This document shows positions 1-53,757 of a DNA stretch of 53,757 nt, piece after piece. The translations under genes and the position numbers were made by a program. Source of the stretch: Clostridia bacterium (lineage in GTDB: Bacteria; Bacillota; Clostridia; TANB77; CAG-465). The stretch spans positions 1-53,757 of the forward strand of contig JAZSRF010000013.1 of the NCBI GenBank assembly GCA_045538335.1. The letters run 5' to 3'. The notes beneath the pieces are model-generated. The model ran no database searches and was not told the DNA's origin. It worked only from the letters and a program-made list of their open reading frames with translations. The stretch's first letter is position 1; each line of letters begins with the position of its first letter.

Positions 1-93
1 TAAGGTTTGCGTTAGCATGCCCTAAAACATATATTTTATTACATTTTAATATTTATTTGTGTTCCTACCTGAAAATGCAGTTAAAAAGAGAGA

Positions 94-119
94 TGTGAAT
101 GATTTTTACATCATTCACA
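94..119 (-). terminator. Hairpin downstream of 170..493, possible intrinsic terminator
   Basis: Inverted repeat TGTGAATGAT / ATCATTCACA. Confidence 0.45.
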
Positions 120-169
120 CCCCAACTATTGACTTAGAGCCAAAATATGTTTTGATAGTAGGTAAGATT

Positions 170-493
170 CTAAAATAATTGTGCTCCGGGTGTAGTTTTT
201 GCTATAAATGATTTTAAGTCATTCATTGTTTTAAAGTGTAGCGAAGTACAAACAGTTACAAAATCATTAGATTTTGCTTTTGCTAGATCGTGCGTTACAG
301 ATGTAGGCTCATTTGCTATAATTATTCCACCAAATTCTTTTTGGGCAATTTCTAAATTTGTTGTTAAAACAGTAAATATTGATTGTATGCAAATATCTCT
401 ATTTGATTGATTGCTTTTTGAACACGCCGTAATGAATAATGTTGGAAGTGGTGCCATAGCCACTCTATATGAAAACTGAACCGCAAACAACAT
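170..493 (-). CDS. Hypothetical protein, 107 aa
   Basis: ORF with AAGGAG RBS upstream of ATG; no recognisable motif. Confidence 0.6.
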   Translation of the reverse strand: MLFAVQFSYRVAMAPLPTLFITACSKSNQSNRDICIQSIFTVLTTNLEIAQKEFGGIIIANEPTSVTHDLAKAKSNDFVTVCTSLHFKTMNDLKSFIAKTTPGAQLF

Positions 494-592
494 ATATTAT
501 AATCTCCTTATTATTTAATTAATAATAATACTTTATACTAACATATCTATTATATCATAAATTTAACCATATAACAAGAAAAACGCCGATGT

Positions 593-2746
593 CTATACAT
601 CATCAGCGTCTTTATTAACTTTTCGTTTAGTTTTTGTTACCTTTTTTGGCGTTTCTCCTGCTTTAGTTGCTACTTTTTTTGAAGTTCTTTTTACAGTCTT
701 ATTAGGTTTCTCGCCTTGCACAAAATTATCTTCAACAACTTTATACATCCAAGCGGCAGAACCTGTATACCAAGTCCAGCCACCACGGCCTACGTGATTT
801 TCATTAGCATAGACATCTGCTGCAACAACATAAGGTTCAACCATATATATGTCAGCTTTATCTTTAGTATCACTATGATTTATTGGATTTAATATGTGAA
901 GTATATCTAGCGCTTTTTCTGGCTCATCAGTTTCAAAATATGCTTTTGCAAGCCATATAGCACCGTGTGTATACTGTCCACCATTTTCTCTTACTCCAGG
1001 AACATAGGCCTTTATATATCCAGGATTATGTTTAGGATTATCGAAAGGTGGGTTTAGTAGTTTTATTACATTATGTTTTCTATCTACTAAATATTTTTCT
1101 GCAGATTCTAAAGAAGATTTTATCTCATCTTTAGTGTCTGGATACCCCTTTAAAGCAATTGCTGCCCAAGCTTGAGAAATTAAATCTATTTTACATTGTT
1201 CACTATCCGGTGTGCCAAGAGGTGTACCATCTGGGAAAAATGCCCTTGCAAAATAATCTCCAGTCCACGCAGATGCAAATATTGCGTGTTTCAAAACGTG
1301 TCTTTCGCTCATAAAGCGCATCTTATTTACTTCATCCATTTTTAAATCTGCTATTTTTATAAATCTATCTAGTATATCCATCATAAAGAATGTAAGCCAA
1401 ACCGATTCACCTTTTATGTTACTAAATCCATCATTCCAGTCGCCATCGCCTATAGAAAGTAGTCCGCGCCTACCTTTTCTGGATAATCCGTATTTGATAG
1501 CAATAAGTGCGTGGTCATAAATACTTGCTGTATTTTCAGTAGGCGCAAAATAATCATAAAGTTCATCTTTGTCTTCTAATGGTTTATCTTCAAGGAAAGG
1601 AGTTTTTTCTTTTAATATTGACTCATCCCCTGTTTTTAAAATATATTCACTTAATACATATGGCAACCAAAGATAATCATCACTAAAATGTGTTCTTATA
1701 CCTCTGGAATTATGCTCATGCCACCAATGAAGAACATCACCTTGTTCAAATTGTTTTGCGGCATGTTTAATAATTTGAGATCTTGTTCTTTCGGGCCAAG
1801 ATGAAATTAATGCAAGAGAGTCTTGTAGTTGGTCTCTATATCCAAATGCGCCACCCGCTTGATATAGTCCTGTTCTTGCAAACAGTCTTGACGCAATTGC
1901 TTGATACATAAGCCAGCCGTTTGCCATTATATCTACATATTCATTTCCTGTATTAAAATTACGAACTACTTTATTTCTCCAATAAGCTTTTGTATTTTCG
2001 TATTCATCAAATATATTTTTCTCATTATTATATTTGTTTACTACAGCTTGTATTGTTTCCATTCCTTGATCTGTTGCACCAAACAGAATTGCAATAGTTG
2101 CCGTCTGTTCTTTTTTTATCATACACTTAACGCGTACTAATCTTTCTTTTTCATCATATTCTATAGTTCCTTCAGAATCATTTAAAAATAACGCTTTAGC
2201 ATAAGATACTACATTGCTAAAGAACTCATTATATGGATTTTTAAAGTATAACGTATTATTTTCATTTTTGCATAAAACATAGCTACTAGAAACCTCTTTT
2301 GCTACACCCATTACCATATCTGGTCTATACTCAATTACAACTTCTTTATCTAATGCTCTGTTGTTAGTAAGAGTAATATAATGAATTTTAACATCATCAT
2401 TTATTGGGACAAATATGTCCATATTTCTTTCTATGTTTCCAAATTCGCCTTTTACCTTAACATATCCAAAACCATAAGTTAAGTTATATGTGTTATCGAA
2501 AACGCCTTTAAAATGTTCTCCAGGTACGAAATCAGCCCAATCGTTACACCAGTGTGTAAGTTTAAACTCACCTGCATTTTTATAGAAAGAATATACTGTA
2601 CCATAAGTTGAGATTAATGTCCCAAATCTTTCATTTGTTAAAACATTACACCAAGGAAGAGGAGTATGAGTATTTAATATTTCATACTCATCCCCAGCTT
2701 TATTAAATCCACCATATCCGTTAAAAGCCATATATGTTTTATTCAT
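593..2746 (-). CDS. GH94 glycoside phosphorylase; C-terminal part of an NdvB/Cgs-type cyclic beta-1,2-glucan synthase
   Basis: Motifs TPLPWCNVL, YQAGGAFGYRDQLQD, GDWNDG, ENGGQYTHG, GRGGWTWYTGSAAW; own GAGGTG RBS; overlaps upstream gene by 8 nt. Confidence 0.9.
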   Translation of the reverse strand: MNKTYMAFNGYGGFNKAGDEYEILNTHTPLPWCNVLTNERFGTLISTYGTVYSFYKNAGEFKLTHWCNDWADFVPGEHFKGVFDNTYNLTYGFGYVKVKGEFGNIERNMDIFVPINDDVKIHYITLTNNRALDKEVVIEYRPDMVMGVAKEVSSSYVLCKNENNTLYFKNPYNEFFSNVVSYAKALFLNDSEGTIEYDEKERLVRVKCMIKKEQTATIAILFGATDQGMETIQAVVNKYNNEKNIFDEYENTKAYWRNKVVRNFNTGNEYVDIMANGWLMYQAIASRLFARTGLYQAGGAFGYRDQLQDSLALISSWPERTRSQIIKHAAKQFEQGDVLHWWHEHNSRGIRTHFSDDYLWLPYVLSEYILKTGDESILKEKTPFLEDKPLEDKDELYDYFAPTENTASIYDHALIAIKYGLSRKGRRGLLSIGDGDWNDGFSNIKGESVWLTFFMMDILDRFIKIADLKMDEVNKMRFMSERHVLKHAIFASAWTGDYFARAFFPDGTPLGTPDSEQCKIDLISQAWAAIALKGYPDTKDEIKSSLESAEKYLVDRKHNVIKLLNPPFDNPKHNPGYIKAYVPGVRENGGQYTHGAIWLAKAYFETDEPEKALDILHILNPINHSDTKDKADIYMVEPYVVAADVYANENHVGRGGWTWYTGSAAWMYKVVEDNFVQGEKPNKTVKRTSKKVATKAGETPKKVTKTKRKVNKDADDV

Positions 2747-5700
2747 CCGCTTTCACCTCTTCTATTGTTTTTTCTTCCTTGTTTGTTTTTGGCATAAACT
2801 CTTCAATGTCTTTAATAATATGTTTTCCTACCAAATCAAATAATCCTCTTTCATCTTCTGATATATTATTTAAGTTAACTATATATATATTTCCTTTTGT
2901 ATATGACATATATACAACTTTCTTAAGAATATCTTCGATATGTGTCTTTATAGGTTCACCACTGTATAATTCTTCATCTACAAGCAGTACTATATCTACA
3001 TCTACTTTTCTGTATTTTGCATAATCCATAAACGCTATTACTTCATCTACAATAGCAGAATCTTCTAGCCTTCCTATTTTCACTATCATAATTGGTATAT
3101 CGCCAGAAATGCCATATTTCCAAAGCATAGATTGACTAAACGACGCGTTCCAAAAAGCATTTTTGTCCATATCTTTATTTGTTCCAAATAATAGTTTGGC
3201 AATAATATTATTATATGCTTCAGCCTTACCTGGTTTTAGTTTTAGATATTTAGCATTAACATTCTCTTTTTGTACAGCAAACATAGCCTCTTTTTCTAGC
3301 GATTCATAATCTGCATTTACAATAGTATGAGAAATGTTGTATTTGCTGTCTGATGCTCCTGTTAAATAATAGAATGTTTGTGTTTCCCCTGGTTCTAATA
3401 GTATTCTTGCTCTGTATGACATTACAGGCCATAATGGATATTTTACAAATTCACCATCATAAGCATTTTTACCGTTATTAGATACAAGCTTAGATTTTTC
3501 TGTTTCCATTTCATATTCTATGTCTATACCAACTAATTTAGTAAATACATAGAATTCTTCCGATTCATTATTTCTAGAACGTTTTTTTGCAATTAAAGCT
3601 CCAAGATGTTCATCATAATCTTCCTCTATTAAAAGGCTGTTAAACGCTGGGTGAATAATATTTGCTCTTTCTTCTGTCATAGCAAGTTCCAGCTCAGTAT
3701 TAATTACTATTTCTTTTCTTTCACTAGAAGAATTGTATAACGTATATTTGCGTATTTCCATATTATATTTAGGCGCTACACAAATATTTGTTATTGTTTC
3801 TATATCCCCATCCGTTCTTCTATATTCACTAGCCGCAAGCGAATATGCTAGTGAATAACTATCTGGTTCTTTGTAGTTTGGAGCGTATGTTCCAGACCAG
3901 ATTTGACCAGTAGATTTATCTGTAAATATTACTTGGTTTCCAAGTGTAATATCTTTTATGTATCTGTTTTTAGTAATTGCATAATTTTTATAATACATAA
4001 AGTTTGAACCGTCATCTGTAAGTAGTGTACTAATTTTGCCGTTTGTATGAATATTTATCATAGGCATAAGTCTATTTTTAAATTTAGCATAATCTTCATA
4101 AGATATATGACTTGTAAACTCTTCTTTTGCTTGCATAACAAATTTATTTTCTTTAGAGTTCTTATTCTCTTTTAATGGTACTGCAAGCGGTATTCTTTCT
4201 TTTAATAGAATTTCAGCTGCATCAATATTTGGATTTAAGTGGAATCTATTTTGTACTATACCATCATTTATATAGTTGTTAATTGCAGTAAGTATCATAC
4301 CTTGGTGGTGTGCCATATATGTTTTTACCACTTCATATTTTTTATTTTTACCGATATGTGTCTTAGTAAAGTCTATCGCTTCATAAAAACCAAAATTAGA
4401 ATAAGAGTTGTATTTTCTTAATGCTTTTATATTGTGGTACACTTTTTTAGGTGCATATTGTAGACACATAAGTGATGAATATGGCGAAACAACCATATTA
4501 TCGTTCAAGCCACGTTTTAGCCCAAGCCAAGGTATTCCAAACGCTTTATATTGGTAATTTTGCTCGTTATCTTGAAGCGCAAATGCTGATTCAGATACAC
4601 CCCAAGGGACATTTGCTATTCTTGCATAGTTTATTTGGCTATCTAATGCAAAACTTAAAGATTCATCAACTAGTGTATATTTATATGTTTTAGTAAACAA
4701 ATTTGGCATAAAGTATTCAAAACAAGTTCCACTCCAAGATATAAGTCCTTTTGAGCCATTTATCTTGACAAGGTTACGAGCCAGTGCAAACCAGTGTTTA
4801 GAAGTTATTTGAGATGTTGCTATTGCTATTAAACTTGTAAGTCTTGATTCAGACATTAACATATCATAGTAGCTATCTACTAACTTATTTGCCTCTAAAT
4901 CATATCCTATAGAGAATATGTTTCTAGATTTAACATATAGTTTTGTAAAATCTACTTCATCTATAATCTCTCTACATAGTCCAAGCATTTGATCTACTTG
5001 TGTGTGTAGTTTTTCTATAACTATTTTAGATTTAGCTAGTTTCTTTAAGAATATCTCAGCAACGTATATACTAGCTATAAAGTTACCACTATCTACAGTA
5101 GATACAAATCTAGGCCTTAATGGTTCTAAGTTTCTAGTATTATACCAGTTATATAAATGTCCATTCCATTTCGGTAATTTTTTAACAGTATTCATTATAT
5201 TATGTAATTTGTTTACTGCCTCTTCTAATGGAATATATTCAAGGTCATACGCATTAATTATTGCCATTATTCCATATCCTATATTTGTTGATGAAGTTCT
5301 ACCAACAACTTTAGGGCGTCTATTTTCTTGATAGTTATCTGGTGGTAAGAAGTTGCTTGCTTCATTCATTGTACTATCAAAAAACTTCCAAGTTCTTCTT
5401 CCTATTTCTAATATGTCTTGTTTTTCTTTGTTATCTAATTTACCAGCAGATTCAAATATAACCTTTTTACTCATTATATATGCTGCGTAAGGTGCTATTA
5501 ATATAAAGGCTGTAAATATTAATGTAAATACATATCTACCATAAGAAAAACCATTTAGTGCTACCATTGCAAGTAATAATGCACCATATATAACATTTGG
5601 CATCATATTTTTATATACATACGGTAATTTCTCTTTTGCTCCTTTTTCAATTGTTTCTGCTGTAGCCCATTCTAGAAGTTTTTTCTTTGAAATAAACATT

Positions 5701-8273
5701 CTATATAATGATGTGCAGAATGCATTTAATGTTGTCCACGCCTTATATGGTAATGTAATTATATTAAATACCATTTTTAAAAGATTTGCTCTTAATCCAT
5801 AAATTACAGGTATATATTGTTTTTGCTTTCTTTCTGCATTTTTTCCAAATAACAGTTGGTCTATTACAGATAGAATATATCCGAAATTCATTACCACAAA
5901 TGTAACTATTACGGAATATGTAAAGCTATTTCCAGGTATAAACAATGTAACTATTAATAGTAACATTGCAAGGATATCTAGAGACTCTCTTCTTAGGTTA
6001 TCAAAAATTTTCCAGCGAGATAATAAATTAAGTCCGCTCTTCGGTCTAAACAACCAAGAAATTATTTGCATATCTCCTCTAAACCATCTGTGGTTTCTCT
6101 TCATATACGCAATAAAGTTTGATGGGAACCCATCTTGCACTTCTACATCTGATGCAAGCCCCGTTCTCATAAAACTACCTTCTAAAAGGTCATGACTTAG
6201 TATAAGATTTTCTGGAACTTTATCACCGATTAGTTTATCAAAAAGTTCAATATCATAAATACCTTTTCCTGTGTAAATAGCCTCTTTAAACAGGTCTTGA
6301 TATACATTAGATATAGCATTTGTATAAATATCTAGACCTCCAAATCCTCCAAATACTTTAGAGAATATGCTGCTATTTGCAGATTCTATGTCTAATCCTA
6401 CCGCTGGTTGTATCAGTCCATATCCGGATTTTACTGTCTTACCATTTTTAGTAAGCACTGGTTTGTTTAATGGATGTGAAATAATAGCAACTAGTTCCTT
6501 AGCAGAATTAAGAGATAAAGATGTATCTTCATCTATAGTTATCATATATTTAACTTCAGGAATATCTCTGTGAACTAAATACATACTGTTTGCAATTTGT
6601 CCTTCTGAAAGTTTATTTAGAAGTAATGAGTTTAACTCTGTTAAAGCTCCACGCTTTCTCTCCCATCCCATATAGCAACCTTCAGATTCAGAATATACTC
6701 TTTTTCTATATAAGAAATTAAATAGTTTTTGCTCTGATGGATACTTTTCGTTTAACTCATCTATTAGCTTTTTACCATATTTAACTACTTTTTGGTCTAG
6801 ATCAATGTATTCCTTATCACTAGATGTACAGTCTCCTAAAAGCATATAGTACATATTTTCAGAACGGTTAGCAAGATACGTTATTTCCATTTTTCTTATC
6901 ATCTTGTCTAATTTTTCTGTAGAATTTATCACTGTTGGCATAGCTATCATTGTGCTTGTTTCTTTGTCTATTGTTTTAGCAAAATTAAATCTAGGAAGTG
7001 GTTCTGGTCTTACAAACTTTCCAACAAAATATGCTATTGTTTTATCTGCAATTTCCATTCCGAATGCAAATAATACTACATCTATCATAACCCTATAAAA
7101 CAAGCTAAAATTACCTATAAACACCCTATCTACAAATACTGTAAATAATGCAGCTAGTGCAAGTATAGACAGAATGTATATATATGACTTAATAGGTCTA
7201 AATATATAATTGTGAAACATTATCCCAAAAGTACTCTTTTTCATTATCTTTATTAAAAGTACTTTATCTTCTCCAATTAGGAAATGACCAACGTGTTTTT
7301 CGTATTTATATGAACATTCAACCGCTTTCTTGGCAATGTACATTTCAGAAACCTTATATTTCTTCGCAAGCTGTATTATTGTATGTCTGTATCTAGCTTT
7401 AGTTTTGTGGTCACATTTAATGTACTCTTTAGTGTAATCCTCTTTTAATATTTCATCTATTCTGTTTACGTTAACTATTACATCTCCCCAGTTAGTTGAT
7501 GCAACTGTTTTCATAGACATTATTGAATTAGATATAAGGTTTGTAGTTTTAGCTATTTCATCATGTTCTTTTTCTATTGCTTCATCTATAGTAAATCCTG
7601 TTTTAGTAGTTTCCTCTTTGAACTCTTCAAAAAACTCTTCTCCCTTAGCGCCTAAATCTTTTAGTCTATATGCCATATATTCTATATATGCCGTATTGCT
7701 AGTTTTGACACCTGTATTTACAGTAAGTTCATCTTTTATTCTACCAATGCTTTTTAGAGATTTTGTAGTTATTCTATCTGCATATCTAGATACAGATTTA
7801 TTAAGTCTTTTTTCAACCTTTAGCTTTTGCATTTCAGCATTAAATATATTAATACAAACTCTTTTTATATATTTAATAAGAGCCACTCTAATCATTATTG
7901 GAAGAACAGATAATTCTTCGAATGTTACATATGTATTTTTTTGAAACTCTCTAACGTAGTTACTTACTATTCCATCATCTACAATTCCATAATTACGATT
8001 TACTATTTCATCAGCCATAAACATTATTCTTAAGCTTTGTTTAGCATCTGTAGGCTTTACAGCAGGCATTCCCACTTTAACCTCGAAACGTAATGCGTTT
8101 TTTGCTACATTATATTCCTGTTCTATAATATACATATTATCTAATAGCCATTGTCCTGCAGAATGTGAAGGTATTTTTAAATCGCTATTCATATTAAGCA
8201 AGTCATAAGTGGCTTTAATTATTTTAAAAGCATTCTTTAATTCATAGTCCATTTCAAATAAGAATTCTTGCAT
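2739..8273 (-). CDS. ndvB: Cyclic beta-1,2-glucan synthase NdvB/Cgs-like (GT84 glycosyltransferase, TM helices, transglycosylase domain, first GH94 beta-sandwich)
   Basis: Motifs WLLDN, GWERKRG, SHDLLEG, RNHRWFRGDMQ, PPDNYQE, RTSSTNIG, GHLYNWY, VSTVDSGN, PWGVSES, MAHHQGM. Confidence 0.88.
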   Translation of the reverse strand: MQEFLFEMDYELKNAFKIIKATYDLLNMNSDLKIPSHSAGQWLLDNMYIIEQEYNVAKNALRFEVKVGMPAVKPTDAKQSLRIMFMADEIVNRNYGIVDDGIVSNYVREFQKNTYVTFEELSVLPIMIRVALIKYIKRVCINIFNAEMQKLKVEKRLNKSVSRYADRITTKSLKSIGRIKDELTVNTGVKTSNTAYIEYMAYRLKDLGAKGEEFFEEFKEETTKTGFTIDEAIEKEHDEIAKTTNLISNSIMSMKTVASTNWGDVIVNVNRIDEILKEDYTKEYIKCDHKTKARYRHTIIQLAKKYKVSEMYIAKKAVECSYKYEKHVGHFLIGEDKVLLIKIMKKSTFGIMFHNYIFRPIKSYIYILSILALAALFTVFVDRVFIGNFSLFYRVMIDVVLFAFGMEIADKTIAYFVGKFVRPEPLPRFNFAKTIDKETSTMIAMPTVINSTEKLDKMIRKMEITYLANRSENMYYMLLGDCTSSDKEYIDLDQKVVKYGKKLIDELNEKYPSEQKLFNFLYRKRVYSESEGCYMGWERKRGALTELNSLLLNKLSEGQIANSMYLVHRDIPEVKYMITIDEDTSLSLNSAKELVAIISHPLNKPVLTKNGKTVKSGYGLIQPAVGLDIESANSSIFSKVFGGFGGLDIYTNAISNVYQDLFKEAIYTGKGIYDIELFDKLIGDKVPENLILSHDLLEGSFMRTGLASDVEVQDGFPSNFIAYMKRNHRWFRGDMQIISWLFRPKSGLNLLSRWKIFDNLRRESLDILAMLLLIVTLFIPGNSFTYSVIVTFVVMNFGYILSVIDQLLFGKNAERKQKQYIPVIYGLRANLLKMVFNIITLPYKAWTTLNAFCTSLYRMFISKKKLLEWATAETIEKGAKEKLPYVYKNMMPNVIYGALLLAMVALNGFSYGRYVFTLIFTAFILIAPYAAYIMSKKVIFESAGKLDNKEKQDILEIGRRTWKFFDSTMNEASNFLPPDNYQENRRPKVVGRTSSTNIGYGIMAIINAYDLEYIPLEEAVNKLHNIMNTVKKLPKWNGHLYNWYNTRNLEPLRPRFVSTVDSGNFIASIYVAEIFLKKLAKSKIVIEKLHTQVDQMLGLCREIIDEVDFTKLYVKSRNIFSIGYDLEANKLVDSYYDMLMSESRLTSLIAIATSQITSKHWFALARNLVKINGSKGLISWSGTCFEYFMPNLFTKTYKYTLVDESLSFALDSQINYARIANVPWGVSESAFALQDNEQNYQYKAFGIPWLGLKRGLNDNMVVSPYSSLMCLQYAPKKVYHNIKALRKYNSYSNFGFYEAIDFTKTHIGKNKKYEVVKTYMAHHQGMILTAINNYINDGIVQNRFHLNPNIDAAEILLKERIPLAVPLKENKNSKENKFVMQAKEEFTSHISYEDYAKFKNRLMPMINIHTNGKISTLLTDDGSNFMYYKNYAITKNRYIKDITLGNQVIFTDKSTGQIWSGTYAPNYKEPDSYSLAYSLAASEYRRTDGDIETITNICVAPKYNMEIRKYTLYNSSSERKEIVINTELELAMTEERANIIHPAFNSLLIEEDYDEHLGALIAKKRSRNNESEEFYVFTKLVGIDIEYEMETEKSKLVSNNGKNAYDGEFVKYPLWPVMSYRARILLEPGETQTFYYLTGASDSKYNISHTIVNADYESLEKEAMFAVQKENVNAKYLKLKPGKAEAYNNIIAKLLFGTNKDMDKNAFWNASFSQSMLWKYGISGDIPIMIVKIGRLEDSAIVDEVIAFMDYAKYRKVDVDIVLLVDEELYSGEPIKTHIEDILKKVVYMSYTKGNIYIVNLNNISEDERGLFDLVGKHIIKDIEEFMPKTNKEEKTIEEVKADE

Positions 8274-8365
8274 ATTTTCACCTCTTAAATATTCAGTTCG
8301 ATTATATACTAAACAGATTATATTTTCAAGCTTTTTTCTAGTTTATTTAGCGTTTATTTTGTAGC

Positions 8366-8392
8366 AAAAAGGCACGGAAATTCCGTGCCTTT
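8366..8392 (-). terminator. Rho-independent terminator after 8398..8883
   Basis: AAAGGCACGGAA / TTCCGTGCCTTT stem followed by a U-tract on the minus strand. Confidence 0.8.
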
Positions 8393-8397
8393 ATATA

Positions 8398-8883
8398 TTA
8401 TTTCTTTTGCTTTTTTGAACAAGCTTTCCTTCTCTTTATATACATAACCAATGCATATACTAAAACGGGAATATACAATACCAAAAGTACCACATATGAC
8501 AGCAAATAACCAAATCCAAATGTTGCCACTGCAACAAAAATGCTAACAATTATATTCGACCCCAACCTGTTGTCAACAATTGTAGCATTTACATAATTAT
8601 TGTTTTCATCAAAAAACGCTTTAAGACTGTGTTTATCTCCTCTTAAGGTTACAGTAATGCCATCTGCTCTAGTAGCTATATCTGCATTTTGCAATTTATA
8701 GACACCAGAAATATCCTGCTTTACTGTTTCTAACTGCTCGTAGTGATGTTCTAGTTCTGTAGAATCTACCGGAACTGTCATCTCAACAATTATAAAAATA
8801 AGCATAGCTAATGCACACAACATCGCGATGACAGTCTGCCAAACATCAAACTTGTTTTCTAAATAATTCGTATACTTTTCCAT
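8398..8883 (-). CDS. Hypothetical two-TM membrane protein (paralog family A)
   Basis: AAGGAG RBS; N- and C-terminal hydrophobic helices, basic tail; similar to 9119..9628 and 9625..10104. Confidence 0.8.
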   Translation of the reverse strand: MEKYTNYLENKFDVWQTVIAMLCALAMLIFIIVEMTVPVDSTELEHHYEQLETVKQDISGVYKLQNADIATRADGITVTLRGDKHSLKAFFDENNNYVNATIVDNRLGSNIIVSIFVAVATFGFGYLLSYVVLLVLYIPVLVYALVMYIKRRKACSKKQKK

Positions 8884-9006
8884 TTAGCCTATCTCCTTAA
8901 AATTTATATTTTAAACTATTGTCATATCTCGCTAATGGGAATAACTAATTCTACACTTCATCTCCTTATAAATTATTATTAGGGACACATCAAATAGTTC
9001 GTATAT

Positions 9007-9035
9007 ATTATATATCAGCAACAGTCTATTGTCAA
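9007..9035 (-). promoter_or_regulatory. Consensus sigmaA promoter for 8398..8883
   Basis: TTGACA-17 nt-TATAAT on the minus strand. Confidence 0.8.
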
Positions 9036-9080
9036 TATTCAGAAACTTTTGTAAACATAAATATTACTAAATATAAAATA

Positions 9081-9105
9081 GGGAGCGTGAATACATCACA
9101 CTCCC
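9081..9105 (-). terminator. Terminator after 9119..9628
   Basis: GGGAGTGTGA / TCACGCTCCC stem followed by TATTTT. Confidence 0.7.
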
Positions 9106-9118
9106 CCATAAGGTTATT

Positions 9119-9628
9119 TCAAACCACAACTTCGACGTCAACAGCCTTTTCTTTGGCTTTTTTTCTTAATTCCTTTCTTGCTTTCCTTCTGTCAGCCGCA
9201 AATTTTATATCATCTGCTATATCGCCTACTGTAAGGCAGAAAACTACAATAGCAAATATAACAACTATTCCTTCTCCAATACAAGCAAAGGTATAACCAG
9301 CAACTGCATCTTCTGTTTTATCAACAGTTTCTAATGATAGAACTTTGAGCTCTCTATTTAGCTCTACCTCTAATTTGCAGTATTTACCAGATATAGTAAG
9401 ACTTATATTTTCACCCATTTGTAAGCTTACATTATTATCAGAAAGTACATAAGAAAAATCTTGCTTGATCTGCTCTAGCGTTTGATTATGCACTTCCATC
9501 TCTTGTTCTACCAGCTGTTTTCTATCCTGTTTAATTGCAGGTAATGTAAAAAAGAAAAATAGAAAAAGCATGCCAGCTACAAGGATAAGTGCAGTAATAA
9601 TTTTTAATATGTTTTTAAAAAAATTCAT
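9119..9628 (-). CDS. Hypothetical two-TM membrane protein (paralog family A), C-terminus EVVV
   Basis: GGAG RBS; ATGA overlap with upstream gene; shared LE.IKQDFS motif. Confidence 0.8.
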   Translation of the reverse strand: MNFFKNILKIITALILVAGMLFLFFFFTLPAIKQDRKQLVEQEMEVHNQTLEQIKQDFSYVLSDNNVSLQMGENISLTISGKYCKLEVELNRELKVLSLETVDKTEDAVAGYTFACIGEGIVVIFAIVVFCLTVGDIADDIKFAADRRKARKELRKKAKEKAVDVEVVV

Positions 9629-10104
9629 TCTGCAGTCTCTCCTCTTGCTTTTTTCTGCTTGTGTTTTATCAGCCTTTCCTCAACCATAGTCACAACTAAA
9701 TAAAGTAAGGCAAGTAAAAATCCCGATGTTGTAAACGTACAAATGCCCATAAATATCACAACTAATACACTTAACAAAAAATCTTTTCCAATCCGTGTAT
9801 CTTTAAGCTCTTTTGTCAACACTTCGCCATCTTTGCTGTACTTCACTGTAAGTTCGCAATCGTTGGATGTGAATATAAAGACAGTATCATCTTCATTAAT
9901 ATAGCATGTAACACCACTTAGTACTTTAGCATTAGAGAAATCCTCACCTACCAAGCGTTCTTTTTCATACAAATCAGCAATTTGGTTTTCAACGTCTCTT
10001 GATGCATCAGTGAAAAGGGCGGTACCTGTTATAGCAATAGCTATTATCACAAGAAGTGTTATAATAGCAAAAGAGTATTTATCTAAAAACTTACTAACTC
10101 TCAT
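9625..10104 (-). CDS. Hypothetical two-TM membrane protein (paralog family A)
   Basis: GAGGTGG RBS favours ATG at 10104 over GTG at 10113; two TM helices. Confidence 0.8.
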   Translation of the reverse strand: MRVSKFLDKYSFAIITLLVIIAIAITGTALFTDASRDVENQIADLYEKERLVGEDFSNAKVLSGVTCYINEDDTVFIFTSNDCELTVKYSKDGEVLTKELKDTRIGKDFLLSVLVVIFMGICTFTTSGFLLALLYLVVTMVEERLIKHKQKKARGETAE

Positions 10105-10116
10105 TTCTACCACCTC

Positions 10117-10239
10117 TTACTTAATATTAGCTTTTACATACCTTCTGTGTCTCATCTTGTAATCAACAAGTCCCAGCAAAGCCCCCAATACGGCCAAAAT
10201 CGTTAAAATGCTCCCACAAATTATAACCATTTTTTTCAT
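10117..10239 (-). CDS. Small single-TM protein, 40 aa
   Basis: GAGGAG RBS before ATG at 10239; MKKMVIICGSILTILAVLGALLGLVDYKMRHRRYVKANIK; first gene after a consensus promoter. Confidence 0.7.
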   Translation of the reverse strand: MKKMVIICGSILTILAVLGALLGLVDYKMRHRRYVKANIK

Positions 10240-10263
10240 AACCACATTCTCCTCATAAAATAT

Positions 10264-10320
10264 TATTCGGACGTAAAAATAATCCGAATATATTATACAA
10301 CACATTCGGATTATTGTCAA
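10264..10320 (-). promoter_or_regulatory. Consensus sigmaA promoter overlapped by an inverted-repeat operator
   Basis: TTGACA(10315-10320)-17-TATAAT(10292-10297); perfect 12-bp inverted repeat AATAATCCGAAT / ATTCGGATTATT around the -10; third half-site at 10264-10271. Confidence 0.8.
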
Positions 10321-10325
10321 CCAAT

Positions 10326-11495
10326 TTACATTTTATCTGCTTCTAGCGGAGACATATCTCTTAATCTTTCTACTACTTCTTTTAAAGAATTTACTATATA
10401 TTCTGCATCTTCCATGGTATTCATTTCCCCATAAGAAATTCGTAAAGAACCGTGTGCTATTTCATGTTTTAAACCAATTGCAAGAAGTACATGTGACGGA
10501 TCAAGAGAGCCTGACGTACAAGCACTTCCACTTGAAGCCTGAATCCCTTTCATATCCAAAAGAAGTAACATCGACTCCCCTTCAATACCTTTAAATGATA
10601 CATTAACATTTCCAGGTAGTCTATTTTCTTTATGACCATTCAGTTTAACATAAGGAATTTCATTTAAAACTTTATCTATAGTATAATCTCTAAGTTTTAT
10701 TAATTTATTGTTATACTCATCTAAATTGGCATATGCAAGTTCTATAGCTTTACCCATACCCACTATCGCAGGTACGTTTTCAGTTCCTGCACGTTTGCCT
10801 CTTTCTTGGTGTCCACCAGTTACAATAGGATTAAACTTTACACCTTTTTTAATATATGCTGCTCCTATTCCTTTTGGCCCATAGAATTTATGTGCAGACA
10901 TAGAAAGTGCATCTATACCCATTTTCTCTACATCTATTTTTACATTACCTATAGCTTGAACCGCATCTGTATGGAAATATACTCCTTTAAATCTTGTAAC
11001 TTTCCCTATTTCTTCTATAGGCTCTATTGTTCCTATTTCATTATTAGCAAACATTATTGATACAAGAACAGTTGTATCTTTTATAGCATTTCTTACACTA
11101 TCTGCAGATATTACGCCGTCAGCATCAGGCGCAAGATATGTTACTTCAAAACCTTCTTTTTCTAATGCCTTACAAGTTTCAAGAACAGCTGGATGTTCTA
11201 TTTTTGACGTAATTATGTGGTTACCTCTTACTTTATTTGCATAAGCTATTCCACGTATTATCATATTATCCGATTCACTGCCACCTGCTGTGAAATATAT
11301 CTCATCAAATTTAGCACCTATAGCTGTTGCTACTTGTTCACGCGCCTTATCTACAGCATCTCTTGATATTTGCCCCATTTTATATGGTGATGAAGCATTA
11401 CCATACTTCTCGCTAAAGTATGGTAACATTTCATCTAATACTTCTTTTTTTACATATGTTGTAGCACTATGGTCTACATATATAATTTTGTCCAT
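10326..11495 (-). CDS. iscS: Cysteine desulfurase NifS/IscS
   Basis: [24 protein letters not shown] (PLP lysine), SSGSACTS (catalytic Cys). Confidence 0.96.
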
Positions 11496-11545
11496 TAACT
11501 TTTCACCTATTAATCCTTTATATATATATTGTACTCAAAGCATTG

Positions 11546-14329
11546 TTATTTTGTGATTGCATCTATACATCTTGGACATATTGTAGAATGTTCTTCATGT
11601 TCTCCAACGTGTTCATTGTATTTCCAACATCTCTCACATTTAATTCCAGGAGCTTTAGAAACTTCTATATGTCTTTCGCCAACTTTTATTTCTACTTTAG
11701 ATACTATAAGCACCATTTCTAGTACTTCTCTTATTTCATTTAAAGAGGCTACTTTTTGTTCATTGTCATAAATTGTAACACAAGCATCTAGCGGATGACC
11801 TATTCTTTTTTCAGCTCTTGCTTGTTCTAATGCGCCTAAAGCTTCTTCTCTTAATTCATATATTGCATCCCATTTTGTAGCAAGTTCTGTATTGTTGTAT
11901 AATTCATTTGCCTTAGCCATAGGAAGTAATAATACAGATTCAAATTTATCTTTAGCCTTAAGATTCATAAAGCTATATATTTCTTCTGCCGTAAATGTAA
12001 GTATTGGCGCAAGTAAGCTTACCATTGCTTTTAGCACATCATACATTGTAGATTGTATACTTAAACGAAGTTCATCTTTTGCGTTTAATGTATATAATCT
12101 ATCTTTAACAACATCTAGATATCTAGAACTTAGTTCTGCAGTGCAGAATCTATGTATGCTATTAAATACTCCGTGGAATTCATATTTATCATATGAGTTT
12201 ATACACTCGCTTACAAGTGTATTTAATTTCAGCATAATGTATTTGTCTAATTCATCACGTTTTTCGTAATCTACATATTCTGCGTCGGGATTAAAGTCTG
12301 ACATATTTCCTAGCATAAATCTTGCTGTATTTCTTATCTTTTTATATACTTCAGCTATTCCTTTTATAATATCATCAGAAACTTTTACATCTGCGTGGTA
12401 GTCTGAAGATACTGTCCAAAGTCTCAGAATATCCGCACCATATTTATCACAAACATCAAGTGGATTTACACCATTCCCTAAGCTCTTAGACATTTTTCTC
12501 TTATCTTCATCAATTAAGAAACCGTGTGTAACATTCTCTTTATATGGAGCTACACCTTTAACAGCAACAGATGTTAAAAGTGATGATTGGAACCATCCTC
12601 TATATTGGTCATTACCTTCTAAGTATAAGTCTGCTGGCCAAGTTAAGCCATATTTCTTAGTATTTAATACCGCAAAATGACTCGAACCAGAATCAAACCA
12701 AACGTCCATTATGTCTGTTTCTTTTTCTAATGTATTACATCCACATTCACATTTAAAATCATAACCTTTAAGTAATTCTTCTGGAGATAATTCATACCAA
12801 GCATTTGTGCCTTGAGTCTTGAATATTTCGTTTAATCTTGTTATTGTTTCGTCGTTTATTAATTCTTTACCACAATCTGCACAATAGAATATTGGAATTG
12901 GAACACCCCAAACTCTTTGACGAGATATACACCAGTCACTTCTGTCTTTAAGCATATTGTACATCCTATCTTCGCCCCAAGTAGGATACCATTTAATTGT
13001 TCTTATAGCGCTCAAAGCTTCATCTCTAAACTTCTTAACAGAAGCAAACCATTGTGTTGTTGCTCTGTAAATAACTGGTTTGTGACATCTCCAACAATGT
13101 GGATATGGGTGAGTTAGTTCTTTTTTAGTTAGAAGCGCACCTGTTTCGCCTAACGCTTCTATTACTTTTTTATTTGCTTCAGTATATTTCATGCCTTCAA
13201 GCTCGCCTGCTTCAGCTGTCATATATCCTTTTTCATCAACTGGACATATAACTTCTATATCACCATAACGTTTGCAAGCAAGATAGTCTTCATGTCCGTG
13301 GCCTGGAGCTGTATGTACAAGACCAGTACCGGCATCAAGTGTTACTAGAAGGTCATTGTCTGAACCTAATATTACACGTGATGTCTTATCTAGCATTGGA
13401 TGTTGTAGTAACATATTTTCTAATTCTACACCTTTAAATGTTTTGTCTAACACTGTATACTCAGCAATTTCAGCTTCTTTCATTACAGATTCTATCATTT
13501 CCTGGGCTATTACATAATATTCAGTATTAACATTTACTATAGCATAATCAAATTCTGGATTCACAGTTACAGCTTGGTTACCTGGCATAGTCCAAGGAGT
13601 TGTTGTCCATATTACAAAGTATAGTTTGTTTGTATCTACTACCCCATCAAATATACCATTATCTTGTTTAACCGCAAATTTAACAAATATACTTGTTGCA
13701 GTATCATCTTGGTATTCGATTTCCGCTTCTGCTAAAGCTGTTCTACAGTCTTCACACCAATATACTGGTTTAAGGTCACGGTAAATATATCCTTTTTTAT
13801 ACATGTCTGCAAATACTTTTATTTGTTCCACCTCAAATTCAGGGTCAAATGTAACATATTTGTTTGCATAGTCTCCAATTACACTTAGACGTTTGAAACC
13901 TTGTTCTTGAGTTTCAACTTGTGTTATAGCATATTCTTTACATTTTCTTCTAAACTCAGGAACTCCAACCATATCTTTGCTTATTTTAAGCACTTGTTCT
14001 ACTTTCTTCTCTATTGGAAGACCATGTGTATCCCAACCTGGAATATATGGTGCGTAGAATCCTTGCATATTTTTATATTTTATAATAATGTCTTTTAGTA
14101 TTTTATTAAAGGCATGACCTAAGTGTATATTACCATTAGCATATGGTGGTCCATCATGTAATATAAATGATTTGTTTCCTTTATTCTTTTCTAATAATTT
14201 TTCATATACTTTTGCTTCGTTTTGTTTTTCTAAAACAGCTGGTTCTCTTTCAGGTAGATTTCCTCTCATTGGGAATTCTGTCTTTGGAAGGTTTAGTGTT
14301 TCAGAATAGTTTTTCTTTTCATTTTCCAT
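11546..14329 (-). CDS. ileS: Isoleucine--tRNA ligase
   Basis: HDGPPYANGNIHLGH, GWDTHGLPIE, WCISRQR, KMSKS, C-terminal CERCW...CPRC zinc finger. Confidence 0.98.
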   Translation of the reverse strand: MENEKKNYSETLNLPKTEFPMRGNLPEREPAVLEKQNEAKVYEKLLEKNKGNKSFILHDGPPYANGNIHLGHAFNKILKDIIIKYKNMQGFYAPYIPGWDTHGLPIEKKVEQVLKISKDMVGVPEFRRKCKEYAITQVETQEQGFKRLSVIGDYANKYVTFDPEFEVEQIKVFADMYKKGYIYRDLKPVYWCEDCRTALAEAEIEYQDDTATSIFVKFAVKQDNGIFDGVVDTNKLYFVIWTTTPWTMPGNQAVTVNPEFDYAIVNVNTEYYVIAQEMIESVMKEAEIAEYTVLDKTFKGVELENMLLQHPMLDKTSRVILGSDNDLLVTLDAGTGLVHTAPGHGHEDYLACKRYGDIEVICPVDEKGYMTAEAGELEGMKYTEANKKVIEALGETGALLTKKELTHPYPHCWRCHKPVIYRATTQWFASVKKFRDEALSAIRTIKWYPTWGEDRMYNMLKDRSDWCISRQRVWGVPIPIFYCADCGKELINDETITRLNEIFKTQGTNAWYELSPEELLKGYDFKCECGCNTLEKETDIMDVWFDSGSSHFAVLNTKKYGLTWPADLYLEGNDQYRGWFQSSLLTSVAVKGVAPYKENVTHGFLIDEDKRKMSKSLGNGVNPLDVCDKYGADILRLWTVSSDYHADVKVSDDIIKGIAEVYKKIRNTARFMLGNMSDFNPDAEYVDYEKRDELDKYIMLKLNTLVSECINSYDKYEFHGVFNSIHRFCTAELSSRYLDVVKDRLYTLNAKDELRLSIQSTMYDVLKAMVSLLAPILTFTAEEIYSFMNLKAKDKFESVLLLPMAKANELYNNTELATKWDAIYELREEALGALEQARAEKRIGHPLDACVTIYDNEQKVASLNEIREVLEMVLIVSKVEIKVGERHIEVSKAPGIKCERCWKYNEHVGEHEEHSTICPRCIDAITK

Positions 14330-14362
14330 TTTATTTACTCCCTTTCTTATTACTAATTAACA

Positions 14363-16036
14363 TTATCTAATTGCTCTTTCAAATCTTTCCTTAGTTTCAG
14401 TTTCACCTAATACTTGCATAATCCAATATATATCTGGTGTGTTTTGTTTATTTGTAAGTGCTACACGAATGAATCCTGTAACATCAGCAATACTTCCTTT
14501 ATAACTATCCGGATTTTGTTTGTATTCTTTCATATTTACACAATATCCTAAAGTTTCAGCCATAGCTTTTACAGTATTAAACCAAATTTCTTTATCATGT
14601 GATGCATCATAAGCTTTAAGATATTCTGCTATAACAGTTTTTACATCTTCTATATCAAACTTGCCGTCTTTCAAATCAAAGTTGTAACCTTCGGCTACAT
14701 TTTCATTAAATAAATCATTATACATATAGAATATATTTGGTAATATGTCTTTGTATTTTGCAAAATCTTTTCTAATCTTTGTTACGTTTTCTCTTTCAAT
14801 ACCTAAAACTTTTCTTGCGTAATCTAAATCACTGTTAAGTAGGTCGTATAATTCGTTATCATATTGTTTAGACCATTCCAAAACATTGTTTAAAAGTGTT
14901 TCTGTATTCATTCTAGAAATTACTTCTTTAGATACATCTGTAAGTTTTACCATATCAAAAAGAGCTCCAGAACTGTTTAGTTTATCTAATTTAACTTTAA
15001 ATTCGCGCCATGAGGCATCCTTATTTGCTTTTCTCCACAATTCATAATCTGAGTTAATTATTGTTAAAAGATATTCTAAAACGCTATCTACAGGATATCC
15101 TTCTTCTAAGAAAAAGCTTACTGCAGATTCAGGATCTTTTCTTTTACTTAGTTTTCTCTTTGAGCCATTATCGTTTTTCATCATTGTTGGTGTATGAGCA
15201 TATCTCACTTGTTCAAATCCTAAAGCTTCAAATAAATCTAAATGAAGTGCTGTTGATGGTATCCATTCTTCACCACGGATTACAATAGTTGTTCTCATAA
15301 AGTGATCATCTACTGCATGTGCAAAGTGATAAGTTGGAAGCCCATCAGACTTAATTATTACTATATCTTGGTCATTTTGAGCCATTTCGATTTTTCCACG
15401 TACAATGTCTTGTACTTTTACTTTTCTCATATGGCTACCTTCTGATCTAAATCTTAAAACATAAGGCACTCCTGCTTGTATTTTTTCTATTTGTTCTTCT
15501 GTAGTATAATTTCTACATCTTGCATATGTTCCATAATATCCTGGTATTTGTTTGTTTTTTTCTTGAGATTCACGTAGTTTGTTTAAATCTTCAGCCGAAC
15601 AGAAACAAGGGTAGGCTCTACCACGTTTAATAAGCTCCTTAGCACATATTTTGTAAATATGTTCCCTTTCGCTTTGTTTATATGGCCCGTATTCTCCTAC
15701 TTGTTCTGTTTCAGATACTAGACCTTCATCGTTTATTATATTAAATGCTCTCATTTGATTTATTAAATCTCTTGTTCCGTTTTCTATTTCACGTTTTTGG
15801 TCTGTATCTTCAATTCTTAACATGAATTTACCATTTGATTGGTTTGCAATTGTCATATCTATTAATGAACCAAATAGCCCACCTATGTGTAAGAATCCTG
15901 TTGGAGATGGAGCAAAACGAGTTACCTCTGCTCCTTCTACCAAATCTCTTTTGGGAAATCTTTTTTCTAAATCTTCTATTGTTTCAGTTATATCTGGAAA
16001 TATTAAATTTGCAAGTGTTTCTTTTAAGTTATCCAT
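14363..16036 (-). CDS. gltX: Glutamate--tRNA ligase
   Basis: TRFAPSPTGFLHIGG, LRIEDTD, PTYHFA, KLSKRK. Confidence 0.97.
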   Translation of the reverse strand: MDNLKETLANLIFPDITETIEDLEKRFPKRDLVEGAEVTRFAPSPTGFLHIGGLFGSLIDMTIANQSNGKFMLRIEDTDQKREIENGTRDLINQMRAFNIINDEGLVSETEQVGEYGPYKQSEREHIYKICAKELIKRGRAYPCFCSAEDLNKLRESQEKNKQIPGYYGTYARCRNYTTEEQIEKIQAGVPYVLRFRSEGSHMRKVKVQDIVRGKIEMAQNDQDIVIIKSDGLPTYHFAHAVDDHFMRTTIVIRGEEWIPSTALHLDLFEALGFEQVRYAHTPTMMKNDNGSKRKLSKRKDPESAVSFFLEEGYPVDSVLEYLLTIINSDYELWRKANKDASWREFKVKLDKLNSSGALFDMVKLTDVSKEVISRMNTETLLNNVLEWSKQYDNELYDLLNSDLDYARKVLGIERENVTKIRKDFAKYKDILPNIFYMYNDLFNENVAEGYNFDLKDGKFDIEDVKTVIAEYLKAYDASHDKEIWFNTVKAMAETLGYCVNMKEYKQNPDSYKGSIADVTGFIRVALTNKQNTPDIYWIMQVLGETETKERFERAIR

Positions 16037-16076
16037 TTTAATTCTCCTTTAAATTTATATTGTTATTATTTTACAT

Positions 16077-17966
16077 TTACTTATTCATTTTTACTTCAGT
16101 TATAATTGGAAGTATCATTGGATTACGTTTTGTTTTCTTATATACAAAATCGCAAAGTTCTTGTCTTAAACCCGCTTTTATTGCAGACCATTCTGTTACG
16201 TGAGATTTTACAAGCTTTTGTATTTTTTCTTTAGCAAACTCTCTAATCTCATCAACAAGGTCTTCAGATTCACGTACATATACAAATCCTCTTGTAATTA
16301 TGTCCGGTCCACCAACTAAGGCCCCAGTTCCACTTTCAAGAGAGAATACTACAAGTATCATACCATTTTCTGAAAGCATTTGTCTGTCTCTTAAAACTAT
16401 GTTTCCAACATCTCCCACTCCAAGACCATCTACAAGTACTATTCCAGATGGAACTTGAGCTCCAAGTCTTGCACCTTTCTCGTCAATTTCAAGTATTCTG
16501 CCATTTTGTGATACAAATATATTATCTGACTTCATTCCTATTTGTTTTGCTATTTCTTTGTGATGTCTTAAAAATCTATATTCACCATGAACCGGCATAA
16601 AGTATTTTGGTTTTGTTAGCATCAACATAAGTTTTAGTTCTTCTTGACAAGCGTGTCCTGAAACGTGCACGTCTGCAAGTTGGTTATATATTACTTCTGC
16701 ACCAATTTTTTGAAGCTCATCAATTACTTTGCCAATAGATTTTTCATTTCCTGGTATAGATGATGAAGAAAATATTACTAAATCTTTATCTGTAATAGTA
16801 ACTTTTCTATGTTCACCTTGTGACATACGAGCTAACCCTGACATTGATTCTCCTTGAGAACCCGTTGTAATTATTACAAGCTGTTCAGGATTATATAATC
16901 CAATTTTATCTATTTCAATAAATGTTCCTTCTGGTGCTGTTAGGTATCCAAGTTCTTTTGCAACACCCATAACACGTATCATACTACGTCCTACTATTGC
17001 CACTTTTCTGCCAAATTTTGCAGCTGAAGTTACTATTTGTTGCATTCTGTGAATATTAGATGCAAATGTTGCAACAATAATTCTTTTATTTGAGTTCATA
17101 AATATTTTATCAAACTCAGCACCAACATTTCTTTCAGACATTGTGTAACCAGGTCTTTCTACGTTTGTAGAATCTGACATAAGAAGTGTTACACCTTTTG
17201 TTCCAAGTTCTGCAAATCTTGCAAAATCCATAACTTGACCATCTATTGGTGTGTAATCTACTTTAAAGTCTCCTGTATGTACTACCGTACCAACTGGAGT
17301 TGTTATAGCAAATGCTACAGAGTCAGCTATAGAGTGAGTTGTACGTATAAATTCTACTCTGAACTTGCCAGCAACAACTGTTTGTCTTGGTTCTACAATT
17401 TTAATCTTTGCTACTTTATCTAACCCGTGTTCTTCAAGTTTAGCAGTAATTAAACCCGCTGTAAGTTTTGTTGCAAATATTGGAACATTCATTTTCTTTA
17501 AGAAATATGGAATTGCTCCAATGTGATCTTCGTGTCCGTGAGTTATAAATAACCCCTTAACTTTTGTAATGTTTTTCTCTAGGTATGTCGTATCTGGTAT
17601 TACCAAGTCAACGCCTAGCATATCATCTTCTGGGAACCCAAGACCGCAATCAACAATTATAATGTCTTTGCCATATTCAAACACTGTAATGTTTTTGCCT
17701 ACTTCTTGTAGTCCTCCCAAAGGAATTATTTTAAGTTTATCTTTTTCAAATATACTATCTTTTGTAGTTGTTCTTGTATTATGTGGTTGCTGTTCTTTTA
17801 TTGCAGCCTTGTTTAATCTTCTTCTAGCCGCCTTCTCTTCGCTTTTTGCTATACTTATACTATCTATAGCAATACTATCTGTTTTTTCTAATTTTCTTTT
17901 CAATTCTTTGTCTAAGAATGTACCTTCTTCGTAAATTCCTTGTTTATTTTTTTCCATTAATCTCAT
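16077..17966 (-). CDS. rnj: Ribonuclease J
   Basis: PLGGLQEVGKN, THGHEDHIG, HTGDFK, HVSGHA, PVHGEYR; charged N-terminal extension; start may be ATG at 17957. Confidence 0.96.
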   Translation of the reverse strand: MRLMEKNKQGIYEEGTFLDKELKRKLEKTDSIAIDSISIAKSEEKAARRRLNKAAIKEQQPHNTRTTTKDSIFEKDKLKIIPLGGLQEVGKNITVFEYGKDIIIVDCGLGFPEDDMLGVDLVIPDTTYLEKNITKVKGLFITHGHEDHIGAIPYFLKKMNVPIFATKLTAGLITAKLEEHGLDKVAKIKIVEPRQTVVAGKFRVEFIRTTHSIADSVAFAITTPVGTVVHTGDFKVDYTPIDGQVMDFARFAELGTKGVTLLMSDSTNVERPGYTMSERNVGAEFDKIFMNSNKRIIVATFASNIHRMQQIVTSAAKFGRKVAIVGRSMIRVMGVAKELGYLTAPEGTFIEIDKIGLYNPEQLVIITTGSQGESMSGLARMSQGEHRKVTITDKDLVIFSSSSIPGNEKSIGKVIDELQKIGAEVIYNQLADVHVSGHACQEELKLMLMLTKPKYFMPVHGEYRFLRHHKEIAKQIGMKSDNIFVSQNGRILEIDEKGARLGAQVPSGIVLVDGLGVGDVGNIVLRDRQMLSENGMILVVFSLESGTGALVGGPDIITRGFVYVRESEDLVDEIREFAKEKIQKLVKSHVTEWSAIKAGLRQELCDFVYKKTKRNPMILPIITEVKMNK

Positions 17967-18121
17967 CCTTTCTTTTTGTTATTAAACCATATTTAATTTT
18001 AATTTCCGAATTCATTTTTTACTTTAAAACAACCGTACAAAACTGTATATCTTATGACACACAAAATCTTTTAATATTATACTATTAAGAGCGTATAAAG
18101 TCAAGAAAAAACGGCTTTAAT

Positions 18122-18817
18122 TTAGCCGTTATTTTCTTTATCTTTTTCCACATTTTTCTTTATCTTTTTATCCCATTCACATAGCCCATAAATATTATTT
18201 ACTAAATATACCATCCACATAACGAGCATAGGAATATTTGTAATATTTTCTATACATTTTATTCCCCAAAGGGCAAGCATTGCAATATTAGATACTATGA
18301 ACATATGCCATTGTTCTACCTTCTTTTTCGATGTCATATATAGCCCGGCTATACCAAGAATTATAGCAAGCCCGTCTATTAAGGCAAAATTTACTTTGAG
18401 TTTTGTTGCAACTACAGTATATACTGCTGTTATAATAAGTATTACAAGCCAAATTAAAAGCCTTTGTATGTCTGTATATCTAGACACTTTTAGTTTATTT
18501 TTCCCATCTTTATCTTTTCCCCAAGTAAAGAAAGTGTATATCTGCATTGGAATACAGTAAACAAAATTATATATGCTTGTCCCAAACACCCCATTAGAAT
18601 ACATTATTATTCCATAAAGCAGTGAGTTTACTATTCCAAAAATTTGCCCAAATCTATTTTCAAAAACTGTATTAAAGACATATATAACACCACATACTGC
18701 TGCTATAATCTGTAACAAAGGAGAATTTGCTATTAAAGACAATATTATAATTAACAGCAAAGATGTTACCATCCAAATTTTACTTAACTTTTTCATATGT
18801 TTCTTTTTCCTCTTCAA
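18122..18817 (-). CDS. pnuC: PnuC-family vitamin/nucleoside transporter
   Basis: Multi-TM protein with PnuC-like segments (QIYTFFTW, KKKVEQWHMFIVSN, NNIYGLCEW); start may be ATG at 18796. Confidence 0.75.
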   Translation of the reverse strand: MKRKKKHMKKLSKIWMVTSLLLIIILSLIANSPLLQIIAAVCGVIYVFNTVFENRFGQIFGIVNSLLYGIIMYSNGVFGTSIYNFVYCIPMQIYTFFTWGKDKDGKNKLKVSRYTDIQRLLIWLVILIITAVYTVVATKLKVNFALIDGLAIILGIAGLYMTSKKKVEQWHMFIVSNIAMLALWGIKCIENITNIPMLVMWMVYLVNNIYGLCEWDKKIKKNVEKDKENNG

Positions 18818-18867
18818 TAACCTTTTACATTAAAAAACTTGATACTTTCGTAGTACCAAGCAGTTTA

Positions 18868-18941
18868 TGGCAGGGGTACTAGGAATCGAACCTAGCTCTG
18901 GAGTTTTGGAGACTCTTATTCTACCAATGAACTATACCCCT
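18868..18941 (-). tRNA. tRNA-Trp (CCA), 74 nt, CCA end encoded
   Basis: Acceptor stem AGGGGTA/TACCCCT, anticodon loop CTCCAAA, T-arm CTAGG-TTCGATT-CCTAG, discriminator G. Confidence 0.97.
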
Positions 18942-18952
18942 ATGACGAAATT

Positions 18953-18981
18953 ATTATACTAGAAATAATTGTAAATTGCAA
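18953..18981 (-). promoter_or_regulatory. sigmaA promoter of tRNA-Trp
   Basis: TTGCAA-17-TATAAT. Confidence 0.7.
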
Positions 18982-19057
18982 GTCTATTTTCTAAAAAAAT
19001 CATATTTTGTGTAAACAAAAGAACGAGCTTATAAGATTATCTATTCTGCCACGAGTG

Positions 19058-19086
19058 TTTACATAAAACTGTTTTTGTGGTATAAT
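19058..19086 (+). promoter_or_regulatory. sigmaA promoter of 19134..19523
   Basis: TTTACA-17-TATAAT with TG extension. Confidence 0.65.
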
Positions 19087-19133
19087 ATTAATGTAGAAAT
19101 TATTTAAAATCAATCTTAAAAAGGAGATTTAAC

Positions 19134-19523
19134 ATGGAAGTAAATGAAAATTTATATTACCTCATCCGATATGTAGCCGAATTTCATAAGGCCCCAACAG
19201 TGAGGGAAATATATGAAGGGAGAAAAATTGGTTTATATCTACAAAATATAAAACGTGGTTGCCAAAAAATATCTGCTGAAGATGCGCTATTTCTTACACG
19301 ACTTGGCATTAAACTTTCAACAGAAAACGTTCAAAGCAACGTCCACAAGAAGTTGCTTATTCTCGTTGAATTCATCAAAAACACCAACCGCAAACCAAAT
19401 TCAAAAGATATATATAAAGGTATTAAATTGTATCCATTTTTCAGAAACATTCAAACAGGGAACACTTCACTCAACAAAAAAGATCGTGCTATACTACTTC
19501 ACGCTTTGGAAAAAATTACATAA
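19134..19523 (+). CDS. Small protein with two helicase-associated (HA)-like repeats
   Basis: AAGGAG RBS; two internal repeats, LIRYVAEFHKAPTVREIYEGRKIGLYLQNIKRG and LVEFIKNTNRKPNSKDIYKGIKLYPFFRNIQTG. Confidence 0.65.
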   Translation: MEVNENLYYLIRYVAEFHKAPTVREIYEGRKIGLYLQNIKRGCQKISAEDALFLTRLGIKLSTENVQSNVHKKLLILVEFIKNTNRKPNSKDIYKGIKLYPFFRNIQTGNTSLNKKDRAILLHALEKIT

Positions 19524-19529
19524 TATTGC

Positions 19530-19559
19530 AAAACGGAAGCTAATTTAAGCTTCCGTTTT
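19530..19559. terminator. Bidirectional terminator between 19134..19523 and rho
   Basis: AAAACGGAAGCT / AGCTTCCGTTTT inverted repeat between convergent genes. Confidence 0.8.
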
Positions 19560-19563
19560 ATTT

Positions 19564-20886
19564 TTATTCCTTATTTTGTTTCTTAACTACTTGGGCCTTT
19601 AATACTTCAATAAAATCAGTATTTGTTTTAGTTTTAGCAAACATATTGAATATTTTTTCTGTTGTTTCAATAGCTTGTACTGAATTTTGGTTACCAATAA
19701 GTTTACGTATAATAGTATTTGCTTCTTGTTCTTCTTTAGATAGAAGTAAATCTTCTCTTCTAGATGATGATTTCACAATATCTACAGCCGGGAATATTCT
19801 TCTTTCGCTTAGTTTTCTATCTAAATGTATTTCCATATTACCTGTACCTTTAAATTCTTCAAAGATAATATCATCCATACGACTTCCCGTATCAATTAAT
19901 GCTGTTCCAAGTATTGTTAAACTTCCACCTTTTTCTATGTTTCTAGCAGCACCAAAGAATTTCTTAGGAAAATGTAAACAAGCTGGGTCAATACCACCAG
20001 ATAACGTTCTTCCGGATGGTTCAACTGTTAAGTTGTTTGCTCTAGCAAGTCTTGTAATACTATCTAAAAGTATAACAACATCTCTGTTATGTTCAACAAG
20101 TCTCTTTGCTCTTTCAAGAACCATTTTTGCAACTCTAATATGATGTTCTGGCGATTCATCAAATGTAGAAGAAATAACTAGCGCATCTATAGAACGTTCA
20201 ATATCCGTTACTTCTTCAGGTCTTTCATCAATTAAAAGAACTATAAGAGTAACCTCTGGATTATTTTTTCTAATGCTTGTAGCAATTTGTTTAAGTATTG
20301 TTGTTTTTCCTGCTTTTGGCGGAGCTACTATCATGCCACGGCTGCCTTTTCCAATTGGAGCTAATACGTCTAGTATTCTCATCGTTGTATCACTACCATT
20401 TTCTAGTTTTAGCTTCTCATTTGGATATATTGGAATCAATGCATCAAATGCTTTTCTTTTTAGCGCTAAGTCTACTCTGTCGTTATTTATTCCTTCTATA
20501 AATATCATAGAAGGAAATTTATTTGCAGGTTCTGTAGTAAAACGAGCAATACCACGTAGCATATCTCCAGTAGACAAGTTAAATCTTCTTATTTGCATAG
20601 CAGATACGTACACATCTCTATTTCCTGAAAGCAGATTGTCGCTTCTTAAAAATCCATATCCATCAGGCAAAACCTCAAGTATTCCTTCTGTAATGAAATC
20701 TGTTTCTGGATTTTCTATTTGTATATCATTTTTTGTTTCTAGTTCTTTTTTCTCTTCCAGTTTCCCTATAATTTCCTCAACCAAATATTCTTTTTTTAGT
20801 CTTTCATAACCATCTAATTTTATCTTTGCAGCTATTTCTCTAAGTTCTGTTAACGTTGCCGCTTTTAAATTTTCTTTATTGTACAT
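19564..20886 (-). CDS. rho: Transcription termination factor Rho
   Basis: GILEVLPDGYGFLR, APPKAGKT, LIDERPEEVT, DSITRLARA, FKGTGNME. Confidence 0.98.
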   Translation of the reverse strand: MYNKENLKAATLTELREIAAKIKLDGYERLKKEYLVEEIIGKLEEKKELETKNDIQIENPETDFITEGILEVLPDGYGFLRSDNLLSGNRDVYVSAMQIRRFNLSTGDMLRGIARFTTEPANKFPSMIFIEGINNDRVDLALKRKAFDALIPIYPNEKLKLENGSDTTMRILDVLAPIGKGSRGMIVAPPKAGKTTILKQIATSIRKNNPEVTLIVLLIDERPEEVTDIERSIDALVISSTFDESPEHHIRVAKMVLERAKRLVEHNRDVVILLDSITRLARANNLTVEPSGRTLSGGIDPACLHFPKKFFGAARNIEKGGSLTILGTALIDTGSRMDDIIFEEFKGTGNMEIHLDRKLSERRIFPAVDIVKSSSRREDLLLSKEEQEANTIIRKLIGNQNSVQAIETTEKIFNMFAKTKTNTDFIEVLKAQVVKKQNKE

Positions 20887-22207
20887 TTTTATCTCCTTTC
20901 ACAAACTTACATATGTAATCATAACCTTTAGTTCCTGTAATTTCTACACTCACCCACTCGCCAACAACTACATTTGCTATACTTGTTTTATTTATCTTAA
21001 GTAACATTTTAGGGTCTACATCAGGTGCATCCATATATGACCTGCATACAAAATATTTTTCACTTTCATCTACATCTGTAACTAGCACTTCAAACGTTTT
21101 TCCTATGTTTGATGCCATAAATTCATTTACTACTTTTTGTTGTTCTTGCATAAGCTTTTTGTATCTTCCTTTTTTAACAACTTCTAAAACATCTCCTGGC
21201 ATCGTTTCTGCTACTGTATCATCTTCTTTAGAGAAAGTAAAAGCTCCCATTCTTTCAAATTTAAGGTCTTCTACTGCATCTAACAGCTCACAGAAATCGT
21301 CTATAGTTTCGCCTTGATAACCTACCATAAACGTAGTTCTAAGAACAGCATCTGGTATTTCTTTACGAATTTTTTCAACTAGCTCATATACTTCGTTTTT
21401 ATTCGTATGTCTATTCATAGCCTTTAACATTTTATCTGAAATGTGTTGTAGAGGTATGTCGAAATATTTGCAAATCTTTGGATTTGTTTTAAATTCTTCT
21501 ATAAGCTCATCTGTAATCTTACCAGGATACATATATAATACTCTAATCCATTTTAATTGGTCTAGCTTAGACAATTCCTTAAGTAGTTTATATAACATTG
21601 GTTTGCCATATAAATCCAAGCCATACGATGTTGTATCTTGGGCAATAACAACTAGTTCTCTTATTCCCTTATCTACTAAAAATTTTGCTTCATCAACTAT
21701 ATCTTCTATTTTCCTAGATTTAAGTTTACCTCTAATTAATGGAATAGCACAATAATGACAATTATTGTTACATCCATCTGAAATTCTTAAGTATGCTGTT
21801 GGGAATACGCTTGATACAATTCTATCTTTGAACTCTAATTTTGTTTTAATTTCTTTACTAAAATATTCTGAAAAAATCTTATCTATATTATTATACTCAT
21901 CTACGCCAATTACTAAATCTACTTCTGGAAACTCTTTCTCTATTTCAGATTTATATCTTTTGGCAAGACAACCTGCAACAATTAAATGTTTACATTTTCC
22001 TATCTTTTTATACTCTGCCATATCTAAAATAGTGTCTATAGCTTCTTCTTTTGCTGATTTTATAAAACCACAAGTGTTTACTAAAATACATTCTGCTTCA
22101 TTTAAATCTGTTTCTAACTCAAACCCGATATTCTTTAAAAAACCAAGTAGCATTTCACTATCCACTTCATTTTTAGCACAGCCAAGTGTAACTAAACTAA
22201 CTTTCAT
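20876..22207 (-). CDS. rimO: Ribosomal protein S12 methylthiotransferase RimO
   Basis: LGCAKNEVDSE, VNTCGFI, radical-SAM CNNNCHYC, DAPDVD TRAM region. Confidence 0.95.
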   Translation of the reverse strand: MKVSLVTLGCAKNEVDSEMLLGFLKNIGFELETDLNEAECILVNTCGFIKSAKEEAIDTILDMAEYKKIGKCKHLIVAGCLAKRYKSEIEKEFPEVDLVIGVDEYNNIDKIFSEYFSKEIKTKLEFKDRIVSSVFPTAYLRISDGCNNNCHYCAIPLIRGKLKSRKIEDIVDEAKFLVDKGIRELVVIAQDTTSYGLDLYGKPMLYKLLKELSKLDQLKWIRVLYMYPGKITDELIEEFKTNPKICKYFDIPLQHISDKMLKAMNRHTNKNEVYELVEKIRKEIPDAVLRTTFMVGYQGETIDDFCELLDAVEDLKFERMGAFTFSKEDDTVAETMPGDVLEVVKKGRYKKLMQEQQKVVNEFMASNIGKTFEVLVTDVDESEKYFVCRSYMDAPDVDPKMLLKINKTSIANVVVGEWVSVEITGTKGYDYICKFVKGDKNVQ

Positions 22208-22288
22208 AGTTTTTGCCTCCGAATTAATTATACCATACTATTTAGCAAAAACCAATATTTTTATACAATTTGTTATATGCTTTAAGTA

Positions 22289-22327
22289 AAATATAAAGGA
22301 GCCAGCTTATACTGGTTCCTTTATATT
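22289..22327 (-). terminator. Terminator after thrS
   Basis: ATATAAAGGAGCCAG / CTGGTTCCTTTATAT inverted repeat. Confidence 0.75.
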
Positions 22328-24115
22328 TTAATGATTCAATTGTTCTTTTATTTCATTTTCAAGTCTTGAAATAACTTCGTCTACTGATAATGTTCCTACT
22401 TTTTCTCCACCACGAGCTGTTAACGCAAGAGTTCCATCATTCATCTCGTTGTCTCCAATTACTACAAAATATGGCACTTTTTCAAGCCTTGCTTCTCTTA
22501 TCTTGTATCCTATCTTTTCATTAGAGTTATCCAGTTCTACTCTAAATCCTTTAAGTTCTAGTTTTTCTTTAACAGTATTTGCATATTCTATATGTGCATC
22601 AGATATTGTTAAAAGTTTTATTTGAGTTGGTGCCATCCAAAGTGGTAATGCACCAGCATATTTTTCAATAAGTAATGCCAATGTTCTTTCATAACAACCA
22701 ATTGAAGTTCTATGAATAATGTATGGGTTCTTTTTAATTCCATCTCTATCTACATATTCCATGCCGAACTTTTCAGATAATAATTGATCTATTTGTATAG
22801 TAATTAAAGTATCTTCTTTGCCAAATACATTCTTTATTTGTATATCTAGTTTTGGACCGTAGAATGCAGCTTCACCTATTCCTTCTTTGTACTCAATTCC
22901 AAGATTGTCTAGGATGTTTTTCATTACACCTTGTGCCTCATCCCATTGTTCAACTGTTCCAATATATTTTTGTCTGTTGTCCGGGTCCCATTTAGAGAAT
23001 CTATATGATACATCTTCATATAGCCCTAAACATTTAAGCATATATATTGCAAGTTCTAAACAATGTTTAAATTCACCTTCTAATTGTTCTGGTGTACACA
23101 TTAAATGACCTTCAGATATTGTAAATTGTCTTAGGCGAATAAGACCGTGCATTTCTCCTGATGCTTCATTTCTAAATAAAGTAGATGTTTCGTTAAGGCG
23201 CATTGGAAGGTCTCTATAACTTCTTCCTCTATTTAAGAATACTTGGTATTGGAAAGGACAAGTCATAGGACGAAGTGCAAACACTTCACTATCTTTTTCC
23301 TCATCTCCTAATACAAACATTCCGTCTTTATAATGGTCCCAGTGGCCAGATATTTTGTATAAGTCAGATTTAGCCATAAATGGAGTTTTAGTTAACTGCC
23401 AACCACACTTAGCTTCAGTATCTTCAACAAATCTTTGTAATAGTTGTATTACTTTAGCTCCTTTAGGTAGCATTATTGGTAATCCTTGACCAATGTAATC
23501 TACAGTTGTGAAGAATTCCATTTCTCTTCCAAGTTTATTGTGATCACGGCGTTTAGCATCTTCTTGTTTTTCAATATATTCCGTTACTTCAGCTTCAGTT
23601 GCAAAACAAGTGCCATATATTCTTGTTAGCATTTTGTTTTTTTCCGAACCTCTCCAATATGCACCTGTAACAGACATAAGTTTAACAGCTCCCACATCTT
23701 TTACGTTCGCAAGATGTGGTCCACGACACATGTCTGTAAATGGTCCATTTTCATAGAAAGTAATTCTTGTGCCGTCTTCTAGTTCTTCTATTAATTCTAG
23801 TTTGTATGGCTCGTCTTTCATTTTCTCTATAGCATCAGCTTTTGAAAGTTCATATACTTTCATTTCTTGTCCTTGTGCTATTATATTTTTCATTATGTTT
23901 TCTATTTTCTTTAAATTTTCAGCAGTAATGTTTAGGTTATCGAAATCATAATAGAAGCCATTTTCTGTAGAAGGTCCTATTGCGAGTTTAGCATCAGGAT
24001 AAACTTTTTTTATAGCTTGAGCTAGAACGTGAGACGCTGTGTGTCTAGCAACAGCAATATTTTCGTTGTAATCCAATTCAACTATACTGCCATCATTATT
24101 TAATACTTTTATCAC
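22328..24115 (-). CDS. thrS: Threonine--tRNA ligase
   Basis: RHTASHVLAQA, CRGPH, RDHNKLG, LRPMTCP, AAFYGPKLD, IHRTSIG; likely start is GTG at 24115 behind GGAGG. Confidence 0.97.
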   Translation of the reverse strand: MIKVLNNDGSIVELDYNENIAVARHTASHVLAQAIKKVYPDAKLAIGPSTENGFYYDFDNLNITAENLKKIENIMKNIIAQGQEMKVYELSKADAIEKMKDEPYKLELIEELEDGTRITFYENGPFTDMCRGPHLANVKDVGAVKLMSVTGAYWRGSEKNKMLTRIYGTCFATEAEVTEYIEKQEDAKRRDHNKLGREMEFFTTVDYIGQGLPIMLPKGAKVIQLLQRFVEDTEAKCGWQLTKTPFMAKSDLYKISGHWDHYKDGMFVLGDEEKDSEVFALRPMTCPFQYQVFLNRGRSYRDLPMRLNETSTLFRNEASGEMHGLIRLRQFTISEGHLMCTPEQLEGEFKHCLELAIYMLKCLGLYEDVSYRFSKWDPDNRQKYIGTVEQWDEAQGVMKNILDNLGIEYKEGIGEAAFYGPKLDIQIKNVFGKEDTLITIQIDQLLSEKFGMEYVDRDGIKKNPYIIHRTSIGCYERTLALLIEKYAGALPLWMAPTQIKLLTISDAHIEYANTVKEKLELKGFRVELDNSNEKIGYKIREARLEKVPYFVVIGDNEMNDGTLALTARGGEKVGTLSVDEVISRLENEIKEQLNH

Positions 24116-24149
24116 GTAAATCCCTCCTTTGTATATGATAATAAGTAAA

Positions 24150-24372
24150 TACAAATGCACCCCCATAGGCACATTACCTACAGGGGTGCAAATTATATTT
24201 ATTTACACGGTTCCACCCTATATTTTACTTAATTTCTGATTTTACGAAATCAACGGTAGCTTTCACTACAAGCTCCGGGGTAGTCTTCAAAATGCTAACC
24301 TTCAAAAGCAGCTTTCAGCCACGACTGCTTCTCTCTGTTGCGTACGACAAATCTACTCGTCCCTTCAACGCT
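24150..24372 (-). promoter_or_regulatory. T-box riboswitch (Thr) upstream of thrS
   Basis: Stem I with AGAGA and GCTGAAA motifs, specifier loop GAAGACTACC with Thr codons, T-box AGGTGGAACCGTG, terminator TGCACCCC...GGGGTGCATTT. Confidence 0.92.
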
Positions 24373-24449
24373 TACATATATATTATACTACTTAATAGTT
24401 AATATTTAAAGAGTTTTTCTATTTTTTTCTCCAAATTATAATAATTTGT

Positions 24450-25304
24450 TTATATCTCCAATGTAGAGCTTAATACTTGGTAAAACTTATTATTTTCTCT
24501 TAACTCTAATACACTATATGTGGTATCATTTCCTGTTGTTTCTTGAAGTACAATTTCAGGCTTTGTATCATCATTTAAATCCATAACAAACTTTAATGAA
24601 TAAACTGGCCATCTATCTGAATCTTCAGTATCTCTAACATAAGAATACTTTACTAAATATGCCTTATCTGAAGTTACGAATACTACTGCACTGTATGCAC
24701 CAAGCATATTTGCTTTTTCGCTAGTTGCACAGATAATCTTGTCTGCTATATTGTTTATATTAGTGCCATATACTTCTGTAATTTTCACAGAGCCATTTAT
24801 TAACTTGTATGAACCTATTGCTTCTTTAACATAGTTTACATCTTCTTCCGTAGGCACCAAATTTGTCATACCAGGCAATACTTTTACGCCATCCTGTGAT
24901 GTTATAGCTAAATAATTACCCGGAACACCTTCTTTAGCAATAGTAGTATAAATTACAGACTTGTTATACCTTTTTATGCTAGCCGTTTTAAATCTGCCAT
25001 ACTTTGCATTTTCACCATATAAGTCTACTTCTAATTCAGCTTTATTGCTATTTGCATCATAGAACTTTTCAGCAGATACCCAAACATCTTCATTTGCTCC
25101 ACCTAGTACAATTCCATTTACTATTATAGCTTTACAATTCGCCGCATCAGATGTAGTGGCCTTTTCCGCTTTATTATCTACATTTTCTAATGTAATATAA
25201 TTTCCACTTAATGTATACCATAAAAACAATATGCCTAATAATATAATAAGTATGAAAAATATAACTAAAAGTGATAACACTATTCTTCTTTTATTTTTTT
25301 TCAC
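24450..25304 (-). CDS. Membrane-anchored hypothetical protein
   Basis: N-terminal TM anchor; DLNDDTKPEIV calcium-loop-like motif; GTGA overlap with queH. Confidence 0.75.
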   Translation of the reverse strand: MKKNKRRIVLSLLVIFFILIILLGILFLWYTLSGNYITLENVDNKAEKATTSDAANCKAIIVNGIVLGGANEDVWVSAEKFYDANSNKAELEVDLYGENAKYGRFKTASIKRYNKSVIYTTIAKEGVPGNYLAITSQDGVKVLPGMTNLVPTEEDVNYVKEAIGSYKLINGSVKITEVYGTNINNIADKIICATSEKANMLGAYSAVVFVTSDKAYLVKYSYVRDTEDSDRWPVYSLKFVMDLNDDTKPEIVLQETTGNDTTYSVLELRENNKFYQVLSSTLEI

Positions 25305-25873
25305 TTTTTCTTTCCTCCTTCATCTATAGAAAAAATACAGCCACAATATTTTTGCCTATACAATTCTAGTTCTTTTGCTCTATGTTGTCCGTCCCAAAAC
25401 ATTGGTCTAAAATCTTTATACATAAATTTAACTCCATATTTATCTGCCAACTTTTCACAAACCTCACAAATAATATCGTGTTTTTGATATGGGCTAATTA
25501 AAAGTGTAGTTGTAACAGCTGTGTAACCATTGGCTTTTGCATACTCAAAAACTTTTTCAAGACGTGATGTATAACAATATTCACATCTTAATCTATACCC
25601 ATTTTCTTTAAAATCCATTGCTCGTTTTGTCCAAGTGAGCAAATTGTACTCGTCCAAAAATATCCCTTGTTTATTTTTTATGTCTAAAAATTGTCTTAGT
25701 GTCTCTTTTCTTTGTTCATATTCATATTTTGGATGAATGTTTATGTTATACCATATAACATCCATAGCCTCTATGCCTTCTATGTTATACTCTTCATAAT
25801 TTTTTTCTATATCTTCATATACTGCTACTAGGCAAGGGCCACAACAAGCATGTATTAATAGTTTATCCTTCAT
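25301..25873 (-). CDS. queH: Epoxyqueuosine reductase QueH
   Basis: [36 protein letters not shown]. Confidence 0.93.
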
Positions 25874-26867
25874 ATGCTACCCCCATGTGCTCATATGCTA
25901 GACGAGTAAGTATTCTACCTCTAGGAGTTCTGTTTATAAATCCAATTTGCATAAGGTAAGGTTCGTACACATCTTCTATTGTATCTTTGTCTTCTCCTAT
26001 CGCTGCTGCCAAAGCTTCAAGTCCAACAGCTTTACCATTAAATTTAGTTATCATGGTATCTAGTAACTTCCTATCTATTTCATCAAGTCCATATTCATCA
26101 ATTTCAAGTGTATCTAATGTTTTTTTAGTAATATCATAATCTATATTTAACATATCTTGAACTTCAGCAAAATCTCTTACTCTTTTTAGCAGTCTATTAG
26201 CTATTCTAGGTGTTCCTCTACTTCTAGAACCTATTTCTTCTGCTGCCTCTTTAGATATTGGTATTTCTAATATATTTGCACTTCTTGCAACTATTGTTGC
26301 AAGTTCTTCTACAGAATATAGATTTAATCTATGTATTATACCAAATCTGTCTCTTAACGGACCAGACAACGAACCAGCTTTAGTAGTTGCACCAACCAAA
26401 GTAAACTTCGGAAGGTCAATTCTAATGCTTCTTGCAGATGGACCTTTTCCTATCATAATATCTAAATTACAGTCTTCTAAAGCAGGATAAAGCACCTCTT
26501 CTACACTCTTTTTAAGCCTATGTATTTCATCAATGAAAAGTAAATCATTTTCTTCAAGATTTGTAAGAATAGCTGCCAAATCCCCCGGCTTTTCGATAGC
26601 AGGCCCAGACGTTATTTTTATATTCACACCCATCTCTGACGCAATAATATTTGCAAGTGTAGTCTTTCCCAGTCCTGGTGGTCCATATAACAAAACGTGA
26701 TCTAAAGCTTCTTTACGTTTTAGAGCCGCTTTAATATATATTTTCATATTTTCCTTTACTTTTGTTTGGCCAATATATTCTTCAAAATTATGTGGCCTTA
26801 ATGATACCTCAATTTTTGAATCTTCTTCCATATCATATTCTGGCATTATTACTCTATCTTCTGTCAT
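25863..26867 (-). CDS. ruvB: Holliday junction helicase RuvB
   Basis: [38 protein letters not shown]. Confidence 0.98.
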
Positions 26868-26937
26868 ATTTACCTCTTCTTTCTATGAGATTATATCAAC
26901 ATAGCTCATAAATTGCAAGGCTACATATATATAAAAA

Positions 26938-26967
26938 TGAAAGAGTGGATTTTAATCCACCCTTTCA
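26938..26967 (-). terminator. Terminator after the small membrane-protein array
   Basis: TGAAAGGGTGGATT / AATCCACTCTTTCA followed by TTTTT on the minus strand. Confidence 0.75.
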
Positions 26968-26969
26968 AA

Positions 26970-27245
26970 TCATTTAACCGTTTCATCTATTTGCCACTTG
27001 AGACGCCAAACGTCATATACCAAAAGGATAAAAGCTAATGCAAAAGTAATATACAAACAGGTAGTACTATTTGATGTAAATAACGCTACTATGCAAGCAA
27101 TAAAACCTAACGATCTAGCAATTATTACTTTACATATTGCACTTATTCTTTTACTGTTTTGCATTTTTGTCCATCCACACCAATAATATAGTTGCAAATA
27201 TATTGACAGAAAAACGAGTCCATACCCCAAGACAGCGGCCAACAT
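26970..27245 (-). CDS. Small three-TM membrane protein (array B)
   Basis: GGGGAG RBS before ATG at 27245; three hydrophobic segments. Confidence 0.7.
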   Translation of the reverse strand: MLAAVLGYGLVFLSIYLQLYYWCGWTKMQNSKRISAICKVIIARSLGFIACIVALFTSNSTTCLYITFALAFILLVYDVWRLKWQIDETVK

Positions 27246-27264
27246 ATTATCTCCCCTTATTCTT

Positions 27265-27567
27265 CTATACAACTACATCTTCTATGCACATATTCTTCTT
27301 GTTTTCTTTTTTCTCAAGCTTTTTATATGCGTAAAAGCTCATAGAAAGTGAAATGAGATTTATTGCTTGAATTGGAATCATTATTACGTTAAAAATCATA
27401 TTTTTACCATTATAGGCTTTAGTAATAATAGCAACCACTTCGCAGCCAATAATCAAAAGTACAATAACAAATGAAATTTTGCATAGTAATATTCCATTTT
27501 TATTTGTTCTGAAAATGATCAGTGGCAAAAGAGCTAGCGCTAATATTAAAACAAAAAAATCTCACAT
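27265..27567 (-). pseudogene. Small three-TM membrane protein (array B) with in-frame TGA at codon 2; pseudogene or read-through
   Basis: AAGGAG-8nt-ATG TGA GAT TTT TTT GTT..., in frame with ORF 27265..27528; ends EDVVV. Confidence 0.6.
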
Positions 27568-27583
27568 TACGGTTTCTCCTTTG

Positions 27584-27892
27584 TTATACTACAACATCAA
27601 CATTTGCATCGCGATTATTCCTTTTCTTTTCGAACACCCCATAATCCTTAGCTTCCAGAATAATTGCTGTGCTTACAATAGAGTGTGCTATTAGCACAAT
27701 AAATACAGGTACCCAGTAGTTTGATAGTAAGAATCTAACAACAAGGCTAATAACCTCTATCGATAAAGCAGCTATACAAGCATAGGACTGTATTTTTAGA
27801 GCTTTCTTCATATTACTATCATTTTGAGCTATGAGTGCAACTAAAAATACGACAAATAAAACAAACATTAAAATATCCAAAACTGTTAACAT
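27584..27892 (-). CDS. Small three-TM membrane protein (array B), C-terminus DVVV
   Basis: AAGGGGG RBS; three TM segments and a basic tail. Confidence 0.75.
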   Translation of the reverse strand: MLTVLDILMFVLFVVFLVALIAQNDSNMKKALKIQSYACIAALSIEVISLVVRFLLSNYWVPVFIVLIAHSIVSTAIILEAKDYGVFEKKRNNRDANVDVVV

Positions 27893-28094
27893 TTTAATTC
27901 CCCCTTTAAATTATTAATAGGTAATTATTTTTATCCAAATTATTATACTACAAGTTTACGTAAATTACAAGGCATATTTTTCTTTTTACTATTTCATAAT
28001 TTATATATCTCTATATTGTAACAAATTTTAAGCATCTTCATAATATGTAATATATATAATCAAATATACTTGATTGTATATGAAAGGAGTTCGC

Positions 28095-28262
28095 ATGTGG
28101 GGTACTAATAACTTTGGCAACAATTCATTTATTTGGCTTATATTACTTATACTTATCTTCTTTACTGATAGTTCATCGACATCAATTAGCCAAGCAAATT
28201 ATTTTAAACTAACTGATAACATAAATAACACCAACAATTTGCTAAATGGCTTCTTTAATTAA
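28095..28262 (+). CDS. Small membrane protein, possibly spore-associated
   Basis: AAGGAG RBS before ATG at 28095; FGNNSFIWLILLILIFF segment. Confidence 0.6.
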   Translation: MWGTNNFGNNSFIWLILLILIFFTDSSSTSISQANYFKLTDNINNTNNLLNGFFN

Positions 28263-28281
28263 TTAAAAGGAGGAATTTAAA

Positions 28282-28431
28282 ATGATAGATGAAAGATGTG
28301 GATGCGGTTGTGGAAACTGTGGTGGAAACTGCGGAGGTAACTTCGGTGGAGGTTTCGGCGGCGGAAACTGTTGCTGCATTTGGATAATCCTTATAATAAT
28401 CATATTAGTATGCTGCTGCGGATGCTGCTAA
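28282..28431 (+). CDS. Cys/Gly-rich 49-aa membrane peptide, YjcZ-like/spore-associated type; absent from the ORF track
   Basis: AAGGAGG RBS; MIDERCGCGCGNCGGNCGGNFGGGFGGGNCCCIWIILIIIILVCCCGCC; terminator follows. Confidence 0.85.
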   Translation: MIDERCGCGCGNCGGNCGGNFGGGFGGGNCCCIWIILIIIILVCCCGCC

Positions 28432-28463
28432 TTTAAACATATAATACCCTTTAAACCAATACT

Positions 28464-28489
28464 TAACCCGGGCTTTAAAACCCGGGTTA
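28464..28489. terminator. Terminator between convergent genes
   Basis: TAACCCGGG / CCCGGGTTA inverted repeat. Confidence 0.7.
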
Positions 28490-28513
28490 CATATTTACAT
28501 TAATATGTTAATT

Positions 28514-29464
28514 TTATTCTTCCATTTTATTTTCAGAACCTAGTACATTTACTATTTTATGTTTTACCATTTCTTTTACCGCTAAACGACCTTTTCCAAG
28601 ATATGTTCTTGGATCAAATACATCTGGCATTTGTTCAAAACATTCACGTATATTTGCGGTCATAGCTAAACGTATATCTGAATCTATGTTTATTTTGCAT
28701 ACTCCATATTTTGCTGCTTCTCTTAAAAGTTCTTCTGGAACACCTTTAGCCCCAGGAATATTGCCACCATATTTATTACACATCTCTACAAATTCCTGTG
28801 GTACAGATGAAGCACCATGAAGTACTAATGGAAATCCTGGCAATCTTTCAGTTATTTCTTTTAATATATCTATTCTAAGTTTAGGTTCACCTTTAAACTT
28901 GTATGCACCGTGACTAGTACCTATAGCTATTGCTAAAGAGTCACAACCCGTAAGCTCTACAAATTTAACCGCTTCGTCAGGCGAAGTATACATTGCATCG
29001 CTGTCAGCTACATTTACATCGTCTTCAATTCCCGCAAGTTTACCAAGCTCAGCTTCTACAACTACGCCTCTTGGATGTGCGTATTCTACAACTTTTTTTG
29101 TCAACTCAACATTTTCTTCAAACGAATATTTAGAACCATCTATCATAACAGATGTAAAGCCAGAATCTATACAATCTTTACATAACTCAAACGTATCACC
29201 ATGATCTAAATGCAGTACCACGTCTATATCTTTACCTTTTGCTTTGGCATCTTCTATACCCGCTTCAACAAGTTTTCTTAAATATATTGGATTAGCATAC
29301 TTTCTTGCTCCACTAGATACTTGTAATATAACTGGAGAATTAGTTTCAGTTGCTGCCTCCATAATTCCTTGTATTATTTCCATATTATTTACGTTAAACG
29401 CACCTATTGCGTAACCGCCTTCATATGCCTTTTTAAACATTTCTTTCGATGTTGTAAGTCCCAT
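28514..29464 (-). CDS. fba: Class II fructose-1,6-bisphosphate aldolase
   Basis: GAFNVNN, HLDHG, SVMIDGS, GTSHGAYK, LVLHGASS, KINIDSD. Confidence 0.96.
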   Translation of the reverse strand: MGLTTSKEMFKKAYEGGYAIGAFNVNNMEIIQGIMEAATETNSPVILQVSSGARKYANPIYLRKLVEAGIEDAKAKGKDIDVVLHLDHGDTFELCKDCIDSGFTSVMIDGSKYSFEENVELTKKVVEYAHPRGVVVEAELGKLAGIEDDVNVADSDAMYTSPDEAVKFVELTGCDSLAIAIGTSHGAYKFKGEPKLRIDILKEITERLPGFPLVLHGASSVPQEFVEMCNKYGGNIPGAKGVPEELLREAAKYGVCKINIDSDIRLAMTANIRECFEQMPDVFDPRTYLGKGRLAVKEMVKHKIVNVLGSENKMEE

Positions 29465-29636
29465 ATAACATACCTCCTAAATTTAAATATATACTACTAT
29501 ATTTAATCTTCTTTTTCAAGTTAAAGTATACATATTTATAAATTTCTTGCTTTTTATGTTAACATATAGTATAATGTTAATGTGTATATATTATGTACGA
29601 GCGTAAATACGCAAATAAATTTTGGAGGTATGTAAA

Positions 29637-29963
29637 GTGAAAAAACGGATTGTTATTCTTCTTTTGGTAGCAATGCTTGGTGTATGCATCCTATCCGGTT
29701 GTGGTGGCACATATAGTAACTCGGCTGATAAAGCCGCAAATGAAGCAGCACAACTTGTTCCCATCGATGGCAAGAATTATTTGTCATATAGCGAGGATAC
29801 CGGTGTGGTATACTATATGTTTTCCACAACCGAATCTTACGCTCATCAAGGCTATGGTTACACATACTTCGCGCCATATATCAGCGAAAATGGCAATTTC
29901 TGCAGATACGTGGATGGCGAAATTGTTGAGATCACAGACAAAGATTTAAGCACCTTAAACTAA
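29637..29963 (+). CDS. Hypothetical lipoprotein
   Basis: GGAGG RBS before GTG at 29637; MKKRIVILLLVAMLGVCILSG-C lipobox; promoter TTGCTT-17-TATAAT at 29547-29575. Confidence 0.75.
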   Translation: MKKRIVILLLVAMLGVCILSGCGGTYSNSADKAANEAAQLVPIDGKNYLSYSEDTGVVYYMFSTTESYAHQGYGYTYFAPYISENGNFCRYVDGEIVEITDKDLSTLN

Positions 29964-29988
29964 CAACAAAATATTAGGAGGATTTCAT

Positions 29989-30453
29989 ATGTTAATTGTA
30001 CTAGCAGTCATCTCTTTCGTCGTCATTATAGCAGGTATTATCATTTATTTTAAGAGTGCCTTTCCCCACGAAGGCGCCGGCCCTACAATTGCCGGGTGTG
30101 GAGCAATCGTCTTTGCTATAGCAGTTATTGCTATGATTTTTGTAGGTGCAAAGCTTTCCACTTCGCATACTATAGACGAAAAAATTGCTCTTTATGAGCA
30201 AGAAAATCGTGTTATCGAAGAAAAGGTAAATCTTACCGTAAGCACATATCTTGCTCATGAACAAGAAACTCTTACTGCTCTTACTCCCGAAAACGCTGCA
30301 AATTTTGTTGCTCTTATCCCTGAACTTAATTCGGATAGCGTTGTACAACAGCAAATTGCAACATATTTGGAAAATCACCAAACTATTGTAAGTCTTAGAG
30401 TTGACAAAATCAACTTGGCTAAATCAAGATGGTGGATGTACTTCGGTAGTTAA
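29989..30453 (+). CDS. Hypothetical membrane protein (two TM helices plus coiled coil)
   Basis: AGGAGG RBS; hydrophobic N-terminus; ends RWWMYFGS; terminator at 30460-30491. Confidence 0.75.
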   Translation: MLIVLAVISFVVIIAGIIIYFKSAFPHEGAGPTIAGCGAIVFAIAVIAMIFVGAKLSTSHTIDEKIALYEQENRVIEEKVNLTVSTYLAHEQETLTALTPENAANFVALIPELNSDSVVQQQIATYLENHQTIVSLRVDKINLAKSRWWMYFGS

Positions 30454-30541
30454 AACTTTAACCAAGTCTCTATTTAGAGGCTTGGTTTTTTATGTATATA
30501 TACCTCTATATTGTAATATATTAAATATATGGAGGTAAATC

Positions 30542-32368
30542 ATATGCGGTATATGTGGATATATAACCAAAGAAAAAATAATGCAAGATAATTTAATATA
30601 TAATGTGGCAGCTTGTCTAACAAATACTAGTGCTAATTCTAATAATATTAATACATATATAAACTTAAATGTTGCTTTAGGATATAGTGGTGATAAATTA
30701 CAACCTCTGACTCGTATTATTAACGGTGCTGAATATTCAATTGTCTATGAAGGTAGATTATATAACGGAGAAGAAATTAAAGAGGAACTTTTGGAACTAG
30801 GACACGTTTTTTTAACCAATACAGATGTTGAAATTATTCTACTATCTTACCTAGAGTATGGTAATGATTTTATAACTAAACTGGATGGTATTTTCTCTTT
30901 AGCCATTTATGATTTTGCAAACGAATGCCTTTTTATTGCAAGAGATAGACTTGGTATAAAACCGTTATATTATGCCGAATCTGATGATTTTGTATTCAGT
31001 AATAAAATAAAAGGAATTTTAAACCATCCCAATATAAAAGCAAAATTAGGGCAAGACGAACTCTGTGAAATATTCGGCTTGGGTCCGGCTCACTCACCTG
31101 GTAAGACATTTTTCAAAGGTATCTATGAAATTATGCCAGGACATTACGGCATATATGCAAATCACGAATTTAAAATATATAAATATTGGGATTTAGAAAC
31201 AACTGTTATGAAAGATAATATTGAACAGAGTATAGATAAAGCTAAAGTATTAGTAACCAACTCTTTAAAAAGAGAACTTGTATCAGATAAACCAATAGCT
31301 TGTATGTTATCTGGCGGTTTAGACTCTAGTGTTCTATCAATGCTCGCCGCAAAAGAAAAAGAAACTTTAACAACCTTTTCAATAGACTTTGAAGGAAATG
31401 AAAGTAATTTTTCAGGAACAGACTACCAACCAACACGCGATAGTGACTTTGTTGTAGTAATGAGAGAGTTTCTTAAAACTAATCACATTAATTTATACTT
31501 TTCAACCGAAGAAATTTTCGACTCTCTAAAAGATGCTATGTTATCACGTGAAATGCCTGGTATGGCTGATGTAGACTCATCACTACTTGTGTTTTGTAAA
31601 AAGATAAAAGAATGTGGTTTTGATGCAGTAATATCTGGTGAATGTTCAGATGAAATATTTGGTGGTTATCCTTGGTATTACAAAGAACATTTAATAAATT
31701 CTTCTACCTTCCCTTGGTCACGTTCAATAGAAACACGAAAAAATATTATAAACCCAAATCTTGTATCAGTTGACTATTTACAAAGCTATATCGAGAATGC
31801 ATTTCAGACTACTTCCAACTGTGTTGTATTGAGTAGCGATGATGAAATGGAAAATAAATTTAGAAAAACTTGTTATAATACAATTAAATGGTTCATGAAT
31901 ACACTTGTAGAAAGAAGTGTTAGAATTTCAGATATGACAGGTTTAGATATACGCGTCCCTTTTGCAGATTACAGAATATTTGAGTATATATATAACGTGT
32001 CTGCAAAATACAAATTAGGATTAATTAATAGTAATGACACACCCGTTGAAAAATATCTTCTTAGAAAAGCTTTTGAAAATGAATTACCACCAGGTGTTGT
32101 GTATAGAAAAAAATCTCCATTCCCTAAAACTTATGACCCACAATATACAAAGTTATTAGAAGATACTATTATAGATATTATTAACAAATCTACTTCTCCT
32201 CTGCTTCAAATTATTAATATAAGGTATCTATATGAAATATTAGAAACCAAAGGGGAAAATTTAAAAGAAAATTGGTTTGGTCAGCTTATGACATATCCTC
32301 AAACACTTGCATATCTAATACAAATAAATATGTGGCTTGAAGAGTATAATGTTGAGATAGATATATAG
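30542..32368 (+). CDS. asnB: Asparagine synthetase B family protein (AsnO-like) with degenerate glutaminase domain and atypical start
   Basis: In-frame ATA TGC GGT ATA TGT GGA (xCGICG) behind GGAGGT; ARDRLGIKPLYY, LSGGLDSS, SGECSDEIFGGY, RKKSPFPK. Confidence 0.85.
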   Translation: MCGICGYITKEKIMQDNLIYNVAACLTNTSANSNNINTYINLNVALGYSGDKLQPLTRIINGAEYSIVYEGRLYNGEEIKEELLELGHVFLTNTDVEIILLSYLEYGNDFITKLDGIFSLAIYDFANECLFIARDRLGIKPLYYAESDDFVFSNKIKGILNHPNIKAKLGQDELCEIFGLGPAHSPGKTFFKGIYEIMPGHYGIYANHEFKIYKYWDLETTVMKDNIEQSIDKAKVLVTNSLKRELVSDKPIACMLSGGLDSSVLSMLAAKEKETLTTFSIDFEGNESNFSGTDYQPTRDSDFVVVMREFLKTNHINLYFSTEEIFDSLKDAMLSREMPGMADVDSSLLVFCKKIKECGFDAVISGECSDEIFGGYPWYYKEHLINSSTFPWSRSIETRKNIINPNLVSVDYLQSYIENAFQTTSNCVVLSSDDEMENKFRKTCYNTIKWFMNTLVERSVRISDMTGLDIRVPFADYRIFEYIYNVSAKYKLGLINSNDTPVEKYLLRKAFENELPPGVVYRKKSPFPKTYDPQYTKLLEDTIIDIINKSTSPLLQIINIRYLYEILETKGENLKENWFGQLMTYPQTLAYLIQINMWLEEYNVEIDI

Positions 32369-32377
32369 CTATATACA

Positions 32378-32440
32378 TATCATTTTCGTAATATCACGAA
32401 AATGATAGCAGCAAGTAGATTAATTCTACTTGCTGTTATT
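32378..32440. terminator. Two adjacent hairpins between convergent asnB and PHP genes
   Basis: TATCATTTTCGT/ACGAAAATGATA and AGCAGCAAGTAGA/TCTACTTGCTGTT. Confidence 0.7.
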
Positions 32441-32446
32441 TTTTTA

Positions 32447-33325
32447 TTATATTAACTTTTCTTGTATATTCCAGTCATCCAATATGTTCTTTGGTATATT
32501 CAAATTACCATATCCTACACCAATTTTTCGTTCATTTCTTTTATCCCCATGGCAATCACTTCCGCCGCTTATAAGCAACTTGTGCTTATTACAATATGTT
32601 TCAAGAGTTTTAATTTCTTCATCACTAAAACTAGAATGATATACTTCGACACCATCTATTATTCCGTTATTTTTTAAAATATCTAAAAAACTAATTGTAT
32701 CTTCTAAGTTATATTTATATATATGTGCTATAAATACCTTACCACCTGCTTTTTTTACCATGTTGGTAACTATATTTGCCGCAGGGAAATGTATACTAAA
32801 ATCTACATATGCTGGAAAATCAGATTTTGTAATACATGACTCATAAAACACATCGATATCTTCCCATTCTTCTTTAGTGAAATATATTTTGTTTTCTTCA
32901 AACTTTTTGATGCTTTCAAATATTATATCTACCGGCCAACCCTTAGACATGTCATATGACAAGTTTTCTATTTGCAAATTATGTTTTTTACAATTATTAT
33001 ACATATAATCAAATTCTTTATTTAAATCTAGCTTTCCATCTTTATATGTATCAATTATCCATTCTTTTAATTTATCTACGTCAAAACCATAAGCTAGCAA
33101 TTCAAATTTGATTCCGTTATATACTGCACTTAGTTCAACACCAGGAAGTATTTTTCCTTTAAACAATGATTTGTATGATATATTTTCTAATTCTTCATAT
33201 GCCTTTAATGTATCATGGTCAGTTATAGATAAAACTTCAACTCCTGCTTTATCTGCTTCAAGCAAGAGTTTTATTAAATCCCATGTTCCATCTGAATAAT
33301 TCGTATGTGTATGTAGATCTATCAT
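32447..33325 (-). CDS. PHP-domain metal-dependent phosphoesterase
   Basis: IDLHTHTNYSDG, SITDHD, GVELS, IAH, SGGSDCHG. Confidence 0.92.
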   Translation of the reverse strand: MIDLHTHTNYSDGTWDLIKLLLEADKAGVEVLSITDHDTLKAYEELENISYKSLFKGKILPGVELSAVYNGIKFELLAYGFDVDKLKEWIIDTYKDGKLDLNKEFDYMYNNCKKHNLQIENLSYDMSKGWPVDIIFESIKKFEENKIYFTKEEWEDIDVFYESCITKSDFPAYVDFSIHFPAANIVTNMVKKAGGKVFIAHIYKYNLEDTISFLDILKNNGIIDGVEVYHSSFSDEEIKTLETYCNKHKLLISGGSDCHGDKRNERKIGVGYGNLNIPKNILDDWNIQEKLI

Positions 33326-33348
33326 TTTACTTCTCCTGGATATATCTT

Positions 33349-35058
33349 TTAATTATTAGGAAGTGTTATATAGAATCTGGTTCCACGTCCCGTTTTTGTG
33401 TCGAAAGTAATTTTTCCTCCGAAGCTTCCTCTTATTACAGAGTTGGCAAGATATAGACCTACACCTGCAGTAGGCATATCATTTACTCTTACTATTTTCT
33501 TAAATATCATAGGTCTAATTTCTTCTTTAATTCCGCCAGCCCAATCTTCTATCTTTATAACTGGTCTATTTACATCATCTCTATATATTTCTATATCTAT
33601 AATTCCACCTTTATCTTTATAAGCTTCTATTGCATTTTGTATAATATTAGATAGTACTTGGGCAAGTTTTGAAGTATTACCAGCAATCCATATATCTTGT
33701 TCAGATTTAATATCTAATCTTACATTGTTTTTAGCAAGCTCACCATGCATAATTACATATAAATCTTTTATTAAGTCTTGTAAACTAAATTCTGTATTCG
33801 AATTACTTCCAAAGTTCCTCATTTGGTTTTTAAGGCTGTTTACTAGACTAGAAATCTTATCTGCAGAGTTAGTCATGCTTTCAATAAGCTGTTTTTCAAT
33901 ATCTGTTTTAACAGTACTTCTAAGCATTAGTAGACCACTCTTTATTGCAGTAATAGGTGTATTTATATCATGAGCTACTCCTCCGGTAAGTTCCCCTATT
34001 ACCTCAAGGTTTTCACTTTTTACATATCTATCTATAGCATTCTTCTGTTCTGTTATATCTTGAAAAACTAAAAGTGTTGCTATATATCCATTAGTTGTTC
34101 TCGCCCTAATCGGTTGAACTTGTACATCAAAATATCTGTCATATTTTTGTTTTACTATGTGATATTCCTGAACAACTACTCCTCCCTTATCTTCTGCATC
34201 CATAATATGTGTTCTCAAGTTTTTTAATGATGTTATTCCCTCATACTTAATAGCATCAAATATATTACTGTTTTTATCCAAATTTAATATACTACCAAAC
34301 TTACTATTAAAACTTCTATTTTTATCTACTATCTCACCAACATCGTCAATTACAACAAACGCATCGGACATTATATCTATAACACTGTTAAGTGCTATTG
34401 GAACTGCATTTAGTACGTTATATTTTAATATATCCAAAGATAATACTAAGGCCGTTAGCATATATGCTATTGGCATAGTATATTCTGGCATAGGGATGTT
34501 CGCAATTAACGTTACTATTCTAGGTATAAAAGGTATTATACAAGCTAGTATAAGAAGCAATGTTTGTGGTGATAAAAATTTACTTTTATCCATTGATGAA
34601 CGTATTATTAAAAGTATTGCTGGTATAACCTGAATATATGCCAGTGCCACATATACATAATATAGCACACCATAAACTGTATTAATACCTATGCTTTCAA
34701 AAAACATCCCGTGCCAAGAATTAGTCCATACAGAAACTATTATATATACTGGTATAAAGAAAACCCAAGCATATTTTTTAACTTCTACCCTAGGATTTTC
34801 ATATACCAACGCAAATATTAGTAAAAGTGTTGGTATAAAAGCTTTACCAATACAAATTATATATTCAAAATATATGAGAGGTATTCTTAGTGTGTCTGCA
34901 AATGTAAGTTGCAAAAACACACCAAGAGTCTCTATAAGTATTGCTATAAACAAATATGCTAATACTTTATACACATTAGATTTATTTCTTCTCTCATACA
35001 AAAATACTACAAGTACATATATGGTAGCAATTGCTACTCCTATTAATGTTTGTACCAT
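33349..35058 (-). CDS. Orphan sensor histidine kinase (HisKA_7TM-type membrane domain, PAS, HisKA, HATPase)
   Basis: WTNSWHGMFF in the 7TM region; H-box VAHDINTP; N-box QVLSNIIQNA; G boxes EDWAGGI and AGVGLY. Confidence 0.9.
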   Translation of the reverse strand: MVQTLIGVAIATIYVLVVFLYERRNKSNVYKVLAYLFIAILIETLGVFLQLTFADTLRIPLIYFEYIICIGKAFIPTLLLIFALVYENPRVEVKKYAWVFFIPVYIIVSVWTNSWHGMFFESIGINTVYGVLYYVYVALAYIQVIPAILLIIRSSMDKSKFLSPQTLLLILACIIPFIPRIVTLIANIPMPEYTMPIAYMLTALVLSLDILKYNVLNAVPIALNSVIDIMSDAFVVIDDVGEIVDKNRSFNSKFGSILNLDKNSNIFDAIKYEGITSLKNLRTHIMDAEDKGGVVVQEYHIVKQKYDRYFDVQVQPIRARTTNGYIATLLVFQDITEQKNAIDRYVKSENLEVIGELTGGVAHDINTPITAIKSGLLMLRSTVKTDIEKQLIESMTNSADKISSLVNSLKNQMRNFGSNSNTEFSLQDLIKDLYVIMHGELAKNNVRLDIKSEQDIWIAGNTSKLAQVLSNIIQNAIEAYKDKGGIIDIEIYRDDVNRPVIKIEDWAGGIKEEIRPMIFKKIVRVNDMPTAGVGLYLANSVIRGSFGGKITFDTKTGRGTRFYITLPNN

Positions 35059-35243
35059 TATTTCCCCCTATTATCTTTTGTAAATTTTATTGGTTTAAGT
35101 TTATCACATATATATTTTTTATTCTATATTTTTAGACAAATTTGTAGAAAATATATTGAAATGCTACTATTATATATTTTAACTTTTATATTGACTTCTA
35201 ACATTTATTTTGATATATTATCTTAAATTTTGAGGAGGTTGTT

Positions 35244-35729
35244 ATGAAAGACATTGAAATAAAAACAAATGATTCTAAGTTTAAATATAGAGTAAATGGA
35301 CTTGTTATAAACAACAATAAATTACTTACTTTAAAAATGAATAATAATACTTCATATTGTTTACCAGGAGGGCATGTTGAATTAGGCGAAAATACACATG
35401 CTGCTATAATAAGAGAAATGGCAGAAGAATTAAATACAAATGTTGCTATAAAGTCTGAATTTGCTTTTGTAGAGAGCTTTTATGCTGATAAAAACAATCT
35501 TAAAACACATGAATTAAGTTTATATTATATTGTAGAGCCTGAAAATTATGACCATATCTCTTTAACAGATTATACAATAGAAGAACTAGATAATGGCGTT
35601 TTAAAGAAGCACAACTTTGTTTGGCTGGACATTGCTGATATTGATAATGTAGACTTTAGACCTTCGTTTATTAAAGAAAAACTTGCAAACAACAATTTTG
35701 ATTTTGAACATATAATTATAACAGACTAA
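35244..35729 (+). CDS. NUDIX hydrolase
   Basis: Nudix box GGHVELGENTHAAIIREMAEELN. Confidence 0.92.
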   Translation: MKDIEIKTNDSKFKYRVNGLVINNNKLLTLKMNNNTSYCLPGGHVELGENTHAAIIREMAEELNTNVAIKSEFAFVESFYADKNNLKTHELSLYYIVEPENYDHISLTDYTIEELDNGVLKKHNFVWLDIADIDNVDFRPSFIKEKLANNNFDFEHIIITD

Positions 35730-35751
35730 TGGAGTTCTCTCATTAGTCTGT
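35721..35751. terminator. Terminator between convergent NUDIX and PfkB-SIS genes
   Basis: ACAGACTAATG / CATTAGTCTGT inverted repeat. Confidence 0.7.
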
Positions 35752-35774
35752 TCTTCAATCAATTAATCATATAT

Positions 35775-37760
35775 TTATAACTTTCCACTATATTTATATA
35801 TAACCATAGAATCTTCAGTATAATCCGGTTTAGATAAATCAATATTTAAAAGTTTTGATATATTAGCAACAAAATACTGTACTGCTATTAACAAATCATA
35901 TTCTGCGATTAAACCTTCATATTGGGACTCAATTGTTATCATCATATTACTATTTTTATTTAGATAATTTATTAGTTTTTCTTCATAATTATCCTTTTTA
36001 CTAGTTTTCAAATATACTATAGCATCACTACAAAAATGCTCATTTACAATAAATCTACCGTGTGAAAAATTTTTCTTTTCATGCATATCAATCCTATATA
36101 TCCCCGACTCCGTTAATTTGGACTCTAGATCAAAAGATGCTGTATCTACGTTATCACCATAAAATATATCAATTAAATTTTTCTTTTCTAAAACTCTTGA
36201 TAATTCTTTTTTGTTTTCTTTAAAATATTTATCAAAATATTCTTTCCAATACTCAAATCTATTTAATACAAATTCTCCAAAAGACAGATTATTGTTTTTA
36301 GAATCAAAATACAATTTTGCAAACAGAGTTGCTGGCGCTACTGTTCCTTCAAAAGATAAAAAGCCTCTTTCTCTTCCTTGCGCATGTAATGCATTACAAT
36401 ATGAAATCACATTAACATCTGGATTAACATATTTTAATTTAACTTTTTCTTCCTTTTGTTTTGTTATAATAGTACATTTAGTATCTAAGTTATTTAATAC
36501 ATAGACTATATCTGGGCTAGTGCCTGAATACGAAAATGCGTAAACATTTTTAATATCCTTATTATTTCTATACATCATATCTCGTGGATTTAAAAATAAA
36601 GTTGTGTTAGAATACAATTCATTTACTACCTTTGCAGCAAAACAAGCTGCTGCTCTAGAACCACCAGAGCCCAAAAAAGCGTATGTTCCATTTTTAGCAT
36701 TTTCTTCAATATCTAATTTTATTTTTTTATAAGCTTCAGATTCCAGTGCTCTCGTAACTCTATTATATAAGTTAGAAATATTCACTAAAGCTTTTTTCCT
36801 TGTTCTTTTTAAATCTGTATCTTTACTATTACATCCACATATACATTTGTCCTGTTTTATTTCTTTACTATAAAGTTCTTCTAAAGTTCCCCTCGCACCT
36901 AATACAGTTACCACCTTGCCAGACAACTTCGCCGCATTATTATATGCCTCTCTTATCATGTTATCAGCTATAATAAACTTATTCTTAATATAAGCTCTTA
37001 TTATTTCTGAATAGAAAGAATCTCCTGCACCACTAGGGTCGTATTCTTTAGATATACTATTGGTTTCAAAGAAAACTTCTTTATCGTTATATATAAATGT
37101 GGCCCCTTTCTTTCCGTGCGTAATAGTTATCAATTCCGAATTAAATATTTGTTGTAATTCTTTATAACTATTTAATTTAAATTTATTGTATAGAAATATT
37201 GCTACTCTCTCATTTAATTGAACAACATTGAATTTATTTGATAATTTTTCTTTTAATTCGCTTAATGTTAGATATTTAAGATTCCCTATTTGACCAATAT
37301 CTATTAATACTTTTGCTCCTACTTTATTGAATTTATTTACTATATTTAAATTAACTTTGTTTATAGTATCTACTATTACCACATTGTCACTATCTAACAA
37401 TTTTTTTGGAATATTTTCTGGGACCTTTGTATCATCATACCATTTTTTATCTCCACATATTGGGCATGACTTTTTAGATTTCATTTCACAATTCAATTCA
37501 TTTTTTATGCTTACAAAAAATCTTCTGGTAGGTATGTCTTTTATTAAAATATTACTTGTATTTACTCCAAGTCTTTCTAGACTTTTAGTCGCAACATTTC
37601 CCTCAAAATCATTTCCACATACTCCATAAGCATACGTTTCAAATTCATTTGCAAGATGCGCTATTATATTAAATGACGTCATACCACCACAAGTTCCTTT
37701 AAATTCATCATTTACAAAATAGTAATCTGTTACTAAATCTCCAACACCAATTATTTTCAT
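35775..37760 (-). CDS. PfkB/ribokinase-family kinase fused to SIS sugar-phosphate-binding domains
   Basis: GGMTSFN, ITHGKKGA, DPSGAGDSF; CPICG insert; SIS-like FLGSGGS, FSYSGTSPD, KNFSHGRF. Confidence 0.8.
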   Translation of the reverse strand: MKIIGVGDLVTDYYFVNDEFKGTCGGMTSFNIIAHLANEFETYAYGVCGNDFEGNVATKSLERLGVNTSNILIKDIPTRRFFVSIKNELNCEMKSKKSCPICGDKKWYDDTKVPENIPKKLLDSDNVVIVDTINKVNLNIVNKFNKVGAKVLIDIGQIGNLKYLTLSELKEKLSNKFNVVQLNERVAIFLYNKFKLNSYKELQQIFNSELITITHGKKGATFIYNDKEVFFETNSISKEYDPSGAGDSFYSEIIRAYIKNKFIIADNMIREAYNNAAKLSGKVVTVLGARGTLEELYSKEIKQDKCICGCNSKDTDLKRTRKKALVNISNLYNRVTRALESEAYKKIKLDIEENAKNGTYAFLGSGGSRAAACFAAKVVNELYSNTTLFLNPRDMMYRNNKDIKNVYAFSYSGTSPDIVYVLNNLDTKCTIITKQKEEKVKLKYVNPDVNVISYCNALHAQGRERGFLSFEGTVAPATLFAKLYFDSKNNNLSFGEFVLNRFEYWKEYFDKYFKENKKELSRVLEKKNLIDIFYGDNVDTASFDLESKLTESGIYRIDMHEKKNFSHGRFIVNEHFCSDAIVYLKTSKKDNYEEKLINYLNKNSNMMITIESQYEGLIAEYDLLIAVQYFVANISKLLNIDLSKPDYTEDSMVIYKYSGKL

Positions 37761-37765
37761 AAATT

Positions 37766-38704
37766 TTACCTTTCCCCATCAAAATCTAAATCTCTTAATA
37801 GTTTTTTTGTAGCTTTAGTTCCCTTTATTATTTCACCATCTTCTCCCATTACAGGTAACACCTCTGGTATAGAACTTTCAATCTCATCTACAGAAAAACC
37901 CGCATATAATTTAAGCATATTAAAATCATTTCCGTGCACTTTTCCTTGGTCACCTAATTTTATCACATCTGTATCTTTTATTCCATACCTTTCTTCAAAA
38001 AATTTTACCGCTCTTAATTTATCTGCAATAGATAATTCCCATATTAACTTATCTTTATGTTTACCTTTAAGCACAGATATCTCTTCTGCCAAATCCGTCT
38101 TGCAAAGCACTTCTTTCAGCGCAAGTGTCATTGCATCATAATCTTCAACTTCGTCATAATTAAAAGCAAACCTTAAGCTCATATCTCCACTACTTTTGAT
38201 AGACCTAGAAACAAATTCTGTTAAATCTCCTTTTACCAACCCAAGTCCTTTTACACTGGTTATATATTCTCTTCTTAAAACATCCTTCATTTTAGTATAT
38301 CTTTCAAGAATGGTGTCACTTACTATCACTTGTTCAGAGTCTAAAAAATCTTTTGATGTATCTAGAAATATAGCCCCATTACTAGTCGCACATGTTATAT
38401 TTTTTACATCCATTTTTCTGTCTTTCATATATCTATATACTTGCATTAGAACTTCTCTACTTTTTGTTCTACCCATACCAGTTATAAAACATAAACTCGT
38501 ATTGCGTTCTAATAATTCATAAAATATTGACAACATTTCTTCATCTATAATTTCATGTTCTCTTATTGTTTTATCTACATCTAAACATACAGCAGAATAA
38601 GTTTTTGCAAACAACTCTTCAAAATATTGTAATGCGTATGCTCCTTTTACACTGTCAGATTTTATCCTTTTATATGCCATAGCATATTTTGTTATATCAA
38701 TCAT
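37766..38704 (-). CDS. HAD-superfamily phosphatase (Cof/IIB-like)
   Basis: Motif I CLDVDKT, motif II FITG, SNGA, conserved K in DK, motif IV GDQG...NDFNML. Confidence 0.8.
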   Translation of the reverse strand: MIDITKYAMAYKRIKSDSVKGAYALQYFEELFAKTYSAVCLDVDKTIREHEIIDEEMLSIFYELLERNTSLCFITGMGRTKSREVLMQVYRYMKDRKMDVKNITCATSNGAIFLDTSKDFLDSEQVIVSDTILERYTKMKDVLRREYITSVKGLGLVKGDLTEFVSRSIKSSGDMSLRFAFNYDEVEDYDAMTLALKEVLCKTDLAEEISVLKGKHKDKLIWELSIADKLRAVKFFEERYGIKDTDVIKLGDQGKVHGNDFNMLKLYAGFSVDEIESSIPEVLPVMGEDGEIIKGTKATKKLLRDLDFDGER

Positions 38705-41102
38705 AATTTATACTTTCAACTCCTAATTCCTTAGTAACTTTACTTCCTTTCTTAAATTTACCGTTTTTATATAAAAATTCACAAACTCTTCTCTTTCTTA
38801 TGTCAAATATTCCAAATTCATCTTTGTATGGCGCACCCTTTTTAGCATCAACCTGTTCTCTTACATCATATCCAACTTTTGTATATGGGCTAGGAAATAA
38901 TAGTCCATTAATATATGTGAAAAATTTTGTTGTATCAATAGCACCGTGGTCATTATTGAACATATGCGCTACTCTATTCATAGATGGATATCTGACCGCT
39001 ATTATATCGTCTACATTAATACCATTATTAAAAAGGCCATTTAATGCTATTTGTAATGTTTTACCCGTAAGTACATTATCGTCTGAAACAATGTTATGAC
39101 CGTCTAAACTTCTTCTATCTCCAAGAATTGTAAATCTTTCATCTGAAAACTCTTTAATTGGCTTACTATGTCTTTGAGAATAGTTTCCCCCATGCATAAC
39201 TGCTCCCAAAATTATATTTGTTTGATTCTCTAATATCCCTTTTGCAATAAAAGGTAATTCTAAGCCTCCATACATCATTCCATTAAAAGAAACATCTTTG
39301 CTTGATAAATTCGGGTTTCTTTTTTTGATTGTATCTATAGCATATTGCATCGTTAATCTGTTTTCACCATAACAATCAATCTCTCTATATGTTCTAAAAC
39401 ACTTTCCATTAAGTTTTGCATTGTCTTTAGTTAATATTCCATTTACCGACTTGCTATATATACCTTTAATATCTCCCAATACTTGTAGCATTTGCTCATC
39501 TTGGCCTGAAATGTCTATAGAAGTATCTAGGCTTTCCATTATTCTAGAAACATTTTCACATATCTCAACCCATTTATTAATATCTTCATTTTTTCTATAT
39601 GTATCGAACAGTATATGTACATTAGTTCCATTAAATTCATTTACCATAGTTGCATTAAGCATTATTAAGGAAAGATTTCTAATATTATCCATAATTGCAA
39701 GCTTAAATCTCCTATTTACTGAAGAATTAGGCAGTTCTTGTTTTAATGCTTGTGTAAATTGTTCCATTAAATCTAAATAATTAGTATGCCACTGACTAAC
39801 ATCTTCATTACTTAAGCCATCCTTTGTAGTTGAATTTGCCAAAAAATAATAATACTCATCTGCTCCTCTTAAAATTACCGAATTATTATTTTGCAATTTA
39901 TGTGAATATTTACCACCTTGGTTTTGTTCAAATATTTCTTTAAATGGATTGTTATCATCTATAAGTTCCCATTCATAATCTGCAAATTTAACTCCACCTG
40001 TGTTTTTATCATATACATCATAGATGCCGTTTGGAACTTCAAATAAGTATGCATATTTGGCATTTCCTTCTTGTAATATTTGAGTTCTATTTTCAACAAT
40101 ATGTTTTTCAGCTATAGCCAATTGGCGTCTTTGTCTTTCATAATCTGCCTTTTCCAAACATATAGTTGGTGTTATTTTTAATTGTTCTAATAAATATACT
40201 GTACCCTGGATACCTTCTAATTTTTTTCCTTGCTCATCTATTATAGGGAAACATGCATATGGTTCATCAGAAATTGCCCCAGTACTAAAAGCTTGTGATA
40301 CATTTAAAATTTCATAATCGTTTCCTCTATGAGCACCTTCATCACATATCCTCACCATAGAGTTCTCAGGTATACCCAATATATACTCTGCCTGCCTTAT
40401 TGATTCCGAGTTGTCTGTAACCCCAATTTGATATACTTTGTCTCCTTCATAGTGTCCCATAGACGCTTTATATATATCTTTCATTGTTGGGCTATAGCTT
40501 CTTATTACTGCCGCTAGTTCTTCTAATAATTGTTCTTCCACAGTTTTATCTTTTATTCTAAATCTAACATTTGTAATACGCTCTAAACTCTCACTATATG
40601 AAGGTATAACTATTACTTTATCGCCAAATTTTTCACTTATTATTTTAACCATAGGCTCGCTTAAAAATGTTAACTCTTTTACATATTCAGGATTAGCCAA
40701 AAGTTTTACAACATCTAAACACTCTCCTGTTTCGCCTGATGTATATAACAATATTGCTCCATTATTACATACACAAGATATTTGATTAAGTTTTAAATCT
40801 TCTATAGAATACTGTTCTTTTAAATTAGATAGCAATTCGTTTACAAATTCCCTAGTAGAACTTTCCCCTCTGCCTGTTGTAAATACAATAGGTACATTTT
40901 TGTTTAATAACTTATATAATATCTCTAAAGTACCCTCAGAAGCTAATTTTTCATCAACTAATGTTCCATCAATATCTATACAAACAGCGTTATATCTCAT
41001 TTTAAACGTATCTTCTAAAACACTTCTTAATTTTGTCTTTTCTTCTTCACCTAAACCTTTTAATTTAGCAACCTCTTCTACATATTTTTCTATGTCTATC
41101 AT
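38697..41102 (-). CDS. HAD-like domain fused to a C-terminal phosphoribosyltransferase-like domain
   Basis: CIDIDGTL, FTTGRG, NNGA, CDEG...NDYEIL; C-terminal GMMYGGLELP and PRPP-loop-like IVSDDNVLTGKTL. Confidence 0.75.
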   Translation of the reverse strand: MIDIEKYVEEVAKLKGLGEEEKTKLRSVLEDTFKMRYNAVCIDIDGTLVDEKLASEGTLEILYKLLNKNVPIVFTTGRGESSTREFVNELLSNLKEQYSIEDLKLNQISCVCNNGAILLYTSGETGECLDVVKLLANPEYVKELTFLSEPMVKIISEKFGDKVIVIPSYSESLERITNVRFRIKDKTVEEQLLEELAAVIRSYSPTMKDIYKASMGHYEGDKVYQIGVTDNSESIRQAEYILGIPENSMVRICDEGAHRGNDYEILNVSQAFSTGAISDEPYACFPIIDEQGKKLEGIQGTVYLLEQLKITPTICLEKADYERQRRQLAIAEKHIVENRTQILQEGNAKYAYLFEVPNGIYDVYDKNTGGVKFADYEWELIDDNNPFKEIFEQNQGGKYSHKLQNNNSVILRGADEYYYFLANSTTKDGLSNEDVSQWHTNYLDLMEQFTQALKQELPNSSVNRRFKLAIMDNIRNLSLIMLNATMVNEFNGTNVHILFDTYRKNEDINKWVEICENVSRIMESLDTSIDISGQDEQMLQVLGDIKGIYSKSVNGILTKDNAKLNGKCFRTYREIDCYGENRLTMQYAIDTIKKRNPNLSSKDVSFNGMMYGGLELPFIAKGILENQTNIILGAVMHGGNYSQRHSKPIKEFSDERFTILGDRRSLDGHNIVSDDNVLTGKTLQIALNGLFNNGINVDDIIAVRYPSMNRVAHMFNNDHGAIDTTKFFTYINGLLFPSPYTKVGYDVREQVDAKKGAPYKDEFGIFDIRKRRVCEFLYKNGKFKKGSKVTKELGVESINYD

Positions 41103-41124
41103 ATTATTTTACCTCTTTACTAAA

Positions 41125-41153
41125 AGAATAGCATATATAAATATTTCTTTCAA
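41125..41153 (-). promoter_or_regulatory. sigmaA promoter of the HAD/PfkB operon
   Basis: TTGAAA-17-TATTCT with TG extension. Confidence 0.55.
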
Positions 41154-41187
41154 GTTATTTATTACATATTTTTACATTTTATGCCAA

Positions 41188-41218
41188 AAAATAAAGGACT
41201 ATTTCTAGTCCTTTATTT
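41188..41218 (-). terminator. Terminator after the NRPS-kinase operon
   Basis: AAATAAAGGACT / AGTCCTTTATTT plus U-tract, overlapping the kinase stop codon. Confidence 0.7.
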
Positions 41219-42937
41219 CAACGGTATTGTAATATAAAATGTTGTTCCTTTTCCTTCTTCTGTGTCAAATGTAATTTCTCCGCCAAAGGCTCCTGTTATT
41301 ACAGAGAATGCTAGGTAAAGACCAAATCCTGTACCATTTACACCTTTTGTTGTAAGAATATTTTTACCGATATTATCTCTAATATGTTCTGGTATTCCAC
41401 CTGCAAAATCTTCTATTGAAATTACAGCATTGTTATTTTTCTCATCTACAACAACATTTACTTCTCCACCTTTATCCTCATAAGCTTGTACAGCATTTAC
41501 AATAATGTTTGTTACAACTTGAGAAAGCTTTGCAGAGTTTCCTTTTACTGTTAAATCTTTCTTTATATCTAGATTTAAGTTTACTCTATGTTTTGTAAGC
41601 TCATTATGTATTATTACAGATACGTCTTTTATAACCGATGTAATATTTACATCGCTAATCTCATTACTTCCAATATTTCTTATTTGGTTTCTTAAGCTGT
41701 TTGTAAGCGTTACAATTTTATTTGCACAGCTATCCATTCTTTCTACAAGCATTTTTTCATCATCAGATCTAGCTGTAGATTTAAATATTAATAGCCCACT
41801 CTTTATTGCAGATATTGGTGTATTTATATCATGAGCAACACCTCCTGCAAGTTCTCCTAGCATTACTAAGGATTCATTTTTAAGCATTACTTCCATATCT
41901 TTCTTTGCTTGTGTTACATCCCTAAGAAGTATAAGTGTTGCTACATATTCTGTACCATCTTTAGATTTAACTGGTTGAAAGTCTACTTCAAAATATCTAT
42001 CATAAGCACCTTTTTCTATGTGATATTCTTTAGTAATTGTTGTTTCTTTTTCAATAGCCTCTGCTATATCTTTTTGTATATCCGTAAGACTTATAAAGTC
42101 TGCAGATTTTAAGATATCAAAAAGATTATCTTTATTTTTTATTTCACCAAACGCTTTAAATTTCTCAACAAATGTTTTGTTTAAATCTGCTATTGTTCCA
42201 TCTTCACTTATTACCACGAAAGCATCACTCATGTTATCTACTATTGCTTTTAATGTTACGGGTATAACGTTTAGTGCTTTTAATTTAAATATTGCTATGT
42301 AGAAACATACTGCTGTAACAGTATATGTAATAGGCATTATATACACATTACTGTCTATAATTCTCAATGCACCAAATGCATTAAATACTACCGGTACTAA
42401 AGCCCCTAAAAGTACTAATGCTGTTTGTACAGAGAAAAAGCCTGACTGTTTTACAGTTTTAACTGTTATAAGTGTAAAAGATATTAATACTAATGTATAC
42501 GAATATACCATAAAAACATATAACATTGGGCCAAATACTGTTGCCGCAAAATCTGTTGAATATTCTATGTAAAACAAATTATGCAAATCATTTGTCCAAA
42601 GAAATCCTAAAAGAATTGTTGGAACTAAGTATAACCAGCCAACTTTTTGTGTATTAGCATTCTTGTTTTTAAATACAATAGCTATTACCATAAGTTCAAC
42701 AGCCGTAAACATTGCGCCTATGTATGTTATGTACTCAAAATAAATTGGTTTTATATTAGTTTTAGACATCAATATTTGTAAGGCTAATCCTAATATGTGT
42801 ATACAAAATAATATATCTAGTATTATAAAATGATTATGTAACTTATTTCTTTTTTCTATTTTTAACAACGAATATATTAGTACTATAAGTATTATAAATG
42901 CCATTGTTAATATTAAAAATGTTGTATTAATTATCAT
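41213..42937 (-). CDS. Orphan sensor histidine kinase (HisKA_7TM-type, PAS, HisKA, HATPase), paralog of 33349..35058
   Basis: WTNDLHNLFY; VAHDINTP; QVVTNIIVNA; EDFAGGI; GTGFGL; ATGA overlap with NRPS stop. Confidence 0.92.
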   Translation of the reverse strand: MIINTTFLILTMAFIILIVLIYSLLKIEKRNKLHNHFIILDILFCIHILGLALQILMSKTNIKPIYFEYITYIGAMFTAVELMVIAIVFKNKNANTQKVGWLYLVPTILLGFLWTNDLHNLFYIEYSTDFAATVFGPMLYVFMVYSYTLVLISFTLITVKTVKQSGFFSVQTALVLLGALVPVVFNAFGALRIIDSNVYIMPITYTVTAVCFYIAIFKLKALNVIPVTLKAIVDNMSDAFVVISEDGTIADLNKTFVEKFKAFGEIKNKDNLFDILKSADFISLTDIQKDIAEAIEKETTITKEYHIEKGAYDRYFEVDFQPVKSKDGTEYVATLILLRDVTQAKKDMEVMLKNESLVMLGELAGGVAHDINTPISAIKSGLLIFKSTARSDDEKMLVERMDSCANKIVTLTNSLRNQIRNIGSNEISDVNITSVIKDVSVIIHNELTKHRVNLNLDIKKDLTVKGNSAKLSQVVTNIIVNAVQAYEDKGGEVNVVVDEKNNNAVISIEDFAGGIPEHIRDNIGKNILTTKGVNGTGFGLYLAFSVITGAFGGEITFDTEEGKGTTFYITIPLK

Positions 42938-45900
42938 TTGTTATCCCCTTTTATAAAATTTATTTTTTCTAGATATTTAATATATTTAATAATATACTCT
43001 TCATCTATTTTTGGCCATTCAAATCCCAAAAGTTCCAAAACTTTTATTGTAAAATCTGATTTGATTACTGTGTTCGGTGTATAATCTAATTCTTTATTTC
43101 TATTCAAATCTTGGATTATTCCTTTTACCTTTTCATAGCCATTATCCTCTTTAGAATAAAAATCTATAAGTTCTGTCATTTGTTTTTTGCTAATATGTTT
43201 CAACTTATAATTTAAATTACTAAGTGCTTTATCTAGTTCTGACATAATTATATGATTATGATTAAATAAGTGATATGTATTGTGATGTTCCTTCACTGTA
43301 GCAAGTAGACATATTGCCTTTGCCGCTAAATCTATAGGTGTAAATTCAACATTAAAATCTAACAAATTCTTAGGAAGTACTCCTAAATCTATAATGGTCT
43401 TTAATCTGTTAGCAAAAGCATTTTCCTCAACATTTGGTTGAAACATACCATCACTAATTCTACTAGTCAAATTACCCATTCTAATCACAGTAGCATCTAA
43501 ACCTTTTAATACATATTCATACACTGCTTTTTCTCCTAAAAACTTAGTATATGCATATACATTATCTAGGTTCTGGCCTATATATAAATTTGTTTCATTA
43601 AATATCGTTCCCTTTGCAATATCAACTTGTTCTATTTGTCCTACTTCTAAAATATTTCCAGAAACACTAAGTGTTGATATATGTATCAATTTCTTATTAT
43701 TCTCTAGAGCAAATTGAGCTAAATTATCTATACCGAAATAATTTATCTTTTTAAATATTTCTATATTTCCATAGTGCTTAACATAGGCTGCAGAATTAAT
43801 GATTACTTCTACATTATTTTTAATTAGCTCTATATCTTCCTGATTGTTAACAATATTTTCTAAAACAATATCTCCATCAATTATTATAATTCTTTTATCA
43901 AATAATTCATCATATTTATTTTCAAAAAAGAAATTTAGTCTTTCTTTTAATCTTTGTTTTGGTGTTTTTTCATTAACTTTTCTTACTAAACAGTAAATCT
44001 TTATATTTGTATTATCTAATAAATATGATAAAATATGTGCACCTAAAAATCCTGTTGCCCCTGTTAACAATACATTGCCTAATTTTTGTGTATCAATCTT
44101 TTGATTTTTTATTGTGTTTGACTTTAATAATTTGTGTATTTCTTTGAAATCAATGCTTTTTAATTCTTCTGAAATTGATACTTTGGATTTGTTTTTTGCG
44201 AGCATATCTGTCAAATCATTAATCGACTGATATTTGTATAAATCTGCAAATGTAATATTTATATTTTTATTCATTGCTAAAGTTATTGCCTTAATTGCAG
44301 ATAATGAATCCCCACCAATTTCAAAGAAACTATCATTTGGATATATATCTTCTCTATTTAAAGTTTCTCTAAATACTTCATATAAAACTTTTGATATTCC
44401 ATCATATTCTGGTAGTTGTTCTTGCGTCAATTCACTCTGAGTTACCTGTATATAGTTTAGAAGTTCTTTAGTATTAACTTTACCATTCTGATTTAAAGGT
44501 AGTTTTTCTAATTGGCAAATGTATGATGGCACCATATATGAAACTAGTCTTTCCTTTAGATATGACTTTATTTCATTAAGTGAAATTTCTCGTTTAGCAC
44601 TATAAAATCCAGCCATTTTCTTATTATTAGTATGGTCTTGATATATAAATACAGCAACATCATCTATATCTTTGTGTGCTAGAAAAGCATTTTTCACTTC
44701 ATCTAATTCTATTCTATAGCCTCTAATTTTAACTTGATTGTCTCTTCTTCCGATAAAGTCTATATATCCACCTTCAAGCATTCTAACAACGTCTCCAGTT
44801 TTATACATTCTACCTTTATGTGTTATTTCATCTTGTACAAACTTCTCGCGTGTCAAATCCTCTTTATTTATATATTCTAACGCAACACTGTCTCCGCCTA
44901 TTATATACTCACCTTCGGTATAAAGAGGAAGTAGTCTAAATTTGCTATCTATTACATAACCATAGGTATTAGATATAGCTTTACCTAAAGGCAATCTCTT
45001 ATCTGTTACATTTTTTACGTTAAATGTATTAGTAAAAGTAACGCATTCTGTTGGTCCATAGCAATTTATTATTTCAAGATTAGGATATGTTTCTCTTAGT
45101 TTATTTACATGTTTTAATGACATTACATCTCCGCCGCTTAAAACAGTTCTCAAACCTTCAAACACTTCTATTTTACCATCTATTATTTGATTAAATAGTG
45201 CTGCTGTAATCCAAGCTACAGTTACATTCCTTTCTTTTATATATTTGTTCAAATATTCAAAATCTAATAAATTTGACTTTTTAATTAAAGCACAAGTCCC
45301 TCCATTTAATAAAGTCCCCCAGAATTCAAATAAGGATACATCAAAGCTCGTTGATGCCGCTTGTAAAATAACATCTGTTTCTCTAAGTTCCATATAATCT
45401 GGATTTTTAACAAGCTTAGTAATATTTTTGTTTATTATTACAGCTCCTTTAGGATTACCTGTTGTTCCAGAAGTATACAATATACATACGGGGCTTTCGA
45501 TTCCATATGATATGCTTCTATTAAACTCTGGTTTTGCATTTTCCCACTTAATATCATTTACATATATTGTGTCTACATCAAATTTTTCCAAATTGTCTTG
45601 TATAACTAATTTAACATTAGCGTCATTTATTAGATATTCTTTTCTATCATATGAATAATTTGTTTCTATAGGTAAATAATATGCTCCTACCTTAAGCACT
45701 GCAATTATACTAATTAAAAGTTCAAATGATTTATCTATAACTATTCCTATTACATCATTTTCTTTAATTCCTTTACTGTATAGTATATTCGCTAAACAAT
45801 TCGCCTTTTCATTAAGTTCACAATATGTTAGTTCTTCATTTTCAAGTGTCAATGCCACTTTATTAGGGGTAATCTTAACTTGCTCTTCAAATAAATCTAT

Positions 45901-47259
45901 AACCGTTTTATCTTTAGGATATTCTCTTGTAGTATCATTAAACTCACCTAATATTTTATCTCTTTCTTCATTAGGCATTATATCTATATTTTCAATTGTT
46001 TTGTTGTTTATAATTCCGTCCTTAATAATTGTAAATATTCTTTGAGCTAAATGTTCTATTTCTATATCTTCGAATAAAGATGTTATATAGTCAAAATGTA
46101 CATCTAAGTTACCACTTGCATTTAAATCTTCTATATGTATTTCTATCTCGTTTTGGATATTACCGCTAAAACGCCATTTAAGTTCATATTTAGTAGTATC
46201 AACTATTTCTGAACGAGCATTTTGATAAGATAACATTACCTTATACATGTTATCTGATACACCATTTATTTCTTTATACTCTTCAGATATTTTTGAATAA
46301 GGATATTTTTGATGTCTAAATAGTGTCATAGAATCTGATGCAACTTTTTTACAAACATCTAAAAATGCATCTTGCTCATCTATATTAAATCTGACTGGCA
46401 TTGTTGATACGAACATACCTATCATATTTTTTTCTTTAAAATTCGACCTGTTAAGCACAGGTGTACCTATTGCAAAATCTGTTTTTTCTTTCACTCTTTC
46501 TATATATATTGCAAGAGCTGTTAAAAACAATACATATGGAGAAAGTCTATTTTGTTTACAATACTCATCTATTAAGCCTTGAAATTCATTATCTAATTTT
46601 ATAGTATATCTTTTTGCAAGAGTATTACCGGCTACAATAGTATCTTTTAAGCCAACTATATCTGTCATTCCTTTTAAGTATTCTTTCCAGAATTCGCTAT
46701 CTTTAGAATATTTTTCAGAACTTATATATTCTTGTTCAGCTAATATGAAATCTGTATAACTTGGATTAACATCAAGTATTTCATTACCACTTAATATTGC
46801 TTCATATATGTTACAAAGCGATGTACACATTTTAGATATTGACCACGCATCACAAATTAAATGATGTGCTTTTAAAAATATTTCGCCTACACCTTGTCCT
46901 CTATCTATTAAAAGATAAGAAAATAGTGGTTTTTCTATGACATCAAAACCTGTAGAAATATACTCCTCTTTTATTTTATCTATCTCTTGTTCTGTTTTGC
47001 CTTCCACATTTATTTTATCCGCTTCAAAAGGCGCAAAACTAGATACATACTGTTTAGGTATGCTATTTTCTACACATATTCTAAGTCTCATTCCTTCGTT
47101 TATTTCTACAAATTTGTTAACTGTTTGTTCTGCTTTTGAAATTTCAAAATCCTTCTTTATGATTAGAGAACCAGATATAATATTAATTAGTTTACTCTCA
47201 TAAAAGTTCTCTACCAACCATATGTTTTTTTGAGGAAATGTTAGTTCAAATTTTTCCAT
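42934..47259 (-). CDS. Single-module NRPS, C-A-T-R (terminal thioester reductase)
   Basis: C domain HHLICDAWS; A domain YTSGTTGNPKG, NCYGPTE, YKTGD, QVKIRGYRIE, LPLNQNGK; T domain FFEIGGDSL; R domain LTGATGFLG and YAYTK. Confidence 0.95.
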   Translation of the reverse strand: MEKFELTFPQKNIWLVENFYESKLINIISGSLIIKKDFEISKAEQTVNKFVEINEGMRLRICVENSIPKQYVSSFAPFEADKINVEGKTEQEIDKIKEEYISTGFDVIEKPLFSYLLIDRGQGVGEIFLKAHHLICDAWSISKMCTSLCNIYEAILSGNEILDVNPSYTDFILAEQEYISSEKYSKDSEFWKEYLKGMTDIVGLKDTIVAGNTLAKRYTIKLDNEFQGLIDEYCKQNRLSPYVLFLTALAIYIERVKEKTDFAIGTPVLNRSNFKEKNMIGMFVSTMPVRFNIDEQDAFLDVCKKVASDSMTLFRHQKYPYSKISEEYKEINGVSDNMYKVMLSYQNARSEIVDTTKYELKWRFSGNIQNEIEIHIEDLNASGNLDVHFDYITSLFEDIEIEHLAQRIFTIIKDGIINNKTIENIDIMPNEERDKILGEFNDTTREYPKDKTVIDLFEEQVKITPNKVALTLENEELTYCELNEKANCLANILYSKGIKENDVIGIVIDKSFELLISIIAVLKVGAYYLPIETNYSYDRKEYLINDANVKLVIQDNLEKFDVDTIYVNDIKWENAKPEFNRSISYGIESPVCILYTSGTTGNPKGAVIINKNITKLVKNPDYMELRETDVILQAASTSFDVSLFEFWGTLLNGGTCALIKKSNLLDFEYLNKYIKERNVTVAWITAALFNQIIDGKIEVFEGLRTVLSGGDVMSLKHVNKLRETYPNLEIINCYGPTECVTFTNTFNVKNVTDKRLPLGKAISNTYGYVIDSKFRLLPLYTEGEYIIGGDSVALEYINKEDLTREKFVQDEITHKGRMYKTGDVVRMLEGGYIDFIGRRDNQVKIRGYRIELDEVKNAFLAHKDIDDVAVFIYQDHTNNKKMAGFYSAKREISLNEIKSYLKERLVSYMVPSYICQLEKLPLNQNGKVNTKELLNYIQVTQSELTQEQLPEYDGISKVLYEVFRETLNREDIYPNDSFFEIGGDSLSAIKAITLAMNKNINITFADLYKYQSINDLTDMLAKNKSKVSISEELKSIDFKEIHKLLKSNTIKNQKIDTQKLGNVLLTGATGFLGAHILSYLLDNTNIKIYCLVRKVNEKTPKQRLKERLNFFFENKYDELFDKRIIIIDGDIVLENIVNNQEDIELIKNNVEVIINSAAYVKHYGNIEIFKKINYFGIDNLAQFALENNKKLIHISTLSVSGNILEVGQIEQVDIAKGTIFNETNLYIGQNLDNVYAYTKFLGEKAVYEYVLKGLDATVIRMGNLTSRISDGMFQPNVEENAFANRLKTIIDLGVLPKNLLDFNVEFTPIDLAAKAICLLATVKEHHNTYHLFNHNHIIMSELDKALSNLNYKLKHISKKQMTELIDFYSKEDNGYEKVKGIIQDLNRNKELDYTPNTVIKSDFTIKVLELLGFEWPKIDEEYIIKYIKYLEKINFIKGDNK

Positions 47260-47300
47260 ATTTATTACTCCTAACTCAATCTATTTCCACGCAATATAAG

Positions 47301-47356
47301 TATAACAAATACAGACAAAATGTGCAACAATATGTCACTCATTTTGTCTGTATTTT
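47301..47356 (-). promoter_or_regulatory. 56-bp promoter/operator element, copy 1, upstream of the NRPS
   Basis: TTGCAC-17-TATACT; perfect 16-bp inverted repeat AAATACAGACAAAATG/CATTTTGTCTGTATTT; 54/56 identical to 51407..51462. Confidence 0.8.
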
Positions 47357-48050
47357 AATACATATTATATTTTGATATAAATTTATCTAAGTCAAAATTT
47401 CCATCGCACATATCTTTTGAAATTTCACCAGTAATATATGCCGTTAGAATTGATGTGCTACACTCTTGCCATTTAGTAGCTTTTAATTCATCTTTTATAT
47501 CCTTACTTGTTATACTTATGCTCGCTTGTTCGTTACTGCAATTTGCAACAGATATGACTCCATCATAACAAGCTGGAAATGTTATAGCATTTGAATAATT
47601 TAAGCAAGCCGCTACAATTAATGTACCACTTTTAGTTAATTCATTAATAGTTCGTCTTAGTTCTTCATTTTCTTCAAATGTTGTAAAGCTCATACATATT
47701 ATATCTACTTCTTTTTCTTTTAACCATTCTAACCCTTTTATAACATCATCAATATTACCTGTGTTTTTGTCATTTAAAACATTTGCTAAGTATATTTCAC
47801 TATTACGGTCTCTGCTTTTTATTGTGTCTACTACCATATCTGAGTGAGTGTTGGCAGTCATAATATTGTTTGTGGCTTGTGTAAAGCAAGCAACATTATA
47901 GCTCTGTTTATAATTTTCGGACAAGTTTGTATCAATAACTCCAATTTTTAAGTACCTAACATTAGTATTTTTTATTTTCCAAAAGGTTAATAGTCCAAAT
48001 ATAAAAACCGTTGATAGTATTGCTATTAATATAAGCCGTTTATGTTTCAT
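47355..48050 (-). CDS. Compact S8 (subtilisin-like) serine peptidase with N-terminal signal/anchor
   Basis: KIGVIDT (Asp), THSDMV (His), IVAACLN, FPACYDGVISV, STSILTAYITG (Ser). Confidence 0.75.
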   Translation of the reverse strand: MKHKRLILIAILSTVFIFGLLTFWKIKNTNVRYLKIGVIDTNLSENYKQSYNVACFTQATNNIMTANTHSDMVVDTIKSRDRNSEIYLANVLNDKNTGNIDDVIKGLEWLKEKEVDIICMSFTTFEENEELRRTINELTKSGTLIVAACLNYSNAITFPACYDGVISVANCSNEQASISITSKDIKDELKATKWQECSTSILTAYITGEISKDMCDGNFDLDKFISKYNMY

Positions 48051-48068
48051 ATTTACACTCCTTAATTA

Positions 48069-48105
48069 ATAACCACTAACTAGTTAACAACTAATTAGTG
48101 GTTAT
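48069..48105. terminator. Long intergenic hairpin (terminator or stability element)
   Basis: 17-bp arms ATAACCACTAACTAGTT / AACTAATTAGTGGTTAT with one mismatch. Confidence 0.55.
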
Positions 48106-48122
48106 ATTATACACTTAGCCTA

Positions 48123-48428
48123 TTAAAAGTTCAACTTTGGTAAGTTTTTATCGTATTTTTCTCCCCAAACATAATGTTTAATAACTCTAGGTTTTGAATT
48201 TGGTGCTACTTCTTTCATCCAGTCAATAATTGGGTTTATGTCAAAAAACTTATAAGGTAAGTCCGAACGTTGTCTCATGCAAGTTAATTTTTTACCTTCA
48301 ATTATTTCTGAATGTTCTTCATAATACCATTTTTCAAATTCTTCTTGGTATTTTTCTATCTGTTCACCTAAAAAAGGTTCAAATTCTATTAAATACCAGT
48401 CTTGTGTAAAATCTACTATTACTTTCAT
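48123..48428 (-). CDS. Small hypothetical protein, candidate immunity protein
   Basis: GGAGG RBS; aromatic/acidic 101-aa protein starting 17 nt after the extended toxin-like ORF. Confidence 0.65.
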   Translation of the reverse strand: MKVIVDFTQDWYLIEFEPFLGEQIEKYQEEFEKWYYEEHSEIIEGKKLTCMRQRSDLPYKFFDINPIIDWMKEVAPNSKPRVIKHYVWGEKYDKNLPKLNF

Positions 48429-48445
48429 TTATCTACCTCCAAATT

Positions 48446-49299
48446 TTATACTCCTGGGAACCAACAATGAGGCCTCTTAGTAGGATCTTTCACCCATTTT
48501 CTACCAATTGGGTGAAAATGTGGAAATCTATCCCCCGCGCCTCGATGAGCATCCTCATATTTCGCCTTATACGTAGTTGATGCTGCTGAAGCTGCTAACC
48601 ATGCTGCGTTATAATTACTTGCAAAAACATCATAACCTTTTTTAATCTAGAAACAGCAGCTGAATAGCTGATTTGGTTACCCACCATTACTTGATTATTA
48701 TACAAATATGCTGCATAATAATAAGTTTTATTGTTTTTCTTGGATGTTTTTACTAGGTCTAAAGCTCTCGTTGCAGTTTTAGCTTTCGTACGTAAATCAC
48801 TCTTAGTGATTGTTTTACTTCTAACACCTTTGATTGTTGTTGCAATAAGCTCTGCTGAATAATACGTTGCTACAGCAAGTGTAGCAGAAATAACAGCCGA
48901 TATTACTACTTTTGCAGCTGCTACAATTGCAGGTGCCCAATAACCCGCTGAAAGAGCGATAGCAGCTACAGATTGAGCAACTACTTGTTCATCATATGTT
49001 GAATCATTATAATCTGCAATATAAACCATTGCACAGCCGTCATACATGTCAACGTTCAAATCATATTTTACTTCATCCAAGTGTAACGAATATGTTTCTT
49101 CTTGCTTATCATACGTACATTTAACAACTGTTCCTTCTACTTCAGTTTCCGAGCTTACTTGTGTGTTGTTTTCTTTCAGTGTCACGTTTTCTGTTTGTTG
49201 GTTGGTATCTCCAGATACCCGTGTGTTGCTGTTGGGTATTAATGTTATTCCCAACAACATTGCGAAGATTAGAGCAAGCGATATAAATTTCCGTAACAT
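48446..49299 (-). CDS. Secreted toxin/bacteriocin-like protein interrupted by a -1 frameshift at A_AAA_AAG
   Basis: Signal peptide; Ala/Val-rich hydrophobic segment; -1 frame continues GYDVFASNYNAAWLAA...EDAH...FPHFHP...PHCWFPGV to TAA at 48446. Confidence 0.65.
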
Positions 49300-49349
49300 A
49301 CAAATCTTCCTTTCTTTTAAGATTGAAATAAATTTCTACTTGCAAGATT

Positions 49350-49387
49350 ATTATATTATTCTATATGCATTTTGTAAAATTTTACAA
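49350..49387 (-). promoter_or_regulatory. Promoter of the toxin-like gene with a palindrome over the -35
   Basis: TTTACA-17-TATAAT; perfect palindrome TTGTAAAATTTTACAA at 49372-49387. Confidence 0.55.
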
Positions 49388-49535
49388 TGTTTCTTCTTAT
49401 TATACATTTTACTATATTTTGTTTCCTATACGTTTACTTTTTTACCATTTTATGGTATATTATTTGTGAAAAATATATGTTTTACATCTTTTTCATATAA
49501 ATGTATATTTTTAAGATACTTTTTGTGAGGTAATT

Positions 49536-50264
49536 ATGTACAATTTGTCTAACATTAATATAGGTAACAAAATAAAGGAAATTAGACTTTCCAGAGGACT
49601 TTCTCTAGAAGCCTTAGGTAAAAAAATATGTAAAACCAAAGCTACTATATCTAAATATGAAAAGAATGAGATATCTATAGATATTTTCACATTATTAGAG
49701 ATATGTAACGCTCTTGATTGTAATATTGCAAATATCTTTCACGAAAATAGCGAAAATCCTAATACTTATTCAACTGCTAATCCTTTTAAATGTGATAAAT
49801 TATTTGTTTACTACATCACTGGAAGGAAGCCAATTGTTTCTGTAATAGAACTTTCACTTGAAAACGGCAAAACTTTAGTAAAATTATATAAAGCTGTAAA
49901 AGATATTAATAAATACGCTTCTAACTACTCTTATGTATATTCCGGAGAGTTAACACACTCAAATACACTAGTATATGTTACTCTATCCAATAATTTATCA
50001 AGCAATCAATTAGAAAAAGTCAATATTACTGTAAACTTTCCCTGGTCCGAAGATACTAATACTTTTTCAGCTCTAATATCTGCCATAACACCAAATACAC
50101 TTCCTGTAGTTAAAAAGTGTATAATATCCAAACAGGCCATAACTAATTTGGCAGATTATAAAGATGATTTATTGATAACAGAAGATGAATTAAAAAGTAT
50201 TTCTGAAAATAATGCATGGATTTTAGAAAATCATAATCATAATCACTTTTTACTAGATTTCTAA
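49536..50264 (+). CDS. XRE-family HTH transcriptional regulator with C-terminal domain
   Basis: IGNKIKEIRLSRGLSLEALGKKICKTKATISKYEKNE. Confidence 0.88.
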   Translation: MYNLSNINIGNKIKEIRLSRGLSLEALGKKICKTKATISKYEKNEISIDIFTLLEICNALDCNIANIFHENSENPNTYSTANPFKCDKLFVYYITGRKPIVSVIELSLENGKTLVKLYKAVKDINKYASNYSYVYSGELTHSNTLVYVTLSNNLSSNQLEKVNITVNFPWSEDTNTFSALISAITPNTLPVVKKCIISKQAITNLADYKDDLLITEDELKSISENNAWILENHNHNHFLLDF

Positions 50265-51379
50265 ACAAAATTTTCTTTGTTTAGAAATCTTAATTCATCT
50301 AAAACAAACTCTCCGTCTTTACGTATTAATACATTATCAAAATATATTTCGCCACCACCGTACTCTTTAGTTTGGATACATACTAAATCCCAATGAATTG
50401 CAGACCTATTCCCGTTGTCAAACTCCTCTACACTTGTTCCTGGTGTCAAATGGAAGCTTCCATATATCTTTTCATCAAATAAGACATCTCCCATGATTTT
50501 TGTTATATGTGGATTAAGACCTAATGCAAACTCCCCTATATATCTAGCTCCTTCATCTGTATCTAATATTTTGTCTATTTCATTCTTATTATCAGCATAG
50601 GTTTCAACTATTTTACCATTTTTAAATACAAACTTTATATTATTAAATTCAATTCCATTATAGCTACTTTTAGTATTATATGTTATATATCCATTTATAC
50701 TTTCCTTCACAGGAGCAGTTGCAACTTCACCATCTGGTAAATTGTATGTACCAAAATATTTCTCTACACCAATTCCTTTTATACTAAATTCTATATCTGT
50801 CCCTTCACCAATTATTCTTACCTTATCTGTCTTTTGCATTAGCTCTACAAGTTTATCCATTGCATTAGATAATTTTGTATAATCTAGAGTACACACATTA
50901 TAATATAAGTCAACATATTCTCTTAAAGTAACATTACTCTTTTTTGCTAAATATTCATTTGGATAATTTATCAGACACCATTTTGTATTCTTAACACGTT
51001 CTTCTAAATGTACAGGTAAAGTATACCACTTATTGTATAAGGCCATATTCTCACCAGGCACACTCTTTAATATATTTGGATTGTCAATAGATTTTATTGC
51101 AAGATATGCATCCATTTGCTTCATTCTTTCTAAATCGCAAAAACCGTACATCTTCATATAATTTTCATTAGCATTATCTAACATTACTTTTATCATATCA
51201 TAATCTATTATATTAAAGTACGCCTTAGCTCCTATACTTGATACATATTTCATTACTTCGATCGCTAACGGTTTACCATAAGTTCCAAAAAGCTCTATTA
51301 GTATGTTATCACCACTTTTTAATTTAATAGAATTATCTATTATATTTTTTGCAATATTATATAACTTTTCTTGTTCCAT
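50261..51379 (-). CDS. M29 family aminopeptidase (AmpS/PepS type)
   Basis: NLPDGEVATAP, IGEFALG, LFDEKIYGSFHLTPG, NRSAIHWD; GGAGG RBS favours ATG at 51379. Confidence 0.92.
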   Translation of the reverse strand: MEQEKLYNIAKNIIDNSIKLKSGDNILIELFGTYGKPLAIEVMKYVSSIGAKAYFNIIDYDMIKVMLDNANENYMKMYGFCDLERMKQMDAYLAIKSIDNPNILKSVPGENMALYNKWYTLPVHLEERVKNTKWCLINYPNEYLAKKSNVTLREYVDLYYNVCTLDYTKLSNAMDKLVELMQKTDKVRIIGEGTDIEFSIKGIGVEKYFGTYNLPDGEVATAPVKESINGYITYNTKSSYNGIEFNNIKFVFKNGKIVETYADNKNEIDKILDTDEGARYIGEFALGLNPHITKIMGDVLFDEKIYGSFHLTPGTSVEEFDNGNRSAIHWDLVCIQTKEYGGGEIYFDNVLIRKDGEFVLDELRFLNKENFV

Positions 51380-51406
51380 AAAAGCCTCCATATATTTCCA
51401 TTAGAT

Positions 51407-51462
51407 TATAACAAATACAGATAAAAGGTGCAACAATATGTCACTCATTTTGTCTGTATTTT
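51407..51462 (-). promoter_or_regulatory. 56-bp promoter/operator element, copy 2, upstream of the aminopeptidase
   Basis: TTGCAC-17-TATAAT; 54/56 identical to 47301..47356. Confidence 0.8.
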
Positions 51463-51523
51463 GTACTAATTATTTTCTTTGACATTTACTACAAAATATG
51501 TTAATATGCAAGTGGTGATTATA

Positions 51524-52222
51524 ATGAACGTTAATCAAACAATAACTGTAGTAAAAAACAAATTGTCGGTTACTTATCCAGCAAGCGAAGATACGTCATT
51601 AATAAATATGTTTATTGATAAAATTATTTCTATGTTTGGTAATATCCAAAATTATTTTGATGTTGAATATGACTACCTAAATTTAAATCTATACAGCAAA
51701 ACCAACTTTAATAAATTTGTAGCACAGACAACTACTCAATATGGCGACAAAAACAATGTTCCTGAATGGCTTGTTGGTTTTTCAGTAAATGAAAGTGTCA
51801 GCATAATAATTCCTTGTATTGAAAAACTAGAATATATGGCTAAAGTTGCTATTCATGAGCTTGTACATCTTTTATCATACAAGACACAACATAAAGAAAA
51901 AAGAGTCAAATTACTTGACGAAGGAATTGCTTGTTTCTTAAGCAATCAAATGTCAGAAAAAAGATTTCTAACTATTGTGGATGACTATAAACAAAACTCT
52001 CTTCATAAAATAGAAGATTTTTGTATATACAACGGAAATGAATTTGGGAAACGCAATGGTTATGCTTACTCTTACATGATAATGGAATTCTTAAATATAC
52101 AATTTGGAAAAGAAAAAATTATATATTGGTTAAAATATCCTGAAGATTTTCTAGAAATCGTACCTACAATAGAAACCGATTTTAGAAAATATTTAATAGA
52201 TAGAATTAATAAAAATAATTAA
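51524..52222 (+). CDS. Putative zinc metallopeptidase (clan MA/gluzincin-like)
   Basis: HELVH followed by DEGIA (third-ligand Glu) and YAYS; likely start ATG at 51524. Confidence 0.7.
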   Translation: MNVNQTITVVKNKLSVTYPASEDTSLINMFIDKIISMFGNIQNYFDVEYDYLNLNLYSKTNFNKFVAQTTTQYGDKNNVPEWLVGFSVNESVSIIIPCIEKLEYMAKVAIHELVHLLSYKTQHKEKRVKLLDEGIACFLSNQMSEKRFLTIVDDYKQNSLHKIEDFCIYNGNEFGKRNGYAYSYMIMEFLNIQFGKEKIIYWLKYPEDFLEIVPTIETDFRKYLIDRINKNN

Positions 52223-52271
52223 TGAGAAAGAAATAATGTTTCCTTCTCATCTTTATTATATATATATTTAT

Positions 52272-52872
52272 TTATTTGCAACATATTATATTTATTTTCT
52301 TTCCATCGTAATGCATAAGTTCATCATTTTTTAAAGCATAAACGTTATACTTATTTTCTCTTTTTAATTTGTCAAAAATATCTTTTCTAGTTTCATCATA
52401 ATGGCATACTAGTATTCCATCAACAAGAGATAGTCCATTATAATTATCTATATTGACTATATTTTCATCAAAATTTAAAACATGCTTAATATTTGATGTT
52501 GCAAGATGACTTCCTGCACTACCACCTAAATATACAACTCCGTTTATTTATATATTCTTTTATTACTGTGTCAAAACCACTTTTTACAATACATTCTTTT
52601 AATAAAAATGTGTTTCCACCACAAACATATATTAAGTCTATATCTAAGTCTTTGTATTTATCTGGATTTTCGTCATCAAACATTATTATATTAGATTCTT
52701 TAAATCCAATTTTTACATAATCACTTATATACTTTTCCCTATTATATACGTATTTTCTTGCTTGTGGAATAACAAGCATTTTGACATCTTCAAACGGTTT
52801 ATTTAATATTCTTTTTATTTTTTCTATTACTTCCTCTAGTTCAAATCCAGTAGACGTTAATATTATATTCAT
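52272..52872 (-). CDS. Peptidase E (S51)/class I glutamine amidotransferase-like protein split by a +1 frameshift at AAA-CGG-A
   Basis: 5' part has IYVCGGNTF; +1 frame from 52541 continues GVVYLGGSAGS...GLSLVDGILVCHY to TAA at 52272. Confidence 0.8.
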
Positions 52873-52958
52873 ATTGATTTCCCCTTTTTACACATATGAA
52901 ACATATCACTTTAACAAACAAAAATCCATATTTATTACATTTAAGTTTTAATATGGTT

Positions 52959-53456
52959 TTATTTTTTTATTCTATCTACTTTATATAAAACATCATATTC
53001 TTCTTTGGTAGGTTCTTCCCAAAATGACTCTATTTTTTTCATTAATCCCTCATCTACATAGAAATCCGATTCGCTATTTCCTTCTTTTACTCGTTTATTT
53101 CTTTCTGCAATATTTTGTTTCCAAGTTTCATCATCAGCACACACATAATGAATTTCACAATCTACACCATTATTTTTATAATATTCTCTTATTTCTTTTC
53201 TATCTCTATGAGACCACAAACCTCTTTCAAATATTACATTGGCACCTGCTTGTGCAATTTCTCCAGCTTTTCGAGTTAGATATTTATTTAATCTTTCAGA
53301 GAATACATTATAAAACTCTCCTTGTTCGTTATTTATCAATTCGTAAGTGGCTTCGTCCGGCGATATAACAACAGCATTTAAAGATTCTTTAATTATCTTT
53401 GAATAATAACTTTTACCACTACATATTTTACCACATATTAAAATTACTTTTCCCAA
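52959..53456 (-). CDS. P-loop kinase-like protein (AAA_33 type)
   Basis: LICGKICSGKSYY Walker A; VIFERGLW; TTG start. Confidence 0.8.
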   Translation of the reverse strand: MGKVILICGKICSGKSYYSKIIKESLNAVVISPDEATYELINNEQGEFYNVFSERLNKYLTRKAGEIAQAGANVIFERGLWSHRDRKEIREYYKNNGVDCEIHYVCADDETWKQNIAERNKRVKEGNSESDFYVDEGLMKKIESFWEEPTKEEYDVLYKVDRIKK

Positions 53457-53640
53457 ATCATCACTTCCTTAATTTCTTCTTCAATATTTGCTTTTTATAA
53501 TCCTCTTTAATCATTTTTATAAATACTTCTAGGATTTTAATTCATTATTTATCTATGTATATTAAGTTTAATTTTGGTAATTTCTGGCCTCATCTTTATT
53601 ATACTATACAATTCTACACATTTCAATTTTGTGGTAGTGT

Positions 53641-53685
53641 TATATTATAAGTAGTCGGTATATATAACCGACTACTTATAATATA
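53641..53685. terminator. Perfect 19-bp hairpin, likely terminator
   Basis: TATATTATAAGTAGTCGGT / ACCGACTACTTATAATATA directly after a stop codon. Confidence 0.75.
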
Positions 53686-53757
53686 TTAATAATTCTCAAT
53701 ATAATATTTAAGTATCTCTCTATCTCTGTAATTCATAAATTTAGTTCTATATACACT
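53686..53757 (-). CDS. 3' end of a gene truncated by the window edge
   Basis: Open frame SVYRTKFMNYRDREILKYYIENY* ending right before the hairpin. Confidence 0.5.
   Translation of the reverse strand, partial: SVYRTKFMNYRDREILKYYIENY

What the first reader, a model, noticed from the sequence alone, without database searches (positions are those of the whole stretch)
41213..47356. C-A-T-R NRPS translationally coupled to an orphan 7TM histidine kinase: candidate signal synthase-receptor pair
Seen: the NRPS stop overlaps the kinase start (ATGA, 42934-42937), and the two genes have one promoter upstream and one terminator downstream. No response regulator, exporter or tailoring gene is in the operon. 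Known: a starter C domain acylates the loaded amino acid, and an R domain releases an aldehyde or alcohol, as in gut clostridial peptide-aldehyde NRPSs. Orphan kinases in Clostridia can phosphorylate Spo0A directly. Inference: the product is a small N-acyl amino aldehyde or alcohol sensed by the co-translated membrane kinase. That would be an NRPS-based quorum-sensing or sporulation-timing circuit rather than only a protease-inhibitor pathway.
Basis: partly seen in the sequence, partly recalled or inferred. Interest (0 to 1): 0.82.

Follow-up and report, generated by a model that had tools for sequence, protein, structure and literature searches.

The report
Peptide-synthetase signal maker with sensor kinase
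A small-molecule-making enzyme and the membrane sensor kinase joined to its end form a gene pair kept by nearly every member of a small-genome gut Clostridia order, and close relatives replace the enzyme and the kinase's sensor half together, as expected of a private chemical signal and its receptor.

Summary
On the minus strand, a 1441-aa C-A-T-R NRPS (42934-47259) overlaps by ATGA a 574-aa HisKA_7TM-PAS histidine kinase (41213-42937), which ends in a strong terminator.

The pair is conserved. The kinase lies next to the NRPS in 54 of 54 assessable genomes of the order. It also does in 8 of 19 loci picked from other Clostridia orders, where a REC-HD-GYP regulator follows.

Close relatives show a sharp mosaic. 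Against G011, NRPS residues 1-120 and kinase residues 226-574 are 84-100% identical. The NRPS body and the 7TM sensor are only 24-82% identical. This agr-like pattern supports a signal synthase-receptor pair.

The Spo0A idea has no direct support. The kinase core groups with kinases followed by a different regulator, "RR-X", a receiver fused to a dead kinase fold. RR-X is unlinked here (G000:C56). The family's HD-GYP protein has lost its acceptor aspartate (21 of 21).

All of this is comparative inference. The product, the ligand and the phosphotransfer are untested. This scan found the cassette before on other DNA (at least 10 notes). My eight literature searches found no paper describing it.

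The parts
42934..47259 (-). NRPS gene, 1441 aa, domain order C-A-T-R
   Evidence: ORF; translation; Pfam; NCBIfam. The MxcG model aligns end to end at 461.6 bits, far below its cut-off of 2300.
45949..47250 (-). N-terminal condensation domain (aa 4-437), HHLICD at aa 132-137
   Evidence: Pfam PF00668, E = 3.4e-73; motif.
44479..45891 (-). Adenylation domain (aa 457-927). Pocket residues are D640, V641, F644, W683, L707, G709, C733, T741, F742 and K927.
   Evidence: Pfam. Pocket residues were read off an alignment. Their assignment to a Val/Ile-like substrate rests on recalled reference codes.
44200..44385 (-). Carrier (T) domain (aa 959-1020), GGDS at aa 982
   Evidence: Pfam PF00550; motif.
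42952..44076 (-). Terminal thioester reductase domain (aa 1062-1436), with GATGFLG and YAYTK
   Evidence: PF07993; TIGR01746 aligned 1062-1436 at 177.6 bits, below its cut-off of 213.35; motifs.
42934..42949 (-). ATGA stop/start overlap (42934-42937) and AGGGGA ribosome-binding-like run (42944-42949)
   Evidence: Sequence. The same -4 overlap appears in L056-L060, L067, L034 and L048.
41213..42937 (-). Histidine kinase gene, 574 aa
   Evidence: motifs.
42260..42913 (-). HisKA_7TM membrane sensor domain (aa 9-226), the proposed ligand-binding part
   Evidence: PF16927 at 101.7 bits. It is hypervariable between close relatives.
41219..42241 (-). Cytoplasmic PAS (aa 233-345), HisKA (aa 360-416, His369) and HATPase_c (aa 467-573)
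   Evidence: It is 96-99% identical to G011's across the PAS, DHp and CA ranges, although the sensor is only 46% identical.
42310..46855 (-). Hypervariable block: NRPS from about codon 135 to its end, plus kinase codons 1 to about 210
   Evidence: DNA identity to G011 and G005 falls from 89-100% to about 60-70% at about 46855. It recovers to 84-91% or more at about 42307-42262.
41182..41219 (-). Intrinsic terminator after the kinase
   Evidence: -16.3 kcal/mol, z = -6.29.
47299..47356 (-). Upstream hairpin (terminator of the preceding gene) with an overlapping promoter-like site. It is one copy of a 56-bp repeat.
33349..35058 (-). Paralogous solo HisKA_7TM kinase (569 aa, 41% identical, near-identical H box). 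Possibly a second input to the same pathway.
   Evidence: G011 also has a second 572-aa HisKA kinase ORF about 8.5 kb downstream, not compared with this one. No second one was found in G003, G004, G005 or G008.

Best explanation
The two genes form a signal synthase and its receptor, a private-signal (pherotype-like) cell-to-cell signalling unit.

Proposed mechanism, step by step:
- The single-module NRPS loads a small aliphatic amino acid. The pocket residues look Val/Ile-like.
- Its N-terminal C domain probably N-acylates that amino acid.
- Its reductase releases an aldehyde or alcohol, giving a small lipophilic product.
- The seven-helix membrane domain of the co-translated kinase binds that product.
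- The kinase autophosphorylates on His369.
- It passes the phosphate not to Spo0A but most likely to RR-X. RR-X is a receiver fused to a dead DHp/CA kinase fold, encoded elsewhere in this genome (G000:C56:17777-18844).

Shown here: the domain anatomy and motifs, the conserved adjacency, the joint replacement of NRPS body and sensor, the grouping of the kinase core with RR-X-linked kinases, and the loss of the acceptor Asp in this family's HD-GYP protein.

Inferred: the product structure, ligand binding, phosphotransfer to RR-X, and whatever RR-X controls.
For: 1. Adjacency. The kinase lies next to the NRPS in 54 of 54 assessable genomes, out of 57 NRPS-bearing genomes among 61 sampled in the order. 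In 52 it is directly downstream. In 2 (G044, G058) it is directly upstream on the same strand. The rest of the neighbourhood varies.

2. Other orders. In 8 of 19 loci picked there, the order is NRPS, kinase, REC-HD-GYP.

3. Mosaic.
- Against G011: NRPS aa 1-120 are 98-100% identical and the rest 25-82%. Kinase aa 1-200 are 24-56% and aa 226-574 are 84-100%.
- The DNA breakpoints lie at about 46855 and about 42307-42262, and are the same against G005.
- G005 against G011 is also mosaic.
- Among 15 pairs with cytoplasmic kinase identity of at least 78%, 3 have A-T-R identity of 94% with sensor identity of 96-98%. The other 12 have A-T-R 31-48% with sensor 36-45%. None is discordant.
- Partial Mantel test on 17 loci: NRPS body against 7TM, given the cytoplasmic part, r = 0.78, p = 0.0002.
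- HD-GYP-type cassettes show the same mosaic. In G049 against G053 the regulator is 96-100% identical, kinase aa 451 to the end 90-100%, the sensor 20-42% and the NRPS 24-48%.

4. Substrate diversity. Cassette NRPSs carry many different pocket codes and architectures: C-A-T-R, C-A-T-C-A-T-R, C-A-T-C-T-R and C-A-T-TE.

5. Partner.
- The DHp-CA tree splits into two halves across a branch of length 1.12 with SH-aLRT 100. All 17 HD-GYP-linked kinases fall in one half. All family-f1 kinases, the window's included, fall in the other, together with the 3 RR-X-linked kinases of G014, G059 and G038.
- The genome's own RR-X is 41% identical over its full length to the G014 copy that directly follows the kinase, and its acceptor Asp is intact.
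- Full-length RR-X orthologs occur in this genome and in 35 of 36 other f1 genomes.
- The f1 REC-HD-GYP orthologs have Asn (20) or Ser (1) at the acceptor position in 21 of 21. All 17 cassette-linked ones have Asp.
Against: - There is no experimental or expression evidence.
- The NRPS body and the 7TM coding region are contiguous DNA. One recombination tract would move them together without any functional tie. The argument rests on recurrent events sharing a right-hand boundary at the end of the sensor domain.
- RR-X is unlinked in this genome. The three RR-X-linked kinases sit on long branches in the tree, 0.65 to 1.78.
- Two NRPS-less relatives (G017 and G027, 96-98% complete) keep the kinase with no NRPS remnant beside it. 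The kinase can therefore persist without its proposed signal source.
- Only one ACPS-family PPTase hit, a 135-aa ORF, was found in the 80%-complete genome.
- The C domain is not specifically starter-like by sequence.
- Six of 55 HK-linked NRPSs lacked an HHxxxD match in my regex window.
Confidence: 0.55

Rival explanations
1. Linked but not ligand and receptor. The NRPS product acts outward, for example as a protease-inhibiting aldehyde like those of the gut Clostridia NRPSs. The kinase senses some other cue and shares the operon for co-regulation. The joint replacement is hitch-hiking of contiguous DNA.
For: - Reductase-terminated NRPSs of gut Clostridia are reported to make protease-inhibiting dipeptide aldehydes. 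This comes from Guo et al. 2017 as summarised in passages of PMC8210680; the paper itself is not held.
- The variable block is one contiguous tract.
- An HtrA-like protease lies divergently upstream in 9 of 20 loci.
- A small S8 subtilase-like gene sits upstream here.
Against: - The right-hand breakpoint falls at the end of the sensor domain in every pair examined, in three genera of the family and in other orders.
- None of the 9 multi-module, non-cassette NRPS loci examined has a kinase beside it.
- The adjacency survived a gene-order change in G044 and G058.
Confidence: 0.15
2. The kinase is the orphan kinase that phosphorylates Spo0A directly, so the NRPS product times sporulation.
For: - Spo0A_C is present in 61 of 61 genomes of the order.
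- In the 100%-complete relatives G004 and G008, the NRPS-linked kinase is the only one of three HisKA kinases without an adjacent regulator.
- In this genome the only two unpaired kinases are this one and its paralog.
- That orphan kinases phosphorylate Spo0A directly in Clostridia is established knowledge, recalled here.
Against: - Orthologous kinases are directly followed by their own regulator, either REC-HD-GYP or RR-X, in many genomes.
- In G041 (100% complete) every kinase, this one included, has an adjacent regulator, yet Spo0A is present. Lack of a dedicated Spo0A kinase is therefore general in the order and not specific evidence here.
- Nothing links the cassette to sporulation genes by position.
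Confidence: 0.12
3. An antimicrobial with autoinduction or self-protection, like nisin with NisK. The product harms competitors, and the kinase senses it to switch on production or immunity.
For: Co-variation of producer and sensor also fits this model. So does diversification between close relatives.
Against: - No immunity gene, ABC transporter or other exporter lies in or beside the unit in the window.
- The associated regulators are not DNA-binding types. They are HD-GYP or a dead-kinase fold.
- The genomes are only 0.9-1.8 Mb, yet the unit is near-universal: 57 of 61.
Confidence: 0.08

Closest known systems
agr specificity groups (AgrB/AgrD/AgrC/AgrA) of staphylococci, and ComQXPA pherotypes of Bacillus (recalled knowledge)
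   Same: The signal-making genes and the membrane sensor half of the histidine kinase form one hypervariable block. That block is bounded by a conserved kinase cytoplasmic half on one side and a conserved gene start on the other. Alleles fall into discrete groups.
   Different: The signal here would be made by an NRPS, not cut from a ribosomal peptide. The kinase is of HisKA type with a HisKA_7TM plus PAS input. The regulator is not a LytTR or NarL DNA binder.
Rpf/DSF signalling of Xanthomonas: RpfF synthase, RpfC sensor kinase, RpfG REC-HD-GYP regulator (recalled knowledge)
   Same: In sister families and in other orders, the cassette is synthase, then sensor kinase, then REC-HD-GYP.
   Different: In this window's family the HD-GYP protein is unlinked and has Asn or Ser in place of the acceptor Asp in 21 of 21. 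The synthase is an NRPS, not a crotonase.
Reductase-terminated NRPSs of gut Clostridia that make dipeptide aldehydes and pyrazinones (Guo et al. 2017 Cell 168:517). The paper is not held; it is known to me from passages of PMC8210680 and from recall.
   Same: Gut Clostridia hosts, an NRPS that starts with a C domain, and a terminal reductase.
   Different: The window's NRPS has one module. The 9 multi-module homologs I examined outside the cassette (2237-2992 aa) have no adjacent kinase, 0 of 9.
MxcG, the myxochelin C-A-T-R synthetase (NCBIfam NF038078)
   Same: Same domain order, aligned end to end: 4-1429 against 5-1432 of 1442.
   Different: The score is 461.6 bits against a cut-off of 2300, so it is not an equivalog. 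There is no aryl-carrier or DHB gene nearby.
LvrB of Leptospira (PDB 8vc9), a hybrid receiver-kinase; compared with the proposed partner RR-X, not the window genes
   Same: It is the best fold match of the RR-X model, with REC followed by DHp and CA (Foldseek E = 5e-15; model pLDDT 83).
   Different: RR-X has E, Q, N or G where the phospho-accepting His should be. No G1 or G2 ATP-lid motifs are visible. Pfam sees only the receiver.

Membership tests
Non-ribosomal peptide synthetase, C-A-T-R single module | Condensation, adenylation, carrier and thioester-reductase domains in that order, with core motifs | tested here: met
   Pfam; TIGR01733 over its cut-off, TIGR01746 aligned at 177.6 bits against a cut-off of 213.35; motifs HHLICD, GGDS, GATGFLG and YAYTK.
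Gut-Clostridia dipeptide-aldehyde NRPS family (Guo et al. 2017) | Two or more modules giving a dipeptide aldehyde | tested here: not met
   The window's NRPS has one module. Product chemistry cannot be tested with these tools.
MxcG equivalog (NF038078) | Score over the curated cut-off of 2300 bits | tested here: not met
   461.6 bits.
Lipoinitiation (starter) C domain | Sequence subtype of starter C domains, and an acyl donor | tested here: inconclusive
   It is N-terminal, with no carrier domain before it. The best PDB matches are ordinary C domains (5u89, 2jgp, Txo1/2). The surfactin starter C domain is weaker at 1.4e-11. No subtype classifier was available.
HisKA_7TM sensor histidine kinase | PF16927 over its cut-off, plus H, N, G1 and G2 boxes | tested here: met
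   101.7 bits against a cut-off of 28.6; motifs.
Orphan Spo0A-directed sporulation kinase of Clostridia | No cognate regulator; phosphorylates Spo0A | tested here: inconclusive
   There is no adjacent regulator here. However, core-related kinases are directly followed by RR-X, and an RR-X ortholog exists in this genome. Transfer to Spo0A cannot be tested with these tools.
Pherotype-type quorum sensing (agr-like) | Synthase and receptor sensor domain vary together in discrete groups between conserved flanks | tested here: met
Pherotype-type quorum sensing (agr-like) | A secreted signal activates the cognate receptor and cross-inhibits or ignores others; autoinduction | not testable with these tools
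   No RNA run is listed and no biochemistry is available.
Rpf-like synthase / kinase / REC-HD-GYP unit | A phosphorylatable REC-HD-GYP partner | tested here: not met
   This genome's ortholog (G000:C21:22688-23683) has Asn at the acceptor position, as do 20 of the 21 f1 orthologs examined (this one included); the 21st, G005, has Ser. The HD and GYP motifs are intact.

The most novel reading that the evidence does not exclude
In these roughly 1.2-Mb spore-forming gut Clostridia, a strain-group-private N-acyl amino aldehyde or alcohol made by the NRPS would be the main social input of the cell.

Its 7TM kinase would phosphorylate RR-X, a receiver fused to a dead kinase. RR-X~P would then act by docking other receivers through its DHp-like face. 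Candidates are the family's Asp-less REC-HD-GYP phosphodiesterase, which would keep c-di-GMP as the output without phosphotransfer, and/or Spo0A, which would time sporulation.

The solo paralog kinase at 33349-35058 would listen to another group's signal.
Probability: 0.15. Interest if true: 0.9.

Novelty: new variant of a known kind. Interest (0 to 1): 0.8.

Why it matters
If true, this is a class of bacterial cell-to-cell signalling built on an NRPS and a seven-helix kinase. It is widespread in uncultured gut Clostridia. Its alleles diversify like agr pherotypes.

- It would give a physiological role, self-signalling, to a large group of 'orphan' gut NRPS clusters that have so far been viewed as host-protease-inhibitor pathways.
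- It would offer natural matched sets of synthase and sensor, for example the G000, G011 and G005 blocks on nearly identical kinase cores. These could be used to work out how a 7TM kinase domain reads a small lipid-like ligand.
- It also exposes an unusual downstream layout, a receiver fused to a dead kinase alongside an Asp-less receiver-HD-GYP protein. That layout could show how two-component outputs are rewired.

Tried and rejected
- RNA evidence: no RNA holder is listed for window 41100-47400.
- c-di-GMP-I riboswitch (RF01051) in this genome: no match, but the control rang in none of 14 genomes, so the result is uninformative.
- Promoter scan: matches are no more frequent than in shuffles, so no promoter claim can be made from it.
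- PDB sequence search of the C domain did not separate starter from ordinary C domains.
- PDB sequence search with the RR-X profile matched only receiver domains among the 60 best matches shown, of 238. The fold search was needed.
- Guo et al. 2017 is not held. PMC13673991 holds nothing on this cassette in the passages found.
- 'HisKA_7TM' occurs in only 2 held papers, both on archaeal systems.
- My first idea was that the unlinked REC-HD-GYP at G000:C21 is the partner. I dropped it for this family after finding Asn at its acceptor site.
- Allele sharing of the variable block across genera: only 1 marginal pair out of the 210 pairs among 21 loci had sensor identity above cytoplasmic identity.
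- Complex prediction was not run. A kinase-receiver pair would tend to pass by likeness to solved complexes, and the tool's controls cannot tell one receiver from another.
- The genomes lacking the NRPS do not all lack the kinase: G017 and G027 keep it. A simple co-loss argument therefore fails.

Full report
WHAT IS THERE.

Two genes lie on the minus strand. A 1441-aa ORF (42934..47259) is followed by a 574-aa ORF (41213..42937). The plus strand reads TCAT at 42934-42937, so the kinase ATG overlaps the NRPS TGA as ATGA. An AGGGGA run lies 7-12 nt upstream, inside the NRPS 3' end.

Pfam gives Condensation, AMP-binding, PP-binding and NAD_binding_4 for the first protein. It gives HisKA_7TM, PAS_4, HisKA and HATPase_c for the second. 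Core motifs are intact in both.

A strong hairpin plus U run follows the kinase (-16.3 kcal/mol, z = -6.29). Upstream of the NRPS there is a hairpin that probably terminates the preceding gene, and a promoter-like site. Promoter-like sites are no more frequent here than in shuffled sequence, so the single promoter is plausible but not shown.

There is no regulator, exporter or tailoring gene in the unit.

CONTEXT.

The window is chromosomal. It carries IleRS, a GluRS-type synthetase, RNase J, ThrRS, an AsnB-like gene and GH94 genes. It belongs to a 1.2-Mb assembly that is 80% complete. Close relatives are titled only 'MAG: Clostridia bacterium'. Relatives have 0.9-1.8 Mb genomes, and all 61 sampled carry Spo0A_C.

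THE PAIR IS CONSERVED.

An NRPS homolog (E <= 1e-50) is present in 57 of 61 genomes sampled from the order, this one included. I looked at the flanks in several rounds:
- 30 loci with 1.5-kb flanks. 26 had a strong kinase match right after the NRPS, 2 had weak matches, and 2 had none because the locus or contig ended.
- 20 further loci with 5-kb flanks: 20 of 20 had a kinase.
- 20 family-f1 loci with larger flanks.
- The 9 remaining same-order loci.

Taken together, 54 of the 57 genomes have a histidine kinase next to the NRPS. The other three could not be judged. G001's contig ends 32 bp after the gene. G057's contig ends inside it. G023 has only a fragment at a contig end, which I did not fetch. 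No assessable genome lacked the kinase.

In 52 genomes the kinase is directly downstream, and in G044 and G058 it is directly upstream on the same strand. In G043 the kinase is split into two ORFs, and in G029 it is a shortened 504-aa ORF. Some genomes hold a second NRPS locus that I did not examine (G059:C2, G019:C14). The genes around the pair differ from genus to genus.

OUTSIDE THE ORDER.

A class-wide sample scored 399 genomes, and 58 had an NRPS match at E <= 1e-100. I picked 19 loci from other orders. They were the best full-length single-module hits plus long multi-module ORFs, so they are not a random sample.
- Eight show NRPS, then kinase, then a roughly 500-aa REC-DUF3369-HD-GYP regulator.
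- Eleven have no kinase: two single-module NRPSs and nine multi-module ones of 2237-2992 aa.

THE NRPS BODY AND THE SENSOR HALF ARE REPLACED TOGETHER.

This lead came from earlier notes of this scan, and I tested it on the window's own genes.

Against G011, of the same genus:
- NRPS residues 1-120 are 98-100% identical, and the rest 25-82%.
- Kinase residues 1-200 are 24-56%, and residues 226-574 are 84-100%, mostly 100%.

At the DNA level, identity falls at about 46855 and recovers at about 42307-42262. The same two boundaries appear against G005. G005 and G011 also differ from each other in the same block, so the genus holds at least three block types on nearly the same flanks.

The pattern recurs elsewhere:
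- In genus g2: G018, G013, G022 and G025.
- In genus g4: G034 and G026.
- In HD-GYP-type cassettes. For G049 against G053 the regulator is 96-100% identical, kinase residues 451 to the end 90-100%, the sensor 20-42% and the NRPS 24-48%. G149/G079 and G153/G359 in other orders show the same.

Among 15 kinase pairs with at least 78% identical cytoplasmic halves, 3 have concordantly high values (A-T-R 94%, sensor 96-98%). The other 12 have concordantly low values (31-48% and 36-45%). None is discordant.

A partial Mantel test on 17 single-module loci gives two results:
- r = 0.78 (p = 0.0002) for NRPS body against 7TM, given the cytoplasmic half.
- r = 0.87 for the NRPS N-terminus against the cytoplasmic half, given the 7TM.

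Related sequences inflate such p-values. The two variable parts are also contiguous DNA, so a single tract would move them together. What argues for function is that independent events share a boundary at the end of the sensor domain.

WHAT THE NRPS MIGHT MAKE.

The specificity-pocket residues are D640, V641, F644, W683, L707, G709, C733, T741, F742 and K927. My extraction is validated to this extent: other cassette NRPSs give strings that equal the canonical Thr and Val codes as I recall them. The window's code differs from that Val string at two positions. 'Val/Ile-like' is thus a recalled assignment.

Cassette NRPSs as a group carry many different codes and several architectures, which fits signal diversification. 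The C domain has HHLICD. It is 'starter' only by position. The reductase has its NAD(P)-binding and YxxxK motifs. Whether it stops at the aldehyde cannot be predicted.

Only one ACPS-family PPTase hit, a 135-aa ORF, was found in the incomplete genome.

WHICH REGULATOR?

In sister families the kinase is followed by a REC-HD-GYP protein, in 10 of 20 loci. This genome has one full-length ortholog, unlinked, at G000:C21:22688-23683. Hits to it at E <= 1e-30 occur in 61 of 61 genomes, though a few are partial.

I first took this for the partner, but its acceptor site argues against it:
- All 17 cassette-linked REC-HD-GYP proteins have Asp at the phospho-acceptor position.
- All 21 family-f1 orthologs examined (this genome's plus 20 fetched) have Asn (20) or Ser (1).
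- Their HD and GYP motifs are intact.

A second regulator type, which I call RR-X, directly follows the kinase in G014 (same family), G059 and G038. This genome encodes an unlinked ortholog at G000:C56:17777-18844. It is 356 aa, 41% identical over its full length to G014's, with its acceptor Asp intact.

Full-length RR-X orthologs are in this genome and in 35 of 36 other f1 genomes. The exception, G032, is 80% complete and also lacks the NRPS and the kinase. In families f2, f4 and f5, the best (receiver-only) match of RR-X is the cassette-linked HD-GYP regulator.

Pfam sees only the receiver in RR-X. An AlphaFold model (pLDDT 83) shows REC plus a long helical hairpin plus an alpha/beta domain. 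Its best fold matches are the hybrid receiver-kinase LvrB (8vc9), then the DHp-CA domains of SrrB, HK853 and DivL. The residue at the kinase-His position is E, Q, N or G, and no ATP-lid glycine motifs are visible. RR-X is therefore a receiver fused to a dead kinase.

A tree of the kinase DHp-CA parts (56 rows, quick search) splits into two halves across a branch of length 1.12 with SH-aLRT 100. One half holds all 17 HD-GYP-linked kinases. The other holds all f1 kinases, the window's included, plus the three RR-X-linked kinases. Those three sit on long branches. The window's cassette is therefore of the RR-X subtype.

SPO0A.

Nothing ties the pair to Spo0A directly, but an argument by elimination exists. 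In this genome the only kinases without an adjacent regulator are this one and its paralog at 33349-35058. In the complete relatives G004 and G008, the NRPS-linked kinase is the only unpaired one of three HisKA kinases.

In G041, however, every kinase has a neighbour regulator and Spo0A is still present. A missing dedicated Spo0A kinase is therefore a trait of the whole order, not a pointer to this gene.

OTHER OBSERVATIONS.

Two genomes without the NRPS (G017 and G027) keep an orthologous kinase, with no NRPS remnant beside it, and they also keep RR-X. These could be listeners only, or evidence that the kinase has another input.

The window's paralog kinase is an old duplicate. Its sensor is 30-37% and its cytoplasmic half 45-49% identical to the best-matching linked kinases, with a near-identical H box.

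LITERATURE AND EARLIER NOTES.

Eight full-text searches found no paper describing an NRPS-kinase cassette of this kind. Supplementary files were not consulted. The Guo et al. 2017 paper is not held. I know it from passages of PMC8210680 and from recall.

This scan has noted the cassette before on other genomes, in at least 10 notes. Those notes are AI notes. I re-tested the adjacency and the joint replacement here.

VERDICT.

The core reading, a signal synthase with its receptor, is well supported by comparative evidence. The output is more likely RR-X than Spo0A. Everything about chemistry, binding and phosphotransfer is still inference.

Noticed in passing
window 47301-47356 and 51407-51462: A 56-bp near-identical direct repeat (a hairpin plus a U run) brackets a 4.1-kb block. 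The block holds an M29 peptidase, an HTH protein, two unknown ORFs and a small QhpE-like S8 subtilase. G011 lacks the block: its flank, 96% identical to window 51407-52260, joins straight onto the NRPS.
   Followed up: partly
window 47355-49299: A trio of an unknown 234-aa ORF, an unknown 101-aa ORF and a 231-aa S8 subtilase-like gene sits just upstream of the NRPS in 5 of 41 loci, from two genera (WIN, L056, L064, L068, L074). The subtilase scores 83.7 bits against the NCBIfam QhpE model, below its cut-off of 165. Its function is unknown.
   Followed up: partly
window 33349-41102: A second HisKA_7TM kinase (33349-35058) and a NUDIX / PfkB-domain / two HAD-like gene block (35244-41102) lie between the NRPS-linked kinase and the AsnB-like gene. 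In G003 the kinase is followed directly by the AsnB-like gene.
   Followed up: partly
G000:C21:22688-23683 and orthologs L113-L132: The family's REC-HD-GYP protein has Asn or Ser instead of the phospho-acceptor Asp in 21 of 21 genomes, with its HD-GYP motifs intact. It is a conserved pseudo-receiver phosphodiesterase.
   Followed up: yes
G000:C56:17777-18844 (L054:1450-2520): RR-X is a lineage-restricted family. 67 protein clusters were found, nearly all about 345-350 aa. It consists of a receiver fused to a kinase-like fold that lacks the His and the ATP-lid motifs.
   Followed up: partly
window 593-8273: Two GH94-type ORFs (2739-8273, 1844 aa, and 593-2746, 717 aa) on the minus strand overlap by 8 nt. 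They may be one large glucan phosphorylase/synthase-like gene in two pieces, or a coupled pair.
   Followed up: no
L037:3814-4959 and 8 other loci: An HtrA-like protease (Trypsin_2 plus PDZ) is divergently upstream of the NRPS in 9 of 20 loci of sister families. This is of possible interest if the product is a peptide aldehyde.
   Followed up: no
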